DNA of 42,257 nucleotides from an uncultured Melioribacteraceae bacterium. Lineage in GTDB: Bacteria; Bacteroidota; Ignavibacteria; Ignavibacteriales; Melioribacteraceae. The position numbers were made by a program, and so were the translations under genes. The notes below the pieces were generated by a model, which had not been told where the DNA came from, made no database searches, and saw only the letters and a program-made list of their open reading frames with translations. Location of the stretch: contig CAYXXW010000001.1 in NCBI GenBank assembly GCA_964469115.1, positions 12,824 to 55,080 on the forward strand, read 5' to 3'. Of the stretch, positions 1 through 42,257 are shown piece by piece (the first letter of the stretch is position 1; each line of letters starts with the position of its first letter).

Positions 1-848
1 TTTCCTCTTAAATAATTTTCCAGCTCTGAGAATGTTGGTCTGCTATGTGAATTTAATGTTCTTCTTCCAACCTCAACGGCAACAATTGGAGGATTTCCTT
101 TTGCATAGGAAATAACACATTCTTTAATTGTTTCTAAGTATCTAATTTCGCCATCAATCATATGTTCAATATTTGTTGCCAGAGGTCCTACAAATCCGTA
201 TGATAAAAGTACCCCTAAAAAAGTACCAACCAATGCTGCAGCAACATGATGTCCTACTGCTTCGGCGCCATCGTTAATACTTCCCATTGTAACAATAATA
301 CCTAAAACTGCCGCAACAATTCCGAGGGCAGGGAAAGCATCGCCAAGTTTACTAATTAATGCATGAGTTGGGTGTGTTTCAGTTTTATATGTTTGAATTT
401 CAATATCCATTAATGCTTCAACTTCATGAGGCGGTACACCTCCTGAAAGCATTACTTTTAATGTATCACATAAGAATGTAATAGCTGTTGTATTCTTAAC
501 AAGCTTTTCATCCTGCATAAGGACATCACTTTCTTCAGGTTTTTCAATGTGTTTTTCAATTGCGAGCAAACCATCTCTTTGGGCCACAAGAAAAAGCTCA
601 TAAAGAGCTTTAAGAAGTGATAAGTTCTCTTCCTTTGAATGATCTTTGTGCATAATTGCCTTAGGTATAGCAGCAATAATATTTTTAATATCATCAATGG
701 ATGCTGATATTAATAAACTGCCAATTGCGGCACCTCCAATCGTTATAAACTCAGACGGTTGAAATAACACAGCCAAGTGTCCGCCTGCCATCATAAAGCC
801 AACGACCAAACTTACCAATACAACAAGTGCTCCAATAATTATAAACAT
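1..848 (-). CDS. motA: Second stator channel protein, E. coli-type MotA (MotA/MotC-like); C-terminal few residues run off the window
   Basis: This ORF is not in the ORF track because it has no stop in the window. It is open from ATG 846-848 to position 1. My hand translation gives MFIIIGALVVLVSLVVGFMMAGGHLAVLFQPSEFITIGGAAIG..., then ...LISKLGDAFPALGIVAAVLG..., then ...TLNSHSRPTFSELENYLRG. This is colinear with E. coli MotA (MLILLGYLVVL..YQPAEL.., GDSLPAFGIVAAVMG, ERPSFIELEEHVR). Confidence 0.85.
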   Translation of the reverse strand, partial: MFIIIGALVVLVSLVVGFMMAGGHLAVLFQPSEFITIGGAAIGSLLISASIDDIKNIIAAIPKAIMHKDHSKEENLSLLKALYELFLVAQRDGLLAIEKHIEKPEESDVLMQDEKLVKNTTAITFLCDTLKVMLSGGVPPHEVEALMDIEIQTYKTETHPTHALISKLGDAFPALGIVAAVLGIIVTMGSINDGAEAVGHHVAAALVGTFLGVLLSYGFVGPLATNIEHMIDGEIRYLETIKECVISYAKGNPPIVAVEVGRRTLNSHSRPTFSELENYLRG

Positions 849-876
849 TTTTTCAAGGGTTTTATTTAGTAAATTT

Positions 877-1569
877 TTATACTAATTCATTCAAATTTTG
901 TGTTAATTCCTTTACCTTTAATTCTGCAAACATCCAATCACTTGGCCTTTCATAATCTTTCTCATTTAGGTCTTTTAATAAATTATACCTCTCAATATCT
1001 GCAAAATCTTTAGCGTACTCTTTAAGTATGGAAGCAATTCTTTTAATTGATGCTGAGTCTCTATTTTTTATTGCACGAATTAAGTCTTGCCTGAATTCTT
1101 CGAATTTTTCTCTTAAAACTGAACTTCCCTCCTCATCAATAATATCATTAGTTACTTCGGGGACAGAGTTTATCTTTAATTCAAAAAAATTACCTCCCAA
1201 AACTTCATCTACTACCGATTTTAACTGCTTAACATTTATCGGTTTTGATAAAACCCTATCAGCACCAGCTTCCATTGCTGCCATTACATTATTTCTTCCG
1301 GCATTTGCGCTAATAACTATTACTGGTATATCTTTAATATCATTTAGTACTTTTTTAAGCTGCAGCATCTGAATACCGTCAATATTTGGCATCATCAAAT
1401 CTAGAATTATGATATCTGGCTTAAACTCTGCAACATCCGTTAAACCTTCATATCCGTTACTACTAGTTTTTATCTCAAAATTATATCTAGAAAGTATTGT
1501 TTTTAGATACTCTAGTATCGAATAATTATCGTCAATAATTAATACTTTTGTCCTAGGTTTTTTTATCAT
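877..1569 (-). CDS. Response regulator: CheY-like receiver fused to an HPt-like helical domain lacking the phospho-His
   Basis: The receiver motifs are LIIDDN, D57 in IIILDLMMP, VISAN and SKP. The C-terminal FEEFRQDLIRAIKNRDSASIKRIASILKEYAKDFADIERYNLLKDLNE follows the HPt pattern (..aH.LKGsa..lGa...lE), but Ser180 (codon 1030-1032) occupies the His position. The ATG overlaps the csrA stop by 4 nt. Confidence 0.8.
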   Translation of the reverse strand: MIKKPRTKVLIIDDNYSILEYLKTILSRYNFEIKTSSNGYEGLTDVAEFKPDIIILDLMMPNIDGIQMLQLKKVLNDIKDIPVIVISANAGRNNVMAAMEAGADRVLSKPINVKQLKSVVDEVLGGNFFELKINSVPEVTNDIIDEEGSSVLREKFEEFRQDLIRAIKNRDSASIKRIASILKEYAKDFADIERYNLLKDLNEKDYERPSDWMFAELKVKELTQNLNELV

Positions 1570-1811
1570 TTTTTATTGAGTTTATTAATTTTGAGATCGT
1601 TAATGTTAGATGGAATTTTATCTTTCTTCTTACTAACTGCTTCTTTTGTATGCCGCGTAATTGATTCGTAAATTTCTTCTCTATAAATCTTAATATCCTC
1701 AGAAGCTTCAATACCAATTTTAACATTGTTCTCTGCAATAGATAAAATATTTATTACAATATTATTGCCAATTTTTATTTTCTGATTTTCTTTTCTTGAT
1801 AGTATTAACAT
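1566..1811 (-). CDS. csrA: Carbon storage regulator CsrA (FliW-partnered type)
   Basis: MLILSRKENQKIKIGNNIVINILSI..VKIGIEASEDIKIYREEIY is the CsrA/RsmA signature. It has an extended basic C-terminal tail and sits immediately downstream of fliW. Confidence 0.93.
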   Translation of the reverse strand: MLILSRKENQKIKIGNNIVINILSIAENNVKIGIEASEDIKIYREEIYESITRHTKEAVSKKKDKIPSNINDLKINKLNKK

Positions 1812-1823
1812 TTCAGTTCAATT

Positions 1824-2207
1824 TTAATTATTTACAAAAAGTGGATAATCTACTTTTAATTCTTCGTTATCAATGATTTTTTGGAAACCTACTTTCTCAT
1901 TATGATCAATAAATACAGGGGCTTTCATATTTACACTTATATTTTCAGGCTCTTTATCCAATTTTACAATTCCATAAGGTTCAAGTTTTTCTTCATCACT
2001 ATATTCGTCTTGAAGTAGTTTAAGAGAAAATAAAGGGAATATTATTTCAGGTTCATTTACTGATATGAGCCAAAAAAAATATCCATCTGTTTCAGAAAAA
2101 AGTAAAAATTCTCTTAATTCTTCGAAGCCGAGTATTCCTTCTTCAAATTTTATAACTGCTTCTTCTTCGAATTCAATTTCACCAAATTGTTTGTTTAATA
2201 ATTTCAT
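1824..2207 (-). CDS. fliW: Flagellar assembly factor FliW
   Basis: The 127-aa product carries FGEIEFEEEAVIKFEEGILGFEELREFLLF...FFWLISVNEP..FPLF, as in the FliW (DUF180) family. It forms a canonical fliW-csrA pair. Confidence 0.92.
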   Translation of the reverse strand: MKLLNKQFGEIEFEEEAVIKFEEGILGFEELREFLLFSETDGYFFWLISVNEPEIIFPLFSLKLLQDEYSDEEKLEPYGIVKLDKEPENISVNMKAPVFIDHNEKVGFQKIIDNEELKVDYPLFVNN

Positions 2208-2217
2208 TTATCTTCTC

Positions 2218-2877
2218 TTATTTGTTTAATATTACTATATCTACTCTTCTGTTTAGTGCCCGTGTTTCGGCTGAATCATTATCAGCCATGGGTTTAAACT
2301 CAGAATTACCCACTACCGAAACTCTCTCTTGATTAAGTCCCAAATTATTCATTAAATAATAGGCAGTATTAGTTGCCCTGGCTATTGATAAATGCCAATT
2401 TGACGGATACTGCTCGGTAGTAATTGGAATATTATCTGTATGTCCTTCAATTCTTATGTCGTTTGGCAAAGTTTTAAGCAGCTGTGTCATTTTATTTAAT
2501 ATTGGTTTCGATTCTTCTGAAAGAACTGCTTCACCGGATTGAAATAAAATATTATCCATTATACTAATAATAATTCCACGTTCATTTTCAATAAGTCGGA
2601 TATTACTTGAATAATTATATTCTTCAATAACGTTTTGCAATGTATTTTTCAATGAATATTTATTATCGCTAAGATCCAGATAATCAGCCGTTAATTCTTG
2701 CTTTGCAAAAGTATCGTTACCAAAATATTCACCCATATTTTCCATCATTTCTTCATACTTGCTTGCATCAACATTAGATACAGCATAAAGGATAATGAAC
2801 AAACCAAGCAGGAGCGTAATTAAATCGGCATAAGTCAGCAAATATCTTTCGTGGTTTTGCTCTTGACTAGATTCCAT
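2218..2877 (-). CDS. motB: Stator protein MotB (OmpA-like peptidoglycan anchor)
   Basis: The TM helix carries the invariant Asp (LLTYADLITLLLGLFIILYAV). The C-terminal OmpA-like domain shows IEGHTDNIP, NWHLSIARA and NRRVDIVIL. The longest ORF extends to 3033, a 145-nt overlap with motA. I chose ATG 2877 (M53), which lies 11 nt after the motA stop; the start is uncertain. Confidence 0.85.
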   Translation of the reverse strand: MESSQEQNHERYLLTYADLITLLLGLFIILYAVSNVDASKYEEMMENMGEYFGNDTFAKQELTADYLDLSDNKYSLKNTLQNVIEEYNYSSNIRLIENERGIIISIMDNILFQSGEAVLSEESKPILNKMTQLLKTLPNDIRIEGHTDNIPITTEQYPSNWHLSIARATNTAYYLMNNLGLNQERVSVVGNSEFKPMADNDSAETRALNRRVDIVILNK

Positions 2878-2888
2878 GGAATCGAGAT

Positions 2889-3668
2889 CTAAATTCTGCC
2901 TACTGAACCTTGCTCTTTTTGGGGTAACAAACTCATTAGTCGGGATTTGACTATTGAGGGTATTTCCCCGCTTTGGATCGCCATTACTCCTTCTAACGAC
3001 ACTTCCATCATATATTTTTCTTCTAAGTGACATTGTTTTAATTTATCTGCAATTGGTAACCAAAGTAAATTTGCGCTTAAAATTCCCCATAGTGTTGCAA
3101 TAAAAGCTGAAGCAATACTATGGATTAAAGTATTGGGATCTTTACCGGCATTTGCAAGAGTCATGATTAAGCCCATAACCGTACCAATAATACCCATAGT
3201 AGGAGCATAACCTCCCATTTTATTAAACATTGAAATATATGCATCGTGTCTTCCCTGCATTGCTCTCATTTCACCCAAGGCAATGCTCTCTAGTAAATCA
3301 ATTTCTGTACCATCCAGTACAAAGTGCATCATTTTTTTAGGGAAATGGTAATTTAACTTGTTTAATTGCCCTTCAATTGCAAGAATTCCCTCTTGCCTGC
3401 TCTTTACGGAAACTTTTACAAAACCATCAATAAGTTGTTTAATATCGTACTTTGGTGGAAAATAAGCCATTCTAATTAGTGAAAACATCTTTTTGAATTT
3501 ATCGAAACCAACACCAATGATAGTCGCAGAAAAAGTTCCTCCAAAAACAATAAGCATTGCGGGGAACAAGAAAAGCGCTTTAAAGGATCCACCTTCAAAT
3601 AAAAAAGCACCGAATACTGCTACTAAGCCGAATAATAATCCGTAAAGACTTCCACTTTTTTTAAACAT
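2889..3668 (-). CDS. motA: Stator channel protein MotA (short PomA/MotP-sized form)
   Basis: The 259-aa product has four predicted TM segments and MotA/TolQ/ExbB motifs GGYAPTMGIIGTVMGLI and AFIATLWGILSANLLWLP. It is followed by motB. Its ATG shares 1 nt with the flgL stop. Confidence 0.9.
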   Translation of the reverse strand: MFKKSGSLYGLLFGLVAVFGAFLFEGGSFKALFLFPAMLIVFGGTFSATIIGVGFDKFKKMFSLIRMAYFPPKYDIKQLIDGFVKVSVKSRQEGILAIEGQLNKLNYHFPKKMMHFVLDGTEIDLLESIALGEMRAMQGRHDAYISMFNKMGGYAPTMGIIGTVMGLIMTLANAGKDPNTLIHSIASAFIATLWGILSANLLWLPIADKLKQCHLEEKYMMEVSLEGVMAIQSGEIPSIVKSRLMSLLPQKEQGSVGRI

Positions 3669-4918
3669 TATAAGTAATCCAGTAATGATCTAGGTAAAAT
3701 CATTGAAGAAATTCGATAACTTACGTCAAGAGAAAATTGAGCACTTTCTAAATCGATCAATGCTCGGGCGATATCGACTTCCTTTTCCATTGACAATAGT
3801 TCAGAAGTTTCAATTTCCCGATTTAATAAAATATCTTCAGATGCCTGCAATTTGTTTGAAATGCCGCCTGCCATGGAAAGTTTATCAAGCAAATGCTGAC
3901 TAAAGTTATTTACCATTTCAACTTGCTCTCCCGATGGTTTTTCTCCGTTCAATAATTTTTCTCGGATTGCTATCAGTTGGTTAAAAATATCAGCTTTCTG
4001 ATTCAAACTTCCAACCAAGCTTGATGGTGAATCAGATTCCGATAATGATTTTACATCAATTACAAAATCAATTTTATTATCACTATTCTGGATATGAATT
4101 TCTCCAAAAGGTTCTCCATCCAGCGATTGAAACTTGCCGTTTTCCGGATTAAACATAAGATCACTTACGGTTTGGTTCTCGATTTCGTTGGAATCAGAAT
4201 CTAAAATAGAGTAGTTCAGTTCATAAGTGTTTTCAGCTGTTTTTGTATAAGTAAGATTTAGAGTATACTCGTTTCCTTCAGCATCATAGATTTTACTTGA
4301 ATCAGTTTGATTTGAACCAATTTCAGCCGTTGAATCTAGATTACCATTTTGAGCAAAAACACTTTGAAACAATTCTTTACTGGTTACATTAAACTTTTGA
4401 GTAATGCCGGAAGAAATTTTTACTTGCCTATCACCACCTAGATGATCAGAATTTGCTACAACTCTATTATTTGCTTCATCATAATAAAATGGTTTAGAAT
4501 TATTCTCAGTTCCGGCAAAATTATACTGACCATTAAATTCAGTATTCGCCAACTCCAATAGAATTTCTAAAGAAGAACCAATCGAATCGGCAAAAGTTTG
4601 CAAATTATCACCGACAATACCGGAATTTAATTCAGTCAGCTTGATCTGAATATTTTGCATTTCCGTTTGCATAGCTTCCATTGATATTATAGAATCATCC
4701 AGAACCGATTTTGCATAACTGATATTATTTTTATATGTGTAAATTGTATTCAGTTGATCCTGCATTCTCATTATTCTAGAGTTGCTCAATGGATTATCAG
4801 ATGGTCTATTTACCCTACTCTGAGTTGTAAGCTTTGTTTGAATATCAGCTAAATTTCTTCTGCTTCTATTCAAATTAAAAATGAAATTATTTTGCAGCAA
4901 CGAATCTGGCACTCTCAT
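3668..4918 (-). CDS. flgL: Hook-associated protein 3 FlgL
   Basis: It has a flagellin-like N terminus (LADIQTKLTTQSRVNRPSDNPL) and C terminus (LESAQFSLDVSYRISSMILPRSLLDYL). It lies directly downstream of flgK. Confidence 0.88.
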   Translation of the reverse strand: MRVPDSLLQNNFIFNLNRSRRNLADIQTKLTTQSRVNRPSDNPLSNSRIMRMQDQLNTIYTYKNNISYAKSVLDDSIISMEAMQTEMQNIQIKLTELNSGIVGDNLQTFADSIGSSLEILLELANTEFNGQYNFAGTENNSKPFYYDEANNRVVANSDHLGGDRQVKISSGITQKFNVTSKELFQSVFAQNGNLDSTAEIGSNQTDSSKIYDAEGNEYTLNLTYTKTAENTYELNYSILDSDSNEIENQTVSDLMFNPENGKFQSLDGEPFGEIHIQNSDNKIDFVIDVKSLSESDSPSSLVGSLNQKADIFNQLIAIREKLLNGEKPSGEQVEMVNNFSQHLLDKLSMAGGISNKLQASEDILLNREIETSELLSMEKEVDIARALIDLESAQFSLDVSYRISSMILPRSLLDYL

Positions 4919-4919
4919 A

Positions 4920-6278
4920 TTACACCAATGTTAGTATAGTTTGCATTAATTCATCTGCAACTGTTATAAGCTTCGCTGCAGCGTCGTAGGATCTTTGGTA
5001 TTTCATAACGTTCATCATTTCTTCATCAGTAGAAACACCTGAATACTCATATTTAGTTTGATGAAGTTGAGTAAGAACCAATGAATAAGATTCAACATTC
5101 TGTTCTTGTAAGTTCACATCGTTAGCAATACTTGTAATAAAATCAGAATAGTTATCTGTTAAAGATCTTCCATTTAATATTTCACCGTTTTTGAGTTCGG
5201 CCATTTTGATTGCAATTGCATTATCGCCGCTCATGCCATCTTCTGAAATAGCTATATAATATGGATCATTTAGAATATCTTCATTTATTTCTAATTTTCC
5301 GTTTTTGTATTCAGTGAAGAAATCAATACCGGTTAACGGCGGATCTGTAACCGAAAATCCTTGTGAGTGAATTGAGTTTACATTTTCCATTAAAGAAATC
5401 GCAAGCTCATCGAGAGTAGCCAATTGTTCAGGCAACTCATTATTATGAAGCTTTAAAAGAGCGTTAAGGGAACCGCCACTTAAAGTTGCAGTTACTCCGC
5501 TCTCTAATGTAGTAAAACTTAGTTTATCGTTATTCTTATTAATTTCAAATTGCTGATAATGTGATCCATCAACTGCAAATATACCGCCTATAGAAACACT
5601 AGCAACTTGGTTTTCATCAATCGAGACATTGATATTGGCATATTGGCTTAATTCTTCAAGCATTGCATCTCTTGTATCAACCAAATCATTTACGCTGCTT
5701 CCAACTGCAGCACCCTCATGTATTCGTTTATTTACAGTATTCAGCTGCTTTAGAATACTGTTAATTCTACTCGTATATTCTCTTGCTTCAGTGTGTGCGT
5801 CTAATCTTGATTGAGTTATTCCCTGATGAATAGTTGAAACTTTTTCTGCCATTAATTGAGCAGACTGAACAACACTATTTCTTAGTGAAAGTGATTGTGG
5901 GTCCAAGGCGAGTTCGTCCCAAGAATTAAAAAATTTAGACATTAAATTAGAAAGTCCAAACTCTGATGGTTCCGAAAACAAACTTTCTATTTGTCGCAGA
6001 ACGGTTGATTTTTTCTCTGCATCGTAATAGCCGTGATTGTTAGCTCTAATTTGGATGTCTGTTACATTATTTCTAATCCTCATAACATCTTGGACAGCAA
6101 CGCCAGTACCAAAAGAAAATGATGCGCGATGATCCGGAGCTAATGTACCAAACAAAGCTACTTGTCTGCTGTAAGCGGGATTATTTGCATTTGCCAAGTT
6201 AGCCGAAGTAACCGCTAATGCCTGCTGGTGAGCAAACAAACTAGACTTTGCAATATTAAAAATACTATTGATTCCCAT
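4920..6278 (-). CDS. flgK: Hook-associated protein 1 FlgK
   Basis: It has the rod/hook N-terminal motif ALAVTSANLANANNPAYSRQ and the C-terminal EEMMNVMKYQRSYDAAAKLITVADELMQTIL. Confidence 0.92.
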   Translation of the reverse strand: MGINSIFNIAKSSLFAHQQALAVTSANLANANNPAYSRQVALFGTLAPDHRASFSFGTGVAVQDVMRIRNNVTDIQIRANNHGYYDAEKKSTVLRQIESLFSEPSEFGLSNLMSKFFNSWDELALDPQSLSLRNSVVQSAQLMAEKVSTIHQGITQSRLDAHTEAREYTSRINSILKQLNTVNKRIHEGAAVGSSVNDLVDTRDAMLEELSQYANINVSIDENQVASVSIGGIFAVDGSHYQQFEINKNNDKLSFTTLESGVTATLSGGSLNALLKLHNNELPEQLATLDELAISLMENVNSIHSQGFSVTDPPLTGIDFFTEYKNGKLEINEDILNDPYYIAISEDGMSGDNAIAIKMAELKNGEILNGRSLTDNYSDFITSIANDVNLQEQNVESYSLVLTQLHQTKYEYSGVSTDEEMMNVMKYQRSYDAAAKLITVADELMQTILTLV

Positions 6279-6279
6279 T

Positions 6280-6735
6280 TTATGCTTTCCTATCTAGTAT
6301 TGATCTTTTACTAGTATTTATTACTGCTTTAATTGTATCGTTGATTAATGATCTTGATTGCTGGATCAAAACAAGATTTAAATGATTAACTCTGTTTATT
6401 TCATTAATGGTATTTTTGATCCGTTTCTCTCCCTCAGTAATTTCATTCAGAATTTTGAGATCGACCTTCCCATTCAATTCAGAAACTAATATCTCTAGTT
6501 TATACCGTTCATTGTCAATATTATATTGATTGAACAAATCTTGCATGATTTTGAGTCTATTTTCCTCGGTAATTTGGATTGAGAGTAGATTATGTTCTTC
6601 TAAAGCAACAACTTCATTCAACCGTTCGTATTTATTATTAACCAAACACTCTTTCTTTTCATTTATTATTTCCAATAATTTTTTAAGATTGAGTTCTTGT
6701 TCAGATAAAACTGATATTAAATTTTGTAAGTTCAT
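6280..6735 (-). CDS. flgN: FlgN-like export chaperone for FlgK/FlgL
   Basis: This is a 151-aa helical protein with a FlgN-like N-terminal heptad pattern (LSEQELNLKKLLEIINEKKECL). The call rests mainly on its position immediately upstream of flgK-flgL. Confidence 0.7.
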   Translation of the reverse strand: MNLQNLISVLSEQELNLKKLLEIINEKKECLVNNKYERLNEVVALEEHNLLSIQITEENRLKIMQDLFNQYNIDNERYKLEILVSELNGKVDLKILNEITEGEKRIKNTINEINRVNHLNLVLIQQSRSLINDTIKAVINTSKRSILDRKA

Positions 6736-6738
6736 TTC

Positions 6739-7554
6739 TTAATCCAATAGATTTAAATAATTGTTAACTCTCTTTATATAGTTCTGTGTTTCCTTAAAAG
6801 GAGGAATACCATTATATTTTTTAACATTTCCCGGCCCGGCATTATAAGCGGCTAAAGCTAATTCAGTATCACCATCAAAGTCATCCAAAAGTTTAGATAA
6901 ATACTTTGTACCGCCAAATATATTTTCTTCAGGATTCCATGGATTATTTACACCCATATCTGTTGCTGTTGAGTCCATAAGCTGCATTAATCCTTTTGCA
7001 TTAGCTTTAGATTGAGCATTAACTTTTCCAGCTGATTCTGTTAGAATTACAGATTTTATAAGCTGCTTATCCACATTAAACTTTTCGGATGCAGAATTTA
7101 TTAAATTTTCAAATTCTTTAATTCTGTTAAGAGCACTGCTATTTACTTTAGAATTCTTTTCCAAAACCGATTTACTTTTGGTATCAATTGAATTTAGACT
7201 GCTCGGTGAAATAGTTTTTTTGCTGACTAAATTCTGCAATGAAGTAATGTTTTCTCCTGTGAGACTATTATATATTTGCTCTGCTACGCCCATACCTTGC
7301 TGATCAGTTATATGTTTAGCTAATTCTTTTTCAAATAATACATCTAAAACATCTCCACCATAGTTATCTTTACCGAATAAGCCTTCTGTCGTTTTGGTCA
7401 TACTCTTAATCATCATACCTGTAAGCATGCTTTCAAATTCTTTTGATGCTTTAGCCAGCTTAGCTTTTTCTTTGGGAGAATATTTTTCAGATACATCTAT
7501 TCCGTTCTTAAAGTGAGCTGCTTGATTCGATATTTTTAAATCTATTGGCTTCAT
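6739..7554 (-). CDS. flgJ: FlgJ-type rod-cap protein with a C-terminal lytic transglycosylase (SLT) domain
   Basis: The N-terminal rod-binding motif is KEFESMLTGMMIKSMTKT...LFEKELAKHI. The C-terminal SLT/GH23 motifs are LTESAGK, KGLMQLM and AAYNAGPGNV. Confidence 0.85.
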   Translation of the reverse strand: MKPIDLKISNQAAHFKNGIDVSEKYSPKEKAKLAKASKEFESMLTGMMIKSMTKTTEGLFGKDNYGGDVLDVLFEKELAKHITDQQGMGVAEQIYNSLTGENITSLQNLVSKKTISPSSLNSIDTKSKSVLEKNSKVNSSALNRIKEFENLINSASEKFNVDKQLIKSVILTESAGKVNAQSKANAKGLMQLMDSTATDMGVNNPWNPEENIFGGTKYLSKLLDDFDGDTELALAAYNAGPGNVKKYNGIPPFKETQNYIKRVNNYLNLLD

Positions 7555-7555
7555 T

Positions 7556-8653
7556 TTACATTATTACCAATTCAGCTGTTAACGCTCCGGCTTCTTTTAA
7601 TGCCTGGAATATTGCAATAATATCTCTTGGAGATACTTTAAGTGAATTCAGTGCCGCAGCAACTTCCTGAGCATTAGAAGCTCCCTCAATTGAATACGTA
7701 CTATTTTCGACTTCATCTTCATTTACATCAGGTACTTGATTATTAAACACAGTTGTCTGCCCTTGAGAGAAAGGCGATGGTTGAGAAATTATCGGAAAAG
7801 ATCTAATTTCAATATTTAAGCTTCCATGAGATATTGATACTGGTGAAATTTTAACATTTGAACCTGCAACAACGGTTCCGGTTCTTTCATTTAATACAAC
7901 TTTAGCAATAACATCCTTAATTACTTCAATAGATTCAATACGTGCTAGAAACTCAGTAAGGCTTGTTTGTCCATCGTTTGGAAGTGTTAATGCTATTTCT
8001 GCACCATCAACTAATGTTGCAATCTGAGTTCCAAAAGCGGTATTTATTGAGTCAGCAATAGTATTTGATGTAGTAAAATCCGGGTCTTTGAGAATAATGC
8101 TCAGTTCTTCTGGCACAAATCCTTCTTCCAAAATTGATCTTTCTAAAAGCCCTCCATTAGGAATTCTTCCGCTTAACGCGTGATTTTTAGCGATCCTTCC
8201 TCCAGAACTTGTGTTAATATCATAACCGCCAATCGAAACTGCTCCTTGGCACATAGCATAAACATCTCCGCTATGTTTTGAGAGAGGTGTCATTAACAAT
8301 GTGCCTCCCATCAAACTTTTCGCATCACCCATTGAAGCAACCGAGACATCAAACTCACTTCCCTCTTTTGAAAGATTGCTGACTTTCGCAGTAACCATAA
8401 CTGCTGCAACATTTCTGGTTCTTAAGTTTGTTTCCGGTACGGTTATACCAAATCTTTTTAGCATACTAGTAACCGATTGAACAGTAAATGTCGATCGATG
8501 ACTGTCTCCGGTTCCACTCAAACCGACTACCAACCCATAACCAATTAACTGTTCCGATGTTATACCTTTGAAGTAAGCAATATCTTTAATACGCTGAGCA
8601 AACAGCAAATTACTTACTAAGATTAGAACTATAAAATATTTTAATATCCTCAT
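7556..8653 (-). CDS. flgI: P-ring protein FlgI
   Basis: A signal peptide (MRILKYFIVLILVSNLLFAQ) is followed by RIKDIAYFKG..QLIGYGLVVGLSGTGD. The C terminus reads ...PRDIIAIFQALKEAGALTAELVIM. The ORF track start at 8695 overlaps flgH, so I prefer ATG 8653. Confidence 0.93.
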   Translation of the reverse strand: MRILKYFIVLILVSNLLFAQRIKDIAYFKGITSEQLIGYGLVVGLSGTGDSHRSTFTVQSVTSMLKRFGITVPETNLRTRNVAAVMVTAKVSNLSKEGSEFDVSVASMGDAKSLMGGTLLMTPLSKHSGDVYAMCQGAVSIGGYDINTSSGGRIAKNHALSGRIPNGGLLERSILEEGFVPEELSIILKDPDFTTSNTIADSINTAFGTQIATLVDGAEIALTLPNDGQTSLTEFLARIESIEVIKDVIAKVVLNERTGTVVAGSNVKISPVSISHGSLNIEIRSFPIISQPSPFSQGQTTVFNNQVPDVNEDEVENSTYSIEGASNAQEVAAALNSLKVSPRDIIAIFQALKEAGALTAELVIM

Positions 8654-8661
8654 TTTTCCCT

Positions 8662-9231
8662 CTAAAATAACCAATGAAATAATTTTGTTAACCAACCGGG
8701 ATCCTGCATATTTTTAATCTGACCGTCGCTTTGAAAAATAATCTCTGCTTCTGAAATATTGTATGAGTATACCGTATTCTCTGAAGAAATATCTGTGGTT
8801 CTAACAAGACCCTTGATAGTAATCATCTGCTCTTCATCATTTACAACAATCTTACGACTGCCTTTAATTCTCAACAATCCGTTTTCAAGCACTGAATCGA
8901 TTAGTGCACTCAACTTTGTTCTCACCATTCCTGAAGTTTTAGATGAACCGGAGCCTTTGAAATCGTTTCTTGATCCTAAGTCTAAATCGACATTTGGCAA
9001 AGCCGTATCATCGAGTCCGCCGGAAAAACCAAATCCAATGTCACTATCCCGTCCGGTTGATTTTGTTGCTGCATTAGAAGCTTGGGAGGATTCCACTACT
9101 ATTATTGTGATTGCATCACCAAGACTGACTGCTTTATAATCAGAGAATAGCGATCTAAAACCATTCTGAGTCATATTCTGTGCATTACTGAGCAATGGCA
9201 GTAATAAGAAAGCAATTATTAATTTTTTCAT
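8662..9231 (-). CDS. flgH: L-ring protein FlgH
   Basis: A signal peptide is followed by SLFSDYKAVSLGDAITIIVVESSQAS...SGSSKTSG...LLRIKGSRKIVVNDEEQMITIKGLVRTTDIS, a FlgH family pattern. Confidence 0.92.
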   Translation of the reverse strand: MKKLIIAFLLLPLLSNAQNMTQNGFRSLFSDYKAVSLGDAITIIVVESSQASNAATKSTGRDSDIGFGFSGGLDDTALPNVDLDLGSRNDFKGSGSSKTSGMVRTKLSALIDSVLENGLLRIKGSRKIVVNDEEQMITIKGLVRTTDISSENTVYSYNISEAEIIFQSDGQIKNMQDPGWLTKLFHWLF

Positions 9232-9234
9232 TTT

Positions 9235-9888
9235 TTACTCAATTATTTTAACTGTTGTATTGTTAACTACTAGTGCTTTAAAGAGTTTTTTATCATCTCT
9301 TTTTACTTTTATAATTCTTCCGGCTTCGCCCGAGGTGCGAGCCGTAACCGCAAATGTTATATTGACAGAATTATTGTTGTAAATTGCAATAACTCTATCA
9401 CCAACTCTTATATCCGGAATGTTCTCTATCATACTTTTTTGAAGAATTGAATTTTCAGCAATTCTAAACTTCGCTCTATAATTTGATAAGGAAGCAGAAA
9501 CATCGACAGGCTTAAATCTTAATGATGTTACTTCTTTTTCAACAATATTAAAATAGTTTGGATCTAAATTCTCTCTTTTATCAATTGTCCTATTATTCTG
9601 AAGAACATTTTTATATAATTTTAACCTTAGAGTTATTATAGAGTTTTTTCCGTTCTCCCCATAACCGGAAAACTTAACCGGCAAGTAGGCATAACTGCCT
9701 TCTACTTTTAAGTTTCTTGAATTATCAATACTGCACTTACTTAAATTCACTTTCTTCGGTGAAATTATCTGGTACTCGATTTTGTTGTAATCAGATAATC
9801 TTTTCTGTAAGTAATCAGCAATATCAATTTTTTCATTGCTGCCAAGTAAGATCAAAGAGAACAATATGTTAAATAGAGCTGTAATCAT
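9235..9888 (-). CDS. flgA: P-ring assembly chaperone FlgA
   Basis: It has an N-terminal signal/TM segment and a C-terminal SAF-like segment IRVGDRVIAIYNNNSVNITFAVTARTSGEAGRIIKVK. It sits between flgG and flgH. Confidence 0.8.
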   Translation of the reverse strand: MITALFNILFSLILLGSNEKIDIADYLQKRLSDYNKIEYQIISPKKVNLSKCSIDNSRNLKVEGSYAYLPVKFSGYGENGKNSIITLRLKLYKNVLQNNRTIDKRENLDPNYFNIVEKEVTSLRFKPVDVSASLSNYRAKFRIAENSILQKSMIENIPDIRVGDRVIAIYNNNSVNITFAVTARTSGEAGRIIKVKRDDKKLFKALVVNNTTVKIIE

Positions 9889-10686
9889 TTATCTTTTAAG
9901 GTTATTTGCAATTGACATCATTTCTTCAACGGTTTTTACCGTTTTGGAATTTATTTCATAAGCTCTTTGAGCAGAAATCATAGAGATCATTTCTTCAACT
10001 ACATCCACATTAGATGATTCAAGGTAACCTTGCTGAATTTCACCAAATCCTTCTATTCCTGGCTGACCTAAAATTGCGATTCCAGAGGAATCTGTTTCTG
10101 CATAGAGATTGTCACCAAGCGCTTTAAGTCCACCCGGATTAACAAACTTGGCTAACTCGATAGTTCCTAGTTCAATAGTTTCACCTCCAATTTCTTGCGC
10201 CGAAACAACACCATCTTTTGAAAACGTAAGACTTAGCACTTGTTCATTGATTGATAAACCAGGTTCAATTACATAACCGTCAGCAGTAACAAGCGATCCT
10301 TCCGATGATATTTTTAGAGAGCCATCTCTCGTATAAGCAAAATTACCGTCGGCTTTTCTTACCTGGAGAAAACCATCCCCGGAAATTGCGATATCCATTT
10401 GATGTCCGGTTTGCTGTAAATCTCCTTGTTGAAAAACTTTTTGCGTTGAAGATGTCTTAACACCGCTACCGATTTGAACTTTAGAATTTGTTTGTTCAAC
10501 AGTTCCCGGAATACTTTCTTGTTGAGGATTAGCAGAAATTTGCTGATAAATTAAATCTTTAAATTCTGCCCTACTCTTCTTAAAACTTGTAGTATTCATA
10601 TTTGCGATATTGTTCGATATTACTTGTATATTTAGCTGCTGGGCATACATTCCGGTTGCTGCAGTTCTTAATGCTCTTGTAGACAT
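9889..10686 (-). CDS. flgG: Distal rod protein FlgG
   Basis: The N terminus is MSTRALRTAATGMYAQQLNIQVISNNIANMNTTSFKKSRAEF. The C terminus is GYLESSNVDVVEEMISMISAQRAYEINSK. Confidence 0.95.
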   Translation of the reverse strand: MSTRALRTAATGMYAQQLNIQVISNNIANMNTTSFKKSRAEFKDLIYQQISANPQQESIPGTVEQTNSKVQIGSGVKTSSTQKVFQQGDLQQTGHQMDIAISGDGFLQVRKADGNFAYTRDGSLKISSEGSLVTADGYVIEPGLSINEQVLSLTFSKDGVVSAQEIGGETIELGTIELAKFVNPGGLKALGDNLYAETDSSGIAILGQPGIEGFGEIQQGYLESSNVDVVEEMISMISAQRAYEINSKTVKTVEEMMSIANNLKR

Positions 10687-10699
10687 TTATTTATCTCCT

Positions 10700-11407
10700 T
10701 TATACTTTTCCTAAATCTGATTCTTGACTCAATATTGAATCAAGCGATGTAATCATTTTTTGAGCAGCTTCATAATCTTTCTGAAGCTGAATCATTGCCT
10801 GCATTTCTAATATTGCATTCGTATTTGATGATTCTAAATAACCATGTTGAATTTCAAATTCATTATCTGTTGCAACTATATATTCTTTGTCTTCATTAAA
10901 AAATCTTTGACCTTCAGTTTTAGTTAACCTTTGTTCATCTGCTACTTTCATCATTTTTAATTTTGAGACAATTTTATCACCAGACTTTATTTCACCATTC
11001 TTAGTTATGGTTATATTTGCTTTTCTGCTAATTAATTCCTCTTGCAAATTGATTTCACCATTTTCGCCCATTACTCTAAAACCTTCTCTTGTTGCCAAGA
11101 ATCCTTGTGTATCAATCACAAAATCTCCGCTACGAGTAAGATGATCACCTTCCGGAGTTTTAACTGTGAAATATGCTTTGCCTGAAATAGCGGCATTTAG
11201 AGGATTACCGGTCTCTTCAAAAACACCTTCGGAAAAATCAGTTAACTTTCTTTGAATTGTAGCTTGTTCTTCATCAAACACTTCAGAAAAGGCTAAACCA
11301 CGCTTGAATGCAGTAGAATTTAGGTTCGCTAAATTATTAGCTACTATTTGAATATTTAAAACTTTATTACGCATTGCTGTTGCAGCATTTTCTAAAGACG
11401 GTTCCAT
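10700..11407 (-). CDS. flgF: Proximal rod protein FlgF
   Basis: The rod-family N terminus (IQIVANNLANLNSTAFKR) and C terminus (GYLESSNTNAILEMQAMIQLQKDYEA) are present. It is shorter than FlgG and lies directly upstream of it. Confidence 0.85.
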   Translation of the reverse strand: MEPSLENAATAMRNKVLNIQIVANNLANLNSTAFKRGLAFSEVFDEEQATIQRKLTDFSEGVFEETGNPLNAAISGKAYFTVKTPEGDHLTRSGDFVIDTQGFLATREGFRVMGENGEINLQEELISRKANITITKNGEIKSGDKIVSKLKMMKVADEQRLTKTEGQRFFNEDKEYIVATDNEFEIQHGYLESSNTNAILEMQAMIQLQKDYEAAQKMITSLDSILSQESDLGKV

Positions 11408-11408
11408 C

Positions 11409-11606
11409 TTATCCTTTTAATTCAGTTTGTTCATCAAATTTTTTGTTTTTGCATTTCATTAAATCAATAGTAAATTCTGACACTTCTTTTGATAATATTT
11501 TTATAATTCTATCTTCTTTAATTTGCGTCTCTAGTGATTTATTCAATATTCTGTTTTTACCATTAGTTATTTTATTTTTAACTGCATATTCAATAATTGA
11601 TTCCAT
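11409..11606 (-). CDS. Hypothetical 65-aa basic protein
   Basis: The ORF ends 1 nt before the flgF ATG and starts 25 nt after the orf383 stop. I recognise no family. Confidence 0.4.
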   Translation of the reverse strand: MESIIEYAVKNKITNGKNRILNKSLETQIKEDRIIKILSKEVSEFTIDLMKCKNKKFDEQTELKG

Positions 11607-11631
11607 AATGAAACAATCTCACTAACACATC

Positions 11632-12783
11632 TCACGATATTAGTTTGTTTAACTCCACATTTAGTTTTGAAGCTTTAGAATTATTTTTCACTTTACTATT
11701 AACTTTAACATCGGCATTAATTTCCCAATTACCTCTTAATCTATCTTCAATTGAAATAATTTCTTCTTTCTCGACCAAATTTTCCGGCAGATCAATATCA
11801 CCTGCAAAAAAATTATTTCTTATAATCCCTTTTAATTCAAAAGGAAGTGAATCACTACTAAAAATCACTTTGTAAGAAACCTTGTTATTAGTGTTAAATA
11901 ATTTCTTAACGCTATAATGAATAATCTCTAATTCATTATCTTTTTTAACAATAACAAAATCTGGATAGTAATCGTAATCTTTAAGAACAGATTTTTGGAG
12001 AATATACTTTGTGGAGTAAAGGATGTATTCCAATATAATTGCGGTATCTGCATTAGCGTTCGAATTTTGATACTCATTTAAGAGCTTTATAATCTCATAA
12101 AGACCTTTTGATTTATCGACCAATGATTTTGTGTTTTCATCTTTACGGTTATAAATTAATTTTTCACCAATTTGATGAGTAATATATTGGGGCAGATTAG
12201 AAAATAGAAGTTCATTAATTGCCTTAAACAAGTTTTCGCTTACCTCTTTAAAGGTTTCATTAAAAAGGTCACTGTATAGTTCATCAATAAATTGCTTATT
12301 CTTATCATTATTATTCCAAACAAGATTGATAACTAATGATAGCTCTAGTCCGTTAACCTTTATATATCTTAATAATTCAGTTAGCTGTACAAACTTCGAT
12401 TTTATTAGAATATTGCCTTCCTCAATAACCTTTAAAATTAACTTTCTATTAAATGAAGAATTCTTTAATTCAAATTTTTTAATTACCTCATCAAGCAATA
12501 CAGTGTTGTCCTTGCTTAACTCAGAGTTTAAAGTGAGAGAAAGAGTAAAAGGATTTGAACTCTGAACAATTGCTATTATTTCCTCTTTAATAGGAATTTT
12601 ACCTTCGATAAAGGCAATATACAGTTTACCATCAATCAATGCTTTAACGCCTTTTTCTAAAAACTCAATTGGTATAAGTTTAACAACAGAATTTTTGAGT
12701 GGCATATTTGGAGCAATACTTATAGAACTTCTAAGCTTTGTGATATTTTCAAGATTGATGATATTTCTAATTTCACTTTTCAT
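11632..12783 (-). CDS. Hypothetical 383-aa soluble protein, flagellar-operon embedded
   Basis: This long ORF fills the space in the operon frame, and its ATG overlaps the orf154 stop (ATGA). I see no signal peptide or TM segment and recognise no family. Confidence 0.6.
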   Translation of the reverse strand: MKSEIRNIINLENITKLRSSISIAPNMPLKNSVVKLIPIEFLEKGVKALIDGKLYIAFIEGKIPIKEEIIAIVQSSNPFTLSLTLNSELSKDNTVLLDEVIKKFELKNSSFNRKLILKVIEEGNILIKSKFVQLTELLRYIKVNGLELSLVINLVWNNNDKNKQFIDELYSDLFNETFKEVSENLFKAINELLFSNLPQYITHQIGEKLIYNRKDENTKSLVDKSKGLYEIIKLLNEYQNSNANADTAIILEYILYSTKYILQKSVLKDYDYYPDFVIVKKDNELEIIHYSVKKLFNTNNKVSYKVIFSSDSLPFELKGIIRNNFFAGDIDLPENLVEKEEIISIEDRLRGNWEINADVKVNSKVKNNSKASKLNVELNKLIS

Positions 12784-13244
12784 CTTGTTTGATTTTGTAG
12801 TTGTTGAATTTTGGCAGCTAAGAATAATTCACCTTTGGCAATTGATAACTTTTTAGCAGTTGATGTTATTGTTTTGCCTGTTAATCTCTTTTTCTCAATT
12901 GCGTTTGCCAGAGATTTTCTTCTTGAACTATTCTTATTTCTAACTGTTGGTTTAATTCTTTCATCTCTTATTGCACTAATATTTTTTTTATATCTGTTTG
13001 TATCAAATTTTTTGCTATCCGTTCTAGTTCTCTTCCAGTAAAACAATACCAAAACAAGAATTGCTAATTCACCAAAAACTACGCTGGTAGTTATAATTCT
13101 TTCAGAAGCACTATTTCCAAATATTGAACCGGTTTGCTCATTAGCTTCAACGACTTCAGCACTTTTTTTCATATCATAAGGTTTGCTTTGTGCCGAAAGC
13201 GTCAATGTTAATACAGTTAATATTAGAAATAGTATCTTTTTCAT
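12780..13244 (-). CDS. Hypothetical 154-aa bitopic membrane protein with a very basic cytoplasmic tail
   Basis: It has a signal peptide (MKKILFLILTVLTLTLSAQS) and one TM segment (VVFGELAILVLVLFYW), then a K/R-rich tail ending in the HTH-like GKTITSTAKKLSIAKGELFLAAKI. It has 4-nt overlaps with both neighbours. Confidence 0.6.
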   Translation of the reverse strand: MKKILFLILTVLTLTLSAQSKPYDMKKSAEVVEANEQTGSIFGNSASERIITTSVVFGELAILVLVLFYWKRTRTDSKKFDTNRYKKNISAIRDERIKPTVRNKNSSRRKSLANAIEKKRLTGKTITSTAKKLSIAKGELFLAAKIQQLQNQTR

Positions 13245-14539
13245 TTTCTTATTTTACGTTTTAATGGAAATGAAAGAACGAGTGCCGCTCCACTGTTTTC
13301 AAAGGAGCCAATTTCAAATTGACCTTCATGTTTTTTCATTAAATTTTTAATTATGCTTACTGATAAATTTTGCTGAACGTTATTATTTTTCGCTTTATTA
13401 GATGCGTCCACTTTATTCGTTGAAATAACTCTAAGTATTACATTATCATCTTTGAATCTTGTTTGAATAATAACGCCGCCTTTTTTAGTCTTACTATTCT
13501 TTATCAATGAAAATATATTTGTCAAAAGCTGATAAATATAATTTGGGTGACTTAAGATTGAAGGCAGATCATTCTCAAAATCTAGTATATATTCTAGGTT
13601 TGCGTTATCCAATGTTGATTTTACAAGAAAGAAATAATCATTAAGTATGCTGTTTATATTGCACGGTTGAATTTTTATGTCTTTCTGATTAACATTTGCA
13701 AACTTCACCAACCTTCCAACAACATTATTAATTTTTTTAATCTGAGATTTTATTTGAGTTAGTTCAATTTGTCTATCCAGCTCGTTATTAAGTATATCAA
13801 CATTGCTAGAAATTACTTGTAATGGTGTAACGATATCTTCCACAATACCTTCTGTCATTTCGCCTATTGCCGATAACCTAAAATCATTTGAAAGTTTTGC
13901 TTGGTATGTTTGCAGCTCTTCGTAAGTTTCATTTAGTTTTTCGGTGAGTTTTAATTTTTCCAGTTTTCCTAAAAGCATGTTCAAGAAAATATTAATACTC
14001 TTTTTCTCTAACTCAGAGATATTATTTTGGTCTAATGACGTAAGTAGAGCAAGTATTCCATAATTCTTTTTGTCATCATAAACCGGGAATATTAAGTAGA
14101 ACAATTTCGATCCGTTGCCATTATAGCTTTCCAGATCGGGGACCGTGATAGTTTTTCTATCTTCAAAAACTTCGCTGAAAATACCTTCTTTATTAAAATG
14201 ATTCATCTGCTGAACAATACTTAAATCGTCCTCTTCATCAAGAGGAATAAGCTCTCTATTAAAATCATCATAGAATAAAAGTTCAAGCCCTTTAACCGGT
14301 ATAATTCCTTTAACGTATCTTAAGAATCTTGAAGTAAGAATTTTAACATTTGTATCATGCTTAATTTCTTGTTCAAATGCCATCAAATTCTGGATGAAGT
14401 AGGAATACTTTTCGAGCATCTTTAAGTCATTTGAATCAGTTATAGAATGAACATTTTCTCTACTGTTATAAAGAGATAAATCGCTAATAGATTTATATAA
14501 AGGTTCAGCCCTTAAGGTATTTTCTTTGTGCAGTATCAT
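13241..14539 (-). CDS. Degenerate (likely phospho-dead) histidine-kinase-like protein with an N-terminal GAF-like region
   Basis: The DHp helix LSAIGEMTEGIVEDIVTPLQVISSNVDIL aligns to the ..GEmaAgiAHEIrNPL.. H-box, but Glu234 (codon 13838-13840) replaces His. The N-box Asn is kept (QLLTNIFSLIKNS). G1 (DxGxG becomes ISTNKVD) and G2 (GxGLGL becomes QQNLSVSI) are eroded. There is no TM segment. Confidence 0.7.
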   Translation of the reverse strand: MILHKENTLRAEPLYKSISDLSLYNSRENVHSITDSNDLKMLEKYSYFIQNLMAFEQEIKHDTNVKILTSRFLRYVKGIIPVKGLELLFYDDFNRELIPLDEEDDLSIVQQMNHFNKEGIFSEVFEDRKTITVPDLESYNGNGSKLFYLIFPVYDDKKNYGILALLTSLDQNNISELEKKSINIFLNMLLGKLEKLKLTEKLNETYEELQTYQAKLSNDFRLSAIGEMTEGIVEDIVTPLQVISSNVDILNNELDRQIELTQIKSQIKKINNVVGRLVKFANVNQKDIKIQPCNINSILNDYFFLVKSTLDNANLEYILDFENDLPSILSHPNYIYQLLTNIFSLIKNSKTKKGGVIIQTRFKDDNVILRVISTNKVDASNKAKNNNVQQNLSVSIIKNLMKKHEGQFEIGSFENSGAALVLSFPLKRKIRK

Positions 14540-15414
14540 TATGAGAATAAGTCCGAGTCAATTTCTTCACTAAATAGTTCTCTATAGCTTTCAACAAATG
14601 AATCTATTTCTTCCTCGTTGCCAATACCTAAAATTTCTAAAACTGATGTATCTAACTCCATACCTCTATCCATGTAGTATCCGCCAATTTCAAGTTTTTG
14701 AGTCATAAAATCGACTAAATGCACAATTGAAGTAAGCACATCTTTTTCCGGAGCATCACTTGGCTTATGATGATATAATATTGAGGTTGCTAAATGATCA
14801 GGCAAACTCCATTTTTGAGATAAGAAGTTTCCAATTTCTTGATGATCCATACCCAAGTATTTCTTTTCAACTTCAAGTACCGAAGTATCACCTGAGTTAA
14901 ATTCATCAACAATTTCTTGAAATTCATTCTTAAAGAATTTATGCATAACAGGTATTCCTAAATCATGCAGTAATCCGACAACAAAAGCTTCGCTGCCAAT
15001 TCTAAATCCTAAATCTTCCGCAACTCTTTTGCATGCAGTACCGGCTAACATTGAGTGCATCCAAAATGAATTTTGATCTAGATACTTATCAGATTTGTTT
15101 CTAAAAGAATCTACCATTGTTAATGCAACTACAATATTTTTAATATCTTGGTAGCCAATAATTAAAATTGCAAAATCGATTGTTGATACTTTTCTTGTCA
15201 AACCATATAATGGTGAATTCGCAATTGACAGAATTTTTGTTGATAGACCTTGGTCCTTTCCAATTATTTTGCTTAATGCCGATGTGTTGGTGGAAGGATC
15301 ATCAAGTAATGTTGATACTTCCAGCATTGTTGTTGACATTGCAGGCAGATTGTAGACGTTAGACAAAGCATGTTCCGATTTTTGTCTTTTTTCTTGGTTG
15401 ATTTGTTCTTCCAT
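14539..15414 (-). CDS. HDOD-domain protein (paralog B)
   Basis: HDOD motifs are present: LPAMSTTMLEVSTLLDDPSTNTSALSKIIGKDQGLSTKILSIANSPLYG, LLHDLGIP and LYHHKP. Its stop shares 1 nt with the next ATG. Confidence 0.85.
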   Translation of the reverse strand: MEEQINQEKRQKSEHALSNVYNLPAMSTTMLEVSTLLDDPSTNTSALSKIIGKDQGLSTKILSIANSPLYGLTRKVSTIDFAILIIGYQDIKNIVVALTMVDSFRNKSDKYLDQNSFWMHSMLAGTACKRVAEDLGFRIGSEAFVVGLLHDLGIPVMHKFFKNEFQEIVDEFNSGDTSVLEVEKKYLGMDHQEIGNFLSQKWSLPDHLATSILYHHKPSDAPEKDVLTSIVHLVDFMTQKLEIGGYYMDRGMELDTSVLEILGIGNEEEIDSFVESYRELFSEEIDSDLFS

Positions 15415-15440
15415 GTTTTTACTATCCTTATGATATGAAA

Positions 15441-16334
15441 TTAAATATTAATTGCTTCTAATTGATCTTCAAATAATTCTTTATAACTGTAAATAAAATT
15501 TTCCAAGTATTCTTCATCACCTAACCTAAGAATTTCAATGACTTCTTTATCAAGTTCGCTGCCATCATCCCAAGTAAAGTCTCCTATCTTTAATTGCTTT
15601 GTCATGTAATCTGCAAGATGCACAAGAGCAATAAGTTCTCTGTTATTTTCTGCTAATGAAGGATTGTGATGAAATGAAATAACGTCTGAAATTGAAACCG
15701 GTAAATTCCATCGATCCACTAAAAATCTCCCAATATCTTGATGCGTTATTCCCAAAATGTTTTCCTCAGCTTCTAAGTAAGTCATCTTATTTTTGATGAC
15801 TGCCTCTGTTATTTCTTTATATTCTTTATTAAAGTATTTGTATATAATCGGGATCCCAAGATCGTGAAGTAATCCGGCGGTAAAAACTTCACCGCTTGTT
15901 TGATAACCCAAGTCATCTGCAATACGCTTTGAAGCAGCTGCTGTCAAAATCGAATGGACCCAATATTTTGTCTGATCGAATTTTTTATTACCTAATACCT
16001 TAAGCGTTTCCATCATACTTAATGCAACAACTATATTTTTAACTTGATCGAATCCAAGAACTACAATTGCAAAATCGATTGTTGCTACTCTTCTTGGAAT
16101 TCCATGTAATGGTGAATTAGCGATTGTTAATATCTTTGTAACTAATCCCTGATCATTACTAATCATCCTGCCAAGAATTGATGCACTGGTTTTAGGATCT
16201 TCAATAAGGTTAGAGACTTCTAAAATAATCTGTGGAACAGTCGGCACATTGTAAACCGAAGAAAGTATTCGTTCAACTTTTTTCAGATTTGGGTTAATAT
16301 TTTCTTTTTCACTATTAGTCATATTGTCTTTCAA
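15441..16334 (-). CDS. HDOD-domain protein (paralog A)
   Basis: HDOD motifs are present: VPTVPQIILEVSNLIEDPKTSASILGRMISNDQGLVTKILTIANSPLHG, LLHDLGIP and SFHHNP. The start overlaps the fliA 3' end; an alternative ATG lies at 16322. Confidence 0.85.
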   Translation of the reverse strand: MKDNMTNSEKENINPNLKKVERILSSVYNVPTVPQIILEVSNLIEDPKTSASILGRMISNDQGLVTKILTIANSPLHGIPRRVATIDFAIVVLGFDQVKNIVVALSMMETLKVLGNKKFDQTKYWVHSILTAAASKRIADDLGYQTSGEVFTAGLLHDLGIPIIYKYFNKEYKEITEAVIKNKMTYLEAEENILGITHQDIGRFLVDRWNLPVSISDVISFHHNPSLAENNRELIALVHLADYMTKQLKIGDFTWDDGSELDKEVIEILRLGDEEYLENFIYSYKELFEDQLEAINI

Positions 16335-16947
16335 TTTTCTTTTTAAGTTCTCTCATAATTTTTGAGTGAAGCTGAGAAACTCTTGAAACAGTTATATCTA
16401 AAATTTTAGATACTTCTTTGTAGTTCATATGTTCATAATAGTAAAGTGTAATTATCAGTCTGTCGCGTTCGTTTAAATCCTTAATTGCTTGAACTAATAA
16501 TTCTTTCCTTTCTAATGAATGATATTCATCATCGGGAAGTTCATATTCAGATGGAATTATATCTGAAAGTGTGAAGCCGTCTTCAGAATCAAAAGGTTGA
16601 TCTATTGAAACGTTTCTGTAAACAACCTTGTTGGGATCTTGGTTTTGGTAATTTGCACGAGGTTTAATCTGAAGTTTTCTCAATTCGTCAATTATCTTTC
16701 CTCTAATCCTCTGAATCGCATAAGTTTCAAACTTGGTGCCGAAATCAGGATCAAATCTATCGATTGCTTCACTTAATCCTTCTACTCCAAACTGAAAGTA
16801 ATCTTTTTCTTCAACTACATTTAAATTCATAAATTTTGAGTTATGTATTACGTAGTGAACAAGATTTGTGTAATTAACCATTATTTGTTTTTTTAACCCA
16901 CTTGATGGTTCTGTTTTAAACTCTGTCCAAAGTGTGGTATTATTCAT
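16315..16947 (-). CDS. fliA: Flagellar sigma factor FliA (sigma-28)
   Basis: Region 2 reads FDPDFGTKFETYAIQRIRGKIIDELRKL. Region 4 has the HTH YKEVSKILDITVSRVSQLHSKIMRELKK. At 210 aa it lacks region 1, as is typical of the sigma-28 group. Confidence 0.92.
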   Translation of the reverse strand: MNNTTLWTEFKTEPSSGLKKQIMVNYTNLVHYVIHNSKFMNLNVVEEKDYFQFGVEGLSEAIDRFDPDFGTKFETYAIQRIRGKIIDELRKLQIKPRANYQNQDPNKVVYRNVSIDQPFDSEDGFTLSDIIPSEYELPDDEYHSLERKELLVQAIKDLNERDRLIITLYYYEHMNYKEVSKILDITVSRVSQLHSKIMRELKKKIERQYD

Positions 16948-16967
16948 ATTAATTTCTTCCTAATTGG

Positions 16968-17177
16968 TTAACTGTAAAAATTTTTTTGTTTTTCAATTGA
17001 TGTTTTATTTATTGCTCTTATAAATGAAAGAGCAAGAACAGTTAGCATTAGGGTTGCAACAAAAAAAATGATAAAGGATTTGAGCAATATATCCTGTACT
17101 AGCATACCCTGTTGGCTGAAAATTATAATTGAGATAAAAAATATTAACAAGCCCACATTTAGTATAATTTTATTCAT
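16968..17177 (-). CDS. Hypothetical 69-aa two-TM membrane protein
   Basis: Two hydrophobic helices are present. A good Shine-Dalgarno (AGGAG) lies 6 nt upstream of the ATG. It is the first gene after the 109-bp spacer and ends 20 nt upstream of fliA. Confidence 0.55.
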   Translation of the reverse strand: MNKIILNVGLLIFFISIIIFSQQGMLVQDILLKSFIIFFVATLMLTVLALSFIRAINKTSIEKQKNFYS

Positions 17178-17201
17178 ATTAATCTCCTGGCAATAGTAAT
17201 T

Positions 17202-17216
17202 TCAAAGAATATACCA
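17202..17216 (-). promoter_or_regulatory. Weak sigma-54-like -24/-12 element upstream of orf69-fliA
   Basis: The minus strand reads TGGTATattctTTGA, 24 nt before the orf69 ATG. It is one mismatch from the TGGCAT-N5-TTGA motif found upstream of flgB and fliL. Confidence 0.25.
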
Positions 17217-17286
17217 AAGGTTTTTTGGCAAAAAAATCGTTTTTTAGCTTAAATTCGGGGTTTTTATTTTTGTAGAATGGTTATTA

Positions 17287-18102
17287 TTAACCATTTGTTG
17301 GTATTCTTAACTTGTTTATTATGTCTGTAAATTGATGTGAAATTTTTGATGAGTTTTCAATACTAACAATTGGGTTTTGAGCTTGTATAGACTTAATAAT
17401 TTCTTCGGAAAAAGAAAGCTCACCAAGATAATTAATATCGTATTTTAAGAAGTGCTTTGTGGCTTTTTCCAGATTTCCAAATGCTTCTTCAGCTTCACCA
17501 TCCTTAAAACATTTATTTATTACAACATTTTTAACAACTTGTGAACCATTGCTTTTTAGAAGTTTAAAAATAACATATGCATCCATCACCGAAGTAGGTT
17601 CAGGTGTTGTAACTAGAATTATCTCATCAGATTTAAGAAGTAGCTGAATTGTACCCTGATCGGCACCAGAAGCAGTATCAAGTATAATAATATCATAGTT
17701 GTCTGAGAGAATTCTCAATTCCTCAATAAGAAGATTTGACCGTTCTTCATTCAATTTGGGATGATCTATTTTACCTGACTCCCCTAAAACCAAGTGTAAA
17801 TTCTCTGAATATATATAGATAATATCTTCTAAGGTCTGATTAAAAGTTAAGTACTGATATAATGTTTTTTTTGATGAAGCATTAAACATTACACTGAGAT
17901 TGGCAAAGTTTAAATCCAAATCCAATAATAGAACTTTCGATCCTTCATTTGATAATTCCACTGCAAGATTACTTGCTAAAAATGATTTTCCCGTTCCCCC
18001 TTTACCTGATGTTACCGAAATTATTTTGCATCCGGAAGTTGGTAAAACATTCTCTTTAAGTAAACCATTTAATTGATATAGTCTTTCAGCTTGACCAAGC
18101 AT
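17287..18102 (-). CDS. flhG: MinD/ParA-type flagellar number regulator FlhG (YlxH/FleN)
   Basis: It has the deviant Walker A ISVTSGKGGTGKSFLASNLA and Walker B IIILDTASG. It lies directly downstream of flhF. Confidence 0.9.
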   Translation of the reverse strand: MLGQAERLYQLNGLLKENVLPTSGCKIISVTSGKGGTGKSFLASNLAVELSNEGSKVLLLDLDLNFANLSVMFNASSKKTLYQYLTFNQTLEDIIYIYSENLHLVLGESGKIDHPKLNEERSNLLIEELRILSDNYDIIILDTASGADQGTIQLLLKSDEIILVTTPEPTSVMDAYVIFKLLKSNGSQVVKNVVINKCFKDGEAEEAFGNLEKATKHFLKYDINYLGELSFSEEIIKSIQAQNPIVSIENSSKISHQFTDIINKLRIPTNG

Positions 18103-19205
18103 TAGTTTAATTTCCCGCTGTAAACCATGTTAGCTATAAATTCACTGTCTGCAGCTATTATGTCATCTGGTATTACTTGACCATTTGTTAAATATTTAAT
18201 TGGAGTATCTACTTCGTTTACAAGATTAACAATATTGCCGTACGAAATCGCCTCATCAAGTTTTGAGAAAACTAACGCATCGTAATTAAATACTTTAAAC
18301 TTTCTAGCAACATCCAGCATTACTTTATAATCACTAGTGCTATTAAGTACCAAATAAGTTTCATCAACCTTAACTTGTTTAAGAAAATCATTTATTGAAT
18401 TTAAGAGTTTTTTGTTATTCTGACTTCTTCCAACAGTGTCAATAAAAACAATATCTTTATTCTTAAATTTTTTCATAAACTTTTGAACATCTGAAGGTTC
18501 ATATGCAACAAGAAAATCAATATTACTTATTTCAGAAAAAATCTTAAGCTGGTCTAGAGCACCTAATCTATAAGTGTCAATTGAGATTAAACCAATATCC
18601 AGGTTGTGAAGAATTTTAGAAATTACAGCTAGCTTTGCAATGCAAGTAGTTTTACCAACTCCGGTTGGACCAACAAGTGTAATTACTTTTGGTCTGCTTT
18701 GCTTGCTTAATTCAAATTCGCTTGTGGGAATTAAAGACCCTAAAGTTGAAACTAGATAATCATCTCTATTAGCTTCGTCAACAAATGGTTCATACTGACT
18801 TACTTTGTTTAATACGTTATCGATAATTTCAACGTTAAGATCTTTATCTAATAAATACTGCTTGATTTCATCAAAGTTGTTTGTACTCTGTTTTCTAATA
18901 TTTTTTTTCTGCGGTCTTGATGATTCTAGTTTTGGCTCATTTGAAGTACCGTAAATTTTTTCGGTTAATTTTTTCATTTCTGTTTGAAAATCTTGAACCT
19001 TAGCAACTTCCCTTGCACTATCTTTAATTTCAAATGATTCTTCTTCATCAATACTGGCGGTAATTTCAAAGAGTTTTTGTTCAACTCCATCTGTGAAGTT
19101 ATCAATAACCTTTGTACTTAAAACAATGGCCTCATCACCAAATTCACTTTTCATCTCGGCAATTGCTTCTTTAAGCGTTCTAGCTTTGAATTTCTTAATC
19201 TGCAT
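18102..19205 (-). CDS. flhF: SRP-type GTPase FlhF
   Basis: The N terminus MQIKKFKARTLKEAIAEMKSEFGDEAIVL is followed by an NG domain with GPTGVGKTT, DTVGR and a FSKLDE-type motif. Confidence 0.92.
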   Translation of the reverse strand: MQIKKFKARTLKEAIAEMKSEFGDEAIVLSTKVIDNFTDGVEQKLFEITASIDEEESFEIKDSAREVAKVQDFQTEMKKLTEKIYGTSNEPKLESSRPQKKNIRKQSTNNFDEIKQYLLDKDLNVEIIDNVLNKVSQYEPFVDEANRDDYLVSTLGSLIPTSEFELSKQSRPKVITLVGPTGVGKTTCIAKLAVISKILHNLDIGLISIDTYRLGALDQLKIFSEISNIDFLVAYEPSDVQKFMKKFKNKDIVFIDTVGRSQNNKKLLNSINDFLKQVKVDETYLVLNSTSDYKVMLDVARKFKVFNYDALVFSKLDEAISYGNIVNLVNEVDTPIKYLTNGQVIPDDIIAADSEFIANMVYSGKLN

Positions 19206-19206
19206 T

Positions 19207-21249
19207 CTAGACCTCTATTTTTGCAATAAATTCAACTTCAATATTAGCAGGGAGCTCTGTAAACGAAAGGATAGCAATATCAGGAAATGTTGTATGTATC
19301 AGTCTAAATAAATAAGGACGTATTGTTGCTGAAGTAATCAATATTGGCATGTATCCCAAATTTCTAAATCCTATAAGCTGTTTTTTAATTGCTTCGTTTA
19401 GATTGTTTAGCATTTCCGGTGTTAAACCTAATGTCTGTGTTGCATCGCCTTGCTGCGCGAGTGAATTTGTGATATACTCTTCTAAGTTTTCACCAACTGC
19501 TGCTGCATGAATAACATTATTTGAATCTTTGTATAATGATGATATTGTCTCACCAAGCGAATGTCGTACATACTCTGTAAGTACTTCTATATTTTTAGTA
19601 ACTTTCGAATAATCAATTAAAGATTCTAATATTTGAACTAAATCTTTGATTGGGATTAATTCTTTGAGTAAACTTTGCAATACTTTTTGAATTGTTCCCA
19701 ATGGTAAATTATCCGGACTAATATCTTCTATTACAGCAGGATAATCCTCTTTAAGATTTTCTAGTAGTTGTTTAACACTTTGCCTTGATAATATTTTATC
19801 AAAATGTTTCTTAATGGTTTCCTGCAAATGTGTAGAAAGGACAGAAACGGCATCAACAACGGTGTAACCAACTAACTCAGCTTTATCTTTTTCTTGATCC
19901 GATACCCAGTAACCATCTAATCCAAATGCGGGATCTTTTGTTGGTATACCACTTAATTTTTCTGTTATATTACCAGAATTCATTGCCAAAAATCTATCAG
20001 CATAAATTTCATAGTGAGCAACAACATTACCTTTAATTTTGATGATGTATTCATTAGGGCGCAATTGTAAATTATCTCTAACCCTAACCGGTGGCACAAG
20101 AACACCAAATTCGACAGCAACAAATTTTCTTGTGGATGAAATTTTTTGGAATAGATCTCCGCCTTGACTATCATCAACCAACGATATTAGTCCGTAGCCA
20201 ATTTCTACTTCAACCGGATCAACTTGTAAATAACCTTCAACTTTTTCTTCTTTATCTTCAGTTTCAATCGGTTCTTCCATACTCTCGGCAAGAGCTAAAC
20301 TATTTATATTCTTATTTACAAGAAATGTTACTGTAGCTAATCCGCCTCCTAAAAGCAGAAACGGAATTGTTGGCATACCAGGAATTATTGAAAATAAAAT
20401 TACTGTCCCCGCTACAGTTCCAAGCACCCTGGGATTTGAAAACAATTGTGTTTTCATTTGGCTATCCATTGAACTACCAGAACTGCTTTTAGTAACAACC
20501 ATACCGGCTGCTGTAGCAATAAGTAGTGCAGGTACTTGTGAAACAAGACCATCACCTATTGTTAATATTGTATAACTTTGCAAAGCATCAGTAACTGTTA
20601 ATCCCTTTTGAACAACTCCAATTAAAATACCGCCCAAAATATTAATTGCATTAATAATAAGACCGGCAATTGCATCTCCCTTTACAAATTTTGATGCACC
20701 ATCCATTGATCCGAAAAATTCTGCTTCTCGTGAAATAGTATCTCTTCTGTTCCTTGCTTCAGCTTCGTTGATCAATCCACTGTTAAGATCAGCATCAATT
20801 GCCATTTGCTTTCCAGGCATTGCATCTAAGGTAAAACGTGCTGCAACTTCAGAAATTCTACCGGAACCTTTAACAATTACCATAAACTGAACAATAATAA
20901 TGATTAAGAATACAATAAATCCTACAACATAACTTCCGCCAACAACAAAGGAGCCAAAAGTTTCAATCACTTGGCCTGCATAACCATCAATTAGAATTAG
21001 TCTTGTTGAACTAATATTAAGTGAAAGTCTGAAAATTGTTAAAACTAGCAATAATCCAGGAAATGCAGAGATCTCCAACGGAGAATTGATATACAAAGAA
21101 GATATTAAGATTAGGATTGCTACAGAAATATTAATAGCTAGAAAGAAGTCCAACAAAAACGGAGACAATGGAATAATCATTAACCCCAGAATAAATATTA
21201 TCCCAAAGGCAAAAAGTATATCTGTATTTCTTAGAAATCTTTCTAACAT
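19207..21249 (-). CDS. flhA: Export gate protein FlhA
   Basis: The 680-aa product carries the FHIPEP motifs (RISEVAARFTLDAMPGKQMAIDADL, FVKGDAIAGL) and a large C-terminal cytoplasmic domain. Confidence 0.97.
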   Translation of the reverse strand: MLERFLRNTDILFAFGIIFILGLMIIPLSPFLLDFFLAINISVAILILISSLYINSPLEISAFPGLLLVLTIFRLSLNISSTRLILIDGYAGQVIETFGSFVVGGSYVVGFIVFLIIIIVQFMVIVKGSGRISEVAARFTLDAMPGKQMAIDADLNSGLINEAEARNRRDTISREAEFFGSMDGASKFVKGDAIAGLIINAINILGGILIGVVQKGLTVTDALQSYTILTIGDGLVSQVPALLIATAAGMVVTKSSSGSSMDSQMKTQLFSNPRVLGTVAGTVILFSIIPGMPTIPFLLLGGGLATVTFLVNKNINSLALAESMEEPIETEDKEEKVEGYLQVDPVEVEIGYGLISLVDDSQGGDLFQKISSTRKFVAVEFGVLVPPVRVRDNLQLRPNEYIIKIKGNVVAHYEIYADRFLAMNSGNITEKLSGIPTKDPAFGLDGYWVSDQEKDKAELVGYTVVDAVSVLSTHLQETIKKHFDKILSRQSVKQLLENLKEDYPAVIEDISPDNLPLGTIQKVLQSLLKELIPIKDLVQILESLIDYSKVTKNIEVLTEYVRHSLGETISSLYKDSNNVIHAAAVGENLEEYITNSLAQQGDATQTLGLTPEMLNNLNEAIKKQLIGFRNLGYMPILITSATIRPYLFRLIHTTFPDIAILSFTELPANIEVEFIAKIEV

Positions 21250-22334
21250 TATATTATACTTCTTCTTTTTCGTTCTTCTTTTAGTTTAAATATGTATGCT
21301 AAAATTTGAGCAACAGCCTTAAATAAATTCTCTGGTATTTCTTGTCCAACTTCGCATGCTTTATATAAAGCTCTTGCCAATTGAACATCTTCGTGCATTG
21401 GTATTTTATTTTCCTTGGCAATGGATTTAATCTTCTGCGCCATTAAATCTTGTCCTTTTGCTACAACTTTTGGAGATGCAGCTTTGCCCATATCATATTT
21501 TAATGCCACGGCAAAGTGAGTCGGGTTAGTAATTACAACATCTGCAGTCGGCACATCTTGAATCATTCTTTTACGCGCCATTTCAAACTGCTTACCTTTT
21601 ATTTGCGACTTAACTTGAGGATCGCCTTCTGTTTGTTTAGTTTCTTCTTTCACCTCTTGCTTGGTCATTTTTTGGTCTTTTCTGAATTTAAATCTTTGAT
21701 ATGAAAAATCAATAAAGGCAATAACTACATACACAAGTGAAACTCTCCAAAGAAAGGCAACAGAGTTATCCATCATATATTCAACAATTTCTGCAATTGT
21801 AAAATTTACAAGTCCAATTGATTCAATTACCATATCTTCCAAAATTAAATAGGAGAAAATTCCAATTGAACCCAATTTTGCAATAGATTTTAATAATTCA
21901 ACAAACGGCCTAGAAGATAAAAATGAATTTTTAAAACCTGTAATTGGATTAAGCTTACTTGCTTTTGGTTGAAGGGCCTTAGGTGTTACTTTAAATCCAA
22001 CTTGCCCGTACCCAACTGCAAGCGATACAATTACAATTCCAAGTAAAATTGGAAATACCGTTGCAATAAAAAACATTACTGCTTTTAGTCCATACATACT
22101 AAGCACATTAACACTTAGCTCAATTTTATCTAACGAGGAAAATATATAAGTAGACATACTCCAAAGTTTGGCACCAAGGTAATCTTTGGTGAAATATAAA
22201 ATCAATAAACCTGTAGAAAAAACTGCTAAAGAATTCAGCTCTTGCGATCTGGCAACTTGTCCTTTTTCGCGCGAGTCAGAAAGTTTCTTACTCGTCGCTT
22301 GTTCGGTTTTTTCTTGTCCGTCTTTCTCAGCCAT
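21249..22334 (-). CDS. flhB: Export switch protein FlhB
   Basis: The N terminus is GQEKTEQATSKKLSDSREKGQVARSQEL. The NPTH autocleavage site is present (VVITNPTHFAVAL). Confidence 0.96.
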   Translation of the reverse strand: MAEKDGQEKTEQATSKKLSDSREKGQVARSQELNSLAVFSTGLLILYFTKDYLGAKLWSMSTYIFSSLDKIELSVNVLSMYGLKAVMFFIATVFPILLGIVIVSLAVGYGQVGFKVTPKALQPKASKLNPITGFKNSFLSSRPFVELLKSIAKLGSIGIFSYLILEDMVIESIGLVNFTIAEIVEYMMDNSVAFLWRVSLVYVVIAFIDFSYQRFKFRKDQKMTKQEVKEETKQTEGDPQVKSQIKGKQFEMARKRMIQDVPTADVVITNPTHFAVALKYDMGKAASPKVVAKGQDLMAQKIKSIAKENKIPMHEDVQLARALYKACEVGQEIPENLFKAVAQILAYIFKLKEERKRRSII

Positions 22335-22336
22335 AA

Positions 22337-23113
22337 TTAGTTACTTAACACCTTAACAATTTCTAATAATTTTTCTTCATACTGATATATTAAATCTCTA
22401 AAAAGGTAAATGTATAGGGGCATTACCAATACCATAAGAAAAAGACCTAATCCAATTTTCAAAGGAAGCAAAACAAAGAAAACTTGAAATGAAGGACTAA
22501 CTCTTGCAATTATTCCGCTGGCAATATGAACTAAAAAGTAAGCTACAATTACCGGCGAGGCAATTTTAACTGCTAAAATAAAAATGCTTCCGGAATATGA
22601 AATAAGAAGTTTATAAGCACTTTCTGTTACCGCAAAACCACCAATTGGAATAACTTTAAATGAATATGAAAGTGACTGTACAACAAAATGATGTCCATCT
22701 ATAAGAATAAAAACAATTACCGCAGCCATTGATAATATTGTTGCAACTATGTTTCCATCATCTCCGGATACCGGATCAAACATTGATGACATTGCTAATC
22801 CCATATCTCTACCGACTAATAAACCCGCAAATGATATTCCCAGAAAAACAATATTCAATGTAAACCCCATTACAATACCCACTAACACTTCCTTAACTCC
22901 ATAAAGTATTAAGAATACCACGCTATCATTTTCATTAAAAGGATATGGTTCAACATTAAAGAAAACTATATACGTAAGCACTAATGCTAAAGCCATTCTT
23001 ACTAAAACCGGGACTGAATTACTATTATATAAAGGGGCAAAGGAAAACATTGCTCCTATTCTTATAAATATCATTAAGCCGGTTAAAAAATCAGATATTA
23101 ATAGCTCAGTCAT
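22337..23113 (-). CDS. fliR: Export apparatus protein FliR
   Basis: This is a 258-aa polytopic membrane protein in the fliP-fliQ-fliR-flhB order, with a FliR-like N terminus (FLTGLMIFIRIGAMFSFAPLY). Confidence 0.93.
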   Translation of the reverse strand: MTELLISDFLTGLMIFIRIGAMFSFAPLYNSNSVPVLVRMALALVLTYIVFFNVEPYPFNENDSVVFLILYGVKEVLVGIVMGFTLNIVFLGISFAGLLVGRDMGLAMSSMFDPVSGDDGNIVATILSMAAVIVFILIDGHHFVVQSLSYSFKVIPIGGFAVTESAYKLLISYSGSIFILAVKIASPVIVAYFLVHIASGIIARVSPSFQVFFVLLPLKIGLGLFLMVLVMPLYIYLFRDLIYQYEEKLLEIVKVLSN

Positions 23114-23379
23114 TTTACAACTGTTATTATTAAATTAAATATTTTGTGAGTGAATGAAATCATCTTATCTGCAATAAATGGTAGTGCAACAATAATTGCT
23201 ATTGCTGTAATTACTATTTTAGGTACAAAAGTCAAAGTCGTTTCTTGTATTGAAGTAGCTGCTTGAAAGATTGATATTACAACACCAACAACTAACCCTG
23301 CGCCTAGAATTGGGAGAAGGATCAACAAAACGTTAAAAAACGCTTCACTTAAAATTTCTATAACTAAATCCATATTCAT
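23110..23379 (-). CDS. fliQ: Export apparatus protein FliQ
   Basis: This is an 89-aa two-TM protein carrying LPILGAGLVVGVVISIFQAATSIQETTLTFVPKI. Confidence 0.95.
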   Translation of the reverse strand: MNMDLVIEILSEAFFNVLLILLPILGAGLVVGVVISIFQAATSIQETTLTFVPKIVITAIAIIVALPFIADKMISFTHKIFNLIITVVK

Positions 23380-24141
23380 TTACATTATACTCCTTACTAC
23401 CGAACTTATTACAAGATTCCATCCATCGACTAAAACAAAAAGTAAAATTTTAAATGGCATCGAGATCATCATTGGCGGTAACATCATCATTCCCATCGAC
23501 ATTAAAATACTTGATACGATCATATCTACCATTACAAACGGAATGAAAAGAAAGAAACCAATTATAAATCCCGCCCTAAGTTCACTAAGCACAAATGATG
23601 GAATTAAAACATGTATTGGTAAATCGGCATGTGAATTTGGTCTTTCCATATTTGCTAATTCCAAAAAGAATTTCAATTCTTCCGGTCGTGTATTTTTAAG
23701 CATGAAATCACGTAAGGGTTCAATTCCTTTATCATAGGCTTCATCAATATTTATTTCTTTATCCATATAAGGCTGTAACGCATTTTCATTAAATTCATTC
23801 CAAGTTGGAGTCATAATAAAGAAAGTAATAAAAAGAGCAACACCGGCAAGAAGCTGATTTGGCGGCATTTGCTGAGTCCCTAATGCAGTTTTCAGAAAAT
23901 GGAATACAATTATTATTCTTAGATAAGATGTAGTCATTATCAATATTGAAGGAGCTAAAGATAAAATTGTTAACAGTAATAAAAGTTGAAGTGTTAATGC
24001 TAAATCTTCCGGATTATCTGAAGTTCCAAGATTAATTCCTAGATTTGGCAAAGGAACTGTTTGAGCCTGCTGTGCAAACAAGTTAGAATCAGTAAAGATA
24101 AATAGCAGTATAAGGGAGGATATTAGGAATAAACGTTTCAT
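23380..24141 (-). CDS. fliP: Export apparatus protein FliP
   Basis: A signal peptide is followed by LTILSLAPSILIMTTSYLRIIIVFHFLKTALGTQQMPPNQLL and IPSFVLSELRAGFIIGF. Confidence 0.96.
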   Translation of the reverse strand: MKRLFLISSLILLFIFTDSNLFAQQAQTVPLPNLGINLGTSDNPEDLALTLQLLLLLTILSLAPSILIMTTSYLRIIIVFHFLKTALGTQQMPPNQLLAGVALFITFFIMTPTWNEFNENALQPYMDKEINIDEAYDKGIEPLRDFMLKNTRPEELKFFLELANMERPNSHADLPIHVLIPSFVLSELRAGFIIGFFLFIPFVMVDMIVSSILMSMGMMMLPPMMISMPFKILLFVLVDGWNLVISSVVRSIM

Positions 24142-24482
24142 TTTATTCCCATATTACTTTTAAGTAATTTTAAAAAATTTGGTTTATCTTTTCCGGTTTC
24201 TGCATTTTCGGATTTTTCTAGATATGATGAATCAACTTTATCTATTAAACTAACTGATTGATCAGCAACGCCCAGCATATATACCGTATCATTAAACCGA
24301 ACTATTGAAACATATTTTTTCGGCAAAATTGCTTGAGTTGAAAGAACCTGAACTCTTGACTCAGAACCCCCTTTTTTTTCGAAGGAGTATAAATATTTTT
24401 TTACCAAGAATAACATTCCGTACATAATACCTGCCATTGCACCAAGTATTAAAAATATTTGAATGATATCCCAAGTATTCAC
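24138..24482 (-). CDS. fliO: FliO/FliZ-type export apparatus accessory protein
   Basis: This 114-aa product has a single N-terminal TM segment (IIQIFLILGAMAGIMYGMLFLV). It sits between fliN and fliP. Confidence 0.7.
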   Translation of the reverse strand: MNTWDIIQIFLILGAMAGIMYGMLFLVKKYLYSFEKKGGSESRVQVLSTQAILPKKYVSIVRFNDTVYMLGVADQSVSLIDKVDSSYLEKSENAETGKDKPNFLKLLKSNMGIK

Positions 24483-24937
24483 GATTTTAATCCTTGAAGT
24501 CTTTCGCTGGCTTCCAATAGACTAGTAATTCTAATTCCAAAATGTTTATCAATTACAACAACTTCACCTTCTGCAATTTTTTTATTGTTCACAAAAACAT
24601 CAACCGGTTCACTAGCCAATTTTTCCAGTTCAATTACATACCCGCGTTCCAGCTCCAGGATATCTTTGATTTGCATTTTTGTTCTGCCAAGTTCTATATA
24701 AACATTTAACTGTAAATCCTTAAGAAACTCTAATTTATCATCTTCAAAAAAACCTTTCTTTTTTGATTCGTCGAATTGAGGGAAATCTGCAACAGCAGCT
24801 GTAGTATTTTGTTTATTTTTTTCCGCTTCTAATGCTACCAGCATTTGAGCTTCTGCTTCTTCCTCACTTACATCAACGTGAGCTTCTTCATTTTCATTAA
24901 TGTTTTGGTCAGGATTCTTTTCTTTTTTCTCTGCCAT
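24479..24937 (-). CDS. fliN: C-ring protein FliN
   Basis: The C-terminal SpoA domain reads LQLNVYIELGRTKMQIKDILELERGYVIELEKLASEPVDVFVNNKKIAEGEVVVIDKHFGIRITS. The N terminus is acidic and there is no CheC-like domain. Confidence 0.92.
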   Translation of the reverse strand: MAEKKEKNPDQNINENEEAHVDVSEEEAEAQMLVALEAEKNKQNTTAAVADFPQFDESKKKGFFEDDKLEFLKDLQLNVYIELGRTKMQIKDILELERGYVIELEKLASEPVDVFVNNKKIAEGEVVVIDKHFGIRITSLLEASERLQGLKS

Positions 24938-24938
24938 T

Positions 24939-25925
24939 TTAGTTATTCCTTTTATCTACTCTTCTAGTAATTTTTACAGCTTTATGATTATTTACTACAC
25001 CGGAAACTCCGTTGTACATATGTTTGTTTTCTACGCTTATTTTTATTTCATCACCAATTTTGTTGGAAAGTGCAATTACATCGCCTTTTTTAAGTTTTAA
25101 CAGCTGACTAAAACTAATTGCTGATGTACCAAATTCAGCAGATAAGTTAAGCTCCGTTTTTTTAAGATGATTTGTTAAAATATTGTGAGCAGTAGTCCCT
25201 TGATATTTTATAGGTCTTATTGATGATAAATTCTGGTTTGTAAGTTTAGAAAGTATTGTATCGAATGCATAAGTAGCGAAACATAAATTCATCATATATG
25301 TTTCTTCGCCAATGTGAACCTCAAAAGTTACAAGAAGTACACTTTCACTTTGTGATGTAATTTGTACAAAGTCTATATCCGGTTCAAACTTATCAATTCT
25401 AAAATCATAGTCACCAATAATCTGCCATGCTTTTCCCAAATCCTGAAGTATTTTTGCAATTACCACTTCAAGTACTTTTTGTTCAATTGGAGTTATTACT
25501 TGTGCGCTTTTCGTTCCCTTCCCGTTGCCGCCAAGTAATCTATCAACCAATGTTAAAGCAAACTCCGAACTGAACTCCAAAATTCCCTTTATATCTGTGT
25601 GGTTGATATCAAATGTGAATAGGCATGCCGGATTTGAAACTGAGAGCACATATTCTGAATAATAAATTTGATCTACCGAAGTGACATTGCAAGTTACGAT
25701 TGATTGTAATTTTGTCATCAAATAAGAACTAAACATTTCTGCAAAGTTTTCATTGATGTTATGGATTGTTCTCAATTGATTTTTAGATATTCTGTTAGGA
25801 AGTCTAAAATCAAATGGAATTACTTCTTTATCTAGAGCTAAAGAAACTTCTTCCTTTTTATCAGAATCAGAATCCCTGTTCTTTAGAAGCGCATCAATTT
25901 CTTGTTGTGATAGTACTTCTGCCAT
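24939..25925 (-). CDS. fliM: C-ring switch protein FliM
   Basis: It has the N-terminal CheY-P binding motif LSQQEIDALL, a FliM middle domain and a C-terminal SpoA-like region. Confidence 0.93.
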   Translation of the reverse strand: MAEVLSQQEIDALLKNRDSDSDKKEEVSLALDKEVIPFDFRLPNRISKNQLRTIHNINENFAEMFSSYLMTKLQSIVTCNVTSVDQIYYSEYVLSVSNPACLFTFDINHTDIKGILEFSSEFALTLVDRLLGGNGKGTKSAQVITPIEQKVLEVVIAKILQDLGKAWQIIGDYDFRIDKFEPDIDFVQITSQSESVLLVTFEVHIGEETYMMNLCFATYAFDTILSKLTNQNLSSIRPIKYQGTTAHNILTNHLKKTELNLSAEFGTSAISFSQLLKLKKGDVIALSNKIGDEIKISVENKHMYNGVSGVVNNHKAVKITRRVDKRNN

Positions 25926-25926
25926 T

Positions 25927-26448
25927 TTAATTTATCAGGTATTTACTGAAATAAACATTTTTTACTTTGGCTTTAGGATAAGTATCATTAATCTTATCAA
26001 CTAGCTCAACCTTCAAAGAATCTTTTAATTCAATTCTACTTAACGTGCCTAAACTTTTTTGTGAAACTGTATGAATTATCATATCTTTTATTATTATTTC
26101 ATTTTCTTGAAGTAAAGTCAATTCTTCGTCTCCACTAACTCCAAATCCTACTGATAAAAGTAAAAGTCTTTGACCACTAGTTCCGGCAGGATTGATAATT
26201 AAATCTTCTATATTAAAAATTTTCTGTGCAGTGTATTCATTTCCATCCTCGCTAACTTCTTCAGTTGCTTTAGCATCACCGCTTTCAGTTGAACCCGGTG
26301 CACTTTTTACTAAAAATGTTGCTGTAATGAAATAAACTAACACTAACTGAATAATAAATAGAGGTAAGCCGATAAAAATTACTTTTAAGTTTAATCCCTT
26401 TTTGGGGGTTTTCTCTTCAGTAGTTTCTTTCTTTTCTTCTTCTGGCAT
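25927..26448 (-). CDS. fliL: Basal-body-associated protein FliL
   Basis: The 173-aa product has a single TM segment and the FliL-like LIINPAGTSGQRLLLLSVGF...IKDMIIHTVSQKS. It is the first gene after the spacer and lies upstream of fliM. Confidence 0.85.
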   Translation of the reverse strand: MPEEEKKETTEEKTPKKGLNLKVIFIGLPLFIIQLVLVYFITATFLVKSAPGSTESGDAKATEEVSEDGNEYTAQKIFNIEDLIINPAGTSGQRLLLLSVGFGVSGDEELTLLQENEIIIKDMIIHTVSQKSLGTLSRIELKDSLKVELVDKINDTYPKAKVKNVYFSKYLIN

Positions 26449-26479
26449 ATTTTACTTTCTCCAATTTTAATATTTTTAT

Positions 26480-26494
26480 TCAATTGGTATGCCA
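26480..26494 (-). promoter_or_regulatory. Candidate sigma-54 (-24/-12) promoter for the fliL-flhG operon
   Basis: The minus strand reads TGGCATaccaaTTGA, 31 nt upstream of the fliL ATG. A GGAG Shine-Dalgarno lies between them. The same motif at the same spacing occurs upstream of flgB. Confidence 0.35.
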
Positions 26495-26673
26495 TTAGAA
26501 AAAGTTGGTTTTATTGCAAAAAATGGATAAAATGAGGTGTTTTTAAGCTTTCTGAATATTTATAAGTGTATAATATTAACCATTTGCCTATTAATATTGA
26601 ATTTATTTTATAAAACTACGCTGAGCTTTTCTTATTGCTTAATTTTAGAGATTCTGCAAAATAAGAATTGTTA

Positions 26674-26790
26674 GTCATTCCCAGCCTGCTTGCAGCAGGC
26701 AAGCTCGACTTGGAATCCAGGCACCTAAACAATAGATTTCCAATAAACTAGTGCCCAAATGTTTCTATTGGGTAAGCATTCGGAAATGAC
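26674..26790. repeat. GC-rich palindromic (REP/MITE-like) structured element in the flgE-fliL spacer
   Basis: The imperfect termini are GTCATTCC...GGAAATGAC. There is a perfect hairpin GCCTGCT-TGC-AGCAGGC (26684-26700). Further inverted repeats are GGCAC/GTGCC (26720-24 / 26751-55) and CAATAGA/TCTATTG (26730-36 / 26764-70). The element is markedly GC-richer than its surroundings. Confidence 0.4.
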
Positions 26791-26800
26791 ATATTTTGGA

Positions 26801-26835
26801 TAAAAAAATATGGGGATCATTTTACTGATCCCCAT
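26801..26835 (-). terminator. Rho-independent terminator downstream of flgE
   Basis: A perfect 10-bp stem ATGGGGATCA/TGATCCCCAT with a 6-nt loop begins 12 nt after the flgE stop. On the minus strand it is followed by TATTTTTTTA. Confidence 0.75.
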
Positions 26836-26847
26836 TTATATTTCTTA

Positions 26848-28485
26848 CTATCTAACTAAGTTTGTTATTTCCTGAAGTAATGTATCAGAAACAGTAATTA
26901 CTCTGGAGTTCGCCTGGAAGCCTCTCTGAGATACAATCATTCTGGTAAATTCTTCAGATAAATCAACATTCGACTGTTCTAAAGCACCGGATTGAATTGT
27001 AGTATTACTTGACTCACCTGGTTCACTGATGTAAGGCTCACCGGCATTAGCAGATAATGTAAACATATTCTCACCGACACTTGTCAAAGCATTTCTGTTT
27101 GGAAATGTTGAGATCAATATCTGAGCTAATTGTCTTGATTTACCATTTGAAAACACACCTTCAATATAGCCATATTGATCAATGCTGATATTAGCTAGAG
27201 AAGCTGCGGATGAACCATTTTGCGAAAGAGCTGATACAACTGAGGAATTTGCACTTTGAGAAATTCCGGTAAAATCTTCACCAAAGTCTAAAACAATATT
27301 TTGTTGAGAAGCTCCGCCTTCCGGTAAAAATGTAACTACCGGAGGATTTGGTGAAATTGCAGCTATAGAACCATCAGCATTAAAAGATATAGTGCCGGAA
27401 TTTGCACTTATGGTTCCACTTTCAGCCGGTACTTCAGTTGTCCAAATCCAGTTATTATCTGAAATTTTTGTGTATTTTAAAGTTAACGTATGAGCATTAC
27501 CTAATGAATCGAACATTGAAACAGTGCCCATCACAATTGTTGAGTCTCTGTTATTATCAACAGATGAGCTTAAGGTTTTTTCAGTTCTTTGTTCAACTGA
27601 TGTAGGATCAAATTTAAAGTCAATTCCTAAAGAAATATCGGATATTGTTAATTCCGCAGGAGGATTGCCGCCTAGTGTTAACATTGCTCCCTCATTAGCA
27701 ACTGTGTCAAAAACAGCTTCTACAGTAGTTGGAGCTATAACGCTGTTGTCATCTGAATCAAATAATTCATATGTTAAATTATAAGTATTATCCGCTATTT
27801 TCTCATATGTTGTTTTAAAATTATACTCATTTCCAAGCTCATCATAAACAGTATTGTTCTCTTCTGCAATATCACCAACTAACATATCCACATCTATATT
27901 ACCTTTTTGAACATACTCTTCAGATCTTGTTAAAGGTGAAGTACTATCTAAGTTACCACCCCAAGAAACGTCTGTTGTTGCAACAGCAGGTAATTTTAAG
28001 TTAGAATCAATTCCAATGTTTTCAAGATTATTTCCAGGAGGAATTGTACCATCATCAGTTGCTACTTTACCTTGTACAATTGCACCGTTTTGCGGATTAA
28101 CCAGCTGACCATTTGCATCAAAAATAAATGCACCTGCTCTTGAATAAAATGTTTCACCATTTTTCTTAAGAACAAAAAGTCCGTCGCCTTGTAAAGCCAA
28201 ATCTGTTGTTATACCTGTTCTTTCAAATGTACCTTGGTTCCAGTTTCTATCAACTGAATTTAATTTCATACCAAGACCAACTTGAAAAGTGTTTGTACCA
28301 CCAGCTGTATCTGTTGGATTAGTTCCGTAACGAACAAATTGATTGAATGTGTCACTAAAGGTAACTCTGCTTCCTTTATAACCAATTGAGTTAACATTGG
28401 CTATATTGTTACCAATAACGTCTAACATTGATTGATGATTTCTGATACCGGATACACCGGCGAATAGAGAATTAATAAGAGACAT
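26848..28485 (-). CDS. flgE: Flagellar hook protein FlgE
   Basis: The N terminus is MSLINSLFAGVSGIRNHQSMLDVIGNNIANVNSIGYK. The C terminus is GALEQSNVDLSEEFTRMIVSQRGFQANSRVITVSDTLLQEI. A strong Shine-Dalgarno AGGAGG (28491-28496) precedes it. Confidence 0.95.
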   Translation of the reverse strand: MSLINSLFAGVSGIRNHQSMLDVIGNNIANVNSIGYKGSRVTFSDTFNQFVRYGTNPTDTAGGTNTFQVGLGMKLNSVDRNWNQGTFERTGITTDLALQGDGLFVLKKNGETFYSRAGAFIFDANGQLVNPQNGAIVQGKVATDDGTIPPGNNLENIGIDSNLKLPAVATTDVSWGGNLDSTSPLTRSEEYVQKGNIDVDMLVGDIAEENNTVYDELGNEYNFKTTYEKIADNTYNLTYELFDSDDNSVIAPTTVEAVFDTVANEGAMLTLGGNPPAELTISDISLGIDFKFDPTSVEQRTEKTLSSSVDNNRDSTIVMGTVSMFDSLGNAHTLTLKYTKISDNNWIWTTEVPAESGTISANSGTISFNADGSIAAISPNPPVVTFLPEGGASQQNIVLDFGEDFTGISQSANSSVVSALSQNGSSAASLANISIDQYGYIEGVFSNGKSRQLAQILISTFPNRNALTSVGENMFTLSANAGEPYISEPGESSNTTIQSGALEQSNVDLSEEFTRMIVSQRGFQANSRVITVSDTLLQEITNLVR

Positions 28486-28536
28486 AATGCCCTCCTAAGG
28501 TTTGTTAAGTTGAATTCAACGTCAGTCGGTCAGTCG

Positions 28537-28570
28537 AATCCGGGGCGTCCTTTGAAGGTCCCGCCCGATT
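28537..28570 (-). promoter_or_regulatory. GC-rich stem-loop in the flgE 5' leader
   Basis: The minus-strand RNA AAUCGGGCGGGACCUUCAAAGGACGCCCCGGAUU can form a stem of about 9-11 bp. No U-tract follows, so it is not a canonical terminator. It is flanked by the tandem octamer CGACTGAC x2 (28521-28536) and the palindrome TTGAATTCAA (28510-28519). Confidence 0.4.
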
Positions 28571-28587
28571 TAATTAGTTAATTATTT

Positions 28588-28965
28588 TTACGTTGTAAAT
28601 ACTACACTATCAATATTGGTGAATATGTTTTCATTACTTTTATCAATATCCAGAGCAGTAATAACTGTTTTATTCGGAATGTTGACAATAAAAGCACGGT
28701 TATTCATCATCACCAGGGAATCCTTTGCTCCTTTTGCTTCAGCCCTTGTTACAGCATCTTGCAGCTTATTCATATCCGTACTGGATAATTGAAGGTCACG
28801 TGATTCGAGCCTTTTAGATGCATGATTTGAAAACTTTATGCTTTCAAACTCTTTTCTAAAAATCGAATCAAAACTGCCTTTACCTTCAACAACCTTATCA
28901 ACGGGATGCTCGGGCTTAACTACCGGAACAAAAGGTACTTTTATTCCGTTAATCATTTGCGACAT
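28588..28965 (-). CDS. Small flagellar operon protein (flgD-flgE spacer family, TIGR02530-like from memory)
   Basis: The 125-aa product carries KFSNHASKRLESRDLQLSSTDMNKLQDAVTRAEAKGAKDSLVMMNNRAFIVNIPNKTVITA. This matches my recollection of the conserved protein found between flgD and flgE in Firmicute/spirochaete-type operons. Confidence 0.7.
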   Translation of the reverse strand: MSQMINGIKVPFVPVVKPEHPVDKVVEGKGSFDSIFRKEFESIKFSNHASKRLESRDLQLSSTDMNKLQDAVTRAEAKGAKDSLVMMNNRAFIVNIPNKTVITALDIDKSNENIFTNIDSVVFTT

Positions 28966-28974
28966 TTTACTTAC

Positions 28975-29772
28975 CTATAGTTTATTACTGAAAATATCGT
29001 CATCTTTTAGTCGAATAGGAGGATCTAAATAACTTTTATCTTCCTCATCTTCTAATTCGGCTTCTTCTTCTGTTGTTTCTTCTGTAACATTAGAAGATTG
29101 ACTACCTTCAAGAACTTCAAATACATCTGAGATTGAGTATTCAAGATCATTAACAACCAGAGAAGTACCATTTGGTGAAAATCTAACGCCATCAATTATA
29201 CCAACAAAGTATTGTGCAACTTCCATTGGTGTTAAACCAAGGTTTTTGGCTTTAATCTCAACCCGGTAATCGCCAACATTCACTTTGTTGCCATCATTAT
29301 CGGTAAAATCCCAATTAAGTTTATACTGCCCCGCTTCCAATTCTAGATCATCAAATGTTTTCACCTTAACATTGTTAGAATCATAGATATTTATTTCAAC
29401 TTCGTGTGCTGGGGCAATTAAATTATAACCAATAATGGTTTCGTCTTGTCCTTCATACTTAACCGTATCTCCCGCAATTTTTACTTCTTTGCCAATCAGT
29501 CCAGCTGTCATAGTATTGGTTATGGATTGAGTTAACAGATAGTTAGCGTCAAGACTCATGTTCAGACTATCGTTAATATTCTGCAATTGCTCCAATGAAC
29601 TGAATTGGGCAAGTTGAGCAGAATAATCGGACCCATCCATCGGTTCCAACGGATCTTGATTCTGCAGCTGCGCAATCATCAATTTAAGAAATGAATCTTT
29701 ATCAAGATCACTTTTGCTGTTTGTTGCATATTCTACGCTTGTATTCAATGCAGTGGAAACTCCATCAATCAT
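28975..29772 (-). CDS. flgD: Hook capping/scaffold protein FlgD
   Basis: The N-terminal motif is DKDSFLKLMIAQLQNQDPLEPMDGSDYSAQLAQFSSLEQL. An Ig-like FlgD domain follows (W.G.D..G..v..G.Y pattern: LNWDFTDNDGNKVNVGDYRV). Confidence 0.93.
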   Translation of the reverse strand: MIDGVSTALNTSVEYATNSKSDLDKDSFLKLMIAQLQNQDPLEPMDGSDYSAQLAQFSSLEQLQNINDSLNMSLDANYLLTQSITNTMTAGLIGKEVKIAGDTVKYEGQDETIIGYNLIAPAHEVEINIYDSNNVKVKTFDDLELEAGQYKLNWDFTDNDGNKVNVGDYRVEIKAKNLGLTPMEVAQYFVGIIDGVRFSPNGTSLVVNDLEYSISDVFEVLEGSQSSNVTEETTEEEAELEDEEDKSYLDPPIRLKDDDIFSNKL

Positions 29773-29781
29773 TTTTTACTC

Positions 29782-32283
29782 CTATGCTATATATTCGTAT
29801 GTGTTATAGCCTAATTGTTTTTTACTTTTTTCTTCTTCGGTCTCTCCTACCTGCCCCAAGTTTTCCGATTCGTTTTGAGATTTGTTATTTATTTTTTTTC
29901 CATCTCTTTGTTGCTTTGAATAGCTTAAAGAAATATTTAGAGAATTTAGTTGTAAACCATTATTACTTAACTGCTGCTGAAGTTTATCAATATTCTTTTC
30001 AACAAGCTGCTTTGCTTGCTCATTGTCTACTTCAATATGCGCCTTCAACATTTTATCAACTGTATCAAGTGTAATTTTCATTCTCCCAAGATGCTCTGGC
30101 CGAATGTCAAAAGATAAACTTCCTTTTTCCTGCCTAGAAATAAATTCGGATATTTCTTTTATCACTTCTACCGATTTAATAATTTGTGGAGCAGCTTTTG
30201 GTTCGGAAAACGTTGTTTTATTATCCGCAAAATTTAGTTGTCCGATTTCACTTTTGTTTAATGTCTGAAAATTAGTTTCAACATGTTGCTTCATCTCAAA
30301 TTGACCAGATGACGAAGATGAACTTTTATTAAACTTTGATTCATTATTATCTGAATTTGCATCACTATTTTTTGCAGTATTACCTTCAGCCGGTTTCTCT
30401 TCAATTGAATTGTCTATTGACTCATTCTTATCACTTACTGACTTAATTCCCCCTTTAATTTTTACCGAGAACTTCTTATTGTCTTTAACTACACTATTTT
30501 CAATATTGGGGTTTACTGAATTCTGTGTTGCTGCTTTTACTTCTTGATTTTCTTTTTGAACAAGTGTGCTATTATCATTCTCTCGAACTTTTTTTACTTG
30601 GTCGTCAGTTGCATTTTTTCCTTGACCAGTAACATTATTTTTCATCTCAGTTTTTAGATCAGAAATATGTTTAGGTTCTGATTTCTCAACCGAAGCAATT
30701 TTACTATTTACTGAGCTGGCTGGTCTAATGCTCTCATTTATCTTTGCCTTAGTATTATTCAGAGCTTTGATATCATCTACTTTATTTTGCTGACTATTAT
30801 TTTCTGTTTTAACTGTTTTTAATTCAACATTCAACTTTTCTGATGATACTTCTTTTGCATTAATTTTTACAGATTCTGATTTTTCCTTGGCTTTATTCTC
30901 ATTTGATTTAGCATTTTCTGCTTTATCATTTTTAAACTCAGTTGAAGGTGATTCTGAAATTACTTTTTTACCAGTCTTAACATTTAAATCAGTTTTAAAA
31001 TTTTTATTATCTACCGACTTAGGTTTTGATTCTTTATTTTCAACATTATTATTAGATTTTTCTGAAAGTTTTATATTACTCGATTCAGTGATCTTATCAT
31101 TTAGGGAACTACTACTTTTAGTGTTCTTAATCAAATGGATCTCTGATTTTTGTGAACCAATCTTCTGATTAAAATCAATTCTTCTTAGCGCTGACTCAAA
31201 TTCCTTTGGAGTTAATTCTGATTTACTTTTCACAGAGTTTAATACATTATTCTCATCTTGTTTTTTGACGATTGTAATTTTGCTAACACTGTAATCGCTT
31301 TCCTTTTTACCTTCATTAGTATTAACTAATTTTAGGTTTGTATAGGATTTGCTGGCGGAGACCTCAGTTTTAAATCCGTCTACTTTAACTTCATTGTTTT
31401 TTAACTCACTTGGTACAAAACTAATTTTTTCCAGCGGTACTTTACTAGTAGTTAAATCTACTTTATCACTGCTGTTTTTTAGAAAATTCAGATTGTGTAT
31501 GAATGTTTTGTTTGATCTAATATTTTTTGTTAAAGATTCAAACTCATTGCCATCATGAGAAAAAGAATAAACGCTTAAAGTAGGTTTAATAATTTCAGCT
31601 TGACCATTTGTTAATTTAATTTCGCTACTGCTTGCAAACAACTTATCTGCAGATTCTCTAGAAGTTCTAAAGAATGCTTCATTATTATTTTCGTTTCCGA
31701 ATATTGATAAGAGTCTTGATTTTTCAGGAACGACTAAGGTTTGAACAATAATCTTATCACTTACTGATTTTCCATTACCGTCTTTGACTAATTCAATATT
31801 TACAGCCGATTTTTGATCCTCAAGATTTAGCAATAAACCGGATTTCTGACTAATATTCTGCTCAATAATTTCTGCACCAATTAAATTATGTAAAAAGTTT
31901 TGCAACTCACCTTTCAATGGCTCTTTACTTATATAAGAAACAGCTTTATCATTTGATGCGACTAATTCTTCATTAATTAAAAGTTGTGCAATTTCAGTAG
32001 GTAAAATATCCGCCAATTCAGATTTGACTTGTTCACTGTGTTCATCAGTTAATAATCTGTACTTTAATTGAATAAGTTTCTGTTCACTTTCTAAGCCGAG
32101 TTGAAGATCCCTGTTAATTCCATTTAGATTCAATGATGACTTTCCATTTCCTTTTGTCGAGGGATTCATTACAACTTTGACAATATCAGAAAACAGATAT
32201 TTATTATTAGCAAGTTTTCCTGATTTAGGTATTAAACTCTGCGTAATTCCATTTTCACCAATAAAGAGAGGATTAAAAATCAT
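29782..32283 (-). CDS. fliK: Hook-length control protein FliK (unusually long, 833 aa)
   Basis: The C-terminal Flg_hook motif is SLSFDIRPEHLGRMKITLDTVDKMLKAHIEVDNEQAKQLVEKNIDKLQQQLSNNGLQL. The middle is long and rich in K/S/N/E low-complexity sequence. It sits between ylxF-like and flgD. Confidence 0.8.
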   Translation of the reverse strand: MIFNPLFIGENGITQSLIPKSGKLANNKYLFSDIVKVVMNPSTKGNGKSSLNLNGINRDLQLGLESEQKLIQLKYRLLTDEHSEQVKSELADILPTEIAQLLINEELVASNDKAVSYISKEPLKGELQNFLHNLIGAEIIEQNISQKSGLLLNLEDQKSAVNIELVKDGNGKSVSDKIIVQTLVVPEKSRLLSIFGNENNNEAFFRTSRESADKLFASSSEIKLTNGQAEIIKPTLSVYSFSHDGNEFESLTKNIRSNKTFIHNLNFLKNSSDKVDLTTSKVPLEKISFVPSELKNNEVKVDGFKTEVSASKSYTNLKLVNTNEGKKESDYSVSKITIVKKQDENNVLNSVKSKSELTPKEFESALRRIDFNQKIGSQKSEIHLIKNTKSSSSLNDKITESSNIKLSEKSNNNVENKESKPKSVDNKNFKTDLNVKTGKKVISESPSTEFKNDKAENAKSNENKAKEKSESVKINAKEVSSEKLNVELKTVKTENNSQQNKVDDIKALNNTKAKINESIRPASSVNSKIASVEKSEPKHISDLKTEMKNNVTGQGKNATDDQVKKVRENDNSTLVQKENQEVKAATQNSVNPNIENSVVKDNKKFSVKIKGGIKSVSDKNESIDNSIEEKPAEGNTAKNSDANSDNNESKFNKSSSSSSGQFEMKQHVETNFQTLNKSEIGQLNFADNKTTFSEPKAAPQIIKSVEVIKEISEFISRQEKGSLSFDIRPEHLGRMKITLDTVDKMLKAHIEVDNEQAKQLVEKNIDKLQQQLSNNGLQLNSLNISLSYSKQQRDGKKINNKSQNESENLGQVGETEEEKSKKQLGYNTYEYIA

Positions 32284-32828
32284 TTTTGTGACCTCGTTAA
32301 TCTTTTTACAGTTTCAGTATTTAAGCCGGATAGAATTTCGGCAGCTTTTTTGTTTTTCATAGAATAAATAATTTCTCTCGCCTCATTTTCTGGTAGCTTA
32401 GCAAGCAGATCAGCGGCTTTATTTGTCTCCATAGCCTCGTATAGCTTAATAGTAGATTTAAGCCATTCTGCATACTCAGTTGTCTTTTCTTCTTCTAGCT
32501 GATTTTTAAGCTGTTCAATTTTCTTTTCTTTTATACTTAACTCTTGCTCAGCTTTTGTCAGTTCACTTTTGGTATCATTTAAACTTTTTTCAAGTTCTTC
32601 TTTCTCTTCTTGAAATAAATTCTCAGCTAAAAACAGACTATCGCTAATCATGACATCAGTAGAATCAATCGAAGCTAAACTATCTGCCATTATAACTTCA
32701 ATAGTTTTTGCATCCCTAAAATCTAATGCAAATATATTCGCAAATTTATTGTTCAAAATATAGATTACTGCTGTTGTACCTAAAAAAGCTATAATAAATG
32801 TCATTGCATATACAATTGTGTTTTTCAT
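32280..32828 (-). CDS. YlxF/FlbB/MotE-like flagellar protein (N-terminal TM, coiled coil, MgtE_N-like C terminus)
   Basis: It has a TM segment (IVYAMTFIIAFLGTTAVIYIL), a coiled coil, and then YEAMETNKAADLLAKLPENEAREIIYSMKNKKAAEILSGL. It occupies the fliJ-X-fliK position held by B. subtilis ylxF. Confidence 0.65.
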   Translation of the reverse strand: MKNTIVYAMTFIIAFLGTTAVIYILNNKFANIFALDFRDAKTIEVIMADSLASIDSTDVMISDSLFLAENLFQEEKEELEKSLNDTKSELTKAEQELSIKEKKIEQLKNQLEEEKTTEYAEWLKSTIKLYEAMETNKAADLLAKLPENEAREIIYSMKNKKAAEILSGLNTETVKRLTRSQK

Positions 32829-32829
32829 T

Positions 32830-33267
32830 TTATTTTTCCTTAAGAAATCCTTTTACTGCAAATTCATCCATTTCTTTTTGTTCAAGTTTTTCTTGAGTTT
32901 TTATAAAATCTGTAAAATGTTTTTCTTCAAGTTTTTCAAATGTTTTTGTTTCTTTTGATTTATTAACTAACTCTTGTAACTTTTTATTTCTCTCAATCTT
33001 TTTATTAGTTATATATTTACGAATTAGCTCAATTTGTTCAACTAAATAACTTTCATACTTTTCATCAAAATGGTATTCTTTAATCGTCTTACTTTTTTTT
33101 TCGAGTTTCTTTTTCTTTTGCTCTTTCAATAGAGTTACTAATTCTAATATTTTACTATTATTTTTCGCAATGTCTACATCAATAACAGCAAGCTCTTTCT
33201 GTGTTTTCTTCTCGAGTCTTTGTTTTATTCCCTTTATCGTTTCGAATTTATATTTGAACTTTGCCAA
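32830..33267 (-). CDS. fliJ: Export chaperone/stalk protein FliJ
   Basis: This is a 145-aa K/E-rich coiled-coil protein with N terminus FKYKFETIKGIKQRLEKKTQKELA. It lies directly after fliI. Confidence 0.75.
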   Translation of the reverse strand: MAKFKYKFETIKGIKQRLEKKTQKELAVIDVDIAKNNSKILELVTLLKEQKKKKLEKKSKTIKEYHFDEKYESYLVEQIELIRKYITNKKIERNKKLQELVNKSKETKTFEKLEEKHFTDFIKTQEKLEQKEMDEFAVKGFLKEK

Positions 33268-33270
33268 TTA

Positions 33271-34605
33271 TTAAACCAACGGTTTTTCAATTAAATTTTC
33301 TAACTGTGAAATCGTTTCACTATAATTTGCGCCTTCATTTATATCCTGCTTCATAAATTCTCTTAATGATTGAATTTTATTTAGTGCATGATCTATTTGG
33401 GGATTACTTCCCTTAACATAAGCACCAATATTTATTAGGTCCTCTGCTTCGTTATACGCTGAAAGTATTTCATTGAATTCCATTGCTCTGCTTCTATGAT
33501 CAGGTGGTACAATATCGGGCATAACACGGCTAATACTTTGCAAAGGATCAATTGCCGGGAACTGTCCTTTATTTGCAAGCTTTCTACTTAATACAAAGTG
33601 ACCGTCCAATATTGAACGCACGCTATCAGCTATTGGGTCGCTCATATCGTCACCATCAACCAGCACAGTGTAAAATCCGGTTATACTTCCGGTTGATGAC
33701 GTACCCGCTCTTTCAAGAAGTTTTGGCAGCACAGAAAATACTGAAGGGGTATAGCCTTTAGTTGTTGGTGGTTCGCCAATTGTAATTCCAATCTCTCTTT
33801 GAGCATGAGCAAATCGGGTTACCGAATCCATCATTAAAACAACATCTTTACCAAGGTCCCTGAAATATTCGGCAATTGTTGTACCAATATAAGCAGCTTT
33901 AATCCTTGCTAACGATGGTTTATCACTTGTCGCAACTACAATTATGGATTTCTTTAAACCTTCTTCACCCAAATCTTTTTCGATAAATTCTTTAACCTCT
34001 CTCCCACGTTCACCCACAAGGACGATTACACTTACATCGGCATTTGTATTTTTTGCTATCATACCAAGCATTACACTTTTACCTACGCCACTGCCAGAAA
34101 AAATGCCGACACGCTGACCTTTACCTACTGTTAGCAATCCGTCAATTGCTCTAACACCGGTTTGAAGTGGTGTGCTTATCCTTTTCCTACTCAGTGGATT
34201 TGGTGGTTCCCTATATGAATTGCGCATTGATGCAAATTCAATTTCTCCTTTCCCATCAATGGGATTACCAAATCCATCAATAACTCTACCAAGCAGTTGT
34301 TCACCAACACCAACAGAGAAACTTCTGCCTGATGCAACTATTTGGCATGAAGGTGCAATATTTTGCATTTCCCCTAGTGCAATGGAGAGTACTTTCCCTT
34401 CTTTAAATCCCACCACTTCAGTCTGACAAATTTCTTTTCCAGCACGATCAATGATTGTACAAATTTCCCCAAGAGAAACATTTGGACCAACTGACACAAT
34501 TATTGCTCCAATAACATCAGTCACTTTTCCGTTAAGTTTTATCGGATTAGCAAATTCAATTACTCTATTGTACTGGTTCAATATTTCTTCGGTATATTCT
34601 GTCAT
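33271..34605 (-). CDS. fliI: Flagellum-specific ATPase FliI
   Basis: It has Walker A GIFSGSGVGKSVMLGMI, Walker B VVLMMDSVTRFAHAQREI and a F1-beta-like fold pattern. Confidence 0.97.
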   Translation of the reverse strand: MTEYTEEILNQYNRVIEFANPIKLNGKVTDVIGAIIVSVGPNVSLGEICTIIDRAGKEICQTEVVGFKEGKVLSIALGEMQNIAPSCQIVASGRSFSVGVGEQLLGRVIDGFGNPIDGKGEIEFASMRNSYREPPNPLSRKRISTPLQTGVRAIDGLLTVGKGQRVGIFSGSGVGKSVMLGMIAKNTNADVSVIVLVGERGREVKEFIEKDLGEEGLKKSIIVVATSDKPSLARIKAAYIGTTIAEYFRDLGKDVVLMMDSVTRFAHAQREIGITIGEPPTTKGYTPSVFSVLPKLLERAGTSSTGSITGFYTVLVDGDDMSDPIADSVRSILDGHFVLSRKLANKGQFPAIDPLQSISRVMPDIVPPDHRSRAMEFNEILSAYNEAEDLINIGAYVKGSNPQIDHALNKIQSLREFMKQDINEGANYSETISQLENLIEKPLV

Positions 34606-35276
34606 TCTGATTCTATTTTTGTAAAACTATTTTCTAAATTTTTAACAATTTCATTTAACTGAGATTCTACTCTTGCGTCAAGATTACCTATTTCAGATTC
34701 AATCAAACATCCGCCAATTTGAATATTTTCATTAGACTCGTATTTTATTTTTGAACCACCGGAAGAAGCTAAATATTCTTTACTACTCTTCTGAATAAGT
34801 TTATAATCATTAGGATTTAGTTTTATTATTATATCATTGGCTCCAATTATTTTTCTTAAATTTTGATCAAGTAATTTTTCAATCATAGAATTTTCATTAA
34901 GTTCTTTCTGTAATATTTTTTCAGCTATTCTCGTAGAAACTTTAATTACCAGTGAATGGAAATCATTCTCAAATATTTCGAACTTTTCTTCAAATGTTGA
35001 AACTATACTGTAAAAATCTTTTGATTGATTAAGCAGCTCATCCGAATGTTTTTGTTCAAGTTCTTCGGTCACATTTTTTTTAGCATCCTCATATCCTCTT
35101 CTGTATTCCTCTTCCATCTCATGCTTATGTGCCTGCTCAATTTTTTCTTTTTCCAGTATATGTGGTAACTCGTTATAGTTATCCTTAGTATCATTGTAAT
35201 CTGGAATAAATGCTTTAATTTTCTTTGACTTTATATTTAATTTTATAGTATCAGACATAAACTTCTTCGGAACCAC
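34602..35276 (-). CDS. fliH: Export ATPase regulator FliH
   Basis: The E/K-rich middle and the C-terminal GGCLIESEIGNLDARVESQLNEI are typical of FliH. It sits between fliG and fliI. An alternative ATG lies at 35258. Confidence 0.8.
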   Translation of the reverse strand: MVPKKFMSDTIKLNIKSKKIKAFIPDYNDTKDNYNELPHILEKEKIEQAHKHEMEEEYRRGYEDAKKNVTEELEQKHSDELLNQSKDFYSIVSTFEEKFEIFENDFHSLVIKVSTRIAEKILQKELNENSMIEKLLDQNLRKIIGANDIIIKLNPNDYKLIQKSSKEYLASSGGSKIKYESNENIQIGGCLIESEIGNLDARVESQLNEIVKNLENSFTKIESE

Positions 35277-36297
35277 CGCCTCTGAAACTAATTGTTACTT
35301 CGTCTTGCTCTTCAAGTTGTTTAATCTGATCTACAACTCTGCCTTGTGCAGCTTCAACTTCTTTAAGTTTAACCGGTCCCATAAACTGAAGCTCTTCTTT
35401 TAGCAGATCAGCAGCTCTTTCGGACATATTTGAAAAGATTTTTTCTTGTACTCTGTCATCAACAACTTTTAATGACAAAGCAAGATCTTTACGATCAATT
35501 TCTTTTAGAATTCTTTGAACATCTCTGTCTTGTAAATGAATTATGTCATCGAACAAGAACATTAATCTTTTTATTTCTAATCCTACATCTTCATCTTTAT
35601 CTTCAATAGATGAAATAATTTCCTTATTCATAGAAATATTGATTCGGTTTAATATATTTGCTACGCTCTTTGTTCCGCCAAGCTGACCCATAGTCTGATT
35701 GATAGAAAATCCAGCAAGCTCATCAACAACTTTTTCTATTTGAGTTAGTGTTTGCGGGGAAATTTTACCTAGAGTTGCAATTCTATAAACTACTTCAGTT
35801 CGTAAATCTTCTGATAATTCAACAAGGGCCTCTGCTGTTTGATCAGGATTCAAATGTGCTAAAATCAGAGCAATTGTTTGTGGATGTTCTTTACTTAAAA
35901 AATTAACCAGTTGAGTTGAATCAGCTTTTTTAAGAACATCAAATCCGTGAAGAGTAGTAAGATTCTTAACCTTACCAATAACTTCCATAGCTTTAGAAAG
36001 ACCAAAAGATTTTTCTAATACTTGCTGCGCAAAATCAAGACCGCCTTCAAGCACATACTCCCTTGCCGTCACAAGATCATGATAATCATCGATTACTTGC
36101 TCAACAACATTTGAAGGAATATTTTTTACTTTAGAAATTTCTGCTGAAATTGATTCAACATCGGTCGGCTCTAAATACTTAAATACTTGAGAAGCCGTTT
36201 CAACGTTTAGAGCTATTAACAATAAAGCTGATTTTTGTATTCCGTTTAAATCACTTTTTGAAATAGCATTATTTTTTATTTGTTCACTCGTACTCAT
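35251..36297 (-). CDS. fliG: Rotor/switch protein FliG
   Basis: It carries GIQKSALLLIAL, EHPQTIALILAHL and the C-terminal torque-helix region SERAADLLKEELQFMGPVKLKEVEAAQ. Confidence 0.96.
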   Translation of the reverse strand: MSTSEQIKNNAISKSDLNGIQKSALLLIALNVETASQVFKYLEPTDVESISAEISKVKNIPSNVVEQVIDDYHDLVTAREYVLEGGLDFAQQVLEKSFGLSKAMEVIGKVKNLTTLHGFDVLKKADSTQLVNFLSKEHPQTIALILAHLNPDQTAEALVELSEDLRTEVVYRIATLGKISPQTLTQIEKVVDELAGFSINQTMGQLGGTKSVANILNRINISMNKEIISSIEDKDEDVGLEIKRLMFLFDDIIHLQDRDVQRILKEIDRKDLALSLKVVDDRVQEKIFSNMSERAADLLKEELQFMGPVKLKEVEAAQGRVVDQIKQLEEQDEVTISFRGGGSEEVYV

Positions 36298-37897
36298 TTT
36301 CCTTCAACCATGAATTTATTAATTTAGCTGCTTCTGCAGGATTTTTACTTACGTAGTTAGTGATTTTATCTTGCTTCATTTTTTTCATTGCCGCTTCATC
36401 GGTTATTTCATCCTCGATATCTCCCATCTCAAATAAAGGCCTTTTATTTTTCTTGCTTTTAGTTCTGCTTGTCCCAGGGTTCCAAACCGGAGCATTAGAT
36501 AGAGCATCGAATGATTGATCAGAATAACCGTCGGCACCAACCGTTCCGATCATAATTCTTTCGTCTTTCAATTTTTTTAATAATCCTTTAAGCACAAATA
36601 GCGCACCCCCAATTGCAAGAAATATTAAGATATAATTTATGTACGGCTCAACACTGTTAACGGAAGTCCCGTTGCCAATGAATTGATCTTCATATTTATT
36701 TGTCTCGAATGGAATACTTACAAGTGAAATTACATCATTACGTGTATCATCAATTCCAACCGATTGACGCAGTAATAATTCAAGCTGCTGTAATTGTTCT
36801 TTGGACCTTGGTTCGTTTACTATTTCGGTTGTTTCTCCATTTTGTACTTCTCTGTTAATACCATTTATTACGGCTGCAACTGTTATTCTTTGGATGTTAC
36901 CACTACCTTCTATCATGTGCTCAATTGTCTTACTAAGCTCATAGTTGGTTGTTGTCGATTCAGTAAATACTGCGTTTGAATCACTTAAACTCTTACCGCT
37001 GCTGCTGTTTTTTGATGTTTGCTCACTTATGGCAATCTGAGATTCAGGATCAATAGTTTCTAAAGTTTTTTCGATTTGTTTAAAATCAAGATCAACATTT
37101 ACCTTTACATCAGAATTATCATATCCAACTATTTTATCAAGTATAGTTTGAGCTTTATGGGCAAGATATTTTTCAATACTACTTTTAATTTCGTATTGCT
37201 TACCGCTATTTATTGCTAGTTGACTATCTTCAGACTTCTTCGAGAGTAATCTTCCTTTATTATCAATTATAGTTACATTGGTTGGATCCAAACCTTCAAC
37301 ACTTGATGCGACCAAATTAGTTATTGCCATAATACTATTTTGAGGTAATAAGTAACCTGACCTCAGTTTAATAACCACCGATGCTGTTGCTTCTCTCTGT
37401 TCATCTTTAAATACTGCTTTTTCCGGTGTTACTATATGCACTCGTGCATTTTCAATTCCATCTTGCTGAAAAATTGTTCTGGAAATTTCTCCTTCAAGTG
37501 CACGTTTGAAATTTATCTTCTGCATAAATTCAGACATACCAATGGTATTTTTATCGAAGATTTCATAACCAATCATGCCAGATGATGGTATGCCTTTACC
37601 GGCAAGTGCCAAGCGAACTTCGTAAACATCAGCTTTGGAAACACTAATTGAGTTTCCTCCATTTTCAATTTTATACGGAATACTTTGGCTGCTCAGGTAA
37701 TTTACAACTTCCGATGCTTCTTCTTGAGCTAGATTGCTGTAAAGAGTTGTGTAAGTCGGTTCGTTAAATGCAAAAAGTATAAATATCAATAAGACAACTG
37801 CAACAACAGAAATTCCACCCAACATCAACCTTTGCTGCATGGACAACTTATTGAATATACTTATTAAAGCTGTGTAGGTATCTTTTGCTTTATCCAC
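36284..37897 (-). CDS. fliF: MS-ring protein FliF
   Basis: The 537-aa product has N- and C-terminal TM segments. The YscJ/FliF ring motifs are SIPYKIENGGNSISV and ALAGKGIPSSG. Confidence 0.95.
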   Translation of the reverse strand: MDKAKDTYTALISIFNKLSMQQRLMLGGISVVAVVLLIFILFAFNEPTYTTLYSNLAQEEASEVVNYLSSQSIPYKIENGGNSISVSKADVYEVRLALAGKGIPSSGMIGYEIFDKNTIGMSEFMQKINFKRALEGEISRTIFQQDGIENARVHIVTPEKAVFKDEQREATASVVIKLRSGYLLPQNSIMAITNLVASSVEGLDPTNVTIIDNKGRLLSKKSEDSQLAINSGKQYEIKSSIEKYLAHKAQTILDKIVGYDNSDVKVNVDLDFKQIEKTLETIDPESQIAISEQTSKNSSSGKSLSDSNAVFTESTTTNYELSKTIEHMIEGSGNIQRITVAAVINGINREVQNGETTEIVNEPRSKEQLQQLELLLRQSVGIDDTRNDVISLVSIPFETNKYEDQFIGNGTSVNSVEPYINYILIFLAIGGALFVLKGLLKKLKDERIMIGTVGADGYSDQSFDALSNAPVWNPGTSRTKSKKNKRPLFEMGDIEDEITDEAAMKKMKQDKITNYVSKNPAEAAKLINSWLKENEYE

Positions 37898-37899
37898 TG

Positions 37900-38190
37900 T
37901 TATGACATCCTAGTTAATTCTTTATACATGTCTACTGTTTTATTTCTGATCTCCATCAGTAATTCCAAACTAGTTTTTGCTTTTTGTCCAGCTATCATTA
38001 CCTCGTGGAGTTCAACATCTTTTCCTTCAATATAATCTGTGGTAATTTTTCTGGATTCAAATTGATCTGAATTAACTCCCTTTACAAAACCACCGAGCAT
38101 ATCATTAAACTCAGAATTTTTAATTTGCTTAGGTTTTTCATTTTGAGTTGGAAGCTTTGGTATAAAATTTCCGATTCCAGATATTTTCAT
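37900..38190 (-). CDS. fliE: Basal body protein FliE
   Basis: The 96-aa product carries FNDMLGGFVKGVNSDQ...LHEVMIAGQKAKTSLELLMEIRNKTVDMYKELTRM. Confidence 0.9.
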   Translation of the reverse strand: MKISGIGNFIPKLPTQNEKPKQIKNSEFNDMLGGFVKGVNSDQFESRKITTDYIEGKDVELHEVMIAGQKAKTSLELLMEIRNKTVDMYKELTRMS

Positions 38191-38191
38191 T

Positions 38192-38434
38192 TTATCCTCT
38201 CTTATCGAATAATGAACCTAAAGAAACACCTTTCTTGTCACCATCTTTATTGTAAAAATGATAACCATCAATCTGCTCTTTATTTTCAGGGTACATATTT
38301 GTGAAAAACTTTTTTTCTTCATTTGTAACTCTTAGTGAATCTTCATTTTTCTTTATTTCTACTTTATTAACATTATTATTTTGATTTGCTCTAATAGGAT
38401 TATAATTACCAAATGAGTTAGTAGAAATCTTCAT
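38192..38434 (-). CDS. Hypothetical 80-aa protein inserted between flgC and fliE
   Basis: The ORF exactly fills the flgC-fliE gap: its ATG directly abuts the flgC stop and its stop lies 1 nt before the fliE ATG. The product is hydrophilic with no TM segment. The N-terminal half is loosely FlgM-like (MKIS.N.FG.YNP...N...DSLRVTNEEKK), but the sigma-28-binding C-terminal pattern is absent. Confidence 0.5.
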   Translation of the reverse strand: MKISTNSFGNYNPIRANQNNNVNKVEIKKNEDSLRVTNEEKKFFTNMYPENKEQIDGYHFYNKDGDKKGVSLGSLFDKRG

Positions 38435-38932
38435 TTATATCTCCAAAGAATCTTTTGCAATTTGCTTGGCAGCATTAAAAGCTGTTAGGTTAGCTTCAAA
38501 ACTTCTTGAAGCAGAGATCATATCAACCATTTCTGTTATAACATTTACATTTGGCATATGAACATAACCTTCTTCATTTGCATCTGGATGGTCAGGCATA
38601 TAAACTAATTCACCTTCACTATTATCAACATTTTCCATAGCATTAAAATTTATATTATCCGGTTCTGAAACAGTATTTTGAGAAAGACCAGAAAAATGAT
38701 TTTTATTTACTGCCTTAAATCCTATATCGGGCATCTTAAAGAATTTAGTATTCTGAAAACTATTCTTTTCAAATTCTACACTTACATACTTTCTCTTATA
38801 AGGTGTTCCATCTTCAGTCCTTGTTGTACTAGTGTTAGCAATATTTTCGGTAATGAGGTCCATTTTTTGTTTCTGGATACTCATTCCCTTGCTGCTGATT
38901 TGAAAAGCGGAAAAATTCGGATTAATCTTCAT
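38435..38932 (-). CDS. flgC: Proximal rod protein FlgC
   Basis: It carries FQISSKGMSIQKQKMDLITENIANTSTTRTEDGTPYKRK and the C-terminal PNVNVITEMVDMISASRSFEANL. Confidence 0.95.
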   Translation of the reverse strand: MKINPNFSAFQISSKGMSIQKQKMDLITENIANTSTTRTEDGTPYKRKYVSVEFEKNSFQNTKFFKMPDIGFKAVNKNHFSGLSQNTVSEPDNINFNAMENVDNSEGELVYMPDHPDANEEGYVHMPNVNVITEMVDMISASRSFEANLTAFNAAKQIAKDSLEI

Positions 38933-39288
38933 TATTTACCTCCTCTAATAATGCCTTGCAGAGTTTGATAATAACCGTTAATTTTTTGGGATGCGAACTT
39001 AAACATGATCGAGTTTTTTGCTAATTCTGCCATTTCTTTATTTACATCAACACTATTCCCGTTTGAAATCATTTCACTTTGCTCATCAATTTTGACTGTA
39101 AATTCAGAATTACTTTCTTGGGATTTTGATAAATTTTTCATCCCATGGTTGAGTAATTCTTTAAATTCGACATCTCTGCGCTGATAATTTTTAGTATTAG
39201 CATTAGCAATATTTTGGCCAATAACTTTATGCTTAAGTGCTGTGTAGTTTAAAAGTTGTTCTAAGTTCTTATTTGAAGGAATTGGCAT
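38932..39288 (-). CDS. flgB: Proximal rod protein FlgB
   Basis: It carries LKHKVIGQNIANANTKNYQRRDVEF and the C-terminal NSVDVNKEMAELAKNSIMF. Confidence 0.93.
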   Translation of the reverse strand: MPIPSNKNLEQLLNYTALKHKVIGQNIANANTKNYQRRDVEFKELLNHGMKNLSKSQESNSEFTVKIDEQSEMISNGNSVDVNKEMAELAKNSIMFKFASQKINGYYQTLQGIIRGGK

Positions 39289-39318
39289 TTTTTATCCATC
39301 TTTTTTTTAATGGATTAC

Positions 39319-39333
39319 TCAAAACTAATGCCA
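39319..39333 (-). promoter_or_regulatory. Candidate sigma-54 (-24/-12) promoter for the flgB-flgE operon
   Basis: The minus strand reads TGGCATtagttTTGA, 30 nt upstream of the flgB ATG, inside the 118-bp spacer. It is the same motif at the same spacing as upstream of fliL. Confidence 0.35.
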
Positions 39334-39406
39334 GTTTTATGTTTGGTTTTATGTAGTTTTTAAGGTGATACTCGAATTAAATTGGCTAAAATTAGTCAGT
39401 TGATAA

Positions 39407-39652
39407 CTATTCTTCACTATAATCTAGTAAAACAGACTTAGTTTCTCCGCATGAGCAGACAAATTTTATTTCCTTAATGTTGTCTTCAGCATCTTTATTT
39501 AAAATGATTTTAACACCCTCGTGACTCTCTTCTTCAATTGTAATTTTGCTTGTGCCAACAATTTCAATTTCATCTGAATTGATTACATTGCCATTTTTTG
39601 ATGATCCTTTAAAGGATATTTCCTTAAATATTTCTTCGTTAAAATTGTACAT
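39407..39652 (-). CDS. Hypothetical 81-aa acidic protein downstream of cheB
   Basis: The ORF starts 2 nt after the cheB stop. It has a C-terminal KFVCSCGETKSVLLDY motif. I recognise no family. Confidence 0.5.
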   Translation of the reverse strand: MYNFNEEIFKEISFKGSSKNGNVINSDEIEIVGTSKITIEEESHEGVKIILNKDAEDNIKEIKFVCSCGETKSVLLDYSEE

Positions 39653-39654
39653 AA

Positions 39655-40728
39655 TTAAATCGCCTTATTTATAATATTAGGAATTTCCTCTAATGAGGCA
39701 ACAACATCGGCTAATCCGTTTTCTATAATTGCTCTTGGCATACCATAAACTACACAAGATTCTTCATCTTGTGCGATGCAATGTCCGCCAGCAGCTTTAA
39801 TTTTTTTAATACCATCCAACCCATCTTTACCCATACCGGTCATTATTAAACCTAAAATATTCTTGCCATAAGCCTCGTGTAATGAGTGGAGCATTACGTC
39901 TACAGATGGTTTGTGGAGAACATCATCGGGTTTATCTGAAATTTTTATTGTTATGTTATTTACTTTATCTGTTTTAAATTTAAGGTGAAATCCGCCAGGA
40001 GCAATATACACTACCCCATTTCGTACAACTTCATTATCTTCTGCTTCCTTTACTTGGAGCGGACTCAAAGAATTAAGCCTGTCTGCGAGGGACGCCGTAA
40101 ATTTAGGCGGCATATGCTGAACTATAAAAATTGGTATATTTATTTTCTCAGATAATAACGGCACAACTTTTTGTAATGAAATTGGTCCCCCAGTAGAAAT
40201 ACCAATGGCTAATGCACTATAACGCAACTTAGGTAATTTAGATAACGCTGGTTTCTGAATCTTTAATTTTTTATTATCATTAGAGCTAGTTCGACTTATT
40301 TTTTTAGCTACTGCTTTACTACTGTGAATAGCCTTAACTTTACTAACTAACTCATCCTTAATACTTGTTATTGCAACACTAACAAAGGACATTTCCTTAG
40401 GGATGAAATCAATAGCACCTAATTCTAATGCTTTAAGAGTAGTATCCGCGCCTTCTAGTGTAAGTGAACTCACCATTAAAACGGGTGTTGGGCATTCCTT
40501 CATTATAATTTGAAGTGCCGAAATGCCATCCATGTTCGGCATTTCTACGTCTAATGTAACAATATCCGGATGGAGAGTTTTTATTTTTTCAATCGCAATA
40601 AGTCCGTCACTTGCAGTATCAATTACTTTAATTTGCGGATCTGATTCTAAAAGTAATGTCAATGATTTTCGCATGAAAGCGGAATCATCAACCACAAGTA
40701 TTTTGATCTGTTCAGCCATTTTATCCAA
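39655..40728 (-). CDS. cheB: Chemotaxis methylesterase/response regulator CheB
   Basis: It has a receiver domain (ILVVDDS, TLDVEMPNMDG) and a methylesterase domain (AIGISTGGP, IVQHMPPKFT, GMGKDG). Confidence 0.95.
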   Translation of the reverse strand: MDKMAEQIKILVVDDSAFMRKSLTLLLESDPQIKVIDTASDGLIAIEKIKTLHPDIVTLDVEMPNMDGISALQIIMKECPTPVLMVSSLTLEGADTTLKALELGAIDFIPKEMSFVSVAITSIKDELVSKVKAIHSSKAVAKKISRTSSNDNKKLKIQKPALSKLPKLRYSALAIGISTGGPISLQKVVPLLSEKINIPIFIVQHMPPKFTASLADRLNSLSPLQVKEAEDNEVVRNGVVYIAPGGFHLKFKTDKVNNITIKISDKPDDVLHKPSVDVMLHSLHEAYGKNILGLIMTGMGKDGLDGIKKIKAAGGHCIAQDEESCVVYGMPRAIIENGLADVVASLEEIPNIINKAI

Positions 40729-42257
40729 TTAATTTATTTACAATTTCACCAATATCGGCAATCATTACTACTGCACCATCGCCCATAATTGTTGAACCGG
40801 CAACACCTTCAATGTTACCCAAATATTTACCAAGTGATTTAATTACTATTTCTTTTTGTCCAATAAGATCATCAACTTTTATTCCATATTTTTTCTCCGC
40901 CAATCCAACTACAACAACAAACTGATTTTCTGAGTCTTTTTGAAGAGTATCTCTATGGTAAAGTAGATTGTCGATGTTAATTAATGGTAAAACTCTATCT
41001 CTTAATTTTATACATGCTGTTTTATTAACATTGTAAATTTGTTCTTTTTTAATCTTTACAACTTCTACAACAGAGCTTAGCGGCAAAATAATGGTTTCGC
41101 CGGCAACTTTAACCAATAATCCTTGAATTATTGCCAATGTTAAAGGCAATTTAATATCTATTTTGGTCCCTTTCCCAACTTCAGAATCAATTTCAATTAT
41201 GCCACGAAGACGGGTAACATTAGTTTTGACAACATCCATGCCCACACCTCTTCCAGAAACGTTGGTCACTTTTTCTGCAGTTGAAAAACCAGGAGCAAAT
41301 ATTAAGTTAAATATTTCTTGTCTAGATAATTCCTCGGCCTTTTCTCTTGTAATTATTCCTTTTGAAATGGACTTATTAACAATTATTTCAGGGTCAATTC
41401 CTTTTCCGTCATCAATAATCGAAATAATTATATGATTTCCTTCATGCTCGGCTGATAGTGTAATTGTACCGGTTTTGTTTTTACCCTCTTTTTCTCTCTG
41501 CTCGGGCGGTTCAATTCCATGATCAACTGAATTTCTTATTAGATGAACCAATGGATCGTTGATTTCCTCAATTAGAGTTTTATCTAGCTCAGTTTTTTCT
41601 CCCTTAATTACCAGATTGATATTTTTACCGGTTTCTTTACTTAAATCTCTAACTAATCTTGGGAATTTATTAAATACCTTTCCAATTTTAATCATTCTGG
41701 TTTTCATCACGGCTAGCTGCAATTCTGTAGTCAGCAAATCAATTTGTCTAGCTGTGTCACCAAGATTTCTAGCAATCTCTGTACCTTCATAATTAATTGC
41801 TACATCATTGTTTAACTGAGCAAGTCTGTTTCTGCCCAGAACTAATTCTGAAACCAAATTGAGCAATTCATCAAGACGCTCAACATCTACCCTAATAGTT
41901 TGTTCAGCTGCCGGCTTGGGTGCAGAATTATTTGCACTATCAAGAGTATTGCTTTTTACTGGTTGCGGTTTAATTTCTTCCTTTTTGATTCTAGGTTCAA
42001 CCTTTTTTTCACCAAGATTAAGTTCAAACTCTACCGGAGTGCTATTCCCTACATTTCTTATTTCTTCTTTTGGTTCTTCTATTGCAGTCACTAGTTCTGC
42101 GGTGATAGCCAATCCTTTAGAACTTTCGGCTCTCATTTTCTTATTACTTTCAATAAATGCTTTCTGTATTGCTTCTTCAACTAATTCTTTAACTTCCTCT
42201 TTGACTATAGCACTTTCTTCTTCAAAGTTCCCATTTTCTAAATTTCCAAGAATGTTT
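40721..42257 (-). CDS. cheA: Chemotaxis histidine kinase CheA (P3-P5 and part of the linker visible; the N-terminal HPt region is off-window)
   Basis: The frame stays open upstream of the M at 42136 to the window edge (hand translation NILGNLENGNFEEESAIVKEEVKELVEEAIQKAFIESNKK-MRAESS...). The dimerisation motif is IRVDVERLDELLNLVSELVLGRNRL. The HATPase motifs are HLIRNSVDHGIE, DDGKGID and GRGVGMDVV. A C-terminal CheW-like domain is present. Confidence 0.95.
   Translation of the reverse strand, partial: NILGNLENGNFEEESAIVKEEVKELVEEAIQKAFIESNKKMRAESSKGLAITAELVTAIEEPKEEIRNVGNSTPVEFELNLGEKKVEPRIKKEEIKPQPVKSNTLDSANNSAPKPAAEQTIRVDVERLDELLNLVSELVLGRNRLAQLNNDVAINYEGTEIARNLGDTARQIDLLTTELQLAVMKTRMIKIGKVFNKFPRLVRDLSKETGKNINLVIKGEKTELDKTLIEEINDPLVHLIRNSVDHGIEPPEQREKEGKNKTGTITLSAEHEGNHIIISIIDDGKGIDPEIIVNKSISKGIITREKAEELSRQEIFNLIFAPGFSTAEKVTNVSGRGVGMDVVKTNVTRLRGIIEIDSEVGKGTKIDIKLPLTLAIIQGLLVKVAGETIILPLSSVVEVVKIKKEQIYNVNKTACIKLRDRVLPLINIDNLLYHRDTLQKDSENQFVVVVGLAEKKYGIKVDDLIGQKEIVIKSLGKYLGNIEGVAGSTIMGDGAVVMIADIGEIVNKLIG

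Follow-up and report, generated by a model that had tools for sequence, protein, structure and literature searches.

An accessory gene block between fliA and flgF in the flagellar super-operon of Ignavibacteria: a candidate module for tuning late flagellar biogenesis

On balance, and with modest confidence, we interpret the six genes lying between fliA and flgF in a 42,257-nt stretch of DNA from an uncultured Melioribacteraceae bacterium (hereafter the window) as a two-part accessory module belonging to a flagellar super-operon of the Ignavibacteria type, in which a signalling core and an export-switch pair would tune late flagellar biogenesis. The putative core follows fliA and contains two HDOD proteins, a pseudo-histidine kinase, and a bitopic membrane protein. 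The pair, which corresponds to fliK2-flhX, consists of one FliK paralogue and a shortened paralogue of the FlhB C-terminal domain.

Gene arrangement and conservation of the block

The open reading frames and junctions given in a preliminary description were recovered as described, all on the minus strand. The upstream boundary of the block is fliA (16315–16947, minus strand), encoding a sigma-28 family factor of 210 aa, and the downstream boundary is the proximal rod gene flgF (10700–11407, minus strand; Pfam Flg_bbr_C 9.5e-13 and LlgE_F_G_D1 1.1e-11), with the junctions of the six same-strand genes in between ranging from -8 to +26 nt. HDOD_A spans 15441–16334 when read from a TTG start, but the gene caller and the orthologues prefer the ATG at 16322 (293 aa), from which the gene overlaps the fliA stop by 8 nt, ATGACTAA. 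A gap of 26 nt separates HDOD_A from HDOD_B (14539–15414), which overlaps the kinase-like gene (13241–14539) by 1 nt (TAATG); ATGA overlaps then lead into the bitopic membrane protein gene (12780–13244) and from there into a gene for a 383-aa protein (11632–12783), followed by a 25-nt gap to a gene for a 65-aa protein (11409–11606) and a 1-nt gap to flgF at 11407. The tight overlaps running from HDOD_B to the 383-aa gene are also present at orthologous loci. The GC content of the block equals that of its flanks, and neither promoter-like sites (43 versus 38.8 ± 5.8 in shuffles) nor terminator-like sites (2 versus 2.5 in shuffles) were enriched in 10500–18200. The six block genes are probably co-transcribed.

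All six ORFs, including the 65-aa one, are real genes, since they occupy the same slot, in unchanged order, at about 40 independent loci; whole-block synteny extends over 7 GTDB genomes and about 35 loci from metagenomes. Since the loci were retrieved with block members as queries, this synteny is conditional on the presence of the block. Synteny of the core persists down to 35–39% kinase identity, and the conservation of the HDOD genes and the pseudokinase is similar to that of flhF and higher than that of flhG (66–81% versus 52–79% identity among relatives). The core genes are located directly downstream of fliA at every locus. At two loci (L009 and L010), the block stays with fliA and orf69 though the unit is detached from flhA/F/G, and nuo genes stand upstream in place of flhFG. 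The orf69 gene (16968–17177, minus strand), directly upstream of fliA and outside the block as originally delimited, encodes a small protein with two predicted transmembrane segments, for which no Pfam or NCBIfam family was found; it was present in every locus covering its position, at 41–91% identity, and belongs to a conserved unit with fliA and the block. Thus the neighbourhood comparison around fliA and flgF found linkage to flagellar genes in relatives, and the view that the block belongs to the flagellar operon, is conserved and restricted to the lineage, and is physically tied to fliA was supported by about 40 syntenic loci and by the linkage surviving separation from flhA/F/G. The divergent locus L055 contains a single HDOD gene. 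The FliK2/FlhX pair is missing from four divergent loci, and the two parts of the module therefore need not work together; the bitopic gene is still present there, as it is at all loci.

The putative signalling core

HDOD_A and HDOD_B are stand-alone HDOD paralogues with about 47% identity to each other (Pfam HDOD 1.8e-57 and 1.1e-53, respectively), in agreement with their initial assignment. HDOD_A matched PDB entries 3hc1 (8.6e-36) and Cj0248 (1vqr, 1.9e-14), and in the 3hc1 alignment, read by eye, its motifs WxHS, LLHD, H, HH, and HLAD align with the His/Asp metal-ligand positions of the Geobacter protein. Across 35 orthologues, conservation of these motifs is 95% or higher, and the metal-ligand set of HDOD_A appears to be intact; the corresponding positions of HDOD_B are partly relaxed. 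The same domain occurs in Cj0248 of C. jejuni, GsmR of Xanthomonas, and SadB of Pseudomonas, and motility is altered on the loss of any of these proteins. GsmR has a receiver domain, and SadB, a ligand-independent proteolysis adaptor, has a YbaK-like domain with an occluded pocket, whereas the block proteins stand alone. Unlike the known motility HDOD proteins, they are tandem paralogues encoded right after fliA and coupled to a pseudokinase, and no description of HDOD genes downstream of fliA was found in the literature searched.

The kinase-like protein (NCBIfam AtoS 7.9e-19) contains a GAF-like N-terminal domain, a DHp domain, and a degenerate CA domain. Profile searches against the PDB matched ZraS (9jfj, 1.3e-11), with 'GVAHEIRNPL' aligned to 'GIVEDIVTPL', and for the N-terminal domain the N-terminal region of PmGH (4mcw, 8e-6). 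All 42 orthologues carry Glu (E234) instead of the phospho-acceptor His and, at the position of the second N-box Asn, L, V, I, or M; no G1 or G2 box was seen in the alignments. By its sequence, the protein is catalytically dead, capable of neither phosphorylation nor ATP binding, and its earlier reading as a phospho-dead kinase is upheld by the invariant E234 and the lost ATP-binding boxes. Pseudo-histidine kinases such as Caulobacter DivL, in which His is replaced by Tyr, and Pseudomonas RetS signal by binding. The block pseudokinase resembles them in keeping the DHp–CA architecture with phospho-acceptor or ATPase function lost, a likeness from which protein–protein interaction would be expected as its mode of action. 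It differs from them in its invariant Glu, a CA domain without the N-box Asn, G1, and G2 motifs, a GAF-like N-terminal sensor, the lack of a cognate receiver protein encoded beside the gene, and the flagellar operon setting.

The bitopic protein starts with a hydrophobic, signal-peptide-like N-terminus, followed by a short variable segment, one hydrophobic transmembrane-like segment (topology read by eye), and a basic cytoplasmic tail of 84 aa (25 K+R versus 6 D+E) that ends in the conserved motif A-KKLSI-KGE-x-x-LA-AKI. Among 23 sequences, no variation was seen at R93, R109, A130, E139, and A143. The protein had no Pfam, NCBIfam, or PDB match, and only 56 relatives could be found in 5.8 billion proteins. 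Like FipA/FlrD (DUF2802) of gamma-proteobacteria and SwrB of Bacillus subtilis, it is a small single-pass membrane protein with a cytoplasmic C-terminal domain, and the genes of those proteins stand at the end of an flhF-flhG-fliA (or sigD) operon; within the fla/che operon, swrB is located at the end, after sigD. However, no sequence relationship to either was detectable, and the Ignavibacteria protein, unlike them, starts with a signal-like segment, includes a periplasmic part, and carries a KGExxLA motif of its own.

Because the kinase is dead and the start/stop overlaps point to matched production, we infer that the four core products could assemble into a membrane-tethered complex acting by protein–protein contacts. 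In such a complex, the dimeric DHp domain would serve as scaffold and the HDOD proteins as 'output' partners, a signal (metal, redox, or nucleotide) might be sensed by HDOD_A via its ligand set and likewise by the GAF domain, and the bitopic protein would hold the assembly to the membrane close to the base of the flagellum. Late flagellar assembly or sigma-28 output would then be regulated from the membrane, independently of phosphorylation. The overall role of the module would most likely be tuning a late step of flagellar biogenesis; candidates are sigma-28 output, the type III export gate (its activation or its specificity), and flagellar number, and the present results do not discriminate among FliA, FlhF, the export gate, and the motor as target.

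The FliK2-like and FlhX-like pair

The 383-aa protein (AF2 model, pLDDT 80.5) begins with a beta-barrel, continues with a helical domain, and closes with a degenerate T3S4 (Flg_hook-type) domain spanning residues about 262–365. Its family holds only 100 clusters in 1.84 billion representatives, and the full-length members are nearly all about 370–400 aa. Pfam Flg_hook was matched by 13 of the 70 members scanned (3/22 and 10/48; best 6e-7), and other Pfam families were matched by two members each at most. In a Foldseek search with the C-terminal domain, the T3S4 domain of PscP (5cuk) was the top match by probability (0.97) and the second by E-value (0.11). Family-level evidence, with weak Foldseek support, thus identifies the protein as a divergent FliK paralogue.

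The window's own 383-aa and 65-aa proteins both fall below Pfam thresholds, and the 65-aa protein was linked transitively, via intermediates in the same slot, to full-length FlhX proteins of 94–101 aa. Full-length FlhB_CC-like proteins occupy this slot in L056 and L044 (Pfam Bac_export_2 2e-19 and 3e-18), and a Bac_export_2 match was recorded by the gene caller in L009. The 65-aa protein itself aligned with the FlhB-type C-terminal domain in the expected register (hhalign P=0.029). With an HMM of full-length FlhX, the syntenic small ORFs ranked directly after true FlhBs, and an iterated search recovered the 65-aa ORF of the window at E=0.008 and then 1.2e-9. The chain is supported by a graded alignment, and this transitive evidence identifies the protein as an FlhX remnant: a paralogue of the FlhB C-terminal domain, truncated so that it aligns to roughly the last 55 residues of the window's FlhB, without the NPTH loop and the segment after it.

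The counterpart of these two proteins is fliK2-flhX, a little-studied pair found in Pseudomonas and Helicobacter and known as PP_4328–PP_4329 in Pseudomonas putida, where the operon is FliA-dependent, and with FlhX as HP1575 in Helicobacter pylori. In this pair, the gene of a FliK C-terminal (T3S4)-only protein directly precedes that of a small protein paralogous to the processed C-terminal domain of FlhB, in or next to a flagellar cluster, and the same arrangement is found in L009, L044, and L056. In contrast, FlhX is cut to about 55–65 aa of the C-terminal portion in the window's clade, the T3S4 domain has a 3-residue deletion in its 'NPxxLG' part, and the window's pair lies inside an operon, between the bitopic gene and flgF, whereas fliK2-flhX forms its own. 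The N-terminal two-thirds of the 383-aa protein form a folded beta-barrel and helical domain in the AF2 model. Both partners appear to have degenerated together in this clade. The preliminary description had called both proteins orphans and had recognized no canonical flagellar family among the six products; its second statement stands for the other four products, and for these two it gives way to the Flg_hook matches of conservative family members, the FlhX intermediates, and the pair already noted in P. putida and H. pylori.

Alternative explanations

A FlgM-independent sigma-28 checkpoint, an idea that goes back to the preliminary description and in which core proteins such as the bitopic tail or the pseudokinase would replace FlgM by binding FliA and keeping it sequestered until a signal, perhaps from the export switch via FliK2/FlhX, sets it free, seems unlikely to us. 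It would fit the position of the block directly after fliA at every locus, its translational coupling to fliA, and the finding of no FlgM-like product among the window's ORFs. FliA itself (NCBIfam FliA_WhiG 7e-45) is unusually short: its residues 5–102 and 136–205 align with 31–128 and 204–273 of WhiG in 6pfv, its top PDB match, and a variable 33-aa linker replaces most of region 3, with residues about 100–150 unconserved among 33 orthologues. Most of a surface that FlgM wraps in the Aquifex complex (PDB 1RP3) is thereby missing. FlgM and RsiG-(c-di-GMP)-WhiG both control sigma-28-family factors after translation, and RsiG provides a non-FlgM precedent, indicating that FlgM is not the sole solution. 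Nevertheless, the six products resemble neither FlgM, RsiG, nor SpoIIAB-type anti-sigmas in Pfam, NCBIfam, and PDB sequence searches, which leaves an anti-sigma function hypothetical, lying next to a sigma gene means little within a super-operon of about 50 genes, and the absence of flgM covers 42 kb only. For the 71-gene flagellar cluster of Ignavibacterium album, only FlgN, FliT, FliS, and FlhDC are listed as missing, and FlgM is not in that list.

It is similarly doubtful that the bitopic protein is an analogue, or possibly a remote homologue, of FipA/FlrD that recruits FlhF, with the HDOD proteins and the pseudokinase modulating FlhF/FlhG rather than FliA. FipA, which recruits FlhF, is small and membrane-bound, with a coiled region in the cytoplasm and a conserved domain at its C-terminus; its gene is located downstream of flhA-flhF-flhG-fliA and occurs only with FlhF/FlhG, and its invariant G, E, and L residues include an E-x-x-L spacing. 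The bitopic protein shares the final topology (by eye) and the flhF-flhG-fliA operon setting, its E139 is invariant and L142 occurs in 22 of 23 sequences, and the P. putida FipA/FlrD gene PP_4331 lies two genes from flhX-fliK2. However, none of the 23 family members matched Pfam DUF2802 at E<=1, a glycine 16 residues before the Glu is found in only 10 of 23, FipA has neither the signal-like N-terminal segment nor the periplasmic part, and the block lies away from flhF/flhG in L009 and L010. Much less probable still is that the block is a functionless, hitch-hiking or decaying relic, left by an ordinary cassette for two-component signalling or chemotaxis and by a fliK-flhB fragment that arose by duplication. 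The dead kinase, the truncated FlhX, the eroded T3S4 motif of FliK2, and the loss of the pair from four loci could be read as signs of decay, but the ORFs are intact and their lengths conserved across about 40 loci, with one exception seen (HDOD_A of L004, split into two ORFs), the pseudokinase and HDOD proteins reach 66–81% identity in relatives in which flhG reaches 52–68%, the pseudokinase Glu is invariant rather than drifting, and the start/stop overlaps are conserved.

A conserved block between fliA and flgF

The six minus-strand genes between fliA and flgF (11409-16334) encode two HDOD proteins (HDOD_A and HDOD_B), a kinase-like protein, a bitopic protein, a 383-aa FliK2-like protein and a 65-aa FlhX remnant, in this order. 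The linkage to flagellar genes, on which the preliminary description had built its case for a flagellar module, held up in relatives (MAGs labelled Ignavibacteriales, Melioribacteraceae or Ignavibacteriae): seven GTDB genomes keep the order flhA-flhF-flhG-orf69-fliA-HDOD-HDOD-pseudokinase-bitopic-FliK2-FlhX-flgF-flgG-flgA-flgH-flgI unchanged, and a metagenome scan with the kinase-like protein added about 35 loci of the same order, all loci having been retrieved with block members as bait. Four divergent loci, whose kinase-like proteins are 36-39% identical, contained fliA, HDOD, pseudokinase and bitopic genes without FliK2 and FlhX, one of them with a single HDOD gene. This indicates that the block is made of a core (the two HDOD genes, the pseudokinase and the bitopic gene) and a separable FliK2/FlhX pair. 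In the loci L009 and L010 (GCA_025612315.1 and GCA_025612155.1), the unit from orf69 and fliA to flgF follows NADH dehydrogenase (nuo) genes rather than flhA, flhF and flhG, which ties the core to fliA rather than to flhF/flhG.

Literature searches returned no paper in which HDOD genes or a pseudokinase follow fliA, and, with searches on Ignavibacteria and FlgM included, no description of the block in Ignavibacteria. As judged from sequence comparison, two block genes belong to flagellar families already known, one as a divergent FlhB_CC/FlhX member and one as a probable divergent FliK/T3S4 member. HDOD_A and HDOD_B are normal HDOD proteins in a setting that has not been described, and the kinase-like protein is a new pseudokinase variant.

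An exact protein match assigns the window to the metagenome contig NODE_134 of ENA ERZ23877650. It has a GC content of about 32%, and nearly all of its genes lie on the minus strand in one flagellar super-operon, whose order according to Pfam scans is cheA, cheB, flgB, flgC, fliE, fliF, fliG, fliH, fliI, fliJ, fliK (833 aa), flgD, flgE, fliL, fliM, fliN, fliO, fliP, fliQ, fliR, flhB, flhA, flhF, flhG, orf69, fliA, the six block genes, flgF, flgG, flgA, flgH, flgI, flgJ, flgN, flgK, flgL, motA, motB, fliW, csrA and a response regulator gene. The six ORFs and their junctions were recovered exactly as in the preliminary description, except for the start of HDOD_A. The HDOD_B/kinase-like junction is a 1-nt overlap (TAATG), the kinase-like/bitopic and bitopic/383-aa junctions are ATGA overlaps, and gaps of 26, 25 and 1 nt make up the remainder. 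HDOD_A itself is a real ORF; its start is most likely the ATG at 16322, favoured by the gene caller and by the orthologues, which would give an 8-nt overlap with the fliA stop (ATGACTAA). Promoter-like and terminator-like matches were at background level over 10500-18200, and therefore co-transcription of the block is plausible. The largest gap nearby, 109 nt between flhG and orf69 (17178-17286), may hold an internal promoter. The small orf69 (16968-17177, minus strand), a member of no known family for which two transmembrane segments are predicted, lies directly 5' of fliA in every locus, including L009 and L010, which lack flhFG upstream and in which the super-operon is split exactly upstream of orf69.

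Proteins of the core

Both HDOD assignments of the preliminary description were confirmed over the full Pfam HDOD profile (PF08668), at 1.8e-57 for HDOD_A (profile 2-196 of 196) and 1.1e-53 for HDOD_B (1-196 of 196), the two proteins being about 47% identical. The PDB HDOD structures 3hc1, 9qzk, 3m1t and 1vqr were matched, HDOD_A reaching 8.6e-36 with the Geobacter structure 3HC1 and 1.9e-14 with C. jejuni Cj0248 (1VQR). The HDOD_A motifs WxHS, LLHD, H, HH and HLAD align with the metal ligands of 3HC1, as assigned by eye from the 3hc1 alignment and the published description of that structure, and are at least 95% conserved among 35 orthologues; the ligand motifs of HDOD_B are partly relaxed. 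HDOD_A is thereby predicted to keep an intact His/Asp metal-ligand set and to belong to the metal-binding HDOD subtype represented by 3HC1. HDOD mutants are changed in motility in Xanthomonas, Campylobacter and Pseudomonas, and SadB, itself an HDOD protein, serves in a ligand-independent way as an adaptor through which a regulator is proteolysed. Among about 40 loci, a single disrupted block gene was seen, the HDOD_A orthologue of locus L004 (6497-7389), which is split into two overlapping ORFs by a frameshift or an assembly error.

The kinase-like protein matched the NCBIfam families AtoS (7.9e-19) and ZraS (6.3e-11), its profile matched PDB ZraS 9jfj over residues 216-431 (1.3e-11), and Pfam HisKA and HATPase_c were found below threshold; by these matches its DHp and CA domains are homologous to those of AtoS/ZraS-type kinases. 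Its N-terminal domain, which matched the N-terminal part of PmGH, an HD-GYP protein (4MCW), at 8e-6, is taken as a putative GAF domain, in agreement with a weak Pfam GAF_2 match. The protein had been called phospho-dead from the single sequence, and this extends to the family: the phospho-acceptor His is replaced by Glu (E234) in all 42 orthologues, down to 35% identity, 'VEDIVTPL' of the pseudokinase being aligned with 'AHEIRNPL' of ZraS. With the boxes located by eye on the ZraS alignment, the second Asn position of the N-box (the Mg-ATP Asn) was occupied by L, V, I or M in 42 of 42 orthologues, and no G1 (DxGxG) or G2 (GxGxG) box was seen in the corresponding regions, which read 'ISTNKV' and 'NLSVSI'. 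Because of the invariant Glu at the His position and the loss of the ATP-binding boxes, the protein is a genuine pseudokinase, and a strongly constrained one; with relatives it shares 66-78% identity, versus 52-68% for flhG. In the two most divergent pseudokinases (L055:6001-7314 and L057:306-1616), a His follows the invariant Glu ('GIVEHIFSPL') and is shifted by one residue from where the phospho-acceptor canonically lies.

The bitopic protein, read by eye, begins with a hydrophobic, signal-peptide-like N-terminus, followed by a variable segment, a single transmembrane-like hydrophobic segment and an 84-residue predicted cytoplasmic tail at residues 71-154, which is rich in basic residues (25 K+R versus 6 D+E) and contains the conserved motifs 'LKxNIxxLRxEKI', 'LRKxL' and a terminal 'AKKLSI(S/A)KGExxLAAK(I/L)'. 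It is without a Pfam, NCBIfam or PDB relative, and just 56 relatives, all without annotation, were found among 5.8 billion proteins. A Pfam scan of 23 bitopic proteins gave isolated single matches (DUF6954, DUF6115 and TssO), which were treated as chance, and PDB sequence and profile searches with the family alignments A1, A3, A4, A6 and A7 (A4 and A7 being those of the bitopic protein) gave nothing meaningful.

The FliK2/FlhX pair

The 383-aa protein had no direct match to any Pfam or NCBIfam family, and a profile search run exhaustively over 1.84 billion representative proteins recovered just 100 relatives, the full-length members being nearly all about 370-400 aa. Its AlphaFold model (pLDDT 80.5) starts with a beta-barrel, continues with a helical bundle and ends in an alpha/beta domain, the barrel and bundle being confidently predicted over residues 33-268. 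Three observations point to a probable tie of the C-terminal domain to FliK. In the more conservative members of the family it reads FliK-like, as in the L009 homologue ('KLDMNPGLLGKVAVKGFLSGQNISAAFGASEETVKELEEE...'). Pfam Flg_hook (PF02120) was matched by three of 22 locus homologues (6.1e-6, 1.7e-3 and 2.1e-3) and, among 48 more distant representatives, by 10 (best 6.1e-7), all individually listed scores being below the 29.8-bit gathering score; every other Pfam family was matched by at most two members. Finally, for the C-terminal domain modelled alone (pLDDT 80.3), the PDB match of highest probability was the T3S4 domain of PscP, 5CUK (probability 0.97, E 0.11, TM 0.44 on the target, second by E-value). 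This model-based match is suggestive, not decisive, of a T3S4 fold; Foldseek found no PDB match at E<=1e-3 with the C-terminal domain. The full-length model likewise had none at E<=1e-3: 5cuk ranked 32nd, and the N-terminal domain of eIF2alpha, with its S1-like barrel and helices, was matched only weakly. The window's own protein gave no Flg_hook match, and hhalign of the family against the C-terminus of the window's own FliK was not significant; a 3-residue deletion at the 'NPxxLG' motif marks the window's clade. The family-level matches nevertheless revise the earlier view that no canonical flagellar family is represented among the block products, the 383-aa protein being a putative divergent FliK/T3S4 member. 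The extended, largely disordered N-terminus expected of the canonical hook-length ruler is not seen: this part is folded in the model, and family members keep to about 370-400 aa. The window has a canonical FliK of 833 aa (29782-32283, Flg_hook 1.1e-17).

Between the 383-aa homologue and flgF, L009/L010 and the loci L044 and L056 encode a protein of 94-101 aa. Those of L056 and L044 matched positions 262-335 of Pfam Bac_export_2 (PF01312) at 2e-19 and 3e-18, a Bac_export_2 match is on record for that of L009, and these proteins are clear paralogues of the FlhB C-terminal domain (FlhX). The slot ORFs of other loci are 52-73 aa. The window's 65-aa ORF had no match in a direct Pfam search, and an HMM of the 65-aa family alone (eight sequences) did not reach FlhB/FlhX, the link having emerged only from a start with full-length FlhX plus intermediates. 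When an HMM of two full-length FlhX sequences was searched against a database of 2607 ORFs (all ORFs of the window and the loci), true FlhBs came first and the next eight hits were without exception syntenic small ORFs, among them those of locus L032 (3.8e-6), locus L016 (1.1e-3) and the window (0.37). With L056 and L032 added to the seed, the window ORF reached E=0.008 and, one round later, 1.2e-9, and the iterated search recruited no unrelated, non-syntenic ORF. A comparison of the 65-aa family with L009 FlhX by hhalign placed residues 3-39 on 38-74 (30% identity, P=0.029), in the expected register. The 65-aa protein, described earlier as an orphan, is thus reached through syntenic intermediates as a divergent FlhB_CC/FlhX member, its homology to FlhB_CC being transitive within the 2607-ORF database.

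In a graded alignment the 65-aa remnant covers about 55 residues at the C-terminal end of the window's FlhB, without the NPTH loop and the following segment 'AVALxY...APxVVAKG', whereas L009, L044 and L056 retain a complete FlhB_CC. As full FlhX and a Flg_hook-matching 383-aa homologue occur in the same three loci, FliK2 and FlhX have apparently degenerated together. The pair matches the fliK2-flhX operon of P. putida, described in a preprint as FliA-dependent and of unknown function; the same preprint cites that H. pylori FlhX can partly replace FlhB_CC. FlhX/FliK2 pairs are widespread and unexplained, and the natural series from full-length FlhX to a remnant of about 55 aa, with its FliK2 partner eroding in parallel, might reveal the parts of the FlhB_C-FliK_C interface that are important.

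FliA and possible targets of the core

The comparisons establish a catalytically dead DHp-CA scaffold whose N-terminal domain is GAF-like, two HDOD proteins, of which HDOD_A has the intact ligand set, a membrane protein with a basic tail, conserved start/stop overlaps and a fixed linkage to fliA. On this basis, the pseudokinase, HDOD_A, HDOD_B and the bitopic protein might form a membrane-tethered, phosphorylation-independent complex that would adjust a late flagellar step, and the adjacent FliK2/FlhX pair might touch the export-specificity switch. In its general form, a core complex tuning a late flagellar step, we consider this reading slightly better than an even bet. Its target may be FliA, the export gate or the motor, or else FlhF in the case of a FipA-like bitopic protein. 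The export gate would recall SwrB of Bacillus subtilis, which is like the bitopic protein in its position after the sigma-28 gene and in membrane anchoring, the two being compared on these features alone. For FlhF, the single-pass architecture (by eye), the flhF/flhG context and an E139-x-x-L142 motif would fit FipA/FlrD; none of 23 bitopic family members matched the DUF2802 (FipA/FlrD) profile at E<=1, and of the invariant G, E and L of FipA/FlrD the glycine, expected 16 residues before the Glu, is shared by 10 of 23 only. This poor conservation weakens the idea, and a FipA-like protein directing the block to FlhF is unlikely in our view.

FliA as the target might be favoured by the sigma factor itself. 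FliA (16315-16947, minus strand) has just 210 aa and, compared with WhiG (6pfv), a poorly conserved 33-residue linker where WhiG has some 75 residues of region 3; its orthologues have 207-215 aa, and therefore the sigma-28 of this lineage appears to have little or no region 3. FlgM was not found among the small ORFs of the 42-kb window, and none of the six products, orf69 or the 80-aa and 81-aa ORFs orf80 and orf81 matched FlgM (PF04316 profile and PDB chains); a search for sequence beyond the window by way of the response regulator gene led back to the same contig only. RsiG with c-di-GMP is a known case of an anti-sigma other than FlgM that holds a factor of the sigma-28 family. The degenerate CA domain could recall anti-sigmas of the SpoIIAB/RsbW type; these need ATP binding, which the pseudokinase has lost, so that such a role was not adopted. 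That the block replaces FlgM seems improbable on balance. Less probable still, and quite doubtful, is the specific form of a FlgM-independent sigma-28 checkpoint, in which the core complex would hold the region-3-less FliA and release it at the specificity switch of the export gate, with FliK2/FlhX reading the switch and with HDOD_A or GAF supplying a second input from a metal, redox or nucleotide signal.

HDOD is among the commonest bacterial signalling domains and still lacks a general mechanism, and the ordering of flagellar gene expression outside Proteobacteria and Firmicutes is largely unknown. The block joins both questions with that of FlhX/FliK2 in one conserved, translationally coupled unit beside a truncated sigma-28. 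Melioribacter roseus, a cultured motile relative of the same class, is a candidate carrier of the block, and therefore these hypotheses can be tested by deletion and interaction assays. Should the block prove to be an ordinary accessory regulator, the gain would be a better annotation of seven 'hypothetical' genes per Ignavibacteria flagellar cluster.

Several other minus-strand ORFs of the super-operon stand out. The 80-aa ORF between flgC and fliE (38192-38434) had no credible Pfam match, and the 81-aa ORF between cheB and flgB (39407-39652) had only a sub-threshold match to Pfam Trp_ring (E 0.0088). Between fliJ and fliK, a 182-aa protein (32280-32828) with weak MgtE_N and FliG_M-like matches only may be a FlbB-like accessory protein. 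A FlgL-like hook-associated protein (3668-4918; Flagellin_N 1.5e-10) carries an internal segment matching the FlgE D2 domain (1.4e-6). The response regulator after csrA (877-1569) combines a receiver domain with a C-terminal part of about 110 aa of no known family, and the partial ORF that follows it (1-850) has a C-terminus resembling MotA/PomA when read by eye, a hint of a second stator set.

Follow-up and report, generated by a model that had tools for sequence, protein, structure and literature searches.

A conserved pseudo-histidine kinase with glutamate at the phospho-acceptor position, encoded beside fliA and HDOD genes in the flagellar operon of Ignavibacteria

Only a handful of bacterial pseudo-histidine kinases have been described, DivL of Caulobacter being the paradigm; DivL combines a histidine kinase fold with a conserved, substituted acceptor residue, reads a response regulator, and works by DHp binding without phosphotransfer (PMC4211667). 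NifL, which has an NtrB-related sensor-H-GHKL architecture, is an anti-activator of NifA and acts by stoichiometric binding, again without phosphotransfer, while RetS of Pseudomonas is a kinase-like protein whose output is the binding of another signalling protein's DHp. Among proteins encoded with flagellar genes, FlgS, FlrB and FleS are soluble NtrB-class kinases; these are active and paired with sigma-54 activators.

The protein described here is encoded at 13241..14539 on the minus strand of the window, i.e., the whole stretch of 42,257 nucleotides analysed from an uncultured Melioribacteraceae bacterium; the other parts of this gene and of its operon given below lie on the same strand. 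Its 432 residues comprise a GAF-like sensor domain (approximately residues 41–175; 14015..14419), a signalling helix with a DHp hairpin (residues 176–285; 13685..14014) and a degenerate, HATPase_c-like CA domain (residues 286–432; 13244..13684). A first-pass annotation, made from the DNA letters alone, had described a histidine-kinase-like protein with a GAF-like N-terminus and no TM segment, and this description held. The maximum Kyte-Doolittle value was 1.11, and no TM segment was found in the 432 residues. The N-terminus matched Pfam GAF_2 below the gathering threshold (E = 0.03), while a family profile, built from 61 members and compared with PDB sequences, matched the GAF domain of 4mcw at 6e-6; GAF, GAF_2 and GAF_3 were all significant in His-bearing relatives, and AF2 gave the region an alpha/beta fold compatible with GAF (pLDDT 80–90). 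Together, the matches and the model lend support to a putative, remote GAF domain. Pfam HisKA matched residues 226–282 weakly (E = 0.011, below gathering), which agreed with the earlier column assignment, and the CA assignment was backed by a HATPase_c match (E = 0.083) and by alignments.

The AF2 model was of moderate confidence only (pLDDT 75, pTM 0.46). It contained helices at residues 176–250 and 254–284, followed by an alpha/beta CA domain, such that a DHp hairpin and a CA fold were both predicted. The best Foldseek matches of the model were sensor kinases: LOV-FixL chimeric kinases (8a6x), YF1 (4gcz) and ZraS were recovered at E values of 1e-13 to 1e-15, and CckA at 3e-10 (TM 0.72 to target). 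The NCBIfam equivalogs AtoS, ZraS and NtrB scored 67, 42 and 28 bits against cut-offs of 646, 479 and 240, respectively; these matches were confined to the DHp-CA part, and the full-length curated cut-offs were not reached. In public databases, proteins of this family are annotated as KdpD, as 'HAMP domain-containing histidine kinase', or as hypothetical protein.

The former H-box, GEMTEGIVEDIVTPL (residues 226–240; 13820..13864), retained all H-box residues except the histidine. At the phospho-acceptor position the codon at 13838..13840, read from 13840 to 13838, is GAA; together with the next codon, GAT, it encodes E234-D235. GAA differs from CAT and CAC at two positions, so the first-pass annotation was correct in placing it at least 2 nt from a His codon. 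Its reading of Glu at the acceptor site was upheld by alignment: the profile segment 'GelteGivedivsPl' placed E234 against the His of both ZraS ('GHLAAGVAHEIRNPL') and ThkA ('GEMTARVAHEIRNPI'), a third solved kinase gave the same placement, and BLASTP against P0201, the closest canonical relative, set E234 opposite the His of 'GIAHEINNPLQ'. The Glu was also conserved among orthologs. Across 63 species-level Ignavibacteria genomes, the acceptor column held Glu in 61, Asp in one, Gly in one and His in none; since Glu occurs in 61 of 63, the change from His to Glu is, on these alignments, a family trait and neither an error nor chance. No column of the DHp (residues 176–285) contained a conserved His in the 63 species, which rules out a genuine acceptor His shifted elsewhere in the domain. 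In the wider clade, represented by approximately 80 clusters at 50% identity, the acceptor column was acidic (E/D) in 73 of 80 representatives and was never His. The first-pass annotation had suggested, speculatively, that an acidic residue here could serve as a permanent phospho-mimic. Q, T and S were among the residues found there, and because they occur, a negative charge is not obligatory, despite the strong preference for an acidic residue.

The nucleotide-binding motifs were similarly degraded. In the N-box remnant (13496..13540), N341 was near invariant and corresponded to the leading Asn of the NLxxNA motif. The motif's second Asn, the Mg-ATP ligand of EnvZ and HK853, was replaced by L345/I346; the earlier claim that the N-box Asn is retained was therefore true of the first Asn and not of the Mg-binding one. 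Over 13352..13429, where what is left of G1, the F-box, the lid and G2 lies, S373 occupied the place of the G1 Asp ('ISTN' against 'TDTG'; the sequence reads ISTNKVD), 'QQNLSV' replaced 'GTGLGL' with loss of the glycines, and the F-box was absent when aligned to P0201. The stretch from T374 to H404 had a median length of 30 residues in non-His members, as against 40 in His-bearing relatives. The erosion of G1, F-box and G2 and the lid shortened by approximately 10 residues were common to all clade members, and the lid remnant was the fastest-evolving part of the protein (dN/dS 0.11–0.6). Because the acceptor His and every nucleotide-binding motif are absent, it can reasonably be inferred, as had been proposed, that the protein probably neither binds ATP normally nor autophosphorylates.

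The gene was otherwise strongly constrained. The overall dN/dS was 0.028 at a dS of ~0.9, with values of 0.016, 0.015 and 0.05 for the GAF, DHp and CA parts, respectively. DHp helix 1, the former H-box helix, was the most conserved segment (mean column conservation 0.80), the reading frame was intact in 63 species, and 46 columns were invariant; H331 and H404 were invariant or nearly so. The cultured relative Melioribacter roseus has an ortholog (L055) with 44% identity. The loss of the catalytic motifs is fixed and under purifying selection throughout the class Ignavibacteria. With a predicted histidine kinase fold and a conserved, substituted acceptor under selection, the protein resembles the pseudo-histidine kinases in structure; the conservation of DHp helix 1 would agree, indirectly, with the binding of a response regulator or another partner through the DHp without phosphotransfer.

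The pseudo-kinase gene (X) is found constantly in the order fliA-HDOD-HDOD-X-flgF in Ignavibacteria, within a near-universal synteny of flhG-fliA-HDOD-HDOD-X-(TM)-(U383)-flgF in which start and stop codons overlap. In the window, the conserved module opens with fliA (sigma-28; 16315..16947), which lacks sigma region 3, followed by HDOD protein 1 (15441..16334) and its tandem paralog, HDOD protein 2 (14539..15414). The stop codon of HDOD 2 begins on the base with which the pseudo-kinase start codon ends, giving a 1-nt overlap. The pseudo-kinase overlaps by 4 nt with a 154-aa membrane protein without a family match (12780..13244), which in turn overlaps by 4 nt with a 383-aa protein of unknown function (U383; 11632..12783), co-conserved in most Ignavibacteria. 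Because the genes overlap, the pseudo-kinase is probably co-transcribed with fliA; a scan of 11000–17600 for promoters and terminators returned counts equal to shuffled expectation and was uninformative. The fixed companions of the pseudo-kinase in the operon are two HDOD proteins and FliA rather than REC proteins, and no REC gene was co-conserved in the core module; the REC proteins of the genome include the product of 877–1569, CheB and CheYs. Sigma-54 activators, the partners of FlgS/FlrB/FleS-type kinases, were not seen here. Elsewhere, the HDOD protein SadB serves a transcription regulator as an adaptor without enzymatic action (PMC12075610).

A related GAF kinase fills the equivalent slot (fliA-HDOD-X-flgF) in Candidatus Kryptonia and in uncultured lineages related to it, and His-bearing relatives lie directly after fliA-HDOD in loci L069, L070, L074 and L075. 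The L070 type represents Candidatus Kryptonia and has fully canonical motifs. The Kryptonia kinase (P0201, with homologs in Kryptobacter tengchongensis and Chrysopegis kryptomonas) is an uncharacterised GAF-HisKA-HATPase_c protein of the same domain order and length as the pseudo-kinase, with which it is collinear over 370 aa (22% identity, E = 5e-29). Unlike the pseudo-kinase, it possesses the His (AHEINNPLQ), NxxxNA, DTGxGI, F-box and GTGLGL. Its operon (flhF-flhG-small ORF-fliA-HDOD-X-~200-aa ORF-flgF-flgG-flgA-flgH-flgI) shares the slot, and has one HDOD neighbour rather than the two of Ignavibacteria and a full-length FliA. Given that a related GAF kinase occupies the same slot in these lineages, the pseudo-kinase is a positional ortholog of the flagellar-operon kinase and is predicted to be catalytically dead. 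Between the Ignavibacteria and Kryptonia-type groups, FliA identity was 33–35%, against 56–66% within the class, while FlgG identity was 59–61% against 63–66%; FliA, HDOD and kinase have diverged far beyond the structural flagellar proteins.

Catalytic motifs were also lost in further clades of the family. Some intermediates retained the His but had lost the ATP boxes, while in others the His was replaced by Asn, Leu or Arg. In one locus (L072), a sigma-HDOD-kinase triad comprised a full FliA/WhiG-type sigma and a kinase with Asn at the His site, and no flagellar gene followed downstream. A count of at least three losses of catalytic motifs is no more than suggestive, the NJ tree of family representatives being rough and likely to suffer long-branch effects among degenerate sequences. 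An apparent HDOD-GAF-kinase fusion (P0357) was rejected as Rosetta-stone evidence, being an artefact of a frameshift-ridden contig (L073) in which flhA, flgI and fliA are all split.

Because the catalytic motifs have been lost and yet the gene is strictly conserved beside fliA across the class, the dead kinase probably signals through partner binding, not phosphorylation. The best explanation as a whole, to which a probability of about one half is attached, is that the protein docks a partner as a dimer within the sigma-28/HDOD module, regulated by its GAF domain. Its ancestor would have been a cytoplasmic NtrB/AtoS-type GAF histidine kinase whose gene came immediately after fliA-HDOD among the flagellar genes. 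In Ignavibacteria, Glu would have taken the place of the acceptor His, and the Mg-binding Asn, the G1/F/G2 boxes and ~10 lid residues would have been lost, with the predicted consequence that neither ATP binding nor autophosphorylation occurs; the GAF-DHp-CA dimer would have been retained as a scaffold. The functional core may be the side of DHp helix 1 that once carried the H-box, i.e., E234, D/E235, S/T/N238, P239 and Q241-V242-I243. By binding a partner stoichiometrically at this face, under GAF control, the protein would tune the sigma-28-dependent expression of late flagellar genes, or flagellar assembly; the partner could be one of the co-translated HDOD proteins or a receiver domain. 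Such action would proceed without phosphotransfer, in principle as in DivL.

The main rival to this docking model casts the protein as a phosphatase or phosphate sink dedicated to a response regulator: phospho-His would no longer be made, but the DHp would still dock a phosphorylated receiver and catalyse its dephosphorylation through the retained HisKA phosphatase motif, [E/D]xx[T/N/S]. D/E235 and S/T/N238 were each present in 69 of the 80 representatives, and P239 and Q241 were invariant or nearly so; in HisKA kinases, the T/N at His+4 is reported to be needed for phosphatase activity and for no other (Willett & Kirby, PMC3510030). However, the commonest +4 residue here was Ser, not the canonical T/N, and the module has no co-conserved REC gene. 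Kinase-dead His mutants of NtrB and EnvZ retain phosphatase activity, and the closest family models (AtoS, ZraS and NtrB) are of bifunctional kinases, but in many HisKA kinases the phosphatase activity is stimulated by CA-bound nucleotide, for which the site is gone. A phosphatase is considered unlikely, while remaining the strongest competitor to docking.

A tentative and somewhat less probable proposal is that FliA, the HDOD proteins and the dead kinase constitute a phosphorylation-independent, GAF-gated anti-sigma/adaptor control of sigma-28, the module having perhaps been rebuilt as a unit on the Ignavibacteria stem through loss of FliA region 3, duplication of the HDOD gene and loss of kinase catalysis. 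If such a FliA-HDOD-kinase control module exists, losses in at least three clades would mean that its ancestral core job was non-catalytic. Direct regulation of FliA, in which the pseudo-kinase and HDOD proteins bind sigma-28 and add to or replace FlgM-type control, is more doubtful again. It would be consistent with the persistence of the triad in L072 without a following flagellar gene, and with the loss of FliA region 3 in Ignavibacteria on the same branch as kinase death and HDOD duplication. A screen of every ORF in the 42-kb flagellar cluster, large or small, yielded no FlgM family match, although flgM may lie elsewhere in the genome, and GHKL-fold anti-sigma factors do exist (SpoIIAB, RsbW). 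Against this, the basis is co-location only, known GHKL anti-sigma factors require their ATP-binding motifs and have no DHp, and the sole apparent HDOD-kinase fusion was the artefact described above.

A RetS-like heterodimerising inhibitor, whose dead DHp would pair with that of a genuine kinase and block it, is improbable: RetS kinase-region structures were among the fold matches and DHp helix 1 is highly conserved, but there is no candidate partner kinase within the operon and the data favour neither hetero- nor homodimerisation. It is very improbable that the protein is a still active kinase with an unconventional acceptor or nucleotide site, as might be read from H331 and H404 or from the three representatives with His at +1 ('VEHIFSPLQ'); the two conserved residues belong to the CA domain, where H404 is the structural 'HxG' that is conserved in active kinases too, all four nucleotide-binding motifs are missing, the lid is shortened and the DHp has no conserved His. 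A decaying relic or sequencing artefact without function, which Pfam scores below gathering might suggest, is refuted by a dN/dS of 0.03 at dS ~0.9, an intact ORF in 63 species, 46 invariant columns and a codon two substitutions away from His.

Here, a pseudo-histidine kinase is found throughout an entire bacterial class. The canonical kinases of Kryptonia, the intermediates and the dead forms provide an evolutionary series for the fate of kinase scaffolds after catalysis is lost. At this locus, sigma-28 and the HDOD domain, itself poorly understood, are tied to a protein of the two-component type, and the finding points to a so far unstudied regulatory layer for the flagella of Ignavibacteria and Kryptonia; literature searches on His to Glu pseudo-kinases, on HDOD proteins with fliA and on Ignavibacteria flagellar regulation found nothing specific. 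The public annotations given above are corrected accordingly.

Among known systems, DivL offers an analogy in concept, already drawn in the first-pass annotation and an apt one. The two differ in that DivL has His replaced by Tyr, multiple PAS domains and a role in the cell cycle, whereas the present protein has Glu, a GAF domain and a place in a flagellar fliA-HDOD operon; its ATP-binding motifs are wholly erased, in contrast to DivL. Orthology with DivL was ruled out, the best matches being AtoS, ZraS and NtrB, the sensor being GAF and the substitution Glu, not Tyr; DivL was absent among PDB sequence matches at E <= 1e-3 and among the top 50 fold matches. The NifL family model (TIGR02938) matched weakly (E = 4e-4) and the NifL-NifA complex was among the fold matches. 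NifL retains a functional nucleotide-binding GHKL domain, whereas the site is gone here, and sensors, partner and pathway differ. RetS, also among the fold matches, differs from this soluble protein in being a hybrid kinase of the membrane that carries REC domains, and no sign of a partner kinase was seen here. In function, FlgS, FlrB and FleS plausibly resemble the active ortholog of Kryptonia. A GHKL anti-sigma kinase of the SpoIIAB/RsbW type, with stand-alone HATPase_c and intact N, G1 and G2 boxes, was ruled out by the presence of a DHp and the absence of the boxes. The Glu-type pseudo-kinase of Ignavibacteria is a previously undescribed variant of pseudo-histidine kinases such as DivL.

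Every catalytic feature of a HisKA kinase was missing from the family represented by the ORF at 13241-14539 (minus strand, 432 aa), and the fold was kept. The first-pass annotation had proposed glutamate in place of the phospho-acceptor His, and this was borne out: codon 13840-13838 reads GAA, the next codon is GAT, and four independent alignments agreed on Glu234. A profile of 61 family members aligned ZraS 'GHLAAGVAHEIRNPL' to 'GelteGivedivsPl' (E 5e-12) and likewise aligned ThkA 'GEMTARVAHEIRNPI', with a third kinase in the same register; Glu234 occupied the acceptor position throughout. E234 also lay opposite the His of 'GIAHEINNPLQ' when the closest canonical relative was aligned by BLASTP (collinear, 370 residues, E 5e-29). 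The same column assignment was obtained with the Pfam HisKA model, which matched residues 226-282, weakly; NCBIfam matches to AtoS, ZraS, CreC and NtrB were partial and sub-threshold only. A shifted acceptor was dismissed, there being no DHp column with a conserved His.

The nucleotide-binding CA domain was eroded at G1 and G2 as originally described, with S373 in place of the G1 Asp and 'QQNLSV' in place of 'GTGLGL'. The F-box was absent, and the lid had lost ~10 residues compared with His-bearing relatives (T374-H404, median 30 versus 40 residues). The claim that the N-box Asn was retained stood for the first Asn (N341, conserved) but not for the second, whose position aligned to L345/I346; this second Asn binds Mg-ATP in EnvZ and HK853. 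An AF2 model (pLDDT 75) began with a GAF-like alpha/beta domain, compatible with the GAF-like N-terminus first suggested, followed by a long signalling helix, the DHp hairpin and then a CA domain of alpha/beta fold. Foldseek ranked sensor kinases as the closest matches to this model. As anticipated, the target protein had no TM segment.

A first homolog search returned 111 full-length homologs, all from Ignavibacteria-type MAGs, with Glu in 110 and Asp in one. Orthologs from 63 species-level genomes kept Glu with two exceptions (E61, D1, G1). An exhaustive profile search, covering 1.84 billion cluster representatives, delimited a clade of ~80 clusters at 50% identity, where the acceptor column contained E67, D6, Q4, T2 and S1, and never His; the N, G1 and G2 motifs were missing from them all. 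An acidic residue was preferred at this position, rather than obligatory (91% of representatives). Three representatives from the Glu clade (P0148, P0164 and P0172) had a His one residue past the Glu ('VEHIFSPLQ'). Relative to the closest genome, the uncultured Ignavibacteriales MAG L005 (95% amino-acid identity), dN/dS was 0.028 at dS ~0.9; regional values were 0.016 for GAF, 0.015 for the linker and DHp, 0.052 for CA and 0.11 for the lid remnant, the last climbing to 0.3-0.6 in more distant pairs. DHp helix 1 was the protein's most conserved segment (mean column conservation 0.80; CA 0.64, GAF 0.50), and the H-box was intact but for the His (G226, E227, T229, G231, D/E235, S/T/N238, P239, L240, Q241). 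Selection was strong and had its focus on the face of the former H-box; the Glu234 state is fixed and selected, and no accident.

Nearly the whole window (GC ~32%, AT-rich) was a single minus-strand flagellar and chemotaxis supercluster. From upstream to downstream, this comprised cheA, cheB, flgB, flgC, fliE, fliF, fliG, fliH, fliI, fliJ, a 182-aa ORF (MgtE_N-like), fliK, flgD, a 125-aa ORF (Flagellar_put), flgE, fliL, fliM, fliN, fliO, fliP, fliQ, fliR, flhB, flhA, flhF, flhG, fliA, two HDOD genes, the target gene, genes for a 154-aa membrane protein and a 383-aa protein, flgF, flgG, flgA, flgH, flgI, flgJ, flgN, flgK, flgL, motA, motB, fliW, csrA and a REC protein. The target start codon shared 1 nt with the stop codon of the second HDOD gene, and 4 nt were shared between the target stop and the next gene's start. 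The 154-aa (12780-13244) and 383-aa soluble (11632-12783) proteins, both minus-strand and without Pfam or NCBIfam matches, are apparently encoded in translational coupling with the pseudo-kinase. They were co-conserved in most Ignavibacteria, but could barely or not at all be detected in the Ignavibacteriaceae loci that diverge most (L062-L064, L068); a DUF6115/DUF2802-like protein filled their slot in Kryptonia.

Elsewhere in the cluster, the CheA ORF (40721-42136, minus strand, 471 aa) contained only dimerisation, HATPase_c and CheW-like domains (P3-P5), without Hpt (P1) and P2, the dimerisation domain beginning at residue 78; a separate Hpt gene may lie beyond the window end. The REC protein (877-1569, minus strand, 230 aa) matched PleD residues 1-199 along its entire length, so the C-terminal half is apparently a degenerate second receiver rather than an HPt. 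csrA (1566-1811, minus strand) directly followed fliW; FliW-CsrA is the usual pair for post-transcriptional flagellin control. Two minus-strand ORFs had no family match, one of 80 aa between flgC and fliE (38192-38434) and a hydrophobic one of 69 aa between flhG and fliA (16968-17177); a small ORF upstream of fliA was also seen in the inspected loci L003, L069, L070 and L073-L075. FlgM had no match anywhere in the window.

Beyond the clade, the next-best representatives (E 1e-46 to 1e-22) were canonical kinases with 'AHEINNPLQ', 'NLLINARD', 'DTGxGI' and 'GTGLGLS'. Two could be placed on contigs (L069, L070), both in the target gene's operon slot: flhF, flhG, small ORF, fliA, HDOD (one copy), GAF-HisKA-HATPase_c kinase, ~200-aa ORF, flgF, flgG, flgA, flgH, flgI, flgJ, flgN, flgK. 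Close homologs of the L070 protein came from Candidatus Kryptobacter tengchongensis, Candidatus Chrysopegis kryptomonas and Kryptoniota MAGs. Since canonical kinases occupied the same slot, the target gene was interpreted as positionally orthologous to an active kinase of the flagellar operon, with catalysis lost in Ignavibacteria. The transition was accompanied by HDOD duplication, loss of FliA region 3 and divergence of the module. Tandem stand-alone HDOD paralogs (14539-15414 and 15441-16334, minus strand), each with a passing HD-domain match, occurred as a pair in almost every Ignavibacteria locus; a single copy was seen in L047, and likewise in the Kryptonia-type loci L069, L070 and L074. 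FliA (16315-16947, minus strand, 210 aa; the FliA of L001 and L003, also Ignavibacteria loci, has 208 aa) lacked sigma region 3, with a gap of 42 residues when aligned to the 258-aa FliA of Kryptonia, and matched TIGR02479 in two pieces (153 bits, under the 189.6-bit cut-off). FliA, HDOD and the kinase were far more diverged between groups than structural flagellar proteins: identity between groups versus within class was 33-35% versus 56-66% for FliA, ~21% versus 38-45% for the kinase, and 59-61% versus 63-66% for FlgG.

Half-dead forms, P0212 (L074 7001-8422) and P0219 (L075 7001-8422), occupied the same slot, keeping the His and having lost G1 and G2. A second GAF-HisKA ORF, of 279 aa and lacking a CA domain, lay 1.2 kb further downstream in L074. 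A further related clade, including L071 7001-8278 and L072 455-3620, carried Asn, Leu or Arg in place of the His; the L072 module encoded a full-length FliA/WhiG sigma, HDOD and pseudo-kinase, and the genes after it were non-flagellar (Por_Secre_tail protein, rpe). Catalysis was thus lost repeatedly in this family; a rough NJ tree, suggestive only, placed the half-dead and Asn/Leu/Arg forms in separate clades. An apparent HDOD-GAF-kinase fusion, P0357 (L073 7001-9127, 708 aa), was rejected as a probable assembly artefact, the contig's flhA, flgI and fliA all being frameshift-split.

The target protein presumably cannot autophosphorylate; the data speak neither for nor against Glu234 as a phospho-mimic, as first proposed. 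The position of the gene after fliA and two HDOD genes is fixed, apparently with translational coupling. The protein would be a dimeric docking protein under GAF control, the ex-phospho-site face binding a partner, and would feed into sigma-28-dependent flagellar regulation. Candidate partners are a receiver domain, by analogy with DivL and its reading of DivK~P (PMC4211667), and equally the HDOD proteins or FliA; the HDOD protein SadB is a non-enzymatic adaptor for the transcription regulator AmrZ (PMC12075610), and a connection between HDOD proteins and the expression of flagellar genes has also been described (PMC6543031). The main rival, a dedicated receiver phosphatase, arises because the family retains [E/D]xx[T/N/S], the motif that determines phosphatase activity in HisKA kinases (PMC3510030).

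A literature search found no description of the target family, no dedicated Pfam or NCBIfam model matched it, and public annotations of homologs read 'hypothetical protein', 'KdpD' or 'HAMP domain-containing histidine kinase'. One conserved operon slot holds a natural series that runs from active through half-dead to dead forms, and the family ties a pseudo-kinase to HDOD and sigma-28. Pseudo-histidine kinases are already known, such as DivL and the degenerate kinase modules of plant ethylene receptors and phytochromes, with NifL and RetS in a looser sense; the target family is orthologous to none of these.
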